Shown piece after piece: positions 1 through 53,126 of a stretch of DNA of 53,126 bases. The number at the start of each line of letters is the position of its first letter. The stretch's first letter is position 1. Both the position numbers and the translations under genes were made by a program. The stretch is from Chloroflexota bacterium (GTDB lineage Bacteria > Chloroflexota > Dehalococcoidia > UBA2979): positions 1 through 53,126 of the forward strand of contig JAQCIU010000022.1 in the NCBI GenBank assembly GCA_027593235.1. The letters are read 5' to 3'. The notes under the pieces were generated by a model that made no database searches, was not told the origin of the DNA, and saw only the letters and a list, made by a program, of their open reading frames with translations.

Positions 1-1
1 C

Positions 2-1930
2 GACCCGCTGGCGGTGCTGGCGCACGGCGAGGCCTCGCGCGACCGGCGCCTTGCCTCGGAACGAGCGACCGCGGGAGCCGCGGCCGCGGTCGCGGCGGCG
101 ACGACACCGGACGGCATGGTCGCGGTGAACACGCCGGTGCAGGGCACCGTCGTCAGCGTCGAGGTTGCCGAGGGCGACGCCGTGCGCGCCGGACAGCTCG
201 TCGTCGTGATGGAGGCGATGAAGATGCAGCACGAGGTGGTCGCCACCTCGGGCGGCTTTGTGCGCCGAATCGTCGTTTCGCCCGGCGACACGATCTACGA
301 GGGCAACCCGCTCGTCTTCATCGAAGAGGCCGTTGTCGACGGCGCCGCTGCCGAAGCGGAAGAGGAGGTCGACCTCGACTTCCTGCGACCCGATCTCGCC
401 GAGGTCGAAGGCCGCCGCGCCACCACCCTCGACGAGAACCGCGAGTGGGCCGTCGAGCGCCGTCGTCGCACCGGCCAACAGACGCTACGCGAGAGCCTCG
501 CCCAGCTCTTCGACGACGGTAGCTTCGTCGAGTACGGCCAGCTCGTCCTTGCCGCGCAGCGCCGCCGCCGCTCGCTGGAGGACCTCATCGAGAAGACCTC
601 GGCAGACGGGATGGTGATCGGCATCGGGTCGGTCAACGGCGACCAGTTCGAGAACCCGGCCGACCGCGTCGCGCTCATCGCCTATGACTACACCGTGCTG
701 GCCGGCACCCAGGGCCAGCGTAACCACCGCAAGACCGACCGCATGATCGACGTCGCCGCGCGGACCCGCACCCCGCTGGTGTTGTTCGCGGAAGGCGGCG
801 GCGGCCGTCCCGGCGACACCGACGAGGGCGGTGGCGGCAGCCACACCTTCGCGCACTTCCCGCAGCTCAGCGGGCTGATCCCGCTGGTCGGGATCAGCTC
901 GGGGCGGTGCTTTGCCGGCAACGCGTCGCTGCTCGGCTGCTGCGACGTCATCATCGCGACCGCCGACTCGAACATTGGGATGGGCGGCCCGGCGATGATC
1001 GAGGGCGGCGGCCTCGGTGTGTTCGCGCCGGAGGACATCGGCGGCATGGACGTCCAGGTGCCGAACGGCGTCGTCGACATCGCCGTCGAGGACGAGCGCG
1101 AGGCGGTCGAGGTCGCCAAGAAGTACCTGTCGTACTTCCAGGGGCGAACCAAGGACTGGGTCGAACCCGACCAGCGCGTGATGCGCCGCATCGTTCCGGA
1201 GAACCGACTGCGCGTCTACGACATCCGCCAGGTGATCGACACGCTGGCTGACGAGGGCTCCGTCCTCGAAATCCGCAAAGGCTTCGGCTTCGGAATGGTC
1301 ACCTCGTTCATTCGTGTCGAGGGACGTCCGGTTGGCGTGGTCGCCAACAACCCGGCCCACATTGGCGGCGCGATCGATGCGGATGCCGCCGACAAGGGCG
1401 CGCGCTTCATGCAGATTTGCGACGCCTTCGACATCCCGGTGCTTTTCCTCTGCGACACCCCCGGCATCATGGTCGGGCCCGAAGTCGAGAAGACCGCGCT
1501 CGTGCGCCACGCGAACCGCATGTTCGTCGTCGGCGCGAACCTCGATGTGCCGTTCTTCACCATCATCATTCGCAAGGCCTACGGCCTCGGCGCGATCGCG
1601 ATGGGCGGCGGCAACTTCCTGCAGCCGCTCTACAGCGTCGCGTGGCCAACCGGCGAGTTCCACGGCATGGGTATCGAGGGCTCCGTGAAACTCGGCTACC
1701 GCAAGGAACTCGCCGCGATCGAAGATCCCGAGGAGCGCCTCCGCGCCTACGAGGAACGCGTCGCCCAGGCTTACGAGGATGGCAAGGCGCTCAACCGCGC
1801 CAGCCTCTTCGGCATCGACGACGCGATCGACCCCGCCGACTCACGCCGCTGGCTCGCCGGCCTGATGAAGTCGCTACCGCCAGTCCCGCCCCGCGAAGGC
1901 AAGAAGCGACCGTACATCGATGCCTGGTAG
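2..1930 (+). CDS. Single-chain biotin-dependent acyl-CoA carboxylase, 5'-truncated (BCCP + carboxyltransferase domains visible)
   Basis: Frame is open from the window edge. Biotinylation motif EAMKM, then carboxyltransferase motifs (YDYTVLAGTQG, GGGGRPGD, FLCDTPGIMVGP, RKAYGLG). Confidence 0.9.
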   Translation, partial: DPLAVLAHGEASRDRRLASERATAGAAAAVAAATTPDGMVAVNTPVQGTVVSVEVAEGDAVRAGQLVVVMEAMKMQHEVVATSGGFVRRIVVSPGDTIYEGNPLVFIEEAVVDGAAAEAEEEVDLDFLRPDLAEVEGRRATTLDENREWAVERRRRTGQQTLRESLAQLFDDGSFVEYGQLVLAAQRRRRSLEDLIEKTSADGMVIGIGSVNGDQFENPADRVALIAYDYTVLAGTQGQRNHRKTDRMIDVAARTRTPLVLFAEGGGGRPGDTDEGGGGSHTFAHFPQLSGLIPLVGISSGRCFAGNASLLGCCDVIIATADSNIGMGGPAMIEGGGLGVFAPEDIGGMDVQVPNGVVDIAVEDEREAVEVAKKYLSYFQGRTKDWVEPDQRVMRRIVPENRLRVYDIRQVIDTLADEGSVLEIRKGFGFGMVTSFIRVEGRPVGVVANNPAHIGGAIDADAADKGARFMQICDAFDIPVLFLCDTPGIMVGPEVEKTALVRHANRMFVVGANLDVPFFTIIIRKAYGLGAIAMGGGNFLQPLYSVAWPTGEFHGMGIEGSVKLGYRKELAAIEDPEERLRAYEERVAQAYEDGKALNRASLFGIDDAIDPADSRRWLAGLMKSLPPVPPREGKKRPYIDAW

Positions 1931-1939
1931 GGAGCCCCG

Positions 1940-2956
1940 ATGACCGACCTGACCAACCACCAGCTCCGCCTCCGTTCCCGCCCGACCGGTGGCGCCGGCC
2001 CCGAGCACTTCGAGGCGACCGAGGAGCCCGCGCGTCCTCCCGAGGACGGCGAGGTGCTGCTTGAGACGCTCTATGTCTCGATCGATCCGGCGATGCGCGT
2101 CTGGATGAACGAGGACCCCGGCTACGTCCCGCCGATCGGCCTCGGCGAGGTGATGCGCGGCGGCGGCATTGCGCGCGTCCTCGAGAGCCGCGCCGAGGGC
2201 TTCGCGGCTGGGGACGTCGTGGCTGCGCGGCCGGGCTGGCAGGATCACCCGACACTGCCCGCCGGCGACCTCCAGAAGCTCGACCTGAGCCTCGGCAGTA
2301 TCGAGGACTGGGCGGGCCCGATCGGGACCACCGGTCTGACGGCGTTCTTCGGCATCCGCGAGGTCGGGAAGATCAAGCCGGGCGAGACGGTGCTCGTGTC
2401 TGGCGCGGCGGGAGCCGTCGGCCAGATGGTCGGGCAGATCGCGAAGATCGAGGGCTGCACCGTCGTCGGCATCGCCGGTGGACCGGAGAAGTGCGCACGA
2501 CTGACCGACGAGCTGAATTTCGACGCCGCGATCGACTACAAGGCGACCGACGACCTCGAGGCCGCGATCGCTAGCGCCTGTCCCGACGGGGTGGACGTGT
2601 TCTTCGACAACGTCGGTGGCGAGACCCTCGACGCCGCGCTCGCCAACTTGCGAATGCACGGGCGTGCCGTGATCTGCGGACGCATCTCGCAGACGGCGGC
2701 CGAGGAGCTGTACGGCATCAAGAACCTCGGCCTGCTGATCGGCAAGCGAGCCCGCGTCGAGGGCTTCATCGTCTCCGACTACGCCTCGGAGTTCGGCGAG
2801 GCCCGCCGCTGGATCTCGCAGCGGCTGCGTGAGGGGGAGCTGAGGCAGACGCTGCACGTCGTCGACGGCCTCGCGCGGGCCCCGGAGGCGCTGGCGATGC
2901 TGTTCGCGGGCAAGAACACCGGCAAGCTCGTCGTGCGCGTCGCCGCGGAGGATTGA
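1940..2956 (+). CDS. NADP-dependent oxidoreductase (MDR superfamily, prostaglandin reductase/CurA-like)
   Basis: SIDPAMRVWM, VSGAAGAVG, FFDNVGG and GKNTGKLVV motifs; GGGAG ribosome-binding site 5' of the ATG. Confidence 0.9.
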   Translation: MTDLTNHQLRLRSRPTGGAGPEHFEATEEPARPPEDGEVLLETLYVSIDPAMRVWMNEDPGYVPPIGLGEVMRGGGIARVLESRAEGFAAGDVVAARPGWQDHPTLPAGDLQKLDLSLGSIEDWAGPIGTTGLTAFFGIREVGKIKPGETVLVSGAAGAVGQMVGQIAKIEGCTVVGIAGGPEKCARLTDELNFDAAIDYKATDDLEAAIASACPDGVDVFFDNVGGETLDAALANLRMHGRAVICGRISQTAAEELYGIKNLGLLIGKRARVEGFIVSDYASEFGEARRWISQRLREGELRQTLHVVDGLARAPEALAMLFAGKNTGKLVVRVAAED

Positions 2957-2993
2957 GCTACCTCGGTCGGGCCGCGCCCGTACTATGCGCGGC

Positions 2994-4175
2994 ATGACCA
3001 CCGACGAGTCCCCCGGCACGCTCAGCGGCGTGCGCGTCCTCGACCTGACCGATGAGCGCGCGATCTACGGATCGAAGCAGCTCGCCGACCTCGGCGCCGA
3101 CGTGATCCGTGTTGAACCGCCCGAGGGCGATCCATTGCGCCGCCGCGGTCCGTTCGCCACCGACGGTGCTGGCAACCCGCACTCCCTGTACTACGCCTTC
3201 TACGGCTCGAACCGACGCTCCGTTGTGCTCGACCTCGAGAGTGACGAGGGCCGCGCGCAACTCCGGCGCCTGGCGCTGGCCTCGGATGTGGTCGTGGACA
3301 CCGGTCGCCTCGCCTCGGCGGGGATCGACGTGGCGGCGTTGATCGAGGAGCAGCCAGCGCTCGTGGTGGTGTCGGTCAGCTCGTTCGGGAGCGGCGGGCC
3401 GTGGGCGGATTACCTGACCACCGACCTGGTGACGGGTGCCCTCGGCGGGCTTGTCGCCACCACCGGCGACGTCGATACGCAGCCGCTGAACACCTACGGC
3501 GAGCTGAACTTCGTGACGACGGGCGCCTACGCGGCGATCGGCGCGCTGGCCGCGCTGCGCCATGCCCGCGAGACGGGCGAAGGCCAACTGGTGGAATTGG
3601 CGGCGCACGAGGCGATTCCATCCTGCCTCGAACACGTCCTGATGTGGGCCTGGCACCACGAGGCGTTGCCGATCGCCGAAAGCAACGTGCTGCCTCGACG
3701 CGGGTCCGTGCACTGGTCGGACGTCTACGCGGTGATGCAGGCGCGGGGCGGGTCAATCATGGTGACCGTGACGCCGGACCCGGCCGCTCAGCTCGCCTGG
3801 TTGATGGAGAAGGGTGCCGAGGAAGACCTGCTCGACCCCAAGTATCACGATCTGCTGCAACCGCGGCTGCTGACGATGCGGATGATGGAAGTGCTCCGCG
3901 ATTGGGTGGCGGAGCAAGCGGTCGAGGAGCTGTTCTTCGAGGCGCAGGGCCGCCACTTCCCCTACGGCTGGGTCCTGTCTCCCGAGCGTGTCGCGGCGAG
4001 CCCGCAACTCGAGGATCGCGGGTGGTGGGCCGACTACGAGGTCGGCGACACGACCGTGCGCGGCCCCGGTGCTCCGTACCGCCTCGAAGGCACGCCAGTA
4101 GCGTCGACGCGACGCCTGAGTGCGCCCGGCACCGACACGGCGGCGCTACTCGACGAGATCGGTTGGGCGGGATAG
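2994..4175 (+). CDS. Family III (CaiB/BaiF) CoA-transferase, subunit lacking the catalytic Asp
   Basis: LSGVRVLDL...LADLGADVIRVEPP; ELNFVTTG where active enzymes carry Asp. Start placed at ATG 2994, 7 nt after TACTAT. Confidence 0.88.
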   Translation: MTTDESPGTLSGVRVLDLTDERAIYGSKQLADLGADVIRVEPPEGDPLRRRGPFATDGAGNPHSLYYAFYGSNRRSVVLDLESDEGRAQLRRLALASDVVVDTGRLASAGIDVAALIEEQPALVVVSVSSFGSGGPWADYLTTDLVTGALGGLVATTGDVDTQPLNTYGELNFVTTGAYAAIGALAALRHARETGEGQLVELAAHEAIPSCLEHVLMWAWHHEALPIAESNVLPRRGSVHWSDVYAVMQARGGSIMVTVTPDPAAQLAWLMEKGAEEDLLDPKYHDLLQPRLLTMRMMEVLRDWVAEQAVEELFFEAQGRHFPYGWVLSPERVAASPQLEDRGWWADYEVGDTTVRGPGAPYRLEGTPVASTRRLSAPGTDTAALLDEIGWAG

Positions 4176-5362
4176 TGGCGAGACCGCTCGACGGCGTGCG
4201 GGTGCTCGATTTCACCCACGTGCTGGCGGGGCCGTTCGCGACGCGGATTCTCGCCGACCTCGGGGCGGACGTGGTGAAAGTGGTCTCCGAGGCGCGCCCG
4301 GGGAACACGCCGGTCACCTCGTACTTCCAGATGTGGAACCGCAACAAGCGCTCGCTCGCCCTCGACATGTCGACCAACCGCGGGCGGGAGATCGCCCGCT
4401 CACTCGCTGAACGCGCCGACGTGGTGATCGAGAACTTTTCCCCGGGCGTGCTGGATCGCTGGGGCATGGGCTATGCCGCCGTCGCCGCGGTGAACCCCGG
4501 TGTGATCTACGTGCAGATGTCGGGGATGGGCGACAGCGGCCCCTGGCGTGACTTCGTGAGCTTCGCCCCGACCGTCCACGCGCTGTCCGGGCTGACCTAC
4601 CTCACCGGTATGCCGGGCCGCGAGGACATCGGCATTGGCAGCTCGTTCAACGACCACCAGGCTGGCCTGCACGGCGCCACGGTCGTGCTGGCCGCCCTCG
4701 AGAGCCGGCGGCGCAGCGGCCGAGGCCAGCGCGTCGACTTCGCGCAGTACGAACTCGGCGTCGCGCTCACCGGCCCGGCGCTGCTCGACTACTTCGCCAA
4801 CGGCCAATCGCAGCAGCCCGCCGGGAACCAGCACCGCTTCGAGCTGGCCGCGCCGCACGACACCTACCCCTGCGCGGGCGACGATCGCTGGGTCGCGATC
4901 GCCGTGATGACGGAGGACCATTGGTCGCGGTTCCGGACTGCCCTCGGCGACCCCGAGTGGGCGCAAGACTCGCGTTTCGCGACGGCCGCCGATCGCCTCG
5001 AACACGCCGACGAACTGGACCGCCAGATCTCGGAATGGACGCGCGCCCTCGATGCCTACGAGCTGCAGGCGAGGCTTCAGGCGGCGGGCGTGCCGGCGGG
5101 CGTCGTGCAGACAGGCGCGGACCTCGTGCACCGCGATCCGCAGCTCGCCGCCAGCGGGTACTTCACCACGACCGAAGACTCGGGCGCGTACGCCGCGCCG
5201 ACTCCGGTCGATCGGCTACCCCTGCACTTCTCGAAGACGCCGGTCGAGCAGTACCGCGCTCCGCGCGCCGTCGGCGCCGACAACGTCGTCGTCCTCGACG
5301 AGTGGCTCGCGATGCCCGAGGAGGATGTGCATGCCGAGGAAGCCGGCGGCACGCTTCGCTAG
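4175..5362 (+). CDS. Family III CoA-transferase, catalytic subunit
   Basis: GTG start overlaps the upstream TAG; PLDGVRVLDFTHVLAGP, NRNKRS, ENFSPG, and Asp present in SFNDHQAG. Confidence 0.9.
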   Translation: MARPLDGVRVLDFTHVLAGPFATRILADLGADVVKVVSEARPGNTPVTSYFQMWNRNKRSLALDMSTNRGREIARSLAERADVVIENFSPGVLDRWGMGYAAVAAVNPGVIYVQMSGMGDSGPWRDFVSFAPTVHALSGLTYLTGMPGREDIGIGSSFNDHQAGLHGATVVLAALESRRRSGRGQRVDFAQYELGVALTGPALLDYFANGQSQQPAGNQHRFELAAPHDTYPCAGDDRWVAIAVMTEDHWSRFRTALGDPEWAQDSRFATAADRLEHADELDRQISEWTRALDAYELQARLQAAGVPAGVVQTGADLVHRDPQLAASGYFTTTEDSGAYAAPTPVDRLPLHFSKTPVEQYRAPRAVGADNVVVLDEWLAMPEEDVHAEEAGGTLR

Positions 5363-5417
5363 CCCACGCGGGCCTTCCCCAACAACCGCCGACCGTCAGC
5401 GAGGTCAGACTGAATTG

Positions 5418-6503
5418 ATGCGCTTCTTCAAACCGCTCGCGCTCGCAGCCGTCATCGCGGTCGCCACCTTCGCGCTTGCCTGTTCGCAGCGCACGGACGG
5501 AGACGCCTCGCCGGTCGGCGCGTCTGTTACCGCGATATCGACCGTCGTCGCCGCGCCAGCCGGCACGCAGTTCGGCAGCGCCGGCCTGATCCCCAGGAAC
5601 TTCCCGCGTTCCGAGGAGTCCGACTGGGTCGCGATGTACGAGCGCGCTCCCGAGGTAGGGCCGCTGATCGGCGTCTACGGCGACTGGCGAGGTGATGGCA
5701 CCTCCTCGGGCGAGGTGCCGACGGTGTTCCGCGCCGGCTTTGCCGCCGCCGATCGGTTCCACAGCTTCACTCCCGTCATCGGGCTCGGGTTCGCGAACGA
5801 CGATCCGCTGACCGGCGCCCTGACGCCGTCCGTCGACTGGACCGACCCGACCGAGGTGGCGAACTTCACCGCCGTGGCGACGGGCATCGCGGCTGAGTAT
5901 CAGCCCGGCTTCATCGTGGTCGGCGCCGAGATCAACCGGATCTGGGAGCAGCACCCGGCGACCTACTCCGCCTTTATCGCCGCCTGGCCCGCGATCTACG
6001 ACGCGATGAAAGCGGTGTCGCCAGCCACCGAGGTGGGCATCGGCTTCCAGCTCGAGATCATGCGCGGCGGTGGCTTCCTGACCGGGCAACCTCACGAGGT
6101 GCACTGGCACCTCCTGGATGAGGTTCGCGAACATGCGGACTTCATCGCCTTCTCGACGTACCCGTACCTCGACTTCGAGACGCCCGAGGCGCTGCCGGCC
6201 AACTACTACGACGAAGCGGCAACGCAGGCCGGCCTCCCGATCGCGTTCAGCGAGATGGGCTGGCCGTCGCGGCCGCTGTCGAACTTCCCGGACTCGGGCT
6301 ACGGCGGTTCCGAAGCTGAACAGGTGGCCTTCGCGGAGCGCTTCCTTGAAATGATCGACGGGCTGGATGTCCGCTTCGCGCTCTGGTCGTTCCAGCACGA
6401 CATCGGTTCGACGGGCGGTCCGGCGTTCGAGAGCGTTGCTGTCCGCGAGAACGACGGCACGGCCAAGCCGGTGCTCGCGGTCTGGGGCGCCGCCTCGAAC
6501 TGA
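5418..6503 (+). CDS. Putative lipoprotein, glycoside hydrolase clan-A-like TIM barrel
   Basis: Signal peptide with lipobox-like ALAC; candidate acid/base GAEIN and nucleophile FSEMGWPS; STYPY motif. Confidence 0.6.
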   Translation: MRFFKPLALAAVIAVATFALACSQRTDGDASPVGASVTAISTVVAAPAGTQFGSAGLIPRNFPRSEESDWVAMYERAPEVGPLIGVYGDWRGDGTSSGEVPTVFRAGFAAADRFHSFTPVIGLGFANDDPLTGALTPSVDWTDPTEVANFTAVATGIAAEYQPGFIVVGAEINRIWEQHPATYSAFIAAWPAIYDAMKAVSPATEVGIGFQLEIMRGGGFLTGQPHEVHWHLLDEVREHADFIAFSTYPYLDFETPEALPANYYDEAATQAGLPIAFSEMGWPSRPLSNFPDSGYGGSEAEQVAFAERFLEMIDGLDVRFALWSFQHDIGSTGGPAFESVAVRENDGTAKPVLAVWGAASN

Positions 6504-6594
6504 CGCGCGCCGTCTGATCGTCAGCGCCTCGTCCCGTACATTTGCCCTCGATACCCACGCCCGTGGGGCACGCGAGGACGAACGGACGCCGCCG

Positions 6595-7512
6595 ATGTCG
6601 ATTCGCTACGAGACCCGCGACCAGATCGCCACGATCACGATCGACAACCCGGACAAGGCGAACGTCCTCGACAAGCAGCACTCCGACGAACTGTCCGAGG
6701 CCTGGCGGCAGGTCTGGGAAGACCGCGACGTGCGCGTCGGGATCATCACTGCGACCGGCGACCGCCACTTCTGCGCCGGGCATGACATCAGCCCCTCCGC
6801 CGAGGTCACCCCCGAGGAGCGCGAGTACCTCCGCGCCCAGAAGGCGTTCTGGCCCCACGCCGGCACCGTGAACGGCGCGACGATTGGCGTGGACGGGCGG
6901 ATGGGTGACCATTACCCGCGCGTTTGGAAGCCGATCATCGGCGCGGTCAACGGCTGGGCGGCGGGCGCCGGGCTCTACATCCTGCTCGCTTCCACCGACA
7001 TCCGGATTGCCTCCGCGGAGCACGCGCGCTTCAAGTTCGCGCTGCTGTCGCAGGGCTGGCTCGGCAACGGCCCCGGCGCGACGCTGCTGATGAAGCAGCT
7101 CCGCTACGCCGACGCGATGCGCATCCTGCTGACCGACGAGCCGCTCGACGCGGCCGAAGCGCTGCGCATCGGCCTCGTGAACGAGGTGGTCGCGCACGAT
7201 CGCCTGCTCGAACGCGCGCGCGAACTCGCAACCCACATCGCGACGATGCCGCCGCTGGCGACGCGAATGATGAAGGAGTTCGTCGTCCGTTTCGGCGAGT
7301 CGCGTACCGACGAGGCGTGGCAGGTGCAAAACCTGATCAACACGCTGCTGATCCAGAACACGGCCGACGGCGACGAGGGCCGCCGCGCCTTCAACGAGAA
7401 GCGCCCGCCAAACTTCACGGGCGCGCTTCGCCAGAAGGGCGATCCCTTCCCGGAGCCCGACGCCGAGCAGCGAGCCCGCCTCGACGCCATCTACCAAGCC
7501 CGCGACTTCTAG
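6595..7512 (+). CDS. Crotonase (enoyl-CoA hydratase/isomerase) family protein, non-canonical active site
   Basis: FCAGHD oxyanion motif, KPIIGAVNGWAAGAG, EGRRAFNEKRPPNF. Confidence 0.88.
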   Translation: MSIRYETRDQIATITIDNPDKANVLDKQHSDELSEAWRQVWEDRDVRVGIITATGDRHFCAGHDISPSAEVTPEEREYLRAQKAFWPHAGTVNGATIGVDGRMGDHYPRVWKPIIGAVNGWAAGAGLYILLASTDIRIASAEHARFKFALLSQGWLGNGPGATLLMKQLRYADAMRILLTDEPLDAAEALRIGLVNEVVAHDRLLERARELATHIATMPPLATRMMKEFVVRFGESRTDEAWQVQNLINTLLIQNTADGDEGRRAFNEKRPPNFTGALRQKGDPFPEPDAEQRARLDAIYQARDF

Positions 7513-7516
7513 GGAT

Positions 7517-7551
7517 CTTCGAGGGTCTTCGACCCCTGTTGGCCCTTCGGG
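7517..7551 (-). repeat. Dispersed REP-like hairpin element, copy 1
   Basis: Reverse complement CCCGAAGGGCCAACAGGGGTCGAAGACCCTCGAAG closely matches 31360-31394. Confidence 0.55.
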
Positions 7552-7585
7552 TCCGTCTGACTCAGTTTGCGGAGGGGCGCCGCTG

Positions 7586-8035
7586 CTACTCGGGGCGGCG
7601 TTTGACCAGGTGGTTCACGACGAAGGTCGAGACCGGCTTGTCGTCCTGATTGATGGCGGCGTACTTGAGCCGGAGGATTCCGCGGTCGGGGCGGCGCTCG
7701 GAGGGGTTCACCTCGAGCACCTCGACCTCGGTGCGGAGGGTGTCGCCGGGGCGGACCGGTGCGAGCCACTTCAGGTCGTCGATGCCGGGCGAGCCCATGC
7801 TGGATGCGGCGAGCGTGCCGGTTTGGATGAACAGCCGGAAGCAGACCGAGATCGTGTGGAAGCCGCTCGCGATCAGCCCTTCGTAGATCGACTCCGAGGC
7901 CGCCTTGGTGTCGAGGTGGAATGCCTGCGGGTCGAAGCTCATCGCGAAGTCGATGATCCCGGCCTCGGTGAAGGTGATCCCACCGGTCGTAAAGGTCTCG
8001 CCAACGGTGAAATCGTCGAGGTAGCGGTCGGACAT
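7586..8035 (-). CDS. MaoC family (R)-specific enoyl-CoA hydratase/dehydratase
   Basis: MSDRYLDDF...FDPQAFHLD hydratase-2 motif, IASGFHT, PVRPGDTL. Confidence 0.9.
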   Translation of the reverse strand: MSDRYLDDFTVGETFTTGGITFTEAGIIDFAMSFDPQAFHLDTKAASESIYEGLIASGFHTISVCFRLFIQTGTLAASSMGSPGIDDLKWLAPVRPGDTLRTEVEVLEVNPSERRPDRGILRLKYAAINQDDKPVSTFVVNHLVKRRPE

Positions 8036-8075
8036 GGCGCTCGCCTTTGCTCTGAGGTGCTGCTTGCGCCCGAAG

Positions 8076-10361
8076 TTATCCGCCCGCGCTTGCCTCGCCC
8101 AGCGCCCCGGCCTGTCGCAGCTCGTCGATCGCCGCGTCCGACAGCCCGACCAGCTCGCGCAGCACCTCGACGTTGTCGCTTCCGAGGCGTGGCGCGCGCT
8201 CGAGGAGCCGCGTGCCGCCCTCCCAGCGCCACGGGAGGCCGACCATCGCCCGTGCCTCGCCGTCCTCACCGAGGACCGACTCGTAGAACCCCCGTGCCCA
8301 GAGGTGCTCGTCCTCGAACAGCATCGTCGCGTCCAGCGACGCGGCAGCCGGCACGCCGGCCGCCTGCAGCTCCGCTGCGGCCGCGGGCGCGTCGCGCCCG
8401 CGCGTCCACTCCGCGATCGCGACATCGAGGTCGCTCGCCCGTCCGCGTCGCTCCGCCAGCGAGAGCGCCGAGGCGCCCTCGAGACCATCGGTCGCGCGGC
8501 AGAGTCGTTGCCACTGCTCGTCGGTGGTCACGGCAATCGCGACCCATTGGTCCTTCCCGGTCACCGGGTAGACATCGTGCGGGTAAAAGTCGCGCGAGCT
8601 GTTCCCGAGGCGGCGCGGCATCGTGCCGTCGCGTTGCGCCTCGAGCAGTGTTCCCGGCATCGCCCAGATCAGCGACTCCGACATCGCGAGGTCAATGTGA
8701 CGCCCTCGGCCGGTGCGTTCGCGCGCGGCCAGCGCGGCGGTCGCCGCGAAGGGGAGCAGCATCCCGAGTACGGGGTCGGACCAGGCGAAGCCGGTCACCG
8801 GCAGCCGCTCCTCGTAGCCATTCAGGTCAGCAAAGCCGGCGAAGCACTGCACGAGCGTCCCGTAGGCGACCGCGCCGGCGTCCGGCCCGGTCCGTCCGAG
8901 GCCCGAGGCCGACAGCAGGATCACGTCCTCCCGCAGCCCTCGAAGCACGTCGTAGCCAAGCCCGAGCCGTTCGAGGGCGCCCGTCGCGAAGTTCTCGACC
9001 ACGATGTCGCTCTGCGCCGCAAGCTTGCGCACCGCCTCGAGGCCGCCCGGCGCCTTGAGGTCGATCGCCACGTCGCGTTTGCCGCGACCGAGCACCGCGT
9101 GCAGCTCGCTGCGGTGGCCCGGGTCGGGGCGGCCCGGGGCCTCGACCTTGACCACGTCGGCGCCGAGGGCGGCCAGATACCGCGTCGTGGTCGGTCCGGC
9201 GATCACCCACGACAGGTCGAGCACGCGGATGCCGCTGAGCGGCAGCGGGCCACGCGCCGCTCGAGGTGTGCGCGGCTCACGAGGCGTGAACGCCGCCTCG
9301 GAGGGCGGGGAGGCCCGGTAGTCGCTCTCAGCGAGCCCGAACAGCCCTCGGGGTACTCGGGCGCTCTCGGCTCCGTCGAGGGCGCGTAGGAAGTCCCTGG
9401 CGGCGATCTGCGGCTCGTTGAGGATGTCGAGCGGGCCGTTCACGGCGAAGCAAGGGACGTGGACAGCCTGCGCCGCGGCGGCAAGCTCGGCCTTCGTCCA
9501 CTCCCGGGTCCAACTCGACATAAACGGAATCAACTCATCGGCGTGTTGCAGTCGGTTGGCGTGCGTCGCGAAATGAGGGGCGGAAGCCCAATCTGGCGAG
9601 CCCATGAGGGCGATCCACTGGACCCACTGGTGTTCTTCACGCGGGGAAGCGGCGACATAACCATCGCTCGTGGGCAGGATGTACGACGCACCGAGGACAT
9701 CCGCGCGCTTCTCGCGGGAGAGCGACAGCATCCCGTAGCCGGGCATCGAGTGCTCCCGCGCCGGCAGGATCGCCATCGCCTCCTGTGCCGAAATATCGAG
9801 GTCGACGCCCGCTCCCGAGGCCTCGCGTGCGTAGAGCGCCTGCATCGCCGCGCAGGCGGCAGCGATTCCCGCGATGAACTCCGACTGCTCGCCGGCGGCA
9901 CGCACGGGCGGTTCGACCTCGGCGTTCTCGACCGGGCCGAGGAGCAGGCGCGCGACGCCGCTGGACTGGAAGCTAACGAGGTCGCCGCCGAGCCAGTCGC
10001 GGTGCGGCCCGGTCAGCCCAAACGGCGTGATCGCCACGATCACCGCCGTCGGCGCGTGCACACGGAGCTGCTCCGGCAGCCACCCGCGGTCCTCGAGGTC
10101 GCGCGGCTGTCCGGCGACGATCACGAGGTCGGCTTCGCCGACGAGGGTCTCGAGATCTGCGAGGCTTACTTCGCGCTTGAGCGCGTCGGTCACCTCGCGA
10201 GCGAGTTGGGCCTCGCGACTGGCGGGTGGCCGCTCGGCCTCCGGGAGCCGGAGCTGCAGCACCTCGGCGCCCAGCTCGGCGAACATCCGGCCGCAGACGG
10301 ACGCGGCGAGTGGCTCGCCGATTTCGAGGACGCGCAGGCCATCCAGCAGCGGTGTGCTCAT
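8076..10361 (-). CDS. Fused two-domain family III CoA-transferase
   Basis: Two CaiB repeats (LDGLRVLEIG...; PLSGIRVLDLSWVIAGP...). N-terminal copy has QSEFIAG, C-terminal copy has WSDPVLG with the Asp. Confidence 0.9.
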   Translation of the reverse strand: MSTPLLDGLRVLEIGEPLAASVCGRMFAELGAEVLQLRLPEAERPPASREAQLAREVTDALKREVSLADLETLVGEADLVIVAGQPRDLEDRGWLPEQLRVHAPTAVIVAITPFGLTGPHRDWLGGDLVSFQSSGVARLLLGPVENAEVEPPVRAAGEQSEFIAGIAAACAAMQALYAREASGAGVDLDISAQEAMAILPAREHSMPGYGMLSLSREKRADVLGASYILPTSDGYVAASPREEHQWVQWIALMGSPDWASAPHFATHANRLQHADELIPFMSSWTREWTKAELAAAAQAVHVPCFAVNGPLDILNEPQIAARDFLRALDGAESARVPRGLFGLAESDYRASPPSEAAFTPREPRTPRAARGPLPLSGIRVLDLSWVIAGPTTTRYLAALGADVVKVEAPGRPDPGHRSELHAVLGRGKRDVAIDLKAPGGLEAVRKLAAQSDIVVENFATGALERLGLGYDVLRGLREDVILLSASGLGRTGPDAGAVAYGTLVQCFAGFADLNGYEERLPVTGFAWSDPVLGMLLPFAATAALAARERTGRGRHIDLAMSESLIWAMPGTLLEAQRDGTMPRRLGNSSRDFYPHDVYPVTGKDQWVAIAVTTDEQWQRLCRATDGLEGASALSLAERRGRASDLDVAIAEWTRGRDAPAAAAELQAAGVPAAASLDATMLFEDEHLWARGFYESVLGEDGEARAMVGLPWRWEGGTRLLERAPRLGSDNVEVLRELVGLSDAAIDELRQAGALGEASAGG

Positions 10362-10475
10362 TCGCGCTCCAGTCCTGACAGCTTCGCGAGTTTACCGGCG
10401 CACTTCCGCAGACGCCGCGAACCGCTATCGTGCGGGTATCGAGCGCCGACCGAAACGATTGCGAGCCGACCAACC

Positions 10476-11252
10476 ATGCCAGACCTGATCTACGAGAAGC
10501 GCGACCGCTACGCCATCTTCACGATGAACCGCCCGGAGCGACTGAATGCGCTTGGCGGTGCGATGGACGCCGAACTGAGCGAGGCGCTCCTCGATTTCAA
10601 CGCCGACCCGCAGATGCGTGCGGGGATCGTGACCGGCACCGGCCGCGCGTTCAGCGCCGGCGCGGACCTCAAGGAGATGAACGAGCGCAACCAGGCGCGC
10701 GGGGATGCACCTCGAGAGACCGGGTACAACCTCAACTCCGCCATGCGCCTGGCGAAGAGCCCGAAGCCGTTCATCGCCGCGATCAACGGACTCTGCATCG
10801 CCGGTGGTCTCGAGCGTGCGCTCGACTGCGACATCCGAATCGCCTCGGAAGATGCGTTCTTCGGTCTGTTCGAGGTGAAGCGCGGCATCCTCGCCGGCTA
10901 CGCGATCCACCACCTGGCGCGCCTGATCCCGATGGGCGACGCGATGTACATCCTGCTCACCGGCGATCGCATCTCGGCCGAGGAGGCGCTGCGCTGCGGC
11001 CTCGTGCGCGAGCTACTACCGACGGAGCGTGTCGTGCCGAGGGCGATCGAGATTGCCGAGCTGATCGCCGCCAACGCACCGCTCTCGGTTGAGGGCACGA
11101 AGGCGATCGTTCAGCAGTGGCGACAGCAGCAGCTCGACGAGTCATACCGCCTCGGCGACTGGGTCGGCCGTGCCGTCCTCAACTCCGAGGACGCGAAGGA
11201 AGGCCCGCGCGCCTTCTCGGAGAAGCGCGAGCCCAACTGGCAGGGCAAGTAG
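10476..11252 (+). CDS. Enoyl-CoA hydratase (crotonase) with both catalytic Glu residues
   Basis: AFSAGADLKE, AGGLE, FGLFEVKRG, EGPRAFSEKR. Confidence 0.9.
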   Translation: MPDLIYEKRDRYAIFTMNRPERLNALGGAMDAELSEALLDFNADPQMRAGIVTGTGRAFSAGADLKEMNERNQARGDAPRETGYNLNSAMRLAKSPKPFIAAINGLCIAGGLERALDCDIRIASEDAFFGLFEVKRGILAGYAIHHLARLIPMGDAMYILLTGDRISAEEALRCGLVRELLPTERVVPRAIEIAELIAANAPLSVEGTKAIVQQWRQQQLDESYRLGDWVGRAVLNSEDAKEGPRAFSEKREPNWQGK

Positions 11253-11263
11253 CGCTGAGGCGG

Positions 11264-12097
11264 CTAGACCGTCTCGATCGTGTCCTTGGCGGCAGCCGCT
11301 TTCGAGGTCGTTCCGGACACCCGTGCGGCGACGGCGCGGAGCTCCGCCATCTGCTCCTGCATCGCGATCTGCATCAGCCGCGCATCGCTGCTGTGCATCA
11401 CGAAGCGCGCGCCCAGCTCGATCGCCGTCGTCGAGGTGTCCAGCGTCTGCTGGTGAATCATCACCGGCACGTTGTGCGCCTCGGACTGCTTGATCACGCC
11501 CTTGATCACGTCGAGGTAGCGCGGGTTCGTGACCTCATCCGGGATGCCGAGTGAAGTGGTCATGTCGTTCGGCCCGATGAAGATGCCGTCGATGCCGCCC
11601 ACGTTGAGAATCGACTCCAGCCGCTCGTAGGCCGGCTCGCTCTCGATGCCGACGATGATGATGCTCTCCGCGTGCCGCGCTTCGAGGTATGCCTTCGTCT
11701 TGTCGCTCGGGAGCACGCCTTCGTGGACCGCACGCTTGAGGTATTCGCCCTTGAGCGGGTGCCACTTCGCCGTGGCGACGCACTCCTGCACCTCCTCGAC
11801 GGTCTCGCAGTAGGGGACGAGGACGCCGGCCGCGCCGGCATCGAGGGCCATCGCGACCCACTCCGCCTTCGGGACGGGGACGCGGACGATCGGTACGACC
11901 TCGGCGTCGCGGAGCATCCGACACAGCTCCTGGATCTCCTTGCGGTCGCGCGAGCCGTGCTCGCTGTCGATCACCACGAAGTCCATGGTCGAACCGGCGA
12001 GCGCGGACCGGAACCGCGTCGTCCCCATCGCGGAGAGCATGCAGCCGAACACCATGCCTCCATCCGAGAGCCGCTGCTTCAGCGCCACGCCGTCCAT
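11264..12097 (-). CDS. HpcH/HpaI family metal-dependent pyruvate aldolase
   Basis: FVVIDSEHG, PIVRVP, ALDAGAAGVLVP, GIES, IFIGPND. Start at ATG after GGAGAT (alternative 12109). Confidence 0.88.
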   Translation of the reverse strand: MDGVALKQRLSDGGMVFGCMLSAMGTTRFRSALAGSTMDFVVIDSEHGSRDRKEIQELCRMLRDAEVVPIVRVPVPKAEWVAMALDAGAAGVLVPYCETVEEVQECVATAKWHPLKGEYLKRAVHEGVLPSDKTKAYLEARHAESIIIVGIESEPAYERLESILNVGGIDGIFIGPNDMTTSLGIPDEVTNPRYLDVIKGVIKQSEAHNVPVMIHQQTLDTSTTAIELGARFVMHSSDARLMQIAMQEQMAELRAVAARVSGTTSKAAAAKDTIETV

Positions 12098-12219
12098 CTG
12101 ATCTCCCATCGCATGCCTCGAGGTCGTCGTTCGTCTGGTCAACATACCGATATCCGGAGCGCCTCGCGGCCTGCCTATACTCGCGGCGACCGAGGCGTCC
12201 GAACGAACGAGGTATCCCG

Positions 12220-13077
12220 ATGACCGAGCCCTACGCCCCCGCGGCGGCGATGAACTACGAGACGATCCAGGTCGAACGCGACGGTCGTGTCGGCATCGTC
12301 CGCTGGAACCGTCCGGATCGTCTCAACGCGTTCAACCAGACGATGTATGCCGAATGGATCGAGGCGTACGACGCCTTCAACTCCGACCCGGGCATCGGCG
12401 CCGTGGTCGCCACCGGGAACGGTCGCGCCTACAGCTCGGGCGCCGACATCGGTGGCTTCGAGCGCAGCTTCAGCGGCGGCGAAGCGCCAGTCGAGAAGGA
12501 GCCGCCGCACGCGCCGTTTGCGCCCTGGTACATGGCCGAAGGGAAGCCGACGATCGCCGCCGTCAACGGTGTTGCGGTCGGTATCGGCTTCACCTCGATC
12601 CTCTGGATGGACAACATCATCGCCTCGACGGAGGGCCGCTTTTCCGCACGCTTCGCGGCGATCGGCTTGACGCCGGAGCTATCGAGTTCATGGCTGCTGC
12701 CGCGCCTGATCGGCCTCCAGCGCGCGAAGGAGATGATGCTCACCGGCCGCATCTGGAGCGCCGAGGAGACACGCGACCTCGGGCTCATCCGCGAGGTCGT
12801 CGAGCCAGAGGATCTGCTGCCGACCGCGATCGCCCAGGCGGCAGCGATCGCGAACAACCCGGACACGTCACTGCGCGTCATCAAGCGAATGATGATGGAA
12901 GACCTGCTGTCCACAGACCTCACCACGATCGAGCGTCGATCCAGCGAGAATTTCGGGACCGGCCGCAAGAGCCCGGAGCACCGCGAGGCGCTGCTCGCCC
13001 TGAAGGAGAAGCGCCCCCCGCGTTACCAGGACGTCGAGTACATGGCGGAGATCGCGGCCGACCTCGCGACGAACTAG
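12220..13077 (+). CDS. Crotonase family protein (isomerase-like, single acidic residue in LTPE)
   Basis: AYSSGADI, KPTIAAVNGVAVGIG, IGLTPELSSSWLLPRLIG. Confidence 0.88.
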   Translation: MTEPYAPAAAMNYETIQVERDGRVGIVRWNRPDRLNAFNQTMYAEWIEAYDAFNSDPGIGAVVATGNGRAYSSGADIGGFERSFSGGEAPVEKEPPHAPFAPWYMAEGKPTIAAVNGVAVGIGFTSILWMDNIIASTEGRFSARFAAIGLTPELSSSWLLPRLIGLQRAKEMMLTGRIWSAEETRDLGLIREVVEPEDLLPTAIAQAAAIANNPDTSLRVIKRMMMEDLLSTDLTTIERRSSENFGTGRKSPEHREALLALKEKRPPRYQDVEYMAEIAADLATN

Positions 13078-13112
13078 CTCACGAGGCGTGCCATCGCCTG
13101 GGGATCCTCGCG

Positions 13113-13934
13113 TTACGTCCCGGTGAACTCCGGATCGCGACGCTCGATGAAGCTGCTGAAGCCCTCGCCGGCGTCGTTCGTCTTGAGCAGTTGGGCCTGC
13201 GCCATCCACTCGCGATCGAGGAACATGCCACGCTCGATGTTGTCGACCGACTCGAGGATCAACCGTCGGACGCCGGTGTAGCCCATCGGTGGCCCCGCCG
13301 CGATCTTTGCGGCGTAGGCCATCACTTCGTCCATGAGCTGATCGTCCGGAACGACCCGGTTCGCGAGCCCGAGTTCGAGGGCGCGCGCGGAGTCGATCAC
13401 GTTGCCGTCGTAGAATAGCTCGAATGCCTTCGATACTCCGACGATCCGAGGCAACCAGTACGCGGCGCCGTAGTCCGCGGCGACGCCGCGCTTGATGAAA
13501 ATCGATCCGATGCGGGCTGACTCGGCAAAGATGCGCACGTCGCAGCAAAGGGCGATGCCGAAGCCGCCGCCGGCGGCGACGCCGTTGATCGCGCCGATGA
13601 TCGGCACGTCCGAGTTGGCGAATGCCAGTGCCGCCTCGGCTGAGCCGGCGCGCCCGTTCATCCGGTCGTACCGCGATCGTGCCGGACCCGTGCCCGTGGC
13701 GCCTGCGCTGCCGACACCCGCGGGCGCGCGTTCCGCGGAGACCTCGGCGCCGGCGCAGAAGGCGCGACCGTTGCCGGTCAGCACCATCACCCGCACGTCG
13801 TCGTCCTCGGAGGCGCGTTTGATCGCGCCAATCAGGCCCGAGGTCAGCTCGGCGCTCAGCGAGTTCATCTTCTCGGGACGGTTCAGCGTGGCGACGAGGA
13901 TCCCGTCGTTCACCTCGACTTCGATGTCTGCCAT
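13113..13934 (-). CDS. Crotonase family protein (PaaG-like, Asp in VAAD)
   Basis: AFCAGA, PIIGAINGVAAGGG, FIKRGVAADYGAAYWLPRIVG. Confidence 0.88.
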   Translation of the reverse strand: MADIEVEVNDGILVATLNRPEKMNSLSAELTSGLIGAIKRASEDDDVRVMVLTGNGRAFCAGAEVSAERAPAGVGSAGATGTGPARSRYDRMNGRAGSAEAALAFANSDVPIIGAINGVAAGGGFGIALCCDVRIFAESARIGSIFIKRGVAADYGAAYWLPRIVGVSKAFELFYDGNVIDSARALELGLANRVVPDDQLMDEVMAYAAKIAAGPPMGYTGVRRLILESVDNIERGMFLDREWMAQAQLLKTNDAGEGFSSFIERRDPEFTGT

Positions 13935-14020
13935 GTCGCTGTGCTCCTCGCTTGGCCGGTGGTAGCCAACACCCTACAACCGAACGCCGTTCGATTTCAG
14001 CGCGTTCACGCTCACCAGAG

Positions 14021-15025
14021 CTACAGGCGCAGCTCGCTGGAGTGACCGGGGAAGAGCTTGGACTCGGGGTTGATGTGCTTCACGGCGGCGTTTGCGGCGA
14101 TCGCCGCCTCGCCGAAGCCGGTTACGATCAGGCTCAACGGCTCGGAGCCCTCGACCGATGAGATGTCGCCGGCGGCGAACACGCCCGGCAGGTTGGTCTC
14201 CATGTAGCCGTTCACGCGGATGTGCCGCGGGTCGGCGAGTTCGAGGCCCCAGTCAAGCATCGGCCCGAGTGAGGCCTTGAACCCTAGGCTCATCAGCACG
14301 ATATCCACGTCAAGGACGCGCTCCTCGTTGGTCTGGTTCTGCACGATCCGGGCCCGCTGAACGGTCCCGTTGCCGCTGACTTCCGCCAGCTCCCAGTGGG
14401 TCAGCATCGGGATCTCGGTCGTGCCCAGCTCGGCAAGGCTGGCCTCGTGAGCGCGGAACTCGTTGCGGCGGTGAATCAGCGTGATCTCATCCGCCCAACT
14501 GTGGAGATTGAGACACCAGTCGACCGCCGTGTCGCCGCCCCCGACGATCAGTACGCGCTTGTGCCGGAACGGCCGCCGGTCCTGTACGAAGTAAAAGACG
14601 CCGTTGCCCTCGAACTCCGCCAGCCCCGGCTTGTCGAGCTTGTTCGGCGCAAACGCGCCGATGCCCGCCGAGATCAGCAGCGCACGCGTCCGGTGCTCGC
14701 CGTTGGCGGTTCCGAGGACCCAGACCGGCTCGTCCCCGGATTCGTCGCGCGTCAGCGTGTCGACCGCCTCGTTGTAGACGTACGTCGGACCGAAACGCTC
14801 GTTCTGCTCCATCAGCAACTTCACGAGGTCGCGCGCCATCACGTGCGGGTGCCCGGGGACGTCGTAGATCATCTTCTCCGGGTAGAGCACCGCAAGCTGG
14901 CCGCCCGGCTCGGGCAGCGCCTCGATCACCTTCGTCTTCAGGCTCCGCAGTCCGGCATAGAACGCACCGAATAGCCCGGTCGGCCCGGCCCCGATGATGG
15001 TGAAGTCGTAGATCTCGCTCGGCAT
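14021..15025 (-). CDS. Thioredoxin-reductase-like ferredoxin--NADP(+) reductase (YumC type)
   Basis: IIGAGPTG, GGQLAVLYPEKMIYDVPG, GGGDTAVDW, C-terminal FPGHSS; no CxxC. Confidence 0.9.
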   Translation of the reverse strand: MPSEIYDFTIIGAGPTGLFGAFYAGLRSLKTKVIEALPEPGGQLAVLYPEKMIYDVPGHPHVMARDLVKLLMEQNERFGPTYVYNEAVDTLTRDESGDEPVWVLGTANGEHRTRALLISAGIGAFAPNKLDKPGLAEFEGNGVFYFVQDRRPFRHKRVLIVGGGDTAVDWCLNLHSWADEITLIHRRNEFRAHEASLAELGTTEIPMLTHWELAEVSGNGTVQRARIVQNQTNEERVLDVDIVLMSLGFKASLGPMLDWGLELADPRHIRVNGYMETNLPGVFAAGDISSVEGSEPLSLIVTGFGEAAIAANAAVKHINPESKLFPGHSSELRL

Positions 15026-15120
15026 TGCAACGCTCCTCGGTCCCGCCGGTCGAGCGTCGCACACGAGGCGCGTCCAGACATCTCGGCTCGGTGAATCGTC
15101 GGCGAGCGTTGCGCTCCCCG

Positions 15121-16266
15121 TCAGCGACTCGCGAGGAACTCCAGCAGCAGCCGTGCCACCTCGTCCGCCTGTTCCTGCTGTACCCAGTGCCCGGCGCCTT
15201 CGAGGAGGTGCACGCCTCGGAAGTCGCTGCAGGCAGCCGACTGCATCCGTTCGAGGTTGCCCGGGCGCTGGCGGACGCCCCAGTCACTGGCGCCGCTGAC
15301 GAACATCGAGGGCACCTCGATCGTTCGGCCGGAGAACAGCAGGAGCTCCGCACCCGTGACGGCACCGGCGCGGTACCACTGGAGGCCACCCTGGAAGCCC
15401 GTGCGACCGTACTCGCCGCTGTAGACGTGCAACTCGTCCTCGGTCAGCCACGCGCACGCCTCGATCGCCTCGCGTGAGGGCATCTCGGCTGCGACCGTCT
15501 CAGCCATGCCCATGTCGAGGTCCATGACGTAGTAGGTCGGCAGTTGCGACACCGCCTCGGCAGTCCACGCTCCGAGGGCGAACGGCCGGTTGTCCGGCCA
15601 GTCGGCGCTCTTCGCGTGGTAGTAGGCGCGCAGGAAGTCGTGCACGCCCTGCGGCGCGCGCCACATGTTCTCGTTCGCCTCGCGCGTCGAGTAGTAGCGC
15701 TGGTAGTGACGCCGCGGCCGCGGCAGCTTCGCCAGCGCCTCGTGGATGTCGAGGTCCGCCGGTTGGCCCGAGGCGTCTCGATCGGCGGTGTCGAACGGGA
15801 ACGCCGGCGGCCCGCCGAACGGCGCGCTCATCAGCGCCACGCTCCGGAACACGTCCGGACGCGTCAGCGCGCACCACGCCGCCACCGGCGACCCGAAGTC
15901 GTGCCCAACCACCGCCGCCACCTCGCGCCGTCCGAGGGCCGACACCAACCCGAGCGCGTCGCGTACGAGGTTGAGCATCCCGTACGCGCGCAGGTCGCCG
16001 TCGTAGTCGCCGTCCCAGCCCGTCGTCCGGCCATAGCCACGCTGGTCCGGCGCGACGACGTGGTAGCCGGCCGCGGCGAGCGGCGGCAGCAGCTTGCGCC
16101 AGCTGTAGGCCAGCTCGGGGAAGCCGTGCAGCAGCAGGACAAGCGGGCGGTCGGATTCCTCGAAACCAGCTTCGAGGATGTGCATCGTCAGGCCGTTGCC
16201 GTTCGGCACCGTCCGCGACCGGATACCCGGTGGAAGCGTCCCCGCGCCGTACTCGACCGTGCTCAC
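15121..16266 (-). CDS. Alpha/beta-fold epoxide hydrolase
   Basis: HGFPELAYSWR, APDQRGYG, nucleophile GHDFG, GHWVQQE. Confidence 0.88.
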   Translation of the reverse strand: MSTVEYGAGTLPPGIRSRTVPNGNGLTMHILEAGFEESDRPLVLLLHGFPELAYSWRKLLPPLAAAGYHVVAPDQRGYGRTTGWDGDYDGDLRAYGMLNLVRDALGLVSALGRREVAAVVGHDFGSPVAAWCALTRPDVFRSVALMSAPFGGPPAFPFDTADRDASGQPADLDIHEALAKLPRPRRHYQRYYSTREANENMWRAPQGVHDFLRAYYHAKSADWPDNRPFALGAWTAEAVSQLPTYYVMDLDMGMAETVAAEMPSREAIEACAWLTEDELHVYSGEYGRTGFQGGLQWYRAGAVTGAELLLFSGRTIEVPSMFVSGASDWGVRQRPGNLERMQSAACSDFRGVHLLEGAGHWVQQEQADEVARLLLEFLASR

Positions 16267-16268
16267 CG

Positions 16269-17951
16269 TTAGACGACCAGCCGTTCCTGGTACTCGCCGA
16301 ACGCCTCACGCATCACGCCGCAGATCTCGCCGAGCGTGCAGTAGGCGCGGACGGCCTCGATCAGTGCGGGCATCGTGTTTGTCTTGCCGTCGGCACAAAC
16401 CGCGCTGAGGCGCGTCAGCGCCTCGCTCGCTGCCTGCGAGTCGCGCTCGGCGCGGACGCGGTGCAGCCGATCGAGGTGCACCCGTTCGCCCGCCGGATCC
16501 ATCCGCAGGATCGGGATCTCGATCGGTTCGTCGATCTGGAACTCGTTCACACCCACGATGATTCGCTCACCGGTGTCGACCTCGCGCTGGAACGTGTAGG
16601 CCGCCTCGGCGATCTCGCGCTGCTGGAATCCACCCTCGAGCGCTGGGATCACGCCGCCGATGTCGTCGATCCGCTTGAAGTAGGAGTACGCGTCGCGCTC
16701 CATCTCGTTCGTCAGCGCCTCGACGAAGTAGGAGCCGCCCAGCGGGTCGACCGTGTTCACGACGCCGGTCTCGTGCATCAGCACCTGCTGGGTGCGCACC
16801 GCGAGCCGCGCCGCCTTGTCGCTGGGCAACGCCAGCGCCTCGTCCATCGCGTTGGTGTGCAGCGACTGCGTGCCACCGAGGATGCCCGACAGCGCCTGGA
16901 TCGCCACGCGCATCAGGTTCACCTCGGGCTGGACTCCGGGCAGCGATACGCCGGCGGTCTGCGTGTGGAAGCGCATCCACCACGAGCGTGGGTTCTTCGC
17001 GCCGAAGGTCTCCTTCATCTCGCGCGCCCAGATCCGGCGTGCGGCGCGGAATTTGGCGATCTCCTCGAAGAAGTCGGAGTGCGCGTTGAAGAAGAACGAC
17101 AGGCGCGGCGCGAAGTCGTCGACATCGAGGCCGCGGTCGATCGCCCAGCGCACGTACTCGAAGCCGTGCGCCAACGTGAACGCCAGCTCCTGCGCCGCCG
17201 TCGCTCCGGCTTCGCGCATGTGGTATCCGCTGACGCTAATCGAGTTCCAGCGCGGCATCTCCTGCGTCGCGAACTCGATCGTGTCGGTCACGAGGCGCAT
17301 CGACTCCTCGGGCGGGAAGAGGAACTCGTTCTGTGCCGCGTACTCCTTCAGGATGTCGTTCTGCAGCGTCCCACCGAGGCGTGCGCGCTCCACGCCCTGC
17401 TTCTCGGCGGTGACGATGTACATCGCCCAGATCACCGAGGCCGGCCCGTTGATCGTCATCGAGGTCGTGACCTCATCGAGCGGAATGTCCGCGAGCAGCA
17501 GCTCCATGTCGGCGAGCGAGGAGATCGCCACGCCGCACTTGCCGAACTCGCCGGCCGCCCATGGGTCATCGTGGTCGTAGCCCATCAGCGTGGGCATATC
17601 GAAGGCGATGCTCAGCCCGGTCTCACCGTGGGCGAGCAGGTCGCGGAAGCGCGCGTTGGTCTCTTCGGCGGTGCCGAAACCGGAGAAGATGCGGATCGTC
17701 CACGGCTTCCCGCGGTACCCGGTCGGGTGGACGCCGCGCGTGAACGGATACTCGCCGGGGTTGCCGAGGTCGCGCTCGTAGTCGAGCCCACCGTCGCCGA
17801 AGTCGGTTGGGCCGTAGAGCCGCTCGATCGGTTTCGAGGAGGTCGTGACGAAGGGCCCGGCGCTCTCTGTGCCGTCCGAGGCGACCCGTTCCTCCCAGGC
17901 CGCGCGTTGCGCGCGCAGGGAGTCGATTCCGTCGTTCGTCTCGTCAGCCAC
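16269..17951 (-). CDS. AdoCbl-dependent acyl-CoA mutase, substrate-binding large subunit (isobutyryl-CoA-mutase-like residues)
   Basis: [50 protein letters not shown]; no DxHxxG B12-binding domain. GTG start after GGAGG. Confidence 0.9.
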
Positions 17952-18032
17952 CACGTACCTCCGGGCCCTCGGCGGGCCCAGCTTACGCGCTGTAATGGCC
18001 TGAGGGTGCACGTTCCGGCACGGGGTGCGAGG

Positions 18033-19838
18033 TCAGGCGGCTAGTTCCTCCACGCGTTCCAGCCACCCGACGAGTTGATCGGACGACATCGGTCGCGCGA
18101 AGAAGAAGCCCTGCCCGAAGTCGCAGCCAATCTCCGTCAGGTAGTCGGCCTGTTGGGTCGTCTCCACCCCCTCCGCCACGATCTCCAGGCCGAGCCGGTG
18201 GGCCAGCATCACGATGCCCTCGACGATCGCCCGGCTCCCAGCGTCGCCGGGCAGCGGCTTCACGAAGCTCCGATCGATCTTCAGTACATCGGCTGGCAGC
18301 GAGGCGATGTGCGACAGCGCCGAGTGACCGGTTCCGAAGTCGTCGATCGCTGTTTCGATGCCCGCTGCGCGGAGGACATGCAGGTCGTCGACGATCTCTC
18401 TCGCGGCGTCACCCAGCGCGGATTCGGTCAGTTCGACCAGCAGACGCGCCGGCTGCAATCCGCTCCGCTCGATCTGTTCGAGGATCGACTGCGCCAGGTT
18501 CCGCCCCCGGAACTCGAGCGGCGAGATATTGACGGCCACTCGCATTGGCGGGCGCCCGAGGGCGTCCCAGGACTGTAGGTCGGTGAGCGACTGTTGCCGT
18601 ACGAAGGCGCCAACGGCAGAGATCAGGCCGGTTTCCTCGGCGATCGGAATCCAGTCCGCCGGGGAGAACGCGCCGTGGACCGGGTGGTGCCAGCGCACGA
18701 GGGCTTCGACGTGCCGCACTGACCAGTCGCTCAGTCGCACGATCGGCTGGTAATGCACCTCCAGGCCGTCGGCGGCGATGGCGGCGCGCAGCTCACGTTC
18801 GATCATGTCGCGTCGCGAGAGATACTCGGTCATCTCCGCGGAATGGACCCGCACACTGCTGCCGCCCTCGCGCTTCGCCATGTACATCGCGATGTCGGCG
18901 GCACGGATCAACTGCTCGGGCTCGCGCGCGTCGGCCGGATAGAGGGCGGCGCCGATACTCACCGTCAGGTTCACGACCCCGCCGGGAAGCGTGATCGGCA
19001 CGCTCAGCGCCTCGAGGATCCGGTCGAGTTCGGCCGTCAGTGACGCCCTCGACATTTCTCCGCACAGCAGCACGACGAACTCGTCGCCCGCCAGCCGCGC
19101 CACCACATCGTCCGGGCGGGCGGTGCCGACGAGGCGGCGCCCGACCTCCCGCAGCAACTCGTCACCGGCGTCATGGCCCTGCGTGTCGTTGATGAGCTTG
19201 AATCGATCGAGGTCGATGAACGCGACAGCCAGCTCCGCCCCCGCGGGGACGGCACCACCGATCGACCGATCGAGGTCGTCCAGAAACTGGGTGCGGTTGG
19301 CGAGCCCGGTCAATGCGTCGCGCGTGGCCGCCAGGCGGAACTGCTCCCGGCTGGCTCTTAGCTCGTGAATCAACTCGTCACGACGCCGCTCTGCCGCCAC
19401 CAGATCGGAAATATCGCGGATCATGCCGACGTACCAGGTCTTCCCTTCGGCCGTGAACTCCGAGACCGACAGGTGGAGCGGAAACTCACTGCCGTCCGAC
19501 CGACGCGCGACATCCTGCCGTCCCCGCCCGATGACCTGCGGGGCGCCACCGGCGCCGTAGCGCAGCAGATAGTCGTCGTGCTGTTCGCCCGTCGCCTCGT
19601 GCATCAGCACGGACACGTTGCGCCCCACCAGTTCGCCACGTTTGTATCCGAACATGCGCTCGCAGGACGCGTTGACCCGCTCGATGATTCCCCGGTCATC
19701 GGCGATCACGATCGCGTCGACGGCAGCCTCGAAGAGGGCAGCGAAACTGCCCTCGTGGACGAGGTGACTCATCGCGAGTTGGAGCGCGTCTCGGTGCTCA
19801 TGTTCGAGGATCGGCATAAGCATCCGGGCGGCGCTCAC
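18033..19838 (-). CDS. PAS-GGDEF-EAL c-di-GMP signalling protein with FixL-like heme PAS
   Basis: HDDYLLRY...RRSDGSEFPLHLSVSE (FixL-like), DLDRFKLINDTQGH, RLAGDEF, VEALVRW, IDDFGTGHS. Confidence 0.9.
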   Translation of the reverse strand: MSAARMLMPILEHEHRDALQLAMSHLVHEGSFAALFEAAVDAIVIADDRGIIERVNASCERMFGYKRGELVGRNVSVLMHEATGEQHDDYLLRYGAGGAPQVIGRGRQDVARRSDGSEFPLHLSVSEFTAEGKTWYVGMIRDISDLVAAERRRDELIHELRASREQFRLAATRDALTGLANRTQFLDDLDRSIGGAVPAGAELAVAFIDLDRFKLINDTQGHDAGDELLREVGRRLVGTARPDDVVARLAGDEFVVLLCGEMSRASLTAELDRILEALSVPITLPGGVVNLTVSIGAALYPADAREPEQLIRAADIAMYMAKREGGSSVRVHSAEMTEYLSRRDMIERELRAAIAADGLEVHYQPIVRLSDWSVRHVEALVRWHHPVHGAFSPADWIPIAEETGLISAVGAFVRQQSLTDLQSWDALGRPPMRVAVNISPLEFRGRNLAQSILEQIERSGLQPARLLVELTESALGDAAREIVDDLHVLRAAGIETAIDDFGTGHSALSHIASLPADVLKIDRSFVKPLPGDAGSRAIVEGIVMLAHRLGLEIVAEGVETTQQADYLTEIGCDFGQGFFFARPMSSDQLVGWLERVEELAA

Positions 19839-19916
19839 GCTTACGACACCGCCCCCTGACGAGTGCTGACGCTCCAGGGCCGGGTCGTTGCGGGTGGTAC
19901 CGCGATCGCGCGTCGC

Positions 19917-21020
19917 TTAGCTCGCCGCGATCCGTTCACGCATGAGCGGCAGCACGTCGCGTGCCACGTGCTCGCACTCCTCGACATGTGGGAAGCCGGA
20001 CAGGATGAACTCGTCGATCCCCAGTTCCCAGTAGCGGAACAGCTCGTCCGCCACCTGCCGAGGCGTGCCGACGATCGCTGTTCCGAGGTTCACCCGCACC
20101 AGCGAAATGCCGTTCCACAGCCGATCGGTAACGCGGTGCTCCTTGAAGTCGCGCGCCTGCGCCGCCGCGCCAACCATCGAGGTGCCCTCGACCGCCCAGT
20201 GCCGCTGCGCGATCACCGTCTCCGAGGCGTCCGCGATCAGCGCATCGGCCAGCCGCCACGCTTCGTCCTCGTCGTCCGCCACCACCAGGTGCGTGCGCAG
20301 CCCGAACCGCAGCTCGCGTCCCACCTCGGAGGCGGCGACGCGCGCACGTTCCATCAGCGCGCGCGTGTCCTCCAGCGGCTGGATCCACATCAGCAGCGTG
20401 TCGCCCTGCGACGCCGCCAGTGCGAGCGCGCTCGGCGACGCACCACCGAGGTACCAGCTCGGCCCCGGCGCGCTCGGACCCGGCGACACGATCGCGTTGC
20501 GCAGCGTCGTAGTCCCGCCCTCGAAGTCCACCCGCTCACCGGGCCGCGCCCAGAGCGTGCGGCAGGCGGTCATGAACTCCTCGGCCTGCTCGTAGCGGCG
20601 GTCGTGGCTACTGGTCACGCCCAGGCGCTCCATGTCGCCCTGGATGCCGCCGGGCACGATGTTGATGTCGAGTCGCCCGTGGGACATCCGGTCGAACGTC
20701 GCCGCCATCTGCGCGAACAACCCGGCTGGGATGAAGCCCGGCCGCACCGCGACCAGGAAGCGAATCCGCTCGGTCACGGCCGCCAGCGCCGTCGCCGTCG
20801 TCCACGTCTCCGCCAGCGGCGCCGCCTCGTCGAACAGCCCGTTGCTGAAGCGCGTCGGGATCAGCAGCGAATGGAAGCCCTCGCGCTCCGCCGTCTCGAC
20901 CACCTGCCGCAGGTACTCGAACGTCGGTTCGCGGTCGGCGCGCACCGTCCCGATCCGCGCACCGTCCCCATCGATCGGGATGAACCAGTCGAACTGCGGC
21001 TCCCGCCGGTCAGAAGTCAC
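19917..21020 (-). CDS. Luciferase-like (LLM) flavin monooxygenase, SsuD-like
   Basis: FDWFIP, RFLVAVRPG, GRLDINIV, EFILSGFPHVEE; GTG start overlaps the fbaA stop. Confidence 0.85.
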   Translation of the reverse strand: MTSDRREPQFDWFIPIDGDGARIGTVRADREPTFEYLRQVVETAEREGFHSLLIPTRFSNGLFDEAAPLAETWTTATALAAVTERIRFLVAVRPGFIPAGLFAQMAATFDRMSHGRLDINIVPGGIQGDMERLGVTSSHDRRYEQAEEFMTACRTLWARPGERVDFEGGTTTLRNAIVSPGPSAPGPSWYLGGASPSALALAASQGDTLLMWIQPLEDTRALMERARVAASEVGRELRFGLRTHLVVADDEDEAWRLADALIADASETVIAQRHWAVEGTSMVGAAAQARDFKEHRVTDRLWNGISLVRVNLGTAIVGTPRQVADELFRYWELGIDEFILSGFPHVEECEHVARDVLPLMRERIAAS

Positions 21021-22084
21021 GAGCGCGCCAGCGACTTGCCCCGCGATCCCAGGATGTCGAAGCTCTCCTGCAACCGCGCCACCATCCCCAGCTCCCCCTC
21101 ACGCAGCCACTTCCGAGGGTCATACAGGTTCTTGTACGGCTGATCGGTATCCGGATCGATCTGGTACTGGAAAGCTCGCGGGCTCTGCAGCACGTACTTC
21201 CCGATCGCTTCGGCGAACGCGAACTGCGTGTCCGTGTCGATGTTCATTTTGAAGACGCCGTGACTGAGCGCCTCGCGGATGTCACCGTCCTCGGACCCCG
21301 AACCGCCGTGGAAGACCAGATCGACCGGGTTGGTGCCACCGACTTTCGAGGCGACCAGTGCCTGTGCGTCGCCCAGGATGTGCGGCCGCAGGTGGACGTT
21401 GCCCGGCTTGTAGACGCCGTGCACGTTCCCAAACGCGGCGGCGATCGCGACATGACCGATCGGCGTCAGCAGCTCGTACGCGTCCAGCACGTCCTGCGGC
21501 TGCGAGTACAACCGCGGGTTGTCCGCCGTGTCTTCATCGCTGCCGACACCGTCTTCTTCGCCGCCGGTGATGCCCAGCTCAATCTCCAGGCTCACGTCGA
21601 TCGCCGCCATGCGCCTCAGGAGCCGCGCCGACTCCTGCAGGTTGAACTCCACCGTCTCCTCGGAGAGGTCGAGCATGTGCGACGTGAACAGCGGGCGTCC
21701 GGTGGCGGCGTGGTGCGCCTCGGACTCGGTCAGCACGCCCTCCACCCACGGGACGAGCCCGCGGTTCGCGTGGTCTGTGTGCATCACCACGCAGACCCCG
21801 TAGTGCTTCGCCAGCAAGTCCGCGTGCTGCGCGGCCGATACCGCGCCCATCACCCGCGCGAGATTCTTGTCGGGCAGCCCCTGACCGGCGAAGAACTGGG
21901 CGCCGCCGTTGGAGAGCTGGACGATCACGTCCGACCCCACCTGTGCGGCGGCCTCCATCACCGCGTTGATCGAATCGGTCCCCACGATGTTGACCGCGGG
22001 GATCGCGTAGCCGCCTTGCTTCGCCGCGCTGACCAGCGTGCGGTAGTCCTGACTGGTCACGACACCGGGCTTCAACGTAGACAT
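21017..22084 (-). CDS. fbaA: Class II fructose-bisphosphate aldolase (type A)
   Basis: HTDH, FTSHMLDLS, EIELGITGGEEDG, AFGNVHGVYKPGNV, VFHGGSGS, KMNIDTD, YDPRKWLR. Confidence 0.93.
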   Translation of the reverse strand: MSTLKPGVVTSQDYRTLVSAAKQGGYAIPAVNIVGTDSINAVMEAAAQVGSDVIVQLSNGGAQFFAGQGLPDKNLARVMGAVSAAQHADLLAKHYGVCVVMHTDHANRGLVPWVEGVLTESEAHHAATGRPLFTSHMLDLSEETVEFNLQESARLLRRMAAIDVSLEIELGITGGEEDGVGSDEDTADNPRLYSQPQDVLDAYELLTPIGHVAIAAAFGNVHGVYKPGNVHLRPHILGDAQALVASKVGGTNPVDLVFHGGSGSEDGDIREALSHGVFKMNIDTDTQFAFAEAIGKYVLQSPRAFQYQIDPDTDQPYKNLYDPRKWLREGELGMVARLQESFDILGSRGKSLARS

Positions 22085-22133
22085 GCTTGTTACCCCTCTC
22101 CGCTGCCGGCGCCTGTGTGCCGCCGTCAGCTCC

Positions 22134-23564
22134 CTAGTGATCGATGCGGATCCGATGAAACGGCACGCCGATCGAGGTGAACCCATCGATCGCACCGTTC
22201 GCCGTCTCGCGGAAGTGCAGAAGTTCCCCTGCCAGCCGGCCGTTGCGCGCCTTGAGCACCAGCGGGTCGTCGGTCGGATCGAGGTGGCACGGCATCGGCG
22301 CGCCGCCCGACCACGCAACCGTCCTCGGCAGCCCCACGCCGGGACCGAGCAGTGCGAGGCTATCGTCCACCCACGCCACCCGTCGCGGCCCGCCATAGCC
22401 GGTTTCGCCGGCGGCGCTGTGGTACGCGCCGATGAACCGCGTCGCCCACTCCGGTGGCGCCGACGGCCGCGCCGGTAGCGGCGCCGGTTGGGCGTCCGCT
22501 GCCGCCATCAGGCGGTCGAGCGTCCCGAGGGCAATGTCGGTCTGCGCCGTGTGCCCGTCGGAGTTCGTCGCGACGATCACTGCCGTCTCCGTCGCCAGGT
22601 TGAACACCGTGCGCGACAGCGATCCGGGATTGCCGCCGCCGTGCCCTAGGTACACGTGCTCGCCACGGCGGACGCCGCTGAAGCCGATGCACCAGCCGTC
22701 CGTCCAGTCATCGTCGGAGTACTGGAGGCGGTGCATCTCGCGCAGCGTCGTGCCGCGCAACACCTGCGCGCCACCGCGCTCCAGTTCGCGATCGCGGCGG
22801 AACTGCAGGGACATCCACCGCGCCATGTCCGCGATCGTCGAGTGCAGTCCGCCCGCCGGTTTGCGGTCGTTGAATACGAGGTCGCGCGCCGGACCCGGCC
22901 GGCTCGTCGTCGTCGACCACGCGTACTGCGTCACCCGCCGGTGCTCGCCCTGCTCCGGCTCGAAGGTGCTCCCGGTCATCCCCAGCGGCTCGAGGAGTGC
23001 GCTCTGGATGTACTCCGCGTACGGCCGCCCGCTCAACCGCGCCACCACCTCGCCGAGCAACGCGAAGCCGAGGTTGCAGTACTTGTGCTGCGAATCCGGC
23101 GGAATCACGATCCCCGTCTCGTCGATGTGATCGAGGATGTACTGGATCGTCGGCCCGACGCCCGTCGAGTGCCAGTCGCCCGGCACCTCGCCGCTGAGCC
23201 CCGAACGATGCGTCATCAGCCGCCGCAGCGTGACGTCCTCGACCTTGCCCGCGACCTGTTGAACGCGGGCGAACTCGGGGACGTACTCGACGAGCGGGTC
23301 ATCGATGTTCAGCAACCCCTCGTCGCGGAGTTGCATCACCGCCATCGCCGTCATCGGCTTGGTATTCGAGTCGAACCGGAACAGCGAGTGCTCATCCGGC
23401 GGCCGCGCGTCCTCGAAGTCCGCGTGACCAAAGCCGCCGCTCCACGCCAGTTCCTGCCCACGCACGATCCCGATCGCGAGGCCCACCACGCGCTGGTCCG
23501 CCATCGTCTGCTGGATGCGGGCTTCGAGGTCTGGGACGACCGCTTCGATCACCGGATCAGCCAT
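22134..23564 (-). CDS. Serine hydrolase, beta-lactamase class C/penicillin-binding-like family
   Basis: SxxK (DSNTK), YxN (YCN), LMTHRSG and HGG motifs. Confidence 0.85.
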   Translation of the reverse strand: MADPVIEAVVPDLEARIQQTMADQRVVGLAIGIVRGQELAWSGGFGHADFEDARPPDEHSLFRFDSNTKPMTAMAVMQLRDEGLLNIDDPLVEYVPEFARVQQVAGKVEDVTLRRLMTHRSGLSGEVPGDWHSTGVGPTIQYILDHIDETGIVIPPDSQHKYCNLGFALLGEVVARLSGRPYAEYIQSALLEPLGMTGSTFEPEQGEHRRVTQYAWSTTTSRPGPARDLVFNDRKPAGGLHSTIADMARWMSLQFRRDRELERGGAQVLRGTTLREMHRLQYSDDDWTDGWCIGFSGVRRGEHVYLGHGGGNPGSLSRTVFNLATETAVIVATNSDGHTAQTDIALGTLDRLMAAADAQPAPLPARPSAPPEWATRFIGAYHSAAGETGYGGPRRVAWVDDSLALLGPGVGLPRTVAWSGGAPMPCHLDPTDDPLVLKARNGRLAGELLHFRETANGAIDGFTSIGVPFHRIRIDH

Positions 23565-23576
23565 CAAGACCACTCC

Positions 23577-24668
23577 CTACATAACCACTGATGGGACAGC
23601 AACTGTGCCACCGTGACCGGCAACCGCGTTGGACAGGGCATATCTCGAGCCGTTTGCAACATAACCGCCGGCCACGGGATCCTCCGCGAGCAGCAACGGC
23701 GTGTCCAGGTCGATGAACTCGAACCCGCCGAGGCCGGCCGCGAAGTGTGCCGCAAACCCCATCGCGATCCGCGTTTCGACCATCCCGCCGATCATCAACC
23801 CGAGCCCGGCCGCCTTCGCGATCGCCGCAATCTCGAGGGCGCCAACCACGCCACATTTCACCAGCTTGATGTTGAGCACCGTCGCCAGCTCGTCGCGCGC
23901 GATCCGCAGCGCATCCTCGGGTGACCGGCACGATTCGTCGGCGGCGACGGGGACGCCACCTTCGCGAGTGACACGCCCGAGGCCGTCCCAGTCCTCGCGC
24001 GCCACCGGCTGCTCGAACAGCGCCGGCTCGATCCCCTCCGCGCGCAGCGCCGCCAGGAATCGCAGCGCCTCGTCGCTGCTGAAGCCCTCGTTGGCATCGA
24101 GGATCAGCGCGCAGTCGGGGTGCGCGCCGCGGATTGCCGTCAGCATCGCCACGTCCGCATCGAGGTCGATCCCGACCTTCGTCTTGATCGTCGTGAATCC
24201 CTCGGTGCGGTACCGCGCGGCCAGCGTCGCCGCCTCGGCGGCCGGGCAGATCGGGATCGTGATGTCGGTGGTCACCTCGTCCGAGACGCCGCCGAAGAAC
24301 TGGTAGAGCGGGACGCCCCAGTGCCGCGTCAGCGCATCGAGGATCGCCATCTCCACCCCCGCGCCCGTCGCGCGAAAGTCCGCGAGCCAGAGCGGTAGCT
24401 CCTCGGCGAGTTGCCGCCAGGCGCCGGCGTCGCGCCCGACGATTCCGGGCCGCAGCCACTCGATCGCGCCCAGCGCATCGTCCTGCCCCTCGGTCGTCAC
24501 CGGCCGCAGCGACGGCACCTCGCCCCACCCCTCGGCACCACTCTCGAGGCGGACCCGAATCGCCACATTCTCGACGTGGTCGAGCCGCGCCGAGGCGATC
24601 GTGAACGGCGCAAGCAGCGGCGCATTGAGCGGGAACGCGTCGATCGCGGCGATGACAGTGTCAGTCAT
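23577..24668 (-). CDS. Dipeptide (L-Ala-D/L-Glu) epimerase, enolase superfamily
   Basis: KxK (KTKVG), DANE, EQP, DES, NIK and DLD motifs. Confidence 0.88.
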   Translation of the reverse strand: MTDTVIAAIDAFPLNAPLLAPFTIASARLDHVENVAIRVRLESGAEGWGEVPSLRPVTTEGQDDALGAIEWLRPGIVGRDAGAWRQLAEELPLWLADFRATGAGVEMAILDALTRHWGVPLYQFFGGVSDEVTTDITIPICPAAEAATLAARYRTEGFTTIKTKVGIDLDADVAMLTAIRGAHPDCALILDANEGFSSDEALRFLAALRAEGIEPALFEQPVAREDWDGLGRVTREGGVPVAADESCRSPEDALRIARDELATVLNIKLVKCGVVGALEIAAIAKAAGLGLMIGGMVETRIAMGFAAHFAAGLGGFEFIDLDTPLLLAEDPVAGGYVANGSRYALSNAVAGHGGTVAVPSVVM

Positions 24669-24722
24669 CGGGCCAACCTACTCCACGCCGGTGGTTCCTC
24701 GGGGTGTCCTCGTTCACCGGAC

Positions 24723-24754
24723 AAGAAAACGGGACGCCTCTCGGCGCCCCGTTT
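24723..24754 (-). terminator. Intrinsic terminator after the acyl-CoA dehydrogenase
   Basis: Minus strand AAACGGGGCGCC-GAGA-GGCGTCCCGTTT followed by TCTT. Confidence 0.7.
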
Positions 24755-24777
24755 ATTTCGAGGACTGCGGTCCCGAG

Positions 24778-26013
24778 CTAGCCTCGCGGCAGTCCGAGGC
24801 CGCGCGTCGCGATGATGTTCCGCTGAATCTCTGAGGTACCCGCGGCGATCGTCGCCGGGACCGAGCGCACGTACGACTGCGTGAAGCTGCCGTTCAATGG
24901 TGCGTAGGCGTTCGGCGGGTCGCTGTACGTGTTCCGGTCGTCGTCGTCGTGACCCCAGAACTGCGCGTACTGCCCGAAGACCTGAGTCCCGGTGCGGGCC
25001 AGCTTCTGGCTCAGCTCCGAGTTGAACAGCTTCGATGTGGACGCCTCGTAGTTCGGGATCTGACCAGCCGACTGCATCGAGATGATGCGGAAGCTGAACT
25101 GGAACTGGACCTCGGACTCGACCCAACGGTCGGCGATCTGGTGCCGCAGCGACACCGACTCGTCCAGGCGAGAGCGCTGCTGGCCCTCGTCCGTGTGGAC
25201 GTAGTCGATCAGCTTCTGGATGGTCTTCCGGCTCGTGATCGCGCCGGTGATGTTCGACCGCTCGAAGTCGAGCAGCGTCGCGCCGACGTACCAGCCGCGG
25301 TTCACCTCACCGACGACGTTCCCGGCCGGGACGCGCACGTCCTCGAAGAACGTCTCATTGAAGTGGTAGTGACCGCCCATGTCGATCAGCGGACGGATCG
25401 ACAGGCCCGGCAGGCCCATCGGCATCAGCATGAACGAAATGCCGCGGTGTTTCGGCGCCTCCGGGTCGGTCCGCGTGAGGACGTAGAGCCAGTCGGCGTA
25501 CTGCGCGCCGGAGGTCCAGATCTTCTGGCCGTTGATGACGTAGTCGTCGCCGTCGCGCACCGCGCGCGTCTGCAGCGACGCCAGGTCCGAGCCGGAGCCC
25601 GGTTCGGAGTAGCCCTGCTGCCAGTTCACCTCGCCCGACAGGATCTTCGGGAGGTGCTCAGCCTTCTGCTCGTCGGTGCCGTGCACGATGATGGTCGGCC
25701 CGAGCTGGCTGACGCCCTGCCCGCCGACGGCCGGTGCACCAGCCTGCGCCATCTCCTGCTTGAAGATGAACTGCTCGATCGGGGTGAGCCCGGCTCCGCC
25801 GTACTCCTTGGGCCAGTGCGGCGCGATCCAGCCCTTGTCGGCCAGCGCGGCCTGCCACGCCTCGGCGGCGCCACGCTTCGTCGTGTCGGACGACTTGCGG
25901 TCCTGGACCCACTCGCCTTCACCGTGCTGGTACGCCTCCGGGAGGCCGTTGTCGATCAGACCAACAACCTCGGAGCGAAATGCTGCCTGTTCGGGCGTGT
26001 CGTTCCAGTCCAT
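24778..26013 (-). CDS. Acyl-CoA dehydrogenase (FadE-like)
   Basis: QGYSEPGSGSDLASL, INGQKIWTS, TIAAGTSEIQRNIIA. Confidence 0.92.
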   Translation of the reverse strand: MDWNDTPEQAAFRSEVVGLIDNGLPEAYQHGEGEWVQDRKSSDTTKRGAAEAWQAALADKGWIAPHWPKEYGGAGLTPIEQFIFKQEMAQAGAPAVGGQGVSQLGPTIIVHGTDEQKAEHLPKILSGEVNWQQGYSEPGSGSDLASLQTRAVRDGDDYVINGQKIWTSGAQYADWLYVLTRTDPEAPKHRGISFMLMPMGLPGLSIRPLIDMGGHYHFNETFFEDVRVPAGNVVGEVNRGWYVGATLLDFERSNITGAITSRKTIQKLIDYVHTDEGQQRSRLDESVSLRHQIADRWVESEVQFQFSFRIISMQSAGQIPNYEASTSKLFNSELSQKLARTGTQVFGQYAQFWGHDDDDRNTYSDPPNAYAPLNGSFTQSYVRSVPATIAAGTSEIQRNIIATRGLGLPRG

Positions 26014-26165
26014 GTCACCACTCTCTTTGGTCGCGTCTCAAGTCGCCGGCTGTCGCTCAGCGCTCGTCATTGATCGCGTCGTCATACTCCGCCGACTCAA
26101 AGGGGCTGTCAACGATTGCGAGCGGAGTGCTCCATCAATCCTCGGCAAATAGCGGTCGCTTCCGC

Positions 26166-26174
26166 TGCTATCAT
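26166..26174 (+). promoter_or_regulatory. Extended -10 promoter element upstream of the B12 riboswitch
   Basis: TGCTATCAT (TGn-TAnnnT) immediately 5' of the riboswitch. Confidence 0.5.
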
Positions 26175-26179
26175 CCGCG

Positions 26180-26295
26180 CACGACGCGATGCTCGGGGAA
26201 GCCGGTGCGAAACCGGCGCTGTCCCGCAACTGTGATCGCCCCCCGCCGCCCCGCGCGGCTCCCGAGGGCGTCAGCCAGAGCACCGGCCCGCGTCC
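26180..26295 (+). ncRNA. Cobalamin riboswitch
   Basis: GGGAAGCCGGTGCGAAACCGGCGCTGTCCCGCAACTGTGA core and AGCCAGAGCACCGGCC B12-box-like 3' end, directly upstream of cob genes. Confidence 0.92.
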
Positions 26296-26383
26296 CCACC
26301 GAACCCGCGAGGACGGGCGGCGGCGTTCGCGACCTCGCGCACCCCGTCCCCCCGTACCTCGACCCGCGATCGGAGCCGCCGAG

Positions 26384-27307
26384 GTGCTCGTCCGCCCCCG
26401 CTCCGCGCTCGCTCTCGCTACTGGCGTCGCCCTCGATGTCGCGCTGATCGACCCGCCGAATGCCGTGCACCCGGTCGCGCTGATCGGACGCGCCGCCCGC
26501 GCGGTTGAGCGCTGCGCACCCACCTCACCGCACGCACGCCGCCGCTTCGGCCTCGCCGCGGCGCTCGCGCTGCCACTCGTTGCCTTCGAGGTGACCCGTC
26601 GCCTCGAACGGAGCACCCGCGGCGGCTGGCTCGTCGCCGCGCTCCTCCTTTCGCTCGCCTCGTCACAGCGCACGCTCGTCACGCGCGTCGCCGAGGTGCG
26701 CGATGCCCTCGCACGCGGCGACCTCGAGACCGCTCGCGCGCTGCTCGCGCTCCACCTCGTGAGCCGCGACACCACCACGCTCGACGCCTCCGAGGTCGCC
26801 GCCGCCACGATCGAGTCGCTGGCCGAGAACCTGAGCGACGGCGTCGTCGCCCCGTGCCTCGCCTTCGCCCTCGGTGGCGCGCCCCTCGCGTGGGCGTACC
26901 GCACCTCGAACACGCTCGACGCGATGTGGGGCTACCGCACCGAGCGCTACGAGGACCTCGGCAAAGCGGCCGCCCGCATCGACGACGCGTGGAACCTCCT
27001 GCCCGCGCGCCTCACCGCGCTCGCGATCGTCCTCGCAACCCTCGGCGGGCAGACCACCGAGGTCTGGCGCGCCTGGCGCCGCGACGCGTCGAGCACAGTC
27101 AGCCCGAACGCCGGCCACCCGATGGCGGCGATGGCCGGTGCGACCGGCGTACGCCTCAGCAAGCGCGGCGCCTACGACCTCAACGCGAGCGGTCGCCCCG
27201 CCTCGGCGGCGGACATCACGAGGGCGCTCCGCATCGCTCGTCGTGCGACCGCGCTCGTTGCCGGCGCGTTGTTGCTCGGCATGACCGCACGAGGTCGCCT
27301 CGTATGA
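26384..27307 (+). CDS. cbiB: Adenosylcobinamide-phosphate synthase
   Basis: DPP..HPV, ESLAENLSDGVVAP, YRTSNTLDAMWGY, SPNAGHP; GTG start is inferred. Confidence 0.9.
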   Translation: MLVRPRSALALATGVALDVALIDPPNAVHPVALIGRAARAVERCAPTSPHARRRFGLAAALALPLVAFEVTRRLERSTRGGWLVAALLLSLASSQRTLVTRVAEVRDALARGDLETARALLALHLVSRDTTTLDASEVAAATIESLAENLSDGVVAPCLAFALGGAPLAWAYRTSNTLDAMWGYRTERYEDLGKAAARIDDAWNLLPARLTALAIVLATLGGQTTEVWRAWRRDASSTVSPNAGHPMAAMAGATGVRLSKRGAYDLNASGRPASAADITRALRIARRATALVAGALLLGMTARGRLV

Positions 27308-28368
27308 CCGCGCCGGTATCGACCCTCGAAGCCGTCGTACACGGCAGCGTGACCGACGCCGAGCTGGCGCACCTTGGCCGCGCCCGCTCCGAGCTACTAG
27401 ATCTCTCTTCGAACCTGCACCCGGACGGCCCCGACCCCGCCGTCCTCGCCGCCTTCCGAGCTGCGGACGTCACCCACTACCCGGAGCCCGGCGCGGAGCC
27501 GCTGCGCTCGCTGCTCGCCGCGCATCACCGCCTCGAACCGGAGCAGTTGCTCGTCACCGCCGGCGCGACCGCGGCGATCCACCTCGCACTGCGAGCGCTG
27601 CTTCGACCCGGCGACGCGTGCGCGCTCTTCCCGCCCACGTTCGGGGAGTACGAGGCGGCAGTCCGTCTCACCGGAGCGACGGTCACCGAGTACCTCGGCG
27701 CCCCGCCGGACTTCGCTCCGCCCGAGCCGGTATCCACGGCCTCACTCGGCGTGCTCTGTAACCCGAACAATCCCACCGGCGCGTACCTCGAACGTTCCGC
27801 GGTGGAGTCCCTGGCCGCCCAGCTCGGCGGCCCACTGCTGCTCGATGTCGCGTACGACGCCTTCGTCGACGAGGCATGGGACGCCGACGCGCTTCCCCGC
27901 GAGGGCGCCCCGGTGGTCGTGGTCCACTCGATGACGAAGCTGCACGCCATCCCCGGCCTGCGGCTCGGCTACGTCACCGGCCCGGCCGCACTGATCGCGC
28001 GCCTCGAGGCGGCGCAGCCCTCGTGGTCCGTCGGTGCGCCCGCGCTCGCCGCCGGCATCGAGGCGCTGCGCCACGACGCCGCCCGCCGAGCGGCCATCGA
28101 CGACCTGCGCGCGTCCCGCGCTCGACTCCGAGGTGCGTTCGAGCGTGCCGAGGTCGAGTGCGCGCCCTCGCAGGCGAACTTCGTACTGGCGCGCGTCGGT
28201 GACGCTTCCGCGTTCCGCGCCCGGCTGATCGAGGTCAGCGGCGTCGCCGTTCGCGACACGACTTCGTTCGGCCTGCCGGACTGGATCCGCATCGCGGTCC
28301 CAGCTCGCGCCGCCTTGCCGCGCGTCCTCCAGGGTCTCAATGCCGTACTGACGGAGCGCCACCAATGA
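27304..28368 (+). CDS. cobD: L-threonine-O-3-phosphate decarboxylase (PLP class I/II)
   Basis: HGS...DLSSN, CNPNNPTG, SMTKLHAIPGLRLGY; ATGA overlaps with both cbiB and cobQ. Confidence 0.8.
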   Translation: MTAPVSTLEAVVHGSVTDAELAHLGRARSELLDLSSNLHPDGPDPAVLAAFRAADVTHYPEPGAEPLRSLLAAHHRLEPEQLLVTAGATAAIHLALRALLRPGDACALFPPTFGEYEAAVRLTGATVTEYLGAPPDFAPPEPVSTASLGVLCNPNNPTGAYLERSAVESLAAQLGGPLLLDVAYDAFVDEAWDADALPREGAPVVVVHSMTKLHAIPGLRLGYVTGPAALIARLEAAQPSWSVGAPALAAGIEALRHDAARRAAIDDLRASRARLRGAFERAEVECAPSQANFVLARVGDASAFRARLIEVSGVAVRDTTSFGLPDWIRIAVPARAALPRVLQGLNAVLTERHQ

Positions 28369-29864
28369 CCGCACCCGTACTGATGGTCCTCGGCACCGCA
28401 TCCTCGGTCGGCAAGAGCCTCCTTGTCACCGCGTTCTGCCGTCTATTCGCTCAAGACGGGGTCGCGGTCGCCCCATTCAAGTCGCAGAACATGTCGAACA
28501 ATGCGGATGTAACCCCCGACGGCCTCGAAATTGGTCGCTCGCAGTCCGAACAGGCTGCCGCCGCGCACCTCGCTCCCGCCGTCGAGATGAATCCGATCCT
28601 CCTCAAACCCTCCGGCGACCGCACCTCCCACGTCATCCTCAACGGCAGACCCGCCGGCACCCGGACCAGCGCCGACTTCATGCAGTCCCGCGAGGACCTC
28701 TGGGCGCACGCCGCCGCCGCGCTCGACACCCTCCGAGGGCGCTACGACCTCGTCGTCGCAGAGGGCGCGGGCGCCGCGATCGAGCCGAACCTCGCCGCCA
28801 CCGAGATCGTCAATCTCCGCGTCGCCCGCTACGCCGAGGCCACGACACTCCTCGTTGGTGACATCGACCGCGGCGGCGTCTTCGGGCACCTCCTCGGCAC
28901 CGTGGAGCTGATGCCCGAGGCCGATCGACGCCTCATCCGCGGTTTCCTGCTCAACCGCTTCCGAGGCGACCAGTCGCTGCTCGCCCCCGCGATCGAGGAC
29001 CTCGAGCGCCGCACCGGCATCCCCGTCCTCGGCGTCATCCCCTGGATCGACGCGGTCGCGCTCGCCGAGGAGGATGCGGTCGCCCTCGAACGCCGCAAGC
29101 CGGGCGCCGAGCGCACGGGCGCGACCGTCGACGTCGCCGTGGTCCACCTGCCGCGGGTCGCCAACTTCGACGACTTCGATCCGCTCCAGCGCGAGCCGAG
29201 CGTCCGGCTGCGCTACGTCTCAACGGTCGACGAGCTGGGCGACCCGGATCTGCTCATCCTGCCCGGCACCCGCGCCACCATCGCCGACCTCGAGTTCCTC
29301 CGCTCCCGAGGGCTCGACGAGGCGATCCGCGACCGCGCCGCCCACGGCACGCACATCCTCGGGATCTGCGGCGGCTACCAGATGCTCGGCGAGTGGCTCT
29401 TCGACCCCGAGGGCGTCGAGGCGGAAGTCGGGGCATCGGTCACCGGCCTCGGGCTGCTGCCGATCATGACCACCTTCGGCGGCGACAAGCAGACCATTCG
29501 CGTCACGGGCACCGTCCTTGGCGGGGCAGGCCCGTGGGCTGCGGCGCAGGGCGCACCTGTCGAGGGCTATGAGATCCACATGGGCCAGTCGGGCGGTGAC
29601 ACGGCGTCGTTCCTCGAATTGGACGGCCATCCCGACGGCGCGATTAGCGCCGACGGCCGCGTCGCCGGCACCTACCTGCATGGCCTCTTCGGCAGCGACG
29701 CACTCCGCCGCGGCCTGCTCGCCGGATTTGGCGTCGACACCTCCGAGGCCATTGACACCTCCGAGGCGCGCGAACGCGAGTTCGACCGCCTCGCCGCCGT
29801 CGTCCGCGAGCACGTGGACATGGACGCGATCCGCGCGATGCTCTGGCCGGACCAGCCCGCCTAG
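28365..29864 (+). CDS. cobQ: Cobyric acid synthase
   Basis: GTASSVGKS, PFKSQNMSNN, MNPILLKP, GICGGYQMLG, GYEIHMG, GTYLHG. Confidence 0.95.
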   Translation: MTAPVLMVLGTASSVGKSLLVTAFCRLFAQDGVAVAPFKSQNMSNNADVTPDGLEIGRSQSEQAAAAHLAPAVEMNPILLKPSGDRTSHVILNGRPAGTRTSADFMQSREDLWAHAAAALDTLRGRYDLVVAEGAGAAIEPNLAATEIVNLRVARYAEATTLLVGDIDRGGVFGHLLGTVELMPEADRRLIRGFLLNRFRGDQSLLAPAIEDLERRTGIPVLGVIPWIDAVALAEEDAVALERRKPGAERTGATVDVAVVHLPRVANFDDFDPLQREPSVRLRYVSTVDELGDPDLLILPGTRATIADLEFLRSRGLDEAIRDRAAHGTHILGICGGYQMLGEWLFDPEGVEAEVGASVTGLGLLPIMTTFGGDKQTIRVTGTVLGGAGPWAAAQGAPVEGYEIHMGQSGGDTASFLELDGHPDGAISADGRVAGTYLHGLFGSDALRRGLLAGFGVDTSEAIDTSEAREREFDRLAAVVREHVDMDAIRAMLWPDQPA

Positions 29865-31207
29865 CTCGCGCCGAGCCCGCTCCGCTCCACGAACGCATCG
29901 ACGATCGAGGCCAGCATCGGCTCGCCCGCCTCGGCGAACCCGTAGCGCGCCCGCACCACCGGCACCCGGATCGAGATCAGCGCCGCGAGGTCGATCGGTG
30001 TGCCCGACACGACTACGTCGCACGGCGTCGCATTGATCGTCTCCGCCAGCGCCGCGAGCTGTTCGTCGCCGTACCCCAGCGCCGGCAACACCGCGCCGAT
30101 ATGCGGGAACCGTGCCAGCGCCTCGGCGATCGCCGGGTGCGCCGTCGGCCGCGGGTCGACGATCTGCCCGGCGCCTGCCTCGACTGCCGCAACGTACCCC
30201 ACGCCGTATGCCATCCCGCCGTGTGTCAGCGTTGGCCCATCGTCCACCACCAGCACGCGCCGCCCGCGGACGGCATCTTCATCATCGAGCGTCACCGGTG
30301 ATGCGGCACGCACGATCGGCGCGTTCGGGTTGAGCCGCCGCGCCTCGCGCTCGGCCTCCTCGACCTGGTCGGCGGTCGCCGCGTTCACCTTGTTCACCAC
30401 AACCACGTCGGCCGATCGCAGCACGGCTTCGCCCGGGTGGTACCGGTCGGCATCCCCCGGTCGCAGCGCATCGGTCAGCGCGATCGCGAGGTTCGGCCGC
30501 AGGAACGAAAGATCGTTGTTCCCGCCGTCCCAGATCAGCACGTCCGCCTCGGCCTCCGCCTGGCGCGTGATCGCCTCGTAGTCCACGCCCGCGTACACGA
30601 GGTTGCCCGCCGCGATGTGCGGCTCGTACTCCTCGCGCTCCTCGATCGTGCAGTCGGCGGCATCGAGGTCTTCGCGACTGCTGAACCGCTGCACCGCCTG
30701 CTTCGCCAGGTCGCCGTACGGCATCGGGTGGCGCAGCACTGCGACCCGCAGCCCTCGCTCCCGCAGGCGTCGCCCCAGCCACCTCGATATCTGCGACTTG
30801 CCCGCTCCGGTTCGCGCCGCGCACACCGCGATCACCGGCACCGCCGCGTCGATCATCGTCCGCTCCGGCCCGAGCAGCCGAAAATCCGCTCCCGTCGCCA
30901 GCGCCCGCGACGCGAGGTGCATCACCGTCTCGTGCCGCACGTCGCTGTAGGCGAACACCACCTCGTCCACCTGCTCCGCCGCACAGACCGCTTCCAACTC
31001 GCTCTCCGGAACGATCGGGATGCCCTCGGGGTGGAACTCGCCCGCGAGCGAAGCCGGGTAGCGCCGCTGCTCAATCCCCGGGATCTGGGTCGCCGTGAAC
31101 GCCACCACCTCGGTCGCCGCGTCCCGCCGAAACGCCACGTTGAAGTTGTGAAAGTCCCGCCCCGCCGCTCCGAGGATCAACACTCGCCGCTTCGCTCCGT
31201 CGGGCAT
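29861..31207 (-). CDS. COG2403 P-loop protein (cyclic 2,3-diphosphoglycerate synthetase-like / arginine synthetase ArcE-like)
   Basis: GAAGRDFHNFN, ATQIP, RTGAGKSQ, RHPMPYG, TIEEREEYE, WDGGNND, DGPTLTHGGM; divergent from carbamate kinase. Confidence 0.8.
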   Translation of the reverse strand: MPDGAKRRVLILGAAGRDFHNFNVAFRRDAATEVVAFTATQIPGIEQRRYPASLAGEFHPEGIPIVPESELEAVCAAEQVDEVVFAYSDVRHETVMHLASRALATGADFRLLGPERTMIDAAVPVIAVCAARTGAGKSQISRWLGRRLRERGLRVAVLRHPMPYGDLAKQAVQRFSSREDLDAADCTIEEREEYEPHIAAGNLVYAGVDYEAITRQAEAEADVLIWDGGNNDLSFLRPNLAIALTDALRPGDADRYHPGEAVLRSADVVVVNKVNAATADQVEEAEREARRLNPNAPIVRAASPVTLDDEDAVRGRRVLVVDDGPTLTHGGMAYGVGYVAAVEAGAGQIVDPRPTAHPAIAEALARFPHIGAVLPALGYGDEQLAALAETINATPCDVVVSGTPIDLAALISIRVPVVRARYGFAEAGEPMLASIVDAFVERSGLGAS

Positions 31208-31359
31208 GACTTCGTCCTTTCGGCCACAGACCGCTGCTTTCGCACGTCCACTATCTCCGTCCGAGACGTCCCGCAGTCAGGCCGAACGTCACCGCCCGCA
31301 ATGACCGCCGCACTTGATGCGCGCCTGCTGCGCCCACCACAGTGCTCTCGCAGGCTCTC

Positions 31360-31394
31360 CCCGAAGGCCAGAAGGGGGGTCGAAGACCCCGAGG
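31360..31394 (+). repeat. Dispersed REP-like hairpin element, copy 2
   Basis: CCCGAAGGCCAGAAGGGGGGTCGAAGACCCCGAGG matches 7517-7551 (minus strand). Confidence 0.55.
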
Positions 31395-31405
31395 AGCGAC
31401 GAACC

Positions 31406-32320
31406 ATGCGTCTGGTGGTGGCCTTCGGTGGAAACGCGTTGCTGCGACGCGGCGAGTCGCAGGAGGAAGACGCCCAGCGCCGCAACATTCGCGAGGCGGT
31501 GCGCGTCCTCGCCACGCTCGCGCGCGACCACGACCTGGTCGTCACGCACGGTAACGGCCCGCAGGTCGGGCTGCTCGCCCTCGCCAGCGAGGCCTACCGC
31601 GAGGTGAAGCCGTACGCCCTCGACGTCCTCGGCGCGGAGAGCCAGGGCATGATCGGCTACCTCCTCGCTGAGGCGCTCCACGACGAGCTGCCCGACCGCC
31701 AGATCGCCCCGCTGCTCACCCAGGTCGTCGTCGACCACGACGACCCCGCGTTCGCCCACCCAACCAAGTTCATCGGCCCCGTCTACGACCACACCGAGGC
31801 CACTCGTCTCTCCGAGGAACGCGGCTGGTCGATCGCCCCTGACGGCGACCACTGGCGTCGCGTCGTCCCGTCGCCGGAGCCACGCGCCATCCTCGAGCTG
31901 CCAACGATCGCGCTCCTCGTGGAGGCGGGCGTCCTCGTGATCTGCGCGGGCGGCGGCGGCGTCCCCGTGATCGTCACCCCCGAGGGCGCCACCCACGGCG
32001 TCGAGGCCGTCGTCGACAAGGACCTGACCGCGGCGCTCCTCGCGCGCCAACTCGAGGCGGACGCGCTACTCCTGCTGACCGACGTCCCCGCGGTGATGGC
32101 GGACTGGCGGACGCCCTCGGAACGGCCGATCCGCTCCGCGACGCCCGAGGCCCTGCGCGCCCTCGAGTTCGCGCCCGGCTCGATGGCTCCGAAGGTCGAG
32201 GCCGCCTGCCGCTTCGCCGAACAGACCGGGCGGACCGCCTACATCGGAGCGCTCCTCGACGCGCCCTCAATGCTCGCGGGCACCGTCGGGACGCAAGTGT
32301 CGGTCAGCTTGACGGGCTGA
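31406..32320 (+). CDS. arcC: Carbamate kinase
   Basis: VAFGGNALL, THGNGPQVG, SQGMIGY, PTKFIGP, WRRVVPSPEP, EAVVDKD, GSMAPKVEAA. Confidence 0.95.
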   Translation: MRLVVAFGGNALLRRGESQEEDAQRRNIREAVRVLATLARDHDLVVTHGNGPQVGLLALASEAYREVKPYALDVLGAESQGMIGYLLAEALHDELPDRQIAPLLTQVVVDHDDPAFAHPTKFIGPVYDHTEATRLSEERGWSIAPDGDHWRRVVPSPEPRAILELPTIALLVEAGVLVICAGGGGVPVIVTPEGATHGVEAVVDKDLTAALLARQLEADALLLLTDVPAVMADWRTPSERPIRSATPEALRALEFAPGSMAPKVEAACRFAEQTGRTAYIGALLDAPSMLAGTVGTQVSVSLTG

Positions 32321-32351
32321 CCGACAGGTCGAGCCGCCAACCGGCCGGTCC

Positions 32352-32972
32352 CTACGGGTCGAACCAATCGCTGACCTGTCGCAGCAACGTGAGGTCGTCC
32401 TGTGCGATCCACTCGAAGCGCCAGACGTCGTATGGCGATTCGATGCTTGGAGCTGTGTAGCGGTACCAGATCACCCAGGCGTCGCGACCATCGACTCGCC
32501 CGGCTCCGATGATGCGCGCGTCCCGCGCCGGCGTGACCCCGAGATTCGTCGTTTCGATCGGGGAAATCCGGCGGAAGCCTCCGGCAACCCGGTCGACGAG
32601 TTGTCGAAGAACGTCGATGTTGCCGGAGTCGAGATCGGGCCGCGTCGCGAACTGTTCAGGCAGGACGTCGAAGCTCGTTGTGTTGGTGGACGTCTTCTCC
32701 GCGAACTCCTCGATCGTCACGGTCACCGCTGGTTGCTGCCGCATTGCGGCGTCCGACAGTTCGAGGATGTCGTGGGCCGACCGACCCTCGACAGCCACCG
32801 TCACCGCGAGGGGCGGCGGGCTGTCGCCGCTGTTCGCCCGCGGAGGGACGTCGTCGATCACCGGGAGTTCCGCCGCGTCGTGCGAGCTGCATGCGGTGAA
32901 CGTCGCCACGACCATGAACAATCCGAGGATCGCCGCCGCCGCTGCTCTGCTAGTTCGGCTGATGTGCTTCAT
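32352..32972 (-). CDS. Hypothetical lipoprotein
   Basis: Basic N-terminus, hydrophobic stretch, FTAC lipobox-like site; TACGAT lies 6 nt before the ATG. Confidence 0.6.
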   Translation of the reverse strand: MKHISRTSRAAAAAILGLFMVVATFTACSSHDAAELPVIDDVPPRANSGDSPPPLAVTVAVEGRSAHDILELSDAAMRQQPAVTVTIEEFAEKTSTNTTSFDVLPEQFATRPDLDSGNIDVLRQLVDRVAGGFRRISPIETTNLGVTPARDARIIGAGRVDGRDAWVIWYRYTAPSIESPYDVWRFEWIAQDDLTLLRQVSDWFDP

Positions 32973-33192
32973 GGGCCGATCGTATGGCCGCCTCGGACGC
33001 CGCTCGCCGTTGCCGTCGGATCGCCGCGACACCGAGCCACAGCGGGAACGCGAGGATCACCACCCCGAGGATCGCGACGATCGAACTCGGCTCGAGGCCG
33101 ACGAGGTCGTCGATCTCGTTGCGGATCCACTCCGCCAGCGTCGGGTCGATCGCCTCGGAGTGGTGTAGCGAGCTGCGGAGCAGCGGCAGCAT
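32950..33192 (-). CDS. Small hypothetical membrane protein
   Basis: ATG 3 nt after the MFS stop; one hydrophobic helix (IVAILGVVILAFPLWLGVAAI) followed by RRQRR. Confidence 0.5.
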   Translation of the reverse strand: MLPLLRSSLHHSEAIDPTLAEWIRNEIDDLVGLEPSSIVAILGVVILAFPLWLGVAAIRRQRRAASEAAIRSAHEAHQPN

Positions 33193-33195
33193 GAG

Positions 33196-34566
33196 CTAGC
33201 CGCCGGCCGCCGCTGGCTCGGGCTCGATCCCCCGAGGGCGCTCCACCGGCGAGTACCGCGCCGAATGCTGCTTCTCGCGAATCGAGAACGCCAGCGCTCC
33301 CGCCGCCACCAGCGCGACAGCGCCGAACGCGAACGGCGCGTCGTAGCTGCCCCAGCGGTCGAACGCGACGCCGAACAGGAACACCGCGAGCGCTCCCCCG
33401 AACTGGTGCGTCATCAGCGTCAGCCCCCCGAGCATCCCGATGTGCCGCACGCCGTACACGTCCGCCGTCAACGAAGTGGTCAGCGGCACCGTCGCTAGCC
33501 ACGATCCGCCACCCACGACCGCGAAGGTCCACAGCGCCGCGTCACCGGGCAGCACGATCAGCGCGATGAACGCGACTGCCCGAATCAGATAGACCGCGCC
33601 GAGCAGCGTCTTCCGCTGCATTCGGTCAGAGATCGATCCGATGAACAGCACGCTCGCCGCGTTGATGCCGCTCAGCAGCCCGAACGCCAGCGCCGCCGTG
33701 CCCGGCGAGATGCCCTCGTCGCCGGCCCAGCGCACGAAGTGGACCCCAATGCTCGCCGTCGTGATCCCACAGACCCAGTAGGCGATCGAGAGCTGCCAGA
33801 TCGGCGCTGAGCGGTAGGAATCCTGCCAGCGCTCCGCGTTGAGGTGCCCAACCGGCACGGTCTCGCCAGAGGCGGCGCGCTCCGCGACCGTCTCGTTCGA
33901 ATCCCCGTCGGGGTGCAGCCCCATATCCGAGGGGTCGCTGCGCACGATCCCCCACAGCAGCGGCACGCCGAGGACCAGCGAGATCACGCCCGCTGTCACC
34001 CACGCCGTCTGCCAGTTCGTCGCCAGGAACAGGTAGGTGAGGAACGGGACCAGCAGCAAGCCGCCGATCGAGCCGCCCGAGACCAGCAGGCTCATCGCCG
34101 TTCCGCGCTTCCGCCGGAACCAGCGCACCACGAAGACCCCGGTCATGCTCGGCGAGATGCCGCCCGCCGCCGAGGAGATCACCACCCCGTACAGCACCGT
34201 CAGCATCCAGACGTTCGTCACGAACGCCATGCCGATGAACGCGATGCCCATCACCGTCATGCTCACCAGCACGACCGGCCGGCCGCCGATCCGATCGACC
34301 AGCCGCCCGAGGAACGGCTGCGACAGTCCGTTCAGCAGCACACCGATCGAAGCAGCGATCGAGATTGCGCCAACCGAGACGTCCCAGTCCTCTTCCCAGG
34401 TCTCGACGAAGACACCGAAGGCCTGTCGCGTGCCCACCACCATCAACGTCGCGAAGAACAGCGCCCCGACGACGTACCAGCCATAGAAACGCCCGGTCGT
34501 CGGGGTGAGAGGTTCGGAACTCACGATGGTGGTGTCGCTCTCGGTATGTTCGCTTATTGGAGTCAC
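33196..34566 (-). CDS. MFS transporter
   Basis: About 12 hydrophobic segments; motif A GRLVDRIGGR; WFRRKRGTAMS. Confidence 0.92.
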   Translation of the reverse strand: MTPISEHTESDTTIVSSEPLTPTTGRFYGWYVVGALFFATLMVVGTRQAFGVFVETWEEDWDVSVGAISIAASIGVLLNGLSQPFLGRLVDRIGGRPVVLVSMTVMGIAFIGMAFVTNVWMLTVLYGVVISSAAGGISPSMTGVFVVRWFRRKRGTAMSLLVSGGSIGGLLLVPFLTYLFLATNWQTAWVTAGVISLVLGVPLLWGIVRSDPSDMGLHPDGDSNETVAERAASGETVPVGHLNAERWQDSYRSAPIWQLSIAYWVCGITTASIGVHFVRWAGDEGISPGTAALAFGLLSGINAASVLFIGSISDRMQRKTLLGAVYLIRAVAFIALIVLPGDAALWTFAVVGGGSWLATVPLTTSLTADVYGVRHIGMLGGLTLMTHQFGGALAVFLFGVAFDRWGSYDAPFAFGAVALVAAGALAFSIREKQHSARYSPVERPRGIEPEPAAAGG

Positions 34567-34676
34567 GTCAGCGTAACGCCCCGCGCCTGCTGCTGGGTGC
34601 GCGAAAGCGTGCGCACTTCGCTTCCCTTCGCCGCGCCTCTACCGGCACCATGGATGCCCGCCCGCAAGGAGGCTGC

Positions 34677-34997
34677 ATGGACTCACCCGAACTGATCGCA
34701 CTGCTCGGCGTTGGGCTTGCCGCCGGTTGGATTGCCAGCCGCATCGTCACCGGCGGGGGCCGCAGCGTCCTCGGCAGCCTCGTCGTTGGCGTCCTCGGCG
34801 CCTACATCGGCCCGCTCCTCCTCGAGGCTATCGAGGTCAACCCACCGGCCGGCCTGCTCGGCTCCATCGTCACCGCCGTCGTTGGTGCCGGCGCGCTGCT
34901 CGTCGTCGCCGAGGTGGTGGGCTCGCTCAAAATCGTCGTCGTCGGCGCCGTGATCGCGCTATTCGTCCTCGGGGGCATCTCCGTCTCCGTGAACTGA
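34677..34997 (+). CDS. GlsB/YeaQ/YmgE (transglycosylase-associated) membrane protein
   Basis: GLAAGWIAS...GSLVVGVLGAYIG...TAVVGAGALL; AGGAGG ribosome-binding site. Confidence 0.8.
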   Translation: MDSPELIALLGVGLAAGWIASRIVTGGGRSVLGSLVVGVLGAYIGPLLLEAIEVNPPAGLLGSIVTAVVGAGALLVVAEVVGSLKIVVVGAVIALFVLGGISVSVN

Positions 34998-35090
34998 CCC
35001 AACTCCAGACGACCGCGACGCCCGATCTTTCCGCCCGTGGCCACGGTCTCGCAGTAGCCTGATCGTGCGGCGTCACGAAAGGTGGGACGA

Positions 35091-36137
35091 ATGGGCCTCC
35101 TGGAGCTGATGGAGCAGAGCGATCACGAATCCGTCTACTTCCGGCGTGACCCGCGTTCCGGCCTGCGCGCGATCGTCGCCGTGCACTCCACGGTCCTCGG
35201 ACCCGCGCTCGGTGGCACCCGCTGGTACCCCTACCCCAACGAGGACGAAGCGCTCGAGGATGTACTCCGGCTCTCCTCCGCGATGACCGCGAAGGCCGCC
35301 GTCGCCGGATTGGCGTTCGGTGGTGGCAAGGCCGTCGTGATCGGCGATCCCCACGCGAAGACCCCCGCACAGATCGAGGCCTACGCACGCTTCGTCGACG
35401 ACCTCGGCGGCAGCTACGTCACCACCACGGACGTCGGCACCACCACCGCTGAGATGGATCAGATCAACGAGTTCACCCCGCACGTCGTCGGTGTGTCTCC
35501 CTCCCTCGGTGGCGGCGGTGACACCTCGGAACTCACCGCGCTCACGATCACCGAGGGCATGCGCGCCGCCCTCGAGGTCGCCTTCGACAGCGACACCTTC
35601 CAGGACCGGCACATCGTCGTGCTCGGTATTGGCAAGGTCGGCGCTCGGGTCGCCCGGATCGTCGCCGAGCGCGGTGCGCGCGTCACCCTCGCCGACATAC
35701 GTGCCAATGATGTCGCCGCCTTGGCCGCTGAACTCTCCGCCGAGGTCGTCGATCCAGCTGCGGCGATGACCACCGAGTGCGACGTCTTCTCGCCAAACGC
35801 GCTGGGCGGCCTGCTCAACCCGAACACGATCCCGCTGCTGCGTTGCCGCGTCGTCTGTGGCGGTGCGAACAACCAGCTCGCTTCCGATCCCTCGGACGCC
35901 CGCTTCCTCGCGGCGCGCAACATCGTCTACGCGCCCGACTACGTCGTGAACAGCGGCGGCCTGATCAGCGCTGCGGTCGAGCGTGACGGCTACGACGCGA
36001 AGCGCGCCCGCACGATCGCCGGCCGCGTCCACGACACGACCCTCACCCTCCTCCAAACCGCGAAGCGCGACGGCATCTCCACCGCCGAGGCGGCTCAGCA
36101 CCTCGTCGCCGCGCGCCTCGCCGCTGCCCGCCCCTAG
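35091..36137 (+). CDS. Leu/Val/Phe dehydrogenase (ELFV family)
   Basis: HSTVLGPALGGTR, GGGKAVVIG, GIGKVG, CGGANNQL, YAPDYVVNSGG. Confidence 0.9.
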   Translation: MGLLELMEQSDHESVYFRRDPRSGLRAIVAVHSTVLGPALGGTRWYPYPNEDEALEDVLRLSSAMTAKAAVAGLAFGGGKAVVIGDPHAKTPAQIEAYARFVDDLGGSYVTTTDVGTTTAEMDQINEFTPHVVGVSPSLGGGGDTSELTALTITEGMRAALEVAFDSDTFQDRHIVVLGIGKVGARVARIVAERGARVTLADIRANDVAALAAELSAEVVDPAAAMTTECDVFSPNALGGLLNPNTIPLLRCRVVCGGANNQLASDPSDARFLAARNIVYAPDYVVNSGGLISAAVERDGYDAKRARTIAGRVHDTTLTLLQTAKRDGISTAEAAQHLVAARLAAARP

Positions 36138-36183
36138 CTGCTACGTTCGCGCCGCCGAACGAGCCCAGCGAGGAGCCCCGACG

Positions 36184-36984
36184 ATGGACGACCTGACCGG
36201 CAAAGTCGCCGTCGTGACCGGTGCCGGTGACGGCATCGGCCGCGGTATCGCGCACGCCCTCGCCGGCGCCGGCGCTCGCGTCGCCATCGTCGATATCGAT
36301 CGCGCCGCCGCCGACCGCGTCGCCGCTGAACTCGAGGGCTCTCGAGCGTTCGTCGCCGACGTCACCGATGCCGCCGCGATGCGCGCACTCGCCGCCGAGG
36401 TGCGCTCGACGCTCGGCCCCGCTTCGATCCTCTGCAACAACGCCGGCGTCATGCTGGAGGGCAAGTTCACTGAATCGCCGGACGCGGACTGGCAATGGGT
36501 GTTCGGCGTGAACGTGCACGGCGTCGTAAACGGGGTGCAGGCGTTCATCGACCAGCTCCGCGAGCACGACCAGGCCCAGATCGTGAACACTGGCTCAATG
36601 GCCGGGCTCGCACCCCGCCTCGGGATGACGCTCGGCATCTACAGTGCGTCGAAGGCGGCGGTCGTCTCCTACTCCGAGATGCTGCGCGCGCAGCTCGCGG
36701 ACGAGGGCATTGGCGTGTCCGTGCTCTGTCCGTCCACCGTGAATACGCGGATCTGGGAGGCCGACCGGAATCGCCCCACGGAACTCGGCGAGGGCAAGTC
36801 GGTTCCGAAGCCGGGCCGCGCCTTCGAGGCGATCGACGGATTGGATGTCGGCCCGCTGGTGCTTCGCGGCATCCTCGAGAACCGCGGCTACATCTTCACC
36901 AGCGAAGACGCGCGGTCGCGTGTCGAAACGCGAACCGCCACAATCCTTGCCGACATCGCCCTCCACGACGCCGACCCGAAGTGA
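36184..36984 (+). CDS. Short-chain dehydrogenase/reductase
   Basis: TGAGDGIG, NNAG, NTGS, YSASK. Confidence 0.92.
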   Translation: MDDLTGKVAVVTGAGDGIGRGIAHALAGAGARVAIVDIDRAAADRVAAELEGSRAFVADVTDAAAMRALAAEVRSTLGPASILCNNAGVMLEGKFTESPDADWQWVFGVNVHGVVNGVQAFIDQLREHDQAQIVNTGSMAGLAPRLGMTLGIYSASKAAVVSYSEMLRAQLADEGIGVSVLCPSTVNTRIWEADRNRPTELGEGKSVPKPGRAFEAIDGLDVGPLVLRGILENRGYIFTSEDARSRVETRTATILADIALHDADPK

Positions 36985-37006
36985 TCTCGCCGATCGGAGC
37001 AGCCTG

Positions 37007-38029
37007 ATGCAGTTCGCCGCCTTCGCCCTCGCCGGATCGTCCGCGCGCGAGGATCCCGAGGTCATTTTCAAGCGCGTCGTGGAGTACGCGATCGAGGCCG
37101 AAGAACTCGGCTACGACGCTGTCTGGTTCGCCGAGCATCACTTCTCCAACTACGGCTACATCCCCAACCCGCTGCTGATGGCCACGCGCGTCGCCGCCGA
37201 GACCTCCAAGATCCGCGTCGGCACCGCCGTCCTCGTGCTCCCGTTCTGGGATCCGCTGCGCGTCGCCGAGGACATCGCCCTCACCGACCAGCTCACCAAA
37301 GGCCGTCTCGAGGTAGGCGTCGCCCGCGGCTACCAGCCCTTCGAGTTCCGCCGCTTCGGCCTCTCCATGGACGACGCCCGCGATCAGACCGCGGAGGCGC
37401 TCGCGATCATCACGAAGGCGCTCAGCGGCGAAACCTTCGAGTTCGAGGGCAAGTACCACCAGATCCCGGAGACCACGCTCTACCCGGCGCCGTTCCAGAA
37501 GCCGCGCCCCCCGATCTGGCTCGCCGCCACCACCCAGGAGTCGTTCGACATCGGTCGTCAATACGGCCTCCGTTCGCTCACCTCGCAGTCCGGTCGCCCG
37601 GTCAGCGTCCTCGAGGCCGCGTGGTCGAACTTCCAGAACTCGCGCAAGAAGTACCCGGATGCTCCCGCCGAGTTCGGCGTCCAGGGTCAGGTTGTCGTTG
37701 CCCCCACCGATGACGAAGCACGCACTCAGATGGAGCACTTCCTCTACCAGTCACGCCAGGCGACCAACCTGCGCCACGGCCACGAGCACGTCGTTTCCGG
37801 CGTCTCCGAGCCGCTCCCCTTCGAGGGCGAGCCGGACCTCGAGGAGATGTTCGAGAACCGCACCCTCTCCGGCACGCCCGACTCCGTCATCCGCAAGCTC
37901 CGCCGCTACACCGAGCGGGCCGACATCTCGATGCTGAGCTGCGTCATGCACGGCGGGGCGATGAGCCACGACACCGTGATGCAGTCCCTCCGCATGTTCG
38001 CGAAGGAAGTCATTCCCGCGTTCAAATAA
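37007..38029 (+). CDS. Luciferase-like (LLM) flavin-dependent oxidoreductase
   Basis: WFAEHHF, PLRVAEDIA..DQLTKGRLEVGVARGY, PPIWLA, FAKEVIP. Confidence 0.9.
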   Translation: MQFAAFALAGSSAREDPEVIFKRVVEYAIEAEELGYDAVWFAEHHFSNYGYIPNPLLMATRVAAETSKIRVGTAVLVLPFWDPLRVAEDIALTDQLTKGRLEVGVARGYQPFEFRRFGLSMDDARDQTAEALAIITKALSGETFEFEGKYHQIPETTLYPAPFQKPRPPIWLAATTQESFDIGRQYGLRSLTSQSGRPVSVLEAAWSNFQNSRKKYPDAPAEFGVQGQVVVAPTDDEARTQMEHFLYQSRQATNLRHGHEHVVSGVSEPLPFEGEPDLEEMFENRTLSGTPDSVIRKLRRYTERADISMLSCVMHGGAMSHDTVMQSLRMFAKEVIPAFK

Positions 38030-38061
38030 CCCCAAGTCGTGTGGTTTGAGACGGATCGGGC

Positions 38062-39024
38062 CTAGAGTAATCCCTTCAAACGGGGCAGCCCACGCTCCGG
38101 CTCGTTGCTCCCCAGCACCGGCGGATGACCGACGAGACGGAGTGCTGCGAGACCGCGGGGGCGACGTGGTGAGTCGGGCTTCACGGCTCTGCCGACAACT
38201 ACCTCGACCGGGATGGTCGACACTCCGTCGACTCGGCACTGTTCCATCTGGGCCATGAATGCCCCTCTGGCTGCGGACCGCGTGGTGCTGTCGATGTCTC
38301 CGAACCCGTTGAAGTAGGTGGGTGACTCGAACGCCCAGCGATCCCAGTACCCGCCTGCGTCCTGGATCCGGTAGTCGATCGACTGCACGTCGGTCGTGAT
38401 GTCTCGGAATCCGACGGCACCGAGTGCGAGCTTCAGATCGGAAGGCGAAGTCAGGCGCGTCGGGGGCGGCGGTGGGGGGACGAAGTCGGACTTCACCGAG
38501 GAAATCGCGGCAACGATTGGTTGTCTGAGGGCTGTTTGCCCCTCGACGGTGATCGCCGACGTTGCCACTCGCCCGTAGTGAGCGGTCACCCGCCAGATCT
38601 CCCGGAGCGCGAGAATCGGATCCCGCAGGTAGGGCAGGGTGAGATTCGACATCACCGACTCGAACCAGTCGGGTTCGAACCTCAGGTTATGAGCGTCCAT
38701 GACGTGGCAGGCGACATTCCACTCGGCCAGTTCAGCCCCGTAGTGCTCCTGGAGTTTCGCTTGTAGTGCCTGGATCATCGCTGGCGCGAAATCGATTGCG
38801 GCGACAACGTCGGGCCAGTGGAACGCGAGTTGCGTCAGCGCACCGGTCCCAGCACCGATCTCGAGGCAATGCTCCCCCGGAGCTGGGGCAACCGCATCGA
38901 GGACCAGCTCGCCGACCTGCTCGCTGAACGGTGTGAAGAACTCGTCGTAGTCGTCCACGACGTGCTCCCAGGCTTCGGGAGTGTGATAGCTGGTCGATCC
39001 TGCGATTTCGCACCCCGTCTCCAA
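38062..39024 (-). CDS. Class I SAM-dependent methyltransferase
   Basis: Motif I LEIGAGTG, AIDFAPAM, MDAHNL; TTG start is uncertain. Confidence 0.8.
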   Translation of the reverse strand: METGCEIAGSTSYHTPEAWEHVVDDYDEFFTPFSEQVGELVLDAVAPAPGEHCLEIGAGTGALTQLAFHWPDVVAAIDFAPAMIQALQAKLQEHYGAELAEWNVACHVMDAHNLRFEPDWFESVMSNLTLPYLRDPILALREIWRVTAHYGRVATSAITVEGQTALRQPIVAAISSVKSDFVPPPPPPTRLTSPSDLKLALGAVGFRDITTDVQSIDYRIQDAGGYWDRWAFESPTYFNGFGDIDSTTRSAARGAFMAQMEQCRVDGVSTIPVEVVVGRAVKPDSPRRPRGLAALRLVGHPPVLGSNEPERGLPRLKGLL

Positions 39025-39038
39025 GGCGGCATGACCCG

Positions 39039-39989
39039 CTACTCGATAACCCGCACCGGAGTGCCGTCGAGGAATCCGAGGATGCTCTCGATCGCGTCCG
39101 CGTAGAAGACGCCGTACGTCTCCGCCGTCACGTACCCGATGTGTGGCGTCAGCACGACGTTCTCAAGCCCGAGCAGCGGGTGGTCGTGCGGCAACGGCTC
39201 GACGTCGAACGTGTCGAGGGCGGCCCCGGCGATCACGCCGTTCCGCAGCGTCGTGACCAGCGCCGCCTCGTCCACGATCGGCCCGCGCGAGGTGTTCACG
39301 AGGTAGGAACGGCCGCCCAGCTTCGCCAACTCCTGTCGGCCGATCAGCCCGCGCGTCCGCTCGGACAGCACGAGGTGGATCGACGCGATGTCCGCGCGTT
39401 CCAGCAGGTCGTCGAGGCTGGATGCCAGCTCGACACCCACCTCGTCAGTTCGCTCGCGGGTGAGATTCTGACTCCACGCCAGCACCGGCATCCCGAATGC
39501 CTGCCCCACCGCGGCGACCTTGGCCCCGAGTCGCCCGAGGCCGATCAGCCCCAGCGTCTTCTCGCCCAGGTCGTGTCCGAGACCGATCTGCCAGCGGCCC
39601 GTCGCGACGGCGGAGTGCTCCATCGGAATCCCGCGCATCAGCGCCAGGATCAGCCCCCATGTCAGCTCCGAGGTCGCGGAGCCTTTGCTCCCGGTGCCGC
39701 AGACCGTGACCCCCGCGTCGGCGAGCGCCGCCATATCGAAGGCGGCGTTTCGCGCGCCGGTGGTGATCAACAGCTTCAGATTGGGTAGCCGCTCAACGAG
39801 CGATCGCGGGAACGGCGTCCGCTCGCGCATCGCGACGATCACGTCGAAGTCGGCGAGTCGCTCCGCCAACTCCCGTTCGTCCGCGAGGTGGGTGTGGAAG
39901 ACCACGAGGTCGGCGCGCGCCTCGATGGGGCGCCAATCCGCCGCCGTGAGTGCCGCGTCCTGGTAGTCATCGAGTACCGCGACCCGCAT
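39039..39989 (-). CDS. D-2-hydroxyacid dehydrogenase family protein
   Basis: VAVLDDYQ, MRERTP, GLGRLG, VNTSRG, TPHIGY. Confidence 0.92.
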   Translation of the reverse strand: MRVAVLDDYQDAALTAADWRPIEARADLVVFHTHLADERELAERLADFDVIVAMRERTPFPRSLVERLPNLKLLITTGARNAAFDMAALADAGVTVCGTGSKGSATSELTWGLILALMRGIPMEHSAVATGRWQIGLGHDLGEKTLGLIGLGRLGAKVAAVGQAFGMPVLAWSQNLTRERTDEVGVELASSLDDLLERADIASIHLVLSERTRGLIGRQELAKLGGRSYLVNTSRGPIVDEAALVTTLRNGVIAGAALDTFDVEPLPHDHPLLGLENVVLTPHIGYVTAETYGVFYADAIESILGFLDGTPVRVIE

Positions 39990-40013
39990 CGTTCCCCCTC
40001 GCGGCGTGTACCG

Positions 40014-40508
40014 CTACTCCGTCGGCTCCGGTCGGATCACCAGCACCGCCGCGTTCGGCGTCTCGCGTATCACATGGTCTGCCACCGATCCGGTGACGGC
40101 GCGCCCGAGGCCAGAACGGCCATGCGAGGCGATCACGATCAGCTCCGCGCCCACCGCCTCGGCCTCCTGGGCCACGAGTTCGAACGGATTCCCGCGCACC
40201 ACCGACGACGTAACCGTACCGACGCCCGCGTCACGCAGGCGTTCCGCGACTGACTCCAGGTACTCCCGCGCCGATGCTTCCCATGCCCCAAGCGTCTCGC
40301 TGCGGTCCGGCTCACCGACGTTCGCCAGCATCTCCAGCGTTCGGCGCAGGATCGGCGACGTCATGTCTGCGGGATCGATCACCTGCAGCAGATGCACGGC
40401 CGAGCGATGCGCGACCGCGTTTGCGATCACGTGCGGCAGCGCCTGCTCGGCTAGCTCTGAGGAATCCAGAGGCACGAGGATCTTCGAGTACACGCGGCGC
40501 CCTCTCAT
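40014..40508 (-). CDS. Universal stress protein (UspA domain)
   Basis: KILVPLDSS, IASHGRSGLGRAVTGSVADHVIR. Confidence 0.9.
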   Translation of the reverse strand: MRGRRVYSKILVPLDSSELAEQALPHVIANAVAHRSAVHLLQVIDPADMTSPILRRTLEMLANVGEPDRSETLGAWEASAREYLESVAERLRDAGVGTVTSSVVRGNPFELVAQEAEAVGAELIVIASHGRSGLGRAVTGSVADHVIRETPNAAVLVIRPEPTE

Positions 40509-40586
40509 CGGTTCGACTCAACCGCGATCGGCGGTCGTCAGCGAAGATATCAGCCGTCGCTCGGTTGGTTCGGCGATCCGGCCCGG

Positions 40587-41462
40587 TCAGTCGGAGATCA
40601 GCGGCCGGTTGACCAGCTCACCAGTGGCACGCACCTCGAGGCCCAGCGCGCTGAGGTCATCGAACGAATCGATCGACTCGGCTTCCGCCGCGCTCGCAAC
40701 GATCACCTCGTGGACCCGGAAGAACTGCGCCGTTGGCCCGTCGCCCTCGGGCAGGACGATCAGCGGTGGCGCGACGGTGCGGATCGCGCCGTACCCCAGC
40801 GGGTTGGTGACATCGGTGATGAACTCGTAGACATCGCCCGCGGTGATCCCGGTGATCCCGAGGTCGAAGTAATGGATCTGCTCGCCGCGGTACCAGCCGG
40901 GCCGGAGGCTGTGACCCTCGGATGTGGTCGAGCCCGCGGGTACCAGCGGACAGTTCACCAGCATCCCCGAGGGCATCGTCAGCAGCCCACTAGCGTTGAG
41001 TTCCTCCAGCGACCGGAGATCGCCGTCGAACCCTGCTGGCACCAGCACGAACTGGACTTCCCACAAATCGGAGTAGCCGGGATCGCCGGGCACGACATCG
41101 ACGACCGTCGGATGCGTGGTGCTCATCCGCGGTCGTCCGTCGTCGCCGAAGCCATCGATGAACACCCAGATCGGAGCGACCGGCACCGTGCCGTCGCCGG
41201 ACAGCGGTGTCGCGGTCCCAAAGTCGAGGTAGGCGACCGCCTGTCCCTCGCTCACCGCGTCGTGGCGTGCGTAGGCAACGTCGCCGCTGTTGTTGGTCTC
41301 CGGCGCGACAGCCCCGGCTCCGTAGCCGCCGGCGCCTCCCGCCAGCGCGGTTCCGCCGTTCAACGCCCCGACCGCCACCAGCAACGCATACAACACAAGC
41401 CCGACGAATCCGGCGAGTGTCGAACCGGCGATCAGCGCGATCAATGCATCCAGGCGACCCAC
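40587..41462 (-). CDS. Membrane-anchored hypothetical protein with a duplicated domain
   Basis: N-terminal hydrophobic helix; two repeats YLDFG...VNCPL and YFDLG...VNRPL; VPGDPGYSDLW motif. Start is inferred. Confidence 0.65.
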   Translation of the reverse strand: MGRLDALIALIAGSTLAGFVGLVLYALLVAVGALNGGTALAGGAGGYGAGAVAPETNNSGDVAYARHDAVSEGQAVAYLDFGTATPLSGDGTVPVAPIWVFIDGFGDDGRPRMSTTHPTVVDVVPGDPGYSDLWEVQFVLVPAGFDGDLRSLEELNASGLLTMPSGMLVNCPLVPAGSTTSEGHSLRPGWYRGEQIHYFDLGITGITAGDVYEFITDVTNPLGYGAIRTVAPPLIVLPEGDGPTAQFFRVHEVIVASAAEAESIDSFDDLSALGLEVRATGELVNRPLISD

Positions 41463-41569
41463 GGTCTGGCCTCGGCTACGTGTTTCGTGAGTTGTCGTAC
41501 CTCGATCAGCATCGGCTTCAGCTCGGGATCCGCGCAGACCAGCGCCCCGCCCCGCCGTACGCTGCTCCC

Positions 41570-42076
41570 GTGGAAATCCGCGAACTCGGTAGCAACGACG
41601 GCCTCGCCTACCGCGACGTGCGCCTCCGCGCTCTGCGCGAAGCTCCCACCGCCTTCGCCTCGACCCACGCCGAGGAGTCCGCTCATCCCGAGGCGTTCTG
41701 GGAGGATCTGGTCGCCCGCACCGCCGACGCGATGGAAGCGACCCTGTTCGCGGTCGATCGCGGCGACGGCTCGCTCGCCGGCACTGCGTTCGTCCGCGTC
41801 GCCGTCGAACCGCCTCACGGCGGCTACGTCGGCGCGATGTGGGTCGACGCCGATCTGCGCGGCGCGGGCTGGGCGGATGCACTCCTCGAGTCGGCCGAGC
41901 GCTTCGCACGCCGCCTTGGATCCGAGGAAGTCACGCTCTGGGTCAGCGAATCGAACCCACCGGCCTGGCGCTTCTACGCACGCCACGGCTATCGGCCGAC
42001 CGGTGCCACCGAGCCGCAGTCGAGCGGGATTAACGCGTATATGCTGACAAAACCGCTCCCATCACACTCCCCCTGA
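41570..42076 (+). CDS. GNAT family N-acetyltransferase
   Basis: RDVRLRALREAPTAF, AMWVDADLRGAG, N..A.RFY.RHGY; GTG lies 6 nt after TACGCT. Confidence 0.88.
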   Translation: MEIRELGSNDGLAYRDVRLRALREAPTAFASTHAEESAHPEAFWEDLVARTADAMEATLFAVDRGDGSLAGTAFVRVAVEPPHGGYVGAMWVDADLRGAGWADALLESAERFARRLGSEEVTLWVSESNPPAWRFYARHGYRPTGATEPQSSGINAYMLTKPLPSHSP

Positions 42077-42220
42077 TGCTCGGTGGATACTGCTTGCGAA
42101 GCCGCGCTCCGGGGCCGGCCGCGGCGCTCTTCCGCGGCCCGGCTACACGCGCGGGCCCCGCGCGACTAACATCACGCGCGTAGTCGATCCGTCGCAGACG
42201 TTCAGAAGCGAGGCAGCCCC

Positions 42221-43930
42221 ATGACCACTCAGACCAGTCCCGCCACCACCGACAAGACCAACGGCGCTGGTGAAACCATCCTCGGAGGTGTGCTCCTCGC
42301 CCGTTCGCTGAAACAGCAGGGCGTCGACTACATGTTCGGCGTCGTTGGCTTCCCGGTCTCGGAACTCGCCGGCTACGCGCAGGATGAAGGCATCAAGTAC
42401 GTCGGCATGCGCAACGAGCAGGCCGCCTCGTACGCGGCACAGGCCGCCAGCTACATCCTCGGCCGGCCGCAGGTCTGCATCGTCGTTTCCGGACCCGGCG
42501 TCATCCACGGCCTCGCCGGTCTCGCTAACGCCAAGTCCAACTGCTGGCCGATGATCCTCATCGGTGGTGCATCCGCCATCAGCCAGAACGGAATGGGCGC
42601 CTTCCAGGAAGAGAACCAGGTCGAGATCGCCCGGCTGGTCTCCAAGTACGCCCACTCGCTCGATCGCGCCGACCGCATCCCGTACTACGTCGAACAGGCC
42701 GTCCGAACCTCGATCTATGGCCGTCCCGGTCCCGCCTACCTCGACGCCCCGGACGACGTCCTCACCGCCGAGATTCCGATCTCCTCGGTGAAGACCATGC
42801 CGACGGTTCCCAACCCGCCGAAGCCCGGCGTCCCGGAACGCGACATCCAGGCCGCGCTCGCCGCGCTCAAGTCCGCCGAGCGGCCGCTCGTCATCATTGG
42901 CAAGGGCATGGCCTGGGCGCGCGCGGAGAACGAGGTCCTCGAGCTGATCGAGAAGACCCAGCTCCCGTTCCTCCCGACCCCCATGGGCAAGGGCGTGATC
43001 GACGACGATCACCCGCTCGCCATCTCCCCGGCCCGCACGCTCGCGCTGCGTGAGGCGGACGTCGTGCTCTTGCTCGGCGCCCGGCTGAACTGGATCCTCC
43101 ACTTCGGCAAGCCGCCGCGCTGGGCGGAGGACGTGCGCATCATCCAGGTCGACATCGCCGCCGAGGAGATCGGCGCGAACGTTCCGGCGGAGGTCGGTCT
43201 CGTCGGTGACGGCGCCGCGATCGTCGCCCAGCTCAACCAGGCGATCGACGCGGACGGTTGGCAGTACCCCGGTGAGACCACCTGGCGCTCGCAGCTCCAG
43301 CAGAAGGTCGACGAGAACGTCCAGATCAGTGAGCAGCTCATGGCCGACGACTCGTCGCCCCTGAACTACTACCGTGTCCTCAAGGAAGTGCGCGACACGC
43401 TGCCGGCGGACACCGTCATCGTCTCCGAGGGCGCCAACACGATGGACATCGGGCGCACCGTGCTCCCGAACAAGGGCGCGCGCACCCGCCTCGATGCCGG
43501 CACCTACGGCACCATGGGCGTCGGCCTCGGCTTCGCGATCGGCGCCGCTGTCGCCAAGCCCGGTACCCGCATCGTCGCCGTCGAGGGTGACGCCGCCTTC
43601 GGCTTCTCCGGCATGGAGTACGAAACGATGGTTCGGCACAACCTGCCGATCACCATCGTCGTCATCAACAACAACGGCATCGGCGGCGGCATCGCCGAAC
43701 TGCCGGTCGACCGCGACCCGCCGCCCGGCGTCTACAGCCCCGAGGCACGCTACGAGCGGATCGCGGACATGTTCGGTGGCCGCAGCTACTACGTCACCGA
43801 AGCACATGAGCTGGAGCCGGCCCTCAGCGCCGCCAACACCGGCGAGGGCCCCGCGATCGTTCACATCCGTATCGACCCGCGCGCCGGCCGCAAGCCGCAG
43901 CAGTTCGGCTGGCACACGCCCACGAACTGA
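42221..43930 (+). CDS. ThDP-dependent 2-hydroxyacyl-CoA lyase/synthase (HACL-type; oxalyl-CoA decarboxylase family)
   Basis: FGVVGFPV, MRNEQAASYAA, GAFQE, SEGANTMDIGR, GDAAFGFSGME...NNNG, C-terminal RKPQQFGW. Confidence 0.88.
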   Translation: MTTQTSPATTDKTNGAGETILGGVLLARSLKQQGVDYMFGVVGFPVSELAGYAQDEGIKYVGMRNEQAASYAAQAASYILGRPQVCIVVSGPGVIHGLAGLANAKSNCWPMILIGGASAISQNGMGAFQEENQVEIARLVSKYAHSLDRADRIPYYVEQAVRTSIYGRPGPAYLDAPDDVLTAEIPISSVKTMPTVPNPPKPGVPERDIQAALAALKSAERPLVIIGKGMAWARAENEVLELIEKTQLPFLPTPMGKGVIDDDHPLAISPARTLALREADVVLLLGARLNWILHFGKPPRWAEDVRIIQVDIAAEEIGANVPAEVGLVGDGAAIVAQLNQAIDADGWQYPGETTWRSQLQQKVDENVQISEQLMADDSSPLNYYRVLKEVRDTLPADTVIVSEGANTMDIGRTVLPNKGARTRLDAGTYGTMGVGLGFAIGAAVAKPGTRIVAVEGDAAFGFSGMEYETMVRHNLPITIVVINNNGIGGGIAELPVDRDPPPGVYSPEARYERIADMFGGRSYYVTEAHELEPALSAANTGEGPAIVHIRIDPRAGRKPQQFGWHTPTN

Positions 43931-43978
43931 GCAGACGTACCAGCGGCGGCCGTCCATGGACGGCCGCCGGGGAGGCCG

Positions 43979-45220
43979 ATGATGACCGCCGAGCCAGCAC
44001 AGACGACTGCCCTCGAGGGCCTGCGCATCCTCGACATGACGCAGTACGAGGCGGGAACGTCCTGCACGCAGGCGCTCGCCTGGCTCGGCGCCGACGTGGT
44101 GAAGGTTGAACCGCCCGTCTACGGCGATCCGGGGCGGCGCGTCCGCCTCGGGCAGGGCAACTCGCCCTACTTCCTCAACTGGAACAGCAACAAGCGAAGC
44201 ATCGTCCTCGATCTCGCACAGCCCGAGGGCCGCCAGCTCCTCCTCGATATGGCGCCGCACTACGACGTGTTCGTCGAGAACTACGGCCCCGGCGTCGTCG
44301 AGAAGCTTGATATCGGCTACGAGGTGATGAAGGCCGCCAACCCCTCGATCATCTACGCCCGGCTCAAGGGCTTCGGCACCAGCGGCCCCTACGCCGACTA
44401 CAAGTGCTTCGACATGGTCGCCCAGGCCGCCGCCGGCGCGTTCTCCGTCACCGGTGAGCGTGGCGGCCCCCCGATGCGCCCCGGTCCCACCACCGGCGAC
44501 GCCGGCACCGGCGTCCAGCTCGCCCTTGCGATCACCGCTGCCTACGTCCAGAAGCAACGCACCGGCCAGGGCCAGCTCATCGAGATCTCGATGCAGGAGG
44601 CGATGACCTACTTCATGCGCACGCAGATCGCCAACGGCTCCGATTGGGGCAACACGGTCACCCAGCGCAACGGCAACGGCCCCACCGCTCCCGTGAACCT
44701 CTACCCCTGCAAGGGGAGCGACCCGAACGACCCACACGCGGAGCGTGGTCCCAACGACTACGCCTTCGTCATGTGCGTCACCACCCGCATGTGGGACTCC
44801 CTCTGCGCCGCGATGGATCGCTCCGAACTTACCGTCGATCCCCGTTTCGAGACCCCCGAGGCCCGCGTCGAGCACGCCGACGCCCTCTACGAAGAGATCG
44901 CCGCGTGGACCACGCAGCACTCCAAGTACGAGGTGATGCGCATCCTCGGCGAAGCTGGCGTCCCGGTCAGCGCCAACCTCGACACCTACGACCTCTTCCA
45001 CGATCCGCACCTCACCGAGCGTGGATTCGTGCACACGCTCCAACACCCGGAGCACGGCGAAATCCGACTCCTCGGCTGGGCGCCCCGAATGTCCGCGAGC
45101 CACGTCCCGATCCGTCACGGCCCGCTGATGGGGGAGCACTCCGACGAAATCCTCGAGGCCGATCTCGGTCTCGACGCCGATCGTCTTGCCGCCCTGCGCT
45201 CGAAGGGCGTCGTCTCCTAG
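43979..45220 (+). CDS. frc: Formyl-CoA-transferase-like family III CoA-transferase
   Basis: AGTSCTQALAWLGADVVKVE and PTTGDAGTG (catalytic Asp); directly downstream of the HACL/OXC-family gene. Symbol is by similarity and context. Confidence 0.7.
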   Translation: MMTAEPAQTTALEGLRILDMTQYEAGTSCTQALAWLGADVVKVEPPVYGDPGRRVRLGQGNSPYFLNWNSNKRSIVLDLAQPEGRQLLLDMAPHYDVFVENYGPGVVEKLDIGYEVMKAANPSIIYARLKGFGTSGPYADYKCFDMVAQAAAGAFSVTGERGGPPMRPGPTTGDAGTGVQLALAITAAYVQKQRTGQGQLIEISMQEAMTYFMRTQIANGSDWGNTVTQRNGNGPTAPVNLYPCKGSDPNDPHAERGPNDYAFVMCVTTRMWDSLCAAMDRSELTVDPRFETPEARVEHADALYEEIAAWTTQHSKYEVMRILGEAGVPVSANLDTYDLFHDPHLTERGFVHTLQHPEHGEIRLLGWAPRMSASHVPIRHGPLMGEHSDEILEADLGLDADRLAALRSKGVVS

Positions 45221-45523
45221 ACGTTCCCAACCCACCGACCGCCGGTCCTCGGTCCCGGGCTCGGCAGTGCCACGTCCGCGTACCCCGCTGACCTCCAGTC
45301 ACACCCTTCCCTGACGGCGTTACGTCGTGACCCGCGGGTTAACCCGTAAGAGTTGACGCTCCGCGCCGGCTGCTGACGCCACGGTGAGCCAGTGGTGTGC
45401 CCATTCCATCAGTCGTTCGTCAGCAGGGACGGGCTGAGGGGAGTGGAAATCCCGATGCCAACCGAAGATCACGACAGCGCAAGAAGCGCAAGAATTTTCC
45501 ATCCGCAAGGAAGGAGCCTCATC

Positions 45524-45985
45524 ATGGGTTCACTGTTCGGCCGAGGCCCGCTCACGCTGGTCGTTGCGGCAATTGCTCTGTTTGCGGTGGGAGGCGCGGC
45601 ATTCACCGCGGCGAACACCACCCCGGGAAGCTCGGCCGGTGACGACACCGCCTCGGTGATTACCGGTTTCACGATCTCCGGGATCACCTACACCCTGGAC
45701 ACCACGACCCCGACCAACATCGATACGGTCGCGTTCACCGCCCAGGCTGATCACGGGGGCCCGTGGCCGGCTGCACTCGGTACCAAGCTCGGGCGGTTCA
45801 CCACCACCGCGACGCACTGGTTCGTCTGTACCGACAACGCCGGTGGAGCCGCGGCAGGAACCTACGTCGTCACCTGCCTGACCGATACCACCGGCAACGG
45901 CGGTAACTACTACAACGGCATCACCGCGTCGGTGCAGCTCACGACGGCGACCGCCGTCGAGTTCGACACCGTCTTGGTCCAGTAG
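45524..45985 (+). CDS. Small secreted protein with SipW-type signal peptide (candidate TasA/pilin-like filament subunit)
   Basis: AAGGAG ribosome-binding site; hydrophobic leader ending GGAAF-TAAN; Thr/Gly/Ala-rich mature region with two Cys; adjacent to a SipW-type peptidase. Confidence 0.7.
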   Translation: MGSLFGRGPLTLVVAAIALFAVGGAAFTAANTTPGSSAGDDTASVITGFTISGITYTLDTTTPTNIDTVAFTAQADHGGPWPAALGTKLGRFTTTATHWFVCTDNAGGAAAGTYVVTCLTDTTGNGGNYYNGITASVQLTTATAVEFDTVLVQ

Positions 45986-46008
45986 ACCCGCACTCTAGGC
46001 TCCTCCGT

Positions 46009-46036
46009 TCCCCCGGGGCTGCAATGCCCCGGGGGG
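46009..46036 (+). terminator. Strong intergenic hairpin between the secreted subunit and the peptidase
   Basis: TCCCCCGGGGC-TGCAAT-GCCCCGGGGGG with no U-tract, so it may be an mRNA-stabilising or attenuating stem rather than a terminator. Confidence 0.5.
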
Positions 46037-46065
46037 TGCGGGCGGATCTCTGAACGGCGTCTCTG

Positions 46066-47712
46066 ATGCCCAATCGCTCCACCACTGCAATGACCGGCCT
46101 GGCCGGTCTGTTTTCGTTGGTGGTCGCGGCCGTCCTCTTGTGGCTCTTCGCCCCCATGACCCTCGGCGGCAGCTTCGGCTACGTCACCGTCACTGGGAAC
46201 AGCATGTCGCCCCTCCTGGACACCGGGGACCTCGTGTTCCTGCGCAAGTCGGCCGACTACGAGGTTGGTGATGCCGTCGCCTACCGGCATCCTCAGATCG
46301 GCACCGTCCTCCACCGCATAGTCGCCGACGACGGGCAGCGCTTCACCCTGCGTGGCGACAACCGCGCTGGCGAGGACACCTACCAGCCCACGGCCGATGA
46401 TGTCATCGGCCGCGAATGGGTCATCTTGCCCAGCGGCGGCAAGGTCATCCGCGAACTCCAGCAACCCCGCAACCTCGGCTTGCTCGTCGCCGCCGTCGGC
46501 CTCTTGCTCGTCTCGGGTGGCACGTCATCCCGAGGTCCACGCGGACGCCTGCGACTCGCCCGCTCACCACACCGACCGCGGCGCGATCTCAGCGTCTTCT
46601 CGCAGACCGGTCGCCAGCTCGCCGTCCTCGCTGTCGCACTCGCGATCGGCTCGCTCGTCCTGTTCGCGTTGGTCACCCTCTCCGGCACCACCCGCGAGGT
46701 CTCCGAGGCCGTCCCGTTCAGCGAGCGCGGCACCTTCTCCTACGGAGGTCCCGTCGCCGGTGGCGTCTACGACGACGATCGCCTTCGCGCGCCTGAACCG
46801 CTCTACCGCCAGCTCGTCGACACCCTCCCGCTGCGATTCGACTACGACCTCTCCGCGACCGAGGCGAATGGCCCAATCACCGAAGCCACCGGTACCTACG
46901 AACTCGTGCTCGAAGTCGGCACCGAAGACGGCTGGACGCGCACCTACCCGCTCCAACCCTCCACCCCGTTCGCGAACGGTGGATTCGCCGTCGAAGCCGA
47001 CCTCGATCTCGCGGCGCTCGAGGCCGATCTCGCCGCCGTCGCCGAGCGAACCGGCATCGCTTCGACCAGCCACGTCATCCGCGTCGTTGCCACCGTCCAG
47101 GCGGTCGGGCGCATGGACGGTCTCCCCTTCGAAACCAACTACCGTCACTACGCGCAGTTCCGCCTCGCGCCGCTCCAGCTCCGTTTCGACGGCACACCCG
47201 ACGCACTCTCGCTCGCCGAGGCCCGCACCGTCTCCCGACCGGTCACCGCACAACGCACGCTGAATGTGCCAATGCTTCCGTTCAGCCTGCGCTACGCCCA
47301 GTTCCCGCTCGTCGGCGCGTTGGGCCTGCTCATCGCGGCGGCCCTCGCCGTCGTCGTCGCGAAGGCCACGCTCACCACCTGGAGCCGCGGCGAAGCCGCT
47401 CGGATCCGCGCCGCCTACGACGCCCTCCTCGTCGAAATCGCCGAGGAACGCGCCAGCTTCGGCTCGCGCCCGCAGGACGTCAGCCGCTTCGAGGACCTCG
47501 TCCGCCTTGCCCGCGCGGAGGGCCTCGCGATCATGCACCGTGCCGGCCGCGATCGAGACGAATACTTCGTGGCCACCGCCGATCGAAGCTGGCGCTACGC
47601 CGTCAGCCGCTCGGGCGGTGCCACGCTGCCGCTCCCCATCCGATCGGCCCCGTTCCGTGAGAGCGATCGTCCTGCCGACGACAGTCGGCACATCACCACC
47701 ACCGAGGGCTAA
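46066..47712 (+). CDS. SipW/archaeal-type (Ser-His) signal peptidase I fused to a DUF5305-like membrane/extracellular region
   Basis: VTGNSMSP..GDLV, VLHRIV, LRGDN...D; further TM helices; C-terminal V.RFEDLVRLA...IMH...YFV...RY. Confidence 0.82.
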   Translation: MPNRSTTAMTGLAGLFSLVVAAVLLWLFAPMTLGGSFGYVTVTGNSMSPLLDTGDLVFLRKSADYEVGDAVAYRHPQIGTVLHRIVADDGQRFTLRGDNRAGEDTYQPTADDVIGREWVILPSGGKVIRELQQPRNLGLLVAAVGLLLVSGGTSSRGPRGRLRLARSPHRPRRDLSVFSQTGRQLAVLAVALAIGSLVLFALVTLSGTTREVSEAVPFSERGTFSYGGPVAGGVYDDDRLRAPEPLYRQLVDTLPLRFDYDLSATEANGPITEATGTYELVLEVGTEDGWTRTYPLQPSTPFANGGFAVEADLDLAALEADLAAVAERTGIASTSHVIRVVATVQAVGRMDGLPFETNYRHYAQFRLAPLQLRFDGTPDALSLAEARTVSRPVTAQRTLNVPMLPFSLRYAQFPLVGALGLLIAAALAVVVAKATLTTWSRGEAARIRAAYDALLVEIAEERASFGSRPQDVSRFEDLVRLARAEGLAIMHRAGRDRDEYFVATADRSWRYAVSRSGGATLPLPIRSAPFRESDRPADDSRHITTTEG

Positions 47713-48077
47713 CGCCGGATCCCGAGGAACGAGACTCTCGTGAGCGTCGAGGGTCGGGAAGACCCCTCGATCAGCGCCTGATCCAAGGGAATACCCCGTC
47801 AACACGACGTCCAAATCGCCCGTACCGTCGGGCTAATACCCGTGCGGCATCGCGCGGGCAGGCGGCTGACGTGTTTCGTTGGCGAGTGATTGGCGGACAA
47901 ATGCCGGAGCGTGGTGCCGGGCCGGGAGGGAATCCCGTAGGTCGGTCCCCCCGTCCGTCGCGGCCCCCGCGGAGCGCCATTCCTGGGCGCTCCTCCGCGG
48001 AGGACTCCGCGCGGTCGCGCTGGCTCTGGCCGTCCAGCGCACAGCCTCCGGCTGCGCCCTCGGCGCTCCCCGCCGCG

Positions 48078-49010
48078 GTGCAGCCCGGATCGACCACGCC
48101 CGCGCTGCAGGCCTGCCCCTGGCTCTACCTCCACACCGATGCCGACTCCCGCGCCTCCCACGTCACCGCCGATCATCGCTGCGAGATCCGTTCCGACGAG
48201 GTCCCGGGCCCAGGCCACCAGCTCGCCTACTGCCTCTCGACGAACCACGTCTCCTGCCCGCAACTCCTCAGCTACGAGGCACGCCGCCACGCCACCACCG
48301 AGGGCGCGCGTCCTGAGCCCGTCGCCACCTCAGCCGGTTACGAGGAGTTGCGAAAGACCCGCGCGGACCTGCGCGCATCGTTGATCGGCGCCCCCCGCCC
48401 TCCGAATGCCGTCCAACACAGCAGAGGCACCCTCGCCGGTCGCGTCCGTTGGCTGGCCGCCGGGGCATTGGGTGCGCTCGCCCTCGTCGCCGCGTTCACC
48501 GTGTACGGCAACAACAGCGCCACCTCGGATCCGGACGCGGATGCTGCCGCTCGGACCTCCACGGTCGCGACCCCGTTCCCCACGAATACGCAGGACGCCG
48601 CGGCTGCTGCCGTTCAGTTGCCGTCCACGCCGGACATCGTCAACAGCGAATCGTTGTTTGACAGGACAGGGGCCACGGGACAGGGATCCTCCCCGCTCGC
48701 CGGCCCCGAACAGCGCCCGAACGGCACGGCCGCATCAGGTGTCCCCACCGCGAGCCCGACCGCCGAACCGACCCCACGGCCGACGAACGAACCAACGCCC
48801 GTCCCGCCCCCGACGACCTACATCGTCCAGGTCGGTGACACCCTCGGCCAGATCGCCCAGAGCCTCGGCATCGACATCCTCACCCTCGCCCAGGCCAACG
48901 GCATGACCACCGAGACCTTCATCTACGAAGGCGATGTCCTCCAGCTCCCCGTGGATCCGGACCTCGACGCCCCCCGCTCGTCCGAGGACCCCGCCAGCCC
49001 TACCGGCTAG
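48078..49010 (+). CDS. Membrane-anchored LysM protein with N-terminal Cys/His-rich domain
   Basis: CPWL...HRC...HQLAYCL..NHVSCP, one TM helix, Pro/Thr linker, LysM YIVQVGDTLGQIA...LAQANG...IYEGDVLQLP. Start is inferred. Confidence 0.8.
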   Translation: MQPGSTTPALQACPWLYLHTDADSRASHVTADHRCEIRSDEVPGPGHQLAYCLSTNHVSCPQLLSYEARRHATTEGARPEPVATSAGYEELRKTRADLRASLIGAPRPPNAVQHSRGTLAGRVRWLAAGALGALALVAAFTVYGNNSATSDPDADAAARTSTVATPFPTNTQDAAAAAVQLPSTPDIVNSESLFDRTGATGQGSSPLAGPEQRPNGTAASGVPTASPTAEPTPRPTNEPTPVPPPTTYIVQVGDTLGQIAQSLGIDILTLAQANGMTTETFIYEGDVLQLPVDPDLDAPRSSEDPASPTG

Positions 49011-49029
49011 CCCCCTCTGCTCAGCCCCG

Positions 49030-49275
49030 GTGGCGCAAAGCGGCATCCGTGGCTACCGAGGCGCAAGCACGCAGAGTCCCCGACCCCGCGCACGAACACC
49101 CCCGCCCGGCAGCCCCATCGAGGGCCGAAGGCCCCCTGCGCACGACCGCCCCATGGAAGCGGCGGCGCGCGGCGCGAAGCCGCACTCGAGGCCAATCAGG
49201 CGCCAGCACTCAGAGTCCCCGGCCCGCGAACCAACACCCCGCCCGGCAGACCCACCAAGGGCCGAAGGCCCCCCT
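49030..49275. repeat. Two imperfect ~107-bp direct repeats (49030-49137, 49169-49275)
   Basis: Shared GGCGC.AAGC.GCA...AGGCGC.AGCAC.CAGAGTCCCCG...AACACCCC(C)GCCCGGCAG...AGGGCCGAAGGCCCCC. Confidence 0.8.
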
Positions 49276-49504
49276 AGAAGAGGGGGCCGCCTTCGTCGAC
49301 GACCGTGCCATCGACGCCGATCACTGTGGGGCGCTCCTCGCAGTACACCTCGGACTCGCACTTGTTGAACGAAAACACCGGCTGATCCAGATCGTCGCGC
49401 TTCTCGAAGTGGATGTGCCACGTACCGTTCACGTGGTTCTTCCTGCCCTTCGCGATCTCGACCTGCAACACCGCGACCAGTGCTTCCAGCTCCTTGGTAC
49501 CCAC
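49274..49504 (-). CDS. Small hypothetical protein (76 aa)
   Basis: Purine-rich AGAGGGGA upstream of GTG; protein-like composition (WHIHFEK, FNKCESEVYCEERP, GGPLF) with GC-rich third positions. Confidence 0.7.
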   Translation of the reverse strand: MGTKELEALVAVLQVEIAKGRKNHVNGTWHIHFEKRDDLDQPVFSFNKCESEVYCEERPTVIGVDGTVVDEGGPLF

Positions 49505-49775
49505 AGCACATCCCCTCTGAACGATGCCTCCCGCGAGCTTCAACCTGGAGCGGGGGTCAACCGCTCAAGTCTATCGATGCCACCTCGTGACCGTCGCTAC
49601 AGACCGCCCACTACGCCGTCGAACTCCCGGCCCAGCGCGCGCTCCGCGCCTGGACGCGGCGCCCCGACACCGTCGCTCCCCTCCTCGACGCCTCCGAGGG
49701 CCTTCGCACCCCCTCGGCCATTACTGGCGGGCGCGCCTACAATGCTGCCAATCCGCATCTCGAGGAGGTCCCGCA

Positions 49776-50873
49776 GTGGCGGCAGTCGTGGCCAGTGACA
49801 AATCCAGCACCGGCAACTACTTCGAGGACCTGACCACCGGCCTCGAAATTCGCCACGCCACCCCCCGCACCATCACCGAGGGCGATCAGGCCGTCTACCT
49901 GGCGCTTACCGCTAGCCGCTTCCCGCTTTTCTGCGACGCCGAATTCGCCCGCTCGGTCGGCTTCCAGCGCGAACTCGTCAACGATCTGCTCGTCTTTCAC
50001 GTCGTCTTCGGGAACAGCGTTCCGGACATCTCGCTCAACGCCATCGCCAACCTTGGCTACGCGTCGCTTCGCTTCGGCGCGCCGGTCTATCCCGGCGACA
50101 CCATCACCTCGCACACCACGGTGCTCGGCCAGCGCGAATCCAGCCGCGGCGACACCGGCGTCACCTGGGTGCGCACCGTCGGCCGCAACCAGCGCGGCGA
50201 CGAGGTGCTGTCCTTCATCCGCTGGGTGCTGATGAACAAGCGCGATCCTGAGACCCGCACCGGCGTGGACGACGCGCCGAAGACCCCGGACTTCGTCCAG
50301 CCCAGCCAGCTCTTCGTGCCCAACCAGCTCAAGCTCGACAAGTTCGATCCCGCTATCACCGGCGGCCGCTGGTGGTGGCGCGACTACGAGCCCGGTGAGC
50401 GCATCCACCACATCGAGGGCGTCGCCATCGAGGAAGCCGAGCACCAGATGGCCGCGCGCCTCTACCAGAACACCGCGCGCGCTCACTTCAACGCGCACGC
50501 CTTGAAGGACTCACGCTTCGGCAAACGCGTCATCTACGGCGGCCACGTCATTTCGATTGCGCGCGAACTCAGCTTCAACGGCCTCGAAAACGTGCTGCGC
50601 ATCCTCGCCTTCAACGGCGGGACCCACTCCAACCCCACCTTCGCCGGCGACACGATCTTCGCCTGGACCGACGTCCTCGAGCGGATCGACCTCGCGCGCT
50701 CGGATGCCGGCGCGTTGCGGCTCCGCCTCGTCGCCGTCAAGAACGCCGATCCCAACACCGAGGACGTGCCGTTCAAGGTCGCCGATGACGACGGCCGCGA
50801 GCGATACCATCCCAATGTGGTGCTCGATCTCGACTACACCGTCCTGGTCCCCAAGGCGCCGCCGCAGAAGTAG
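49776..50873 (+). CDS. mch: Mesaconyl-CoA hydratase (beta-methylmalyl-CoA dehydratase), double MaoC fold
   Basis: GNYFED, HATPRTITEGD, VPDISLNAIANLGY, RLYQNTARAHFN, IYGGHVIS, SFNGL, VVLDLDY; GAGGAGG ribosome-binding site. Confidence 0.9.
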   Translation: MAAVVASDKSSTGNYFEDLTTGLEIRHATPRTITEGDQAVYLALTASRFPLFCDAEFARSVGFQRELVNDLLVFHVVFGNSVPDISLNAIANLGYASLRFGAPVYPGDTITSHTTVLGQRESSRGDTGVTWVRTVGRNQRGDEVLSFIRWVLMNKRDPETRTGVDDAPKTPDFVQPSQLFVPNQLKLDKFDPAITGGRWWWRDYEPGERIHHIEGVAIEEAEHQMAARLYQNTARAHFNAHALKDSRFGKRVIYGGHVISIARELSFNGLENVLRILAFNGGTHSNPTFAGDTIFAWTDVLERIDLARSDAGALRLRLVAVKNADPNTEDVPFKVADDDGRERYHPNVVLDLDYTVLVPKAPPQK

Positions 50874-50939
50874 GCGTCCGCTCCTCGGCGGAGCGGCAAC
50901 CGTTCGAGGTCACCGACCAACCCCGCGAGAGGACCGATC

Positions 50940-52604
50940 GTGACAACCACCGCCCTCAACCCGCTCACGTCCGCCCGCGAGCTGGTCGACGCCGCGCAGC
51001 TCGTAGTCGACGCCGCGCTCGCGCACGGCGCGACCGTCACCGAGGGCGGTCGGCTCATCGACGACCACCAGGTCCACACCGAGCGCCTCGCCTACCTCGC
51101 CACCCAGGTTCGCGCTGCCCACGAGCAGACCGCCTACGCGGAGCGTGTTTCAAAAGTGGCAGGTGCGGAGCGCGTCGGAGACGCCCTCCAGGCCGAGTAC
51201 GCGCTGATTTACGCCGCCGAGGTGGTCCAGGCCCTCCGCTCCCAGATCGAGACCGCCTGGGACGACTTCGGTCTGACCGAGGACGGCGTCGCCGGCCTCT
51301 ACACCCCCGCCGCCCGTGAGGCGGTCCGCGCCGGCTCCAGCGAGGCCCGTATCCGCGAGGTCGGCCGCATCGTGATCGGCTCGCTCGGCGTGAACTCCTG
51401 CGACCTCGAGGACGAAGTCGCCTCGCTCACCCGCGACATGGCGCGCGAGTTCGCGAAGAACGAGGTCGCACCGATCGCCCAGGACATCCACCGTGAAGAC
51501 CTGCTCGTCCCCGACAAGCTCCTCGCAAGCTTCAGCGCGCAGGGCTTCTTCGGCTCCTCGATCCCCGAGGAGTACGGCGGCACCGGCATGGGCGACCTGC
51601 CGATGATCGTCATCACCGAGGAGCTCTCGGCGGCCTCGCTCGCCGCCGCCGGATCGCTGGCCACCCGCCCGGAGATCATCGCCAAGGCGCTGCTCGCCGG
51701 CGGCACCGACGAGCAGAAGCAGTACTGGCTCCCGCGGATCGCCGCCGGCGAAGAAATCTGCGCCGTCGCCGTCACCGAACCGGACATCGGATCCGATGTC
51801 GCCTCGCTCCAGTGCCGCGCCGAACCGGCAGAGTACGAGGGCAAGCGCGGCTGGCGGATCAACGGCGCCAAGGCCTGGAGCACCTTCTCCGGTCGCGCCA
51901 CGGTCCTCGGCCTGCTCGCCCGCACCGGCCCGAGTGGCTCCGGTAACCGCGGCCTCTCGCTGTTCATCATCCCCAAGCCCGCCTTCGACGGGCACCAGTG
52001 GGCGTTCGAACAGCCCGAGGGCGGCAAAATGAGCGGCACCGCCAATCCCACCCCCGGCTACCGAGGCATGCACTCCTTCACCATCGCCATCGACGATCTC
52101 TGGGTCTCCCACGAGAACCTCGTCGGCGGCGACGAAGGCATCGATAAGGGCTTCTTCCTCCAGATGGGCGGCTTCGCTGCCGGCCGCCTCCAGACCGGTG
52201 GCCGTGCCTGCGGCGTCGCCCAGGCCGCCCTCGAGAAGGCCTGCCAGTACGTCCAGCAACGCAGCCAGTTCGGCGTCGCGCTCGCCGACTTCCAGCTCAC
52301 CCAGTACAAGATCGGCCGCATGGCCGCCCAGATCGCCGCCGGCCGTCAGCTCACCTACCAGGCCGCCCGCACCTTCGACACCCGCGCCGTCGAACCGTCG
52401 ATGGCCAAGCTCCTCACCTGCGACATCGCCGGCGAAGTCACCCGCGAGGCCCAACTCCTCCACGGCGGCTGGGGCTACTCCGAAGAAGACCCAATCGCCC
52501 GCTATGTCGTCGACGCCCTTGTGCTCCCGATCTTCGAAGGCGTGAAGCCCATCCTCGAACTCAAGGTCGTCGGCCGCGCCCTCCTCGCCGGAGCCGCCGG
52601 CTAA
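50940..52604 (+). CDS. mcd: (2S)-methylsuccinyl-CoA dehydrogenase-like acyl-CoA dehydrogenase
   Basis: 554-aa ACAD with N-terminal extension (DDHQ), GSLATRPEI, GYRGM, RLQT..RA.GVAQAA, IFEG; adjacent to mch. Confidence 0.75.
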   Translation: MTTTALNPLTSARELVDAAQLVVDAALAHGATVTEGGRLIDDHQVHTERLAYLATQVRAAHEQTAYAERVSKVAGAERVGDALQAEYALIYAAEVVQALRSQIETAWDDFGLTEDGVAGLYTPAAREAVRAGSSEARIREVGRIVIGSLGVNSCDLEDEVASLTRDMAREFAKNEVAPIAQDIHREDLLVPDKLLASFSAQGFFGSSIPEEYGGTGMGDLPMIVITEELSAASLAAAGSLATRPEIIAKALLAGGTDEQKQYWLPRIAAGEEICAVAVTEPDIGSDVASLQCRAEPAEYEGKRGWRINGAKAWSTFSGRATVLGLLARTGPSGSGNRGLSLFIIPKPAFDGHQWAFEQPEGGKMSGTANPTPGYRGMHSFTIAIDDLWVSHENLVGGDEGIDKGFFLQMGGFAAGRLQTGGRACGVAQAALEKACQYVQQRSQFGVALADFQLTQYKIGRMAAQIAAGRQLTYQAARTFDTRAVEPSMAKLLTCDIAGEVTREAQLLHGGWGYSEEDPIARYVVDALVLPIFEGVKPILELKVVGRALLAGAAG

Positions 52605-52787
52605 CCAGGTCGCCACTGCCGATCATCTCAGCTCCAACCTCTGCGGCGTGGGTGCCGCTACTGCGCGGCTCCAGTGCCGCGTGTACCGGATTTCCGTCGC
52701 AGACGTGACCTGGTCGCCTGACCCGGAGCGACGTTCGAGCCCACCGGTAAACCGTCGAGCGGCGACGGTTGCATCGAACGCGCGTGT

Positions 52788-53108
52788 CCTGCGCAGCGGG
52801 GGCAAGGAGGTTGAGGGGGGCGACCCCCTCAACTGAGCGGGTGGATTGGATCTATACGACCCTCGCCGCACCCCGCGGTGGGCATCCTGTGGACCTGGCC
52901 ATCGCTCATCGTTACCGTCGTCAGCCCTCGAACCACAGCAACGCCGCCGGCTGGCCGCTTCGCGCGCAGGCGGCGTTGCCCCGCGCCACGCCCGCTGGCT
53001 GCGCGGATCGACAGTCGAGGTGAGGCGATGAGCCGCCGATGTCGCCTCAAACCCGAGCTCCCCGCGAAGCGGGGGCAAAGGTGGTGGTGGGGGTGCAACC
53101 CCCACCAC
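52788..53108. repeat. Two copies of a REP-like double-hairpin element (52788-52833, 53059-53108)
   Basis: CCYGCG.AGCGGGGG(G)CAA.G.GG followed by a 10-bp stem (GTTGAGGGGG/CCCCCTCAAC; GTGGTGGGGG/CCCCCACCAC) with a GCRA-containing loop. Confidence 0.65.
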
Positions 53109-53126
53109 AAGAAACAGGGCGGGTGG

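Follow-up and report, generated by a model that had tools for sequence, protein, structure and literature searches.

Translation of the minus strand over 16269..18011 gave a single open frame within the window, by which the whole stretch of DNA analysed (53,126 nucleotides) is meant. The start of the mutase gene was placed at a GTG (17951) lying 6 nt downstream of GGAGG, and the gene ends with TAA (16269-16271). From this start the protein is 560 aa long, the length of its closest database relatives. A second in-frame GTG at 18011 would add 20 codons; this extension is probably not translated, the database relatives being 560 aa. The protein matched Pfam PF01642 (MM_CoA_mutase) with 720.7 bits (cut-off 22.1), the match running from profile position 2 to 512 (of 512), and TIGR00641 with 733.4 bits (cut-off 303.8). 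At ∼50% identity to solved structures, the mutase fold is not in doubt. Family-profile searches of the 560-aa protein found no fused B12-binding domain. An ORF on the plus strand (16230..18044) was rejected as an antisense shadow in 68% G+C DNA. The gene and its surroundings are as follows:

16269..17951, minus strand: large (substrate-binding) subunit of an acyl-CoA mutase, 560 aa; Phe/Gln class, isobutyryl-CoA-mutase-like
17952..18011, minus strand: 20 codons that the in-frame GTG at 18011 could add at the N terminus, giving 580 aa
15121..16266, minus strand: epoxide-hydrolase-family alpha/beta hydrolase, 381 aa, beginning 2 nt after the mutase stop
14021..15064, minus strand: flavoprotein resembling thioredoxin reductase (score under the TrxR equivalog cut-off), in the conserved cluster
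13113..13934, minus strand: gene of the enoyl-CoA hydratase/isomerase family, in the conserved cluster
12220..13077, plus strand: another gene of the enoyl-CoA hydratase/isomerase family, also in the conserved cluster
11264..12145, minus strand: aldolase or CoA-ester lyase of the HpcH/HpaI family, in the conserved cluster
8076..10361, minus strand: CoA-transferase of family III, 761 aa, matched in two stretches
19917..21020, minus strand: luciferase-like monooxygenase, near the mutase in the window and in L128, G303 and G301

An ORF at 19863..21143 (plus strand) was without a family match and was set aside; the real gene there is the luciferase-like monooxygenase on the minus strand. Acyl-CoA genes surround the mutase in the window as well as in relatives; cobD/cobQ are found at a distance of 8-12 kb. 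Family-profile searches of the neighbourhood found neither a small subunit or MeaB nor an AMP-ligase adjoining the mutase. The tight link to the epoxide-hydrolase-family gene is not accounted for by an isobutyrate/butyrate role of the enzyme.

Residue equivalences were taken from phmmer alignments to solved structures, namely methylmalonyl-CoA mutase (MCM) of P. shermanii (1req), human MCM (2xij) and HcmA (4r3u). The motifs below were located in the mutase; WTIRIFSGF, the motif at residues 197-210 and GVSLPGVQP, on which the original prediction was built, were all present at correct coordinates.

17676..17702, minus strand: WTIRIFSGF, residues 84-92; Phe89 (17685-17687) at the Tyr89 site of MCM, Ile88 and Ser90 as lineage variants
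17589..17612, minus strand: SIAFDMPT, residues 114-121; Ala116 at the Asp site of HcmA
17322..17363, minus strand: 14-residue motif, residues 197-210; Gln207 (17331-17333) at the Arg207 site of MCM
17217..17231, minus strand: SGYHM, residues 241-245; Tyr243 and His244 as in MCM
16926..16952, minus strand: GVSLPGVQP, residues 334-342; P338-G339-V340 in place of T-A-Q

Tyr89 and Arg207 of MCM bind the substrate carboxylate. In the alignments to both the P. shermanii and the human enzyme, Phe89 of the mutase stood opposite the Tyr of RQYAGF and Gln207 opposite the Arg of MVRNTY; the Tyr89/Arg207 pair is thus absent, and the mutase is not an MCM. The pair present in its place, with Phe for Tyr89 and Gln for Arg207, is reportedly that of the isobutyryl-CoA mutase (ICM) class. 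HcmA-type enzymes reportedly carry Ile where MCM has Tyr89, and Asp at the 117 site; this pair is absent as well. Phe and Ala stand there, and in the alignment to HcmA (4r3u) Ala116 falls opposite the Asp in STDFDMPT. The catalytic-core residues of MCM are Gln197, Tyr243, His244, His328 and Gln330. QNDILKE, SGYHM and HTQT of the mutase agree with the corresponding motifs of 1req, 2xij and 4r3u, with Gln197 kept, and the catalytic core is intact.

Trees were calculated with two programs. FastTree (87 rows) placed all Phe/Gln rows in one clade (SH-like 99). IQ-TREE under LG+C20 (57 rows) placed the mutase in a four-row clade (100) within a 23-row, all-Chloroflexota Phe/Gln clade (98), and split the Tyr/Arg rows from the Phe/Gln plus HCM-like clade at SH-aLRT 98. 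With the 44 Phe/Gln rows held together, the IQ-TREE result lay 3.9 lnL units above the free search (p-AU 0.605). The backbone among the Phe/Gln subclades and the HCM-like clade had supports of 84-90 in the mixture-model tree, so that the Chloroflexota clade is not placed as sister to characterised IcmA. The ICM reference in these trees consisted of Streptomyces-type loci. A grouping of the mutase with the Phe/Gln, ICM-like class and away from the Tyr/Arg enzymes was recovered, and a specific sister position to the Streptomyces clade was not.

With a probability of roughly 0.6, we take the gene to encode the catalytic subunit of a two-component, AdoCbl-dependent acyl-CoA mutase of the ICM class, which shares the small subunit and MeaB encoded on contig C21 and whose odd residues are variants. 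Membership of the ICM class follows from the sequence, the key residues and the tree. The protein would form the TIM-barrel, CoA-ester-binding catalytic subunit of a two-component adenosylcobalamin-dependent mutase. We infer that it acts on isobutyryl-CoA and n-butyryl-CoA, which it would interconvert; isovaleryl/pivalyl-CoA could be accepted in a side activity, as in IcmF, and what is formed would be passed on to the acyl-CoA enzymes encoded nearby (hydratases, dehydrogenase, CoA-transferases).

The partner proposed for the mutase is the sole stand-alone small subunit of its genome, which would be used together with the MeaB of the MCM operon. This operon, on contig C21, has the order Tyr/Arg large subunit, epimerase, small subunit, MeaB; a fused Tyr/Arg mutase is encoded on contig C27. 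Only one stand-alone small subunit (carrying GLDGHDRG, which fits the DxHxxG motif of B12-binding subunits) and one MeaB were found in the genome, both in the C21 operon. The other frames with a B12 domain comprise one of 1181 aa (MetH-sized), the fused mutase, one of 553 aa and a CarH-like MerR protein. An ORF with a B12 domain on contig C9 was considered as a mutase subunit and rejected, as it is a MerR/CarH-like regulator.

It is possible, if unlikely, that the enzyme is a canonical ICM with its own IcmB-like small subunit, which is encoded elsewhere and missing from the assemblies, so that nothing is shared. The icmA and icmB genes of S. cinnamonensis are reportedly unlinked, and the actinobacterial IcmA-type loci agree with such an arrangement: of the 16 that extend for 2 kb or more on either side, none holds a small subunit. 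In the closed Chloroflexota genomes G263 and G231 MCM is fused, and the one orphan large subunit, of the Phe/Gln type, has its counterpart in a single stand-alone small subunit encoded at an unlinked site. The assembly under study (G000) is 89.66% complete, so that a second small subunit could be missing from it. All three assemblies of the genus (G301, G303 and the present one, with completeness values of 89 to 90%), however, have one stand-alone small subunit each, always in the MCM operon. Split large subunits outnumber small subunits in seven further genomes that are 91-100% complete (G309, G322, G319, G228, G105, G103 and G085), and 10 of the 16 genomes inventoried have two or three catalytic subunits to one B12-binding subunit. 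The same-family genome G309 carries the genes for the MCM large subunit, epimerase, small subunit, MeaB and the Phe/Gln large subunit in one string; the Phe/Gln gene is placed after meaB in the MCM operon there, and in an acyl-CoA cluster in the present genus.

The pairing was also modelled. A complex of the 560-aa mutase with the C21 small subunit scored 0.78. Of 157 solved complexes 116 attain this mark, as do 2 of 215 mismatched pairs. The best of three controls scored 0.00; the runs shared at least 97% of contacts, with a partner pLDDT of at least 84. As like complexes have already been solved (HcmAB, 4r3u; MCM), the model may show likeness only. Over the 40 predicted interface positions the mutase and the MCM large subunit of the same genome had an identity of 0.42, compared with 0.51 over the whole sequences. 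The comparison does not point to co-adaptation of the two to a common partner, and the lack of special conservation at the interface between the two large subunits speaks for a dedicated small subunit. We know of no biochemical demonstration that one small subunit and MeaB serve mutases of different specificity.

The original prediction had taken Ile88, Ser90 and P-G-V as the mark of a new specificity for a possibly bulkier substrate. Conservation was assessed in 178 Phe/Gln-class sequences less than 70% identical to the mutase. The usual form of the third motif, TAQQ, proved to be real, with Thr in at least 92%, Ala in 92% and Gln in 99% of these sequences at the P-G-V positions. The mutase departs from residues that are at least 90% conserved in this set at only 10 of ∼560 positions. 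These include Met245, which adjoins the catalytic His244 and is Ile in 99% of the distant Phe/Gln enzymes, and the P338-G339-V340 loop. Lineages differ in the residue before the Phe: most Chloroflexota relatives have Met, the Streptomyces type and IcmF have Gln, and Leu, Glu or Asn occur in others. Ile, also seen in the separate L145 lineage, has at least two origins. As Gln before the Phe/Tyr/Ile site is common to MCM, HcmA, IcmF and the Streptomyces type, its loss in the Chloroflexota clade is a real difference. Among 98 relatives at 70-84% identity, Ser90 was found in 32 and TDV in the third motif in 60; PDV was found in 11 of the 15 nearest relatives. PGV was derived stepwise, from TAQQ by way of TDVQ and PDVQ to PGVQ. 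In the cofactor-free complex model, residues 335, 338 and 339 contact the same small-subunit loop as residues 207-209 and 247-249, which would bring the PGV change near the active-site rim, where it may affect the substrate. On the reading preferred here, P338-G339-V340 would lie on the face towards the cofactor and small subunit and would not act as a specificity switch.

That a lineage marked by Ile88, Ser90 and P338-x-V340 left the MCM operon and isomerises a bulkier branched or hydroxylated acyl-CoA, for example in epoxide/diol catabolism, is doubtful. The ten departures, with Met245 beside His244 and the P338-G339-V340 loop among them, argue for it, as does the position of this loop on the active-site/cofactor face in the complex model; the corresponding loop of HcmA, TKPQ, likewise differs from TAQQ. 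The neighbourhood points in the same direction. Only 2 nt separate the mutase stop from the start of the epoxide-hydrolase-family gene, the product of which carries HGFP, GHDFG and GHW, presumably epoxide-hydrolase motifs, and has exclusively epoxide hydrolases as its best PDB matches. The order mutase then hydrolase was found in all four near-clade contexts (the window, L128, G303 and G301), each with a luciferase-like monooxygenase nearby; these contexts are, however, close kin (82-93% identity) and hence little more than one observation. Furthermore, Ala116 and the two residues that set the class, Phe and Gln, are unchanged, the Asp with which HcmA binds the hydroxyl group is missing, and every odd residue has intermediates in sister lineages without the hydrolase link. 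The changes of Met to Ile, the latter also seen in L145, and of Ala to Ser are conservative. The branches of the lineage are short, that to the mutase being 0.048, without a burst of change, and with dN/dS values of 0.10-0.21 among the four near-clade genes the lineage is under purifying selection. Ile88, Ser90 and P338-G339-V340 look like lineage-specific variants, the product of ordinary drift rather than of new chemistry, and the claim that they signal a new specificity was not supported.

A more elaborate history is distinctly improbable. According to it, the mutase left the MCM operon and was coupled to the epoxide-hydrolase gene in a cluster of monooxygenase, hydrolase, hydratase, lyase and CoA-transferase genes. 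Ile88, Ser90, Met245 and P338-G339-V340 would have retuned it to another acyl-CoA, hydroxylated or bulkier and branched, from epoxide/diol breakdown, with the small subunit and MeaB of MCM still being borrowed.

We give hardly any credence to an inactive relic, that is, a partnerless orphan large subunit like the non-catalytic MutA chain of MCM. The missing small subunit and MeaB next to the gene would fit this, as would its patchy occurrence (matches above 60% identity in only 3 of 18 other same-family genomes), but all catalytic-core motifs are intact, dN/dS is 0.10-0.21, intact relatives number in the hundreds in databases and the complex model is confident.

An MCM after all, as suggested by the source names of the relatives ('methylmalonyl-CoA mutase ...') and by the NCBIfam MCM equivalog NF006944 as second-best family match, can practically be dismissed, as the 623 bits obtained lie below the 876-bit cut-off, the carboxylate-binding Arg and Tyr are both replaced, the canonical Tyr/Arg MCM with epimerase, small subunit and MeaB is encoded elsewhere in the genome, and the tree parts the two types at support 98. 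The mislabelling of such enzymes by automatic pipelines had been anticipated correctly. The split MCM of the same genome scored 625.7 bits with NF006944, also below the cut-off, so that automatic family models cannot separate the two paralogues; because of this blindness, the Phe/Gln test corrects an annotation blur that affects hundreds of genomes.

Relabelling alters the metabolic reading of uncultured Chloroflexota, in which a B12 enzyme for non-carboxylated short acyl-CoAs takes the place of a second MCM. The ICM-class mutase would tie isobutyrate/valine-type carbon to butyrate oxidation and would not duplicate propionate metabolism. If the sharing proposed above is true, one cofactor-loading module (small subunit and MeaB) serves mutases of differing specificity.

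In the literature on isobutyryl-CoA mutase and Chloroflexus-type bacteria, as far as its accessible text goes, no treatment of ICM in Chloroflexota was found; ICM is named only generically in one article (PMC2667541) and putative ICM genes are given for Syntrophomonas in another (PMC6687939). MCM (1req, 2xij and the split enzyme encoded on C21) has the fold, the PF01642 family and the cofactor machinery in common with the mutase. It differs in having Tyr/Arg instead of Phe/Gln and an operon with epimerase, small subunit and MeaB; identity to the MCM paralogue of the same genome is 51-53%.

HcmAB (4r3u) is the best-scoring solved structure (534 bits) and agrees with the mutase in its split architecture and in Gln at the Arg207 site. 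In HcmA, Ile takes the place of the Phe and Asp that of Ala116 (RQIAGF and STDFDMPT, in 4r3u and in the ELW1 locus); its third motif, TKPQ, is off TAQQ as well. The HCM-type operon on plasmid pELW1-1 of Mycobacterium sp. ELW1 has a CoA ligase, a small subunit and MeaB alongside (PMC7176365), none of which adjoins the mutase.

IcmF (4xc6; NF045497) has the Phe/Gln pair of the mutase as well (RQFAGE, QGQNT) and belongs to the same chemistry class; an IcmF above the NCBIfam equivalog cut-off (1812 versus 1500 bits) has this same pair. It is, however, a single chain of ∼1100 aa with B12 and G-protein domains (fused to the MeaB GTPase), as opposed to 560 aa, and 4xc6 shows 36% identity to the mutase (289 bits), with SLHAQE in place of SLPGVQ. 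With NF045497 the mutase reached 337.3 bits (cut-off 1500), over the C-terminal part only, and it does not belong to IcmF. Isovaleryl-CoA/pivalyl-CoA mutase (PCM) is reportedly another mutase for non-carboxylated branched acyl-CoA that is related to ICM and IcmF; a specificity of this type had been envisaged in the original prediction.

IcmA/IcmB of Streptomyces cinnamonensis is a two-subunit isobutyryl-CoA mutase (EC 5.4.99.13). Loci L048-L068 from Streptomyces, Actinoplanes and Catenulispora served as the IcmA reference, their kinship to the assayed S. cinnamonensis enzyme being taken from the genus name. Copies on Streptomyces plasmids (L011, L044/L046 and L045) were rejected for this purpose, as they are Tyr/Arg split MCM. 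Among the 20 rows of L048-L068 the readable motifs were RQFAGF (17) and RQFSGF (1), all of these rows being Phe/Gln. These loci resemble the mutase in having a stand-alone large subunit of ∼560 aa with Phe/Gln, Ala at the HcmA Asp site, the YH and HTQT motifs, a large-subunit gene that does not adjoin a small-subunit gene, and the same order of PDB matches (HcmA before MCM before IcmF). They differ from it in belonging to separate subclades at 51-55% identity; from the IcmA type to the mutase, RQF becomes RIF, QTDIFKEYIAQKEW becomes the 14-residue motif at residues 197-210, and LTAQQP becomes LPGVQP. Judged by sequence, the mutase belongs to the large, already recognised Phe/Gln group that includes the Streptomyces IcmA type, and its enzyme class is known and common.

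The mutase gene in the window is most likely bounded at 16269..17951 on the minus strand, as the original prediction had placed it. A single open frame runs across 16269..18011, and the GTG at 17951 was preferred as the start because GGAGG lies 6 nt ahead of it and its product would then be as long as the closest database proteins (560 aa). Residues were numbered from this GTG, by which the key residues are Phe89 and Gln207; the three sequence strings quoted in the prediction were all found and their window coordinates confirmed. The Pfam model MM_CoA_mutase was matched end to end (720.7 bits). A 604-aa plus-strand ORF was rejected as an antisense shadow in DNA of 68% G+C.

Searches of PDB sequences with phmmer gave 534 bits for 2-hydroxyisobutyryl-CoA mutase (HcmA, 4r3u), 481 for human methylmalonyl-CoA mutase (MCM), 465 for P. 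shermanii MCM and 289 for the isobutyryl-CoA mutase (ICM) IcmF. In the alignments, RIFSGF of the query falls on RQYAGF in MCM and RQIAGF in HcmA, AAQNEF on MVRNTY and MAQKEY, respectively, and SIAFDMPT on STDFDMPT of HcmA. The query therefore has Phe at the Tyr89 site and Gln at the Arg207 site, where Tyr and Arg bind the carboxylate in MCM, and Ala at the site where Asp of HcmA binds the hydroxyl group. The YH(M), QNDILKE and HTQT motifs are kept, so the catalytic core is intact. Judged by its sequence, the gene encodes the large subunit of an acyl-CoA mutase of the ICM class and Phe/Gln type, which would be functional by all such criteria.

For the phylogeny that had been proposed as a check, 87 rows were hand-picked from about 300 sequences to span the diversity, most fragmentary or frameshifted representatives being left out. 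FastTree placed every Phe/Gln row in one clade (support 99), with a group of HCM-like and odd signatures as its sister and the Tyr/Arg (MCM-type) rows outside. In a 57-row subset (LG+C20, quick search, SH-aLRT only), the query was nested in a four-row Ile-Phe clade (100), itself within successively larger clades of 16 rows (99) and 23 rows (98), the last entirely of Chloroflexota and of Phe/Gln type; Tyr/Arg rows were separated at 98, and the backbone between the Phe/Gln subclades and the HCM-like clade had supports of 84-90. Forcing the 44 Phe/Gln rows, a signature-defined group, into one clade improved the likelihood by 3.9 over the free search (p-AU 0.605). The end branch of the query is 0.048, and the four genes of its near clade have dN/dS of 0.10-0.21. 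Both the Phe/Gln pair in place of Tyr/Arg and the separate clade bear out the claim that the protein is not an MCM.

The source assembly (3.39 Mb, 78 contigs, 89.66% complete) holds three PF01642 genes, among which only that of the window is Phe/Gln. Contig C21 carries, in order, a large subunit, an epimerase-like glyoxalase, a 145-aa B12-binding subunit and MeaB; RQYAGF and ARGTY in the large subunit mark this set as a canonical split MCM operon. The third gene, on contig C27, encodes a fused Tyr/Arg mutase of 711 aa. Family models are unable to tell the query from true MCM, since the NCBIfam MCM equivalog scored 623 bits for the query and 625.7 bits for the C21 large subunit, both below the 876-bit cut-off; relatives are named 'methylmalonyl-CoA mutase ...' by their sources, as had been foreseen. 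The gene thus carries a generic wrong label, and its class is already known and very common. Database clusters with at least 69% identity to the query number more than 120, and the organism names attached to them are all Chloroflexi/Chloroflexota, Dehalococcoidia or 'bacterium HR25'; 229 of 301 sampled genomes of the phylum match it at E <= 1e-100, a tally in which Tyr/Arg paralogues are counted, as are five genomes with an 'unpublished' flag. When named genomes were scanned with an actinobacterial representative as seed, 80 loci were obtained, those of Streptomyces, Actinoplanes, Catenulispora and Nakamurella all reading WTIRQFAGF / SVAFDMPT / QTDIFKEYIAQKEW / LTAQQP. Phe/Gln genes also occur in Acidobacteriota, Gemmatimonadota, Bacteroidota, Ignavibacteria, Dormiibacterota, Planctomycetota and others. 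At family level the gene is accessory: of the 18 other same-family genomes, just 3 contain a match of more than 60% identity.

The remaining question was whether the odd residues (Ile88, Ser90 and the PGV loop) mark an unusual specificity. Within the top 12 first-motif variants of 155 sequences (query, 34 loci and 120 database hits), the residue before Phe is Met in about 120, Ile in 15, Gln in 9 and Leu in 1; the 15 Ile sequences are the nearest relatives only, the query counted. Elsewhere Glu (Scalindua), Asn (genome G319) and Leu occur, and Ile is found again in a separate lineage (L145). A conservation scan covered 291 Phe/Gln sequences of more than 500 aa (178 distant, 98 mid-distance, 15 nearest). 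At only ten positions does the query depart from residues conserved in at least 90% of the distant set: S90, E216, M245, H262, P338, G339, V340, S355, I357 and V385. Ser90 is shared by 32 of the 98 mid-distance relatives and V340 by 60; position 339 is Asp in 60/98 mid-distance and 11/15 nearest relatives and Gly in 4/15 nearest, and Pro338 is present in all 15 nearest. These counts point to stepwise change of the loop, TAQQ to TDVQ to PDVQ to PGVQ. In a cofactor-free complex model, residues 335, 338 and 339 contact the GLDGHDRG loop of the small subunit, as do 207-209, 247-249 and 372-374, which puts the PGV loop on the cofactor-facing rim of the barrel near the active site. A role in cofactor or partner contact would fit this model, and the loop may also influence the substrate. 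The original prediction is thus upheld on Phe/Gln, non-MCM identity and mislabelling, but not on the odd residues, which appear as lineage variants with intermediates visible in relatives; an unusual specificity signature is unlikely, and is kept in play mainly by the rim position of the loop and by a conserved coupling to an epoxide-hydrolase gene. The genes concerned are as follows.

8076-10361, minus strand: doubled family III CoA-transferase (761 aa, two stretches, an unusual form), 81% conserved in the same-genus assembly G303
15121-16266, minus strand: alpha/beta hydrolase of the epoxide-hydrolase family (381 aa), its GTG 2 nt past the mutase stop
18033-19838, minus strand: PAS-GGDEF-EAL signalling gene, between the mutase and a luciferase-like monooxygenase

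The best PDB hits of the hydrolase are all epoxide hydrolases (e.g. 6unw, 165 bits), and M. tuberculosis EphB matches it over the full length (148 bits); it has HGFP, GHDFG and GHW motifs. The mutase-hydrolase pair is followed downstream by a TrxR-like flavoprotein, a pair of enoyl-CoA hydratases, an HpcH-family lyase/aldolase and the doubled CoA-transferase; upstream are the PAS-GGDEF-EAL gene, the monooxygenase and an acyl-CoA dehydrogenase. The same arrangement, running lyase, hydratase, hydratase, (flavoprotein), hydrolase, mutase and having a monooxygenase close by, is repeated in L128 (a near-clade relative) and in the same-genus assemblies G303 and G301. The PAS-GGDEF-EAL gene has no match in the corresponding interval of these three and so looks like a local insertion into a conserved cluster. 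The mutase-hydrolase pairing is present in 4/4 near-clade contexts including the window, all close kin. Relatives of 70-73% identity neighbour a family III CoA-transferase, a thiolase-like gene, a hydratase or an acyl-CoA dehydrogenase.

A profile search of the neighbouring genes found no B12-binding or MeaB gene near the mutase. In loci with flanks of 2 kb or more on either side, a small subunit was flanking in 2/34 close metagenomic relatives, 0/16 actinobacterial IcmA-type loci and 22/37 loci of other phyla. The genome has one stand-alone small subunit (PF02310), that on C21. Another PF02310 match, on contig C9, was rejected as a mutase subunit, being MerR/CarH-like; this protein (L008, 1342-2361, minus strand), with MerR, B12-binding_2 and B12-binding domains, resembles a CarH-like light or B12 sensor, and beside it and the C21 subunit the genome has no small B12-domain frame. 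The same set recurs in G301 and G303, where a split MCM and its small subunit occur with an orphan Phe/Gln gene and a fused mutase. Split large subunits outnumber stand-alone small ones in 10 of 16 inventoried genomes; the ten are G000 (the source assembly), G301, G303, G309, G322, G319, G228, G105, G103 and G085. The other six are outside this count: G263 and G231 each have one orphan large subunit and a single small one that is unlinked to it, G043 and G258 have two large versus two or three small, G244 has six large versus four small, and G195 is fragmentary. In the same-family genome G309, MCM large subunit, (1 kb), epimerase, small subunit, MeaB and a Phe/Gln large subunit (RMF, AQNEY) follow one another, and thus two catalytic subunits of different class flank one cofactor module; the string lies at about 5920-12743 of L228 (G309:C2:12000-31999). 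Modelled in complex with the C21 small subunit, the window's protein scored 0.78 versus 0.00 for the best of three controls, a mark reached by 116/157 solved complexes and 2/215 mismatched pairs and to be read as likeness to a competent interface rather than proof of this pairing, because HcmAB and MCM complexes have been solved. Runs had at least 97% of contacts in common, with partner pLDDT of at least 84. Identity between the query and the genome's MCM large subunit is 0.42 at the predicted interface versus 0.51 overall, so the interface shows no particular conservation. That the MCM small subunit and MeaB are shared with the Phe/Gln mutase is the best, if unproven, inference.

Further genes of the window and genome are listed below.

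14-1930, plus strand: biotinyl carrier and carboxyltransferase in one chain, methylmalonyl-CoA decarboxylase alpha-like (at 253 bits well short of the cut-off)
26189-27307, plus strand: CobD/CbiB, cobalamin biosynthesis, part of a cob pair 8-12 kb from the mutase
28365-29864, plus strand: CobQ (cobyric acid synthase), the other member of the pair
42221-43930, plus strand: TPP enzyme, just passing the oxalyl-CoA decarboxylase equivalog (560.5 versus 557 bits)
43979-45220, plus strand: formyl-CoA-transferase-like family III CoA-transferase after the TPP enzyme (342 bits, below the 442 cut-off)
49524-50873 and 50940-52604, plus strand: mesaconyl-CoA-hydratase-family gene and 554-aa acyl-CoA dehydrogenase with N-terminal extension
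Contig C27, L010, 5406-7541, minus strand: the fused Tyr/Arg mutase, whose WIFRTYSGH motif is atypical

The TPP enzyme and CoA-transferase look like an oxalate or 2-hydroxyacyl-CoA cleavage pair; the mesaconyl-CoA-hydratase-family gene, the 554-aa dehydrogenase and the C27 mutase may together belong to an ethylmalonyl-CoA- or 3-hydroxypropionate-type route.

Five other full-length large subunits (P0132, P0135, P0137, P0148 and P0151) have pocket motifs outside the MCM, ICM and HCM signatures, such as RLVSGF / NVVVDMPA and RPITGF / HFVFDMPT, and group beside the HCM-like clade; they are better candidates for new specificity than the window's mutase gene. Compared with known systems, the window's protein differs from MCM (human, P. 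shermanii), which has Tyr and Arg where it has Phe and Gln, and from HcmA, which has Ile (RQIAGF) and Asp (STDFDMPT) where it has Phe and Ala, Gln being common to both; the Phe/Gln pair is that of an IcmF which passes NCBIfam's equivalog cut-off (RQFAGE and QGQNT).

Follow-up and report, generated by a model that had tools for sequence, protein, structure and literature searches.

Does a small secreted protein whose gene sits beside its own signal peptidase build a surface fibre? Among the emerging, cross-domain foundations of biofilm matrices are fibres whose proteins mature through SipW-type peptidases (TasA, Tafi, AbpX). To our knowledge, the bacterial side of these fibres is so far known almost only from Bacillota. 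Here the question is raised by a window of 53,126 nucleotides from a Chloroflexota bacterium (the whole stretch of DNA that was analysed; contig JAQCIU010000022.1 of assembly GCA_027593235.1), in which a gene for a small protein (gene A) precedes a gene for a large membrane protein (gene B). A first-pass annotation had proposed that the two are an undescribed, minimal two-gene system for surface filaments.

Gene A and its parts are located as follows:

45509..45516, + strand: Shine-Dalgarno-like GGAAGGAG, 7 nt before the ATG of gene A, read from the sequence
45524..45985, + strand: gene A, 153-aa secreted protein of an unnamed family, from the ORF translation
45524..45607, + strand: Sec-type leader, residues 1-28, with R7 in the n-region and an h-region from L10 to V22, from the sequence and column frequencies
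45599..45667, + strand: most conserved stretch of family A, residues 26-48 (A-F-T-A-A-N-T-T-P-x-S-x-A-G-D-x...G), from column frequencies in 127 sequences
45665..45982, + strand: beta-sandwich core, residues 48-153, six main strands and the C102/C118 pair

The ATG at 45524 is preferred over an upstream GTG at 45392, because GGAAGGAG lies 7 nt upstream of it. The leader reads ...LFAVGGAAFTAANTTPG. Its n-region (MGSLFGRGP) has no RR motif and the family consensus likewise carries a single R, hence the leader does not qualify as a Tat signal. Counted from A26, the mature part comprises 128 residues, 30 of them Thr (23%), with a pI of 4.05. It contains exactly two Cys, C102 and C118, which are invariant among 35 homologues and about 96% conserved among 127. 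Thus, the description of gene A as encoding a 153-aa, Thr-rich secreted protein with one Cys pair holds. Small residues at -3 and -1 mark three candidate cuts of the leader: between A26 and F27, between T28 and A29, and between A30 and N31. The cut claimed earlier, between F27 and T28, would place Phe at -1, which is unlikely for type I signal peptidase.

Several columns of family A hardly vary among the 127 sequences: N31 (99%), A38 (96%), G39 (98%), G41 (93%) and G48 (99%). We propose that residues 26-48 are an N-terminal extension or a donor strand. The predicted fold of protein A is a generic Ig-like sandwich. In the monomer model, the 10-residue blocks spanning residues 21-50 have a mean pLDDT of 53-66. 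That the strongest conservation of the family falls in an extension modelled with low confidence is a subunit-like trait.

Family A is large in Chloroflexota and Actinomycetota. One search returned 67 homologues, and there are 1628 cluster representatives at E<=0.001. No model in Pfam (E<=1) or NCBIfam (E<=10) matched protein A. The model of the SipW-dependent leader (TIGR04088) is among the unmatched ones at NCBIfam E<=10, provided that it is in the library, and a model this short may fail HMMER's filters. Among 127 scanned relatives, no Pfam or NCBIfam family is common to more than one. In the ESM Atlas the clusters nearest to protein A are unnamed 'hypothetical protein' sets, mostly from Actinomycetota. 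Longer or fused forms are limited to a single case of 337 aa (E<=1e-5), and eight longer representatives of the family contain no Pfam domain.

Gene B encodes the candidate processing enzyme:

46066..47712, + strand: gene B, 548-aa fusion of signal peptidase I and DUF5305, from the translation, HMMs and an AlphaFold2 model
46171..46428, + strand: ER/SipW-type signal peptidase domain, residues 36-121 (S46, H83, D98/D104), from TIGR02228, conservation and Foldseek
46603..47607, + strand: DUF5305 (TafG-like) module with TM3, ectodomain, TM4 and cytoplasmic domain, from PF17231 and the AlphaFold2 model

An alternative start at M9 would shorten the protein to 540 aa, a length that is also called elsewhere. 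The claimed Ser-His motifs of the S26 type are all present: GNSMSP (44-49), HRIV (83-86) and RGDN (96-99). Across 31 homologues M47, P49, H83, R84, I85, G97, D98 and D104 never vary, and conservation of S46 and N99 is 90% or higher. Following the residue roles in SipW and SEC11, we take S46 to be the nucleophile and H83 (His, not Lys) the general base. Judged by these residues, conserved Asp included, protein B fits a Ser/His-type signal peptidase and is predicted to be active.

Profile searches agree with a SipW-type peptidase that is fused to a DUF5305-like region. TIGR02228 scores 54.9 bits (cut-off 51.85; 58.1 bits in the genome search), and DUF5305 (PF17231) scores 41.8 bits over residues 290-506 (threshold 29). 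PF17231 is also precomputed on 27 of the 34 listed homologues. The more general peptidase models are split: Peptidase_S24 passes with 33.5 bits (cut-off 23.3), and Peptidase_S26 stays with 20 bits under its cut-off of 22.9. The equivalog of B. subtilis SipW proper (NF046067) reaches 28.6 bits against a cut-off of 190. By sequence, protein B is SipW-like in type and not a SipW orthologue.

The structural model tells the same story. The hydropathy profile has four hydrophobic segments (5-39, 136-156, 181-210 and 410-441). The AlphaFold2 model (pLDDT 82.7) runs from TM1 through the peptidase domain (37-121), TM2, TM3 (180-206), a beta-sandwich (209-409) and TM4 (410-440) to a cytoplasmic alpha/beta domain (443-514). 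It contains the DUF5305 architecture of TM, extracellular beta-sandwich, TM and cytoplasmic alpha/beta domain, a layout also described for DUF5305 in section 9 of a preprint (bioRxiv 10.64898/2026.01.04.697558). The ectodomain and the tail that had been expected after the peptidase are there; the expected TM count was one too low, the order being TM-loop-TM-ectodomain-TM-tail. Foldseek finds human SEC11 as the best match of the peptidase domain (7p2q_A, E 2.5e-5, and 7p2p_A); S. pyogenes SipA (4n31_B) follows with an E of 7e-4.

Such a fusion is not new, and 'undescribed' has to be dropped. In the accessible parts of two texts from 2025-26 it is in print for Tepidiforma, a member of the Chloroflexota (PMC11821415), mentioned for some bacteria in the same Tafi paper, and cited for Anaerolinea thermophila (E8MZY1; bioRxiv 10.64898/2026.01.04.697558, section 9). 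The fused peptidases concerned are WP_158065712.1 and E8MZY1. That DUF5305 (TafG) partners a signal peptidase in the fibre loci of Tafi and AbpX has been published as well.

Genes A and B keep company far beyond this window. With a pattern derived from the small protein alone, we retrieved 40 loci from species-representative genomes, spanning Dehalococcoidia, Anaerolineales, Chloroflexia, Acidimicrobiales, Gaiellaceae, Thermoleophilia, Solirubrobacteraceae and one Acidobacteriota MAG. In 39 of these 40 loci, the gene immediately after A on the same strand encodes the peptidase; in the remaining one, a contig end cuts the locus. Peptidase and DUF5305 share one frame in 37/40. In a separate sample of 401 genomes from the phylum, the peptidase adjoins A in 28 of 30 loci. 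Hence, the small protein is a constant neighbour of a SipW-type peptidase, as had been claimed, and a dedicated SPase I gene stands beside the subunit gene as in the TasA superfamily. Homologues of A that are not co-located with such peptidases would have told against the claim; we looked, and clearly they are co-located. Tandem paralogues of A are present in several loci, a further subunit-like trait. Second copies of A in two genomes (G055 and G354) have no peptidase nearby; these 2 copies count against the cassette reading given below.

Of the 37 loci that could be evaluated, 34 carry a third gene (gene C) after the peptidase. Its product starts with the same leader motif as protein A and continues into an RTX-type Ca-binding beta-roll (RTX repeats by Pfam). 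Proteins A and C are otherwise unrelated; the N-terminal extension is common to both. The genome under study itself carries a three-gene A-B-C paralogue on contig C15 and an orphan, unlinked gene C on contig C35 (107107-107553). Therefore, the 'minimal two-gene system' gives way to a three-gene one, and the locus in the window has lost its adjacent C gene. The two other TIGR02228-type peptidases of the genome (contigs C53 and C6) had no obvious partner genes on inspection.

We also considered a LysM gene at 47871-49010. Its TM segment ends in ...AAFTVYGNN, and it could have been a cell-wall anchor. This candidate was rejected: the motif is not kept in two same-genus orthologues. Membership of the gene in the system was rejected as well, its adjacency being restricted to the genus.

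The spacer between the two genes holds one further feature:

46001..46046, + strand: GC-rich stem-loop between gene A and gene B, no U-tract, from RNA folding

A 91-nt fold at this site has -52.4 kcal/mol (z = -4.6), and none of 200 shuffles folds as well. Similar long stems occur in 9 of 10 related loci with spacers of at least 55 nt (judged by eye, with no shuffle controls), and 10 further related loci with spacers of at most 31 nt have no such stem. We propose, from the sequence, that the stem-loop could be an attenuator or an mRNA stabiliser. A strong stem-loop after gene A is what one would expect if a subunit has to outnumber its enzyme.

What, then, might the locus do? We hold with moderate confidence that A and B are a dedicated maturation and secretion cassette, likely followed by donor-strand polymerisation into a surface fibre or matrix polymer, with C as initiator or cap. 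By analogy, the gene arrangement is like that of the loci for TasA and Tafi surface fibres. Gene A would provide a small Sec-exported protein, and gene B a signal peptidase I of the ER/SipW type for that protein, in one polypeptide with a TafG-like DUF5305 accessory module. Protein B would remove the leader of protein A at or just before the invariant ...A-F-[AT]-A-A-N-T-V-P... motif. This would leave a conserved extension of about 20 residues on the six-stranded Ig-like core. Polymerisation would most likely come next: the extension may enter the next subunit as a donor strand and so form a surface fibre or matrix polymer, on the model of TasA (tapA-sipW-tasA) and archaeal Tafi (TafA/E with TafD and TafG). 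Protein C could be a TapA/TafC-like initiator or cap, which would donate a strand and be unable to accept one. A multimer prediction with four copies of residues 29-153 (alignment A1) gave 0.00 against a mark of 0.42 and speaks neither for nor against polymerisation. Its construct assumes a cut between T28 and A29 and lacks A26-T28, part of the mature protein if the cut falls between A26 and F27.

The cassette could also work without any fibre. Proteins A and C may act at the cell surface or be secreted without polymerising (for instance as a Ca-binding factor, a small adhesin or part of the envelope), and may need a dedicated peptidase with DUF5305 simply for export or maturation. We regard this as a serious if unlikely possibility. 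Synteny shows functional coupling only, not polymerisation, and the generic Ig-like fold brings no link to a solved fibre subunit in the PDB profile search. However, the known proteins with an adjacent, dedicated SipW/ER-type peptidase (TasA/TapA and TafA/C/E) are donor-strand fibre proteins, as far as the accessible text of the sources goes (PMC9245690, PMC11821415, PMC12337348, bioRxiv 10.64898/2026.01.04.697558). Furthermore, leader recognition alone hardly explains an invariant N-terminal extension in the unrelated proteins A and C. A polymer might instead be two-dimensional, an S-layer or sheath-like coat with the DUF5305 ectodomain as its membrane attachment point. This is improbable: no observed feature is specific to a lattice, the S-layer matches are at background level, and the A-B-C order parallels fibre loci. 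It is barely credible that the adjacency is incidental and a housekeeping signal peptidase processes A, since the pair keeps its order and strand in 39 of 40 loci over two or three phyla.

Could protein A instead truly belong to the TasA superfamily (the TasA, AbpX or Tafi clade) and have diverged strongly, perhaps being one of the 'AbpX homologs in Chloroflexota' that the preprint mentions? Its leader resembles the TasA type (...GG-x-x-aromatic-A-..., with examples in Chloroflexota). In addition, its pI of about 4 agrees with the value given for AbpX homologues in the accessible part of the preprint (bioRxiv 10.64898/2026.01.04.697558), and SPase I and DUF5305 are nearby. Yet hhalign of family A (alignment A1) against 20 Chloroflexota proteins with PF12389 (TasA/camelysin, Peptidase_M73) gives a probability of 28% over 18 leader columns only; alignment A3 was gappy (390 match columns) and uninformative against A4. 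Pfam finds no PF12389 match on protein A at E<=1, and a profile of family A against all PDB sequences reaches a best E of 0.26, again in the leader only. Thus, the first reading, which saw no similarity to TasA beyond the leader, is borne out. A TasA-type jelly roll has about 200 residues; the core of protein A has about 105, in a six-stranded sandwich. The SPase I associated with AbpX also has ten TM helices (same preprint, as accessible), against four in protein B. Membership in the superfamily is therefore highly improbable in our view. In favour of the fibre-forming reading, family A takes up the place in the genome that TasA has elsewhere: of 20 PF12389 loci in Chloroflexota, 17 have a SipW-type peptidase homologous to that of protein B no more than about 1.5 kb away, and DUF5305 occurs in 0/20. 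Among the 401 genomes PF12389 occurs in 37, family A in 26 and both in none. This zero overlap is weak evidence: chance alone predicts about 2.4 shared genomes, and relatives do not count as independent.

Returning to the fibre-forming cassette, we can tentatively go further, with more doubt than belief. Family A may be an unrecognised bacterial class of donor-strand fibres with no detectable sequence link to TasA. Its subunits would be 13-kDa, six-stranded and Ig-like, SPase I-DUF5305 would act as peptidase and platform, and a Ca-binding beta-roll with the same donor strand would be the cap or nucleator. The class would be widespread in Chloroflexota (marine Dehalococcoidia included) and Actinomycetota, filling the niche of TasA where TasA is absent.

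Either outcome matters. A family of 1628 cluster representatives, unnamed and without a model in Pfam or NCBIfam, is now tied by near-perfect synteny to an SPase I-DUF5305 fusion and a Ca-binding partner. If A and C polymerise, they would be the leading candidate for a surface-fibre system in many uncultured Chloroflexota and Actinomycetota. The cassette would then offer three genes compact enough to be reconstituted, and a natural fusion for testing what DUF5305 contributes to a signal peptidase. If they do not, dedicated SipW-type peptidases serve substrates beyond fibres.

How does the cassette compare with known systems? As in tapA-sipW-tasA, an ER/SipW-type signal peptidase I gene lies between two secreted substrates, an order that A-B-C mirrors (PMC9245690, in its accessible part). 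Both leaders end in a small-aromatic-small motif, and both TasA and protein A are small, acidic proteins, TasA as major subunit. The TasA-like loci of Chloroflexota share the order of subunit and then SipW-type peptidase. In the TasA system, the first donor strand has been proposed to come from the minor partner; here that partner is an RTX-type beta-roll protein and not TapA. Unlike in the TasA system, the peptidase is fused to DUF5305, and no sequence homology between A and TasA was detected.

In haloarchaeal Tafi, too, a signal peptidase (TafD) works with a DUF5305 protein (TafG) beside Ig-like subunits. The subunits TafA and TafE assemble by strand donation; family A is likened to them by description, not by sequence. 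According to the accessible text of PMC11821415, the mature N-terminus of TafA is Phe-30 by mass spectrometry, inside the predicted leader, and deletion of tafD abolishes both TafA processing and fimbriae. Unlike Tafi, family A has a Sec-type and not a Tat leader, its host is bacterial, peptidase and DUF5305 are one polypeptide, and the window is without counterparts of TafB, TafC or TafF.

AbpX loci likewise combine SPase I and a DUF5305 accessory with small acidic subunits (donor-strand ones in AbpX) and minor or tip subunits. [quoted passage not shown] Besides the difference in TM helices, F-T-A-A-N has no acidic residue, hence family A is not AbpX-like in this sense. Calcium may be a common theme, as here protein C carries the Ca-binding repeats.

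The eukaryotic signal peptidase complex, whose SEC11 was the top structural hit for the catalytic domain of protein B, is a general-purpose ER enzyme, unlike the substrate-dedicated setting proposed here. In that complex, the catalytic subunit is joined by an accessory membrane protein with a beta-sandwich ectodomain, which by analogy would parallel DUF5305, a parallel also drawn in the accessible text of the preprint (bioRxiv 10.64898/2026.01.04.697558).

Genes A and B lie next to each other on the plus strand, and both open reading frames are found where the first-pass annotation had placed them:

45524-45985, plus strand: gene A, small secreted protein of 153 aa, ATG start
46066-47712, plus strand: gene B, SipW-type signal peptidase I fused to DUF5305, 548 aa, containing GNSMSP, HRIV and RGDN

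The sequence GGAAGGAG stands 7 nt before the ATG of gene A. Protein A starts with a Sec-type leader, a single Arg followed by a hydrophobic run (L10-V22), and the stretch GGAAFTAANTTPGSSAG lies between this run and a Thr-rich acidic body. From A26 the body has 128 residues, 30 of them Thr and exactly two Cys, with a pI of 4.05. Protein A matches no Pfam or NCBIfam model, permissive thresholds included. Its AlphaFold2 monomer (pLDDT 76.9) shows, with good confidence, a sandwich of six strands that begins near residue 48; 10-residue blocks within residues 21-50 average a pLDDT of only 53-66. Three structure searches return Ig-like matches at background level only, and a profile search with the family against all PDB sequences gives a best E of 0.26.

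Protein A belongs to a large family. A word-indexed search finds 67 relatives, nearly all 141-155 aa long and from Dehalococcoidia MAGs, and also gives forms of about 122 aa named Gaiellaceae. Profile search of 1.84 billion cluster representatives yields 1628 members at E<=0.001 and 733 at E<=1e-10, mostly of 115-140 aa; longer or fused forms are rare (one found). ESM Atlas neighbours are unnamed clusters, and no Pfam family occurs in more than one of 127 representatives scanned. The family signature is a hydrophobic region followed by Y-[AG]-F-[AT]-A-[AS]-N-T-V-P-x-[ST]-x-A-G-[DE]-G-x3-[IV]-S-G-Y-T-[VI], with column conservation of 99% at N31, 98% at G39 and 99% at G48. Past the signature Y56, P63, F71 and the two Cys are also marked. 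Hence, conservation in family A peaks at and just past the leader and is lower in the globular part.

The synteny of A and B is the strongest result of our analysis. Family-A genes occur in 26 genomes of a 401-genome phylum sample (the unpublished G173 among them), and at 28 of the 30 loci the next gene downstream, in the same orientation, is a B-type peptidase homologue, which usually shares its frame with DUF5305. At the other two loci the A gene is a second copy that stands alone (L050 in G055:C53 and L051 in G354:C99): no peptidase lies within about 8 kb, and neither a peptidase nor a DUF5305 match occurs in the 12-16 kb fetched. We also scanned species-representative genomes independently, using as seed only a pattern derived from protein A, and obtained 40 loci, in Dehalococcoidia, Anaerolineales, Chloroflexia, Acidimicrobiales, Gaiellaceae, Thermoleophilia, Solirubrobacteraceae and one Acidobacteriota MAG. 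Here the peptidase directly follows A in 39 loci; at the fortieth the contig ends 51 nt past gene A. In 37 of the 40, a single frame encodes the peptidase-DUF5305 fusion. The first-pass annotation had tied its proposal to homologues of A being co-located with SipW-type peptidases, and both samples answer this in its favour. We consider it very probable that A and B form a dedicated substrate-peptidase pair.

Some loci contain several A genes. Across loci L114, L116, L120, L124 and L133 and loci L127, L128 and L138, two or three tandem copies lie 5' of the peptidase, and Gaiellaceae and related Actinomycetota have additional A-like copies 3' of it. Major and minor subunits would be expected to be encoded in this way.

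The domains of gene B are largely those proposed. It scores 54.9 bits against TIGR02228 (archaeal/ER-type signal peptidase I, cut-off 51.85) and 41.8 bits against DUF5305 (PF17231, cut-off 29, residues 290-506); Peptidase_S24 is also above its cut-off, and Peptidase_S26 falls just below. Against NF046067 (B. subtilis SipW) it reaches 28.6 bits vs 190. By these scores the peptidase is SipW-like in type, not a B. subtilis SipW orthologue. Hydropathy indicates four hydrophobic segments, and an AlphaFold2 model with 31 homologues as input (pLDDT 82.7) has the following parts:

N-terminal: TM1
residues 37-121: peptidase domain
residues 134-153: TM2
between TM2 and TM3: Arg-rich loop, low confidence
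residues 180-206: TM3
residues 209-409: large beta-sandwich
residues 410-440: TM4
residues 443-514: alpha/beta domain

The model predicts that the peptidase domain and the sandwich are outside and the tail cytoplasmic. The closest Foldseek match to the catalytic domain is human SEC11 of the signal peptidase complex (7p2q_A, E 2.5e-5), followed by the pilus-associated SipA of S. pyogenes. All homologues keep H83, D98 and D104, and at least 90% of them keep S46, a pattern that fits the Ser-His type. We assume for these residues the roles they have in the SipW/SEC11 literature.

In most loci a third gene, C, lies directly 3' of the peptidase (130-150 aa). Its leader ends in A-[AT]-N-T-V-P-x-T, a motif in common with A, and is followed by a KPxxC segment, four to five GGxGxD repeats and a Cys-containing C-terminus. 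The repeats match Pfam HemolysinCabind and, in NCBIfam, generic RTX-repeat models only. A local HMM from nine such proteins, run on the 40 loci, detects C in 34; as three contigs among the six misses break off too soon, C is present in 34 of 37 evaluable loci. The window's locus has no gene C, with only 158 nt from the peptidase stop to the next ORF. In same-genus genomes C is present at the orthologous locus of G454 and absent in G453. Elsewhere in the window's own genome we find a complete paralogous A-B-C cassette (contig C15:22836-25725, minus strand) and an orphan C-type gene:

C15:25300-25725, minus strand: paralogous A, 141 aa, 43% identity to the window's A
C15:23329-25290, minus strand: paralogous B, 653-aa SPase-DUF5305 fusion
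C15:22836-23390, minus strand: paralogous C, 184 aa, four RTX repeats by Pfam
C35:107107-107553, minus strand: orphan C-type gene, leader ...ASTAANLTPNSS, then RTX-type repeats

The orphan is 42% identical to C at the G454 orthologous locus and has no peptidase or family-A gene within about 4 kb. Thus C is usual in the cassette, and what had been taken for a minimal two-gene system is a derived local state, not the system.

At loci L119, L127, L130, L132, L137, L139, L142, L143 and L145 (Gaiellaceae, other Actinomycetota and the Acidobacteriota MAG) the C-type match lies in the stop-free frame of peptidase and DUF5305. Possibly a single polypeptide comprises all three parts and would need to cleave itself; alternatively, a start codon could lie within the open frame. 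The window's genome also encodes two more TIGR02228-type signal peptidases above cut-off (C53:44238-44849 and C6:32649-33698, both plus strand), without DUF5305 or an obvious partner gene. Together with the window and C15 copies, this makes four ER-type signal peptidases.

Other genes flank the cassette in the window:

42221-45220, plus strand: three-domain TPP enzyme, then family III CoA-transferase, syntenic in two same-genus genomes
47871-49010, plus strand: 379 aa, conserved Cys/His-rich N-terminal cytoplasmic region (CPWLYLH...HRCEIR...CPQL), one TM, Pro/Thr-rich linker, C-terminal LysM domain
49524-52604, plus strand: mesaconyl-CoA hydratase/MaoC-like gene by Pfam, then a 554-aa ORF

We take the TPP enzyme to be oxalyl-CoA decarboxylase-like, a name given by reading and not by a tool; with the CoA-transferase it looks like oxalate or formyl-CoA metabolism. 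The LysM gene adjoins the cassette only within the genus. Judged by its sequence alone, the 554-aa ORF may be read as an acyl-CoA dehydrogenase.

Beside the observed domain identities, catalytic-residue conservation, strict A-B(-C) order across phyla and common N-terminal motif of A and C, we propose a mechanism. B would cleave A and C. Small residues at -3/-1 fit candidate cuts in A at A26|F27, T28|A29 (the register common to most C proteins) and A30|N31, and the F27|T28 cut initially suggested is unlikely. Mature A would then polymerise, its conserved extension acting as donor strand for the six-stranded core of the next subunit; we hold the case for and against such a polymer to be evenly balanced. 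Since protein C combines this extension with a beta-roll body, it would be an initiator or cap like TapA or TafC of known fibre systems. More subunit than enzyme would be produced: the spacer between A and B holds a highly stable stem-loop (46001-46046, z = -4.6), which would let the A transcript outnumber the B transcript. Of 10 related loci whose spacer is at least 55 nt, 9 show a similar stem on inspection by eye, a judgement made without controls; in ten more, A-B spacers are short and the stem is absent. The DUF5305 ectodomain may hold the fibre, as the first-pass annotation had it, or may only help the peptidase, as the published work on DUF5305 suggests.

Similarity of A to TasA had been reported absent beyond the leader, and hhalign of the family-A alignment against 20 TasA-like proteins indeed aligns 18 leader columns only (probability 28%). 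The two are not detectably homologous. PF12389 (TasA/camelysin) genes occur in 37 of the 401 genomes (the unpublished G344 among them), and their overlap with the 26 family-A genomes is zero, a hint only, as chance alone would give about 2.4 shared genomes and relatedness makes the genomes non-independent. A homologue of the gene B peptidase domain lies within about 1.5 kb, mostly directly downstream, at 17 of 20 Chloroflexota TasA-like loci, and DUF5305 at none of the 20. Hence, family A sits in the genomic slot that TasA has elsewhere.

The observations of the first-pass annotation hold, and its fibre-system interpretation is partly supported. The fusion is not undescribed. The sections of PMC11821415 on haloarchaeal Tat-fimbriae mention it in some bacteria, including Tepidiforma (Chloroflexota), and passages of the AbpX preprint (bioRxiv 10.64898/2026.01.04.697558) cite it for Anaerolinea thermophila E8MZY1. 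According to the same sections of PMC11821415, strains deleted for tafD (the peptidase gene) do not process TafA and form no fimbriae, the DUF5305 protein TafG is believed to work with TafD, and the first residue of mature TafA is Phe-30 and not the one given by SignalP; the candidate A26|F27 cut would match in leaving Phe first. A strand-donation structure of a Tafi pilus by cryo-EM is described in part of PMC12337348. The preprint passages call DUF5305 a putative SPase I accessory, report AbpX homologues in Chloroflexota, give the SPase I of AbpX loci ten TM and the AbpX monomer an unstructured N-terminal extension of 16 residues. Parts of PMC9245690 record PF12389 in Chloroflexota and describe the tapA-sipW-tasA logic. 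Family A and the RTX-type third gene are not described in these published texts on DUF5305/TasA-type loci, which supplementary locus lists could alter.

Small secreted subunits encoded next to a dedicated SipW-type peptidase and DUF5305 are a known kind of system. New are how large and how strictly syntenic the unnamed subunit family is, without a detectable TasA link, a conserved third component whose RTX-type repeats are predicted to bind Ca, and the spread of the cassette across Chloroflexota and Actinomycetota.
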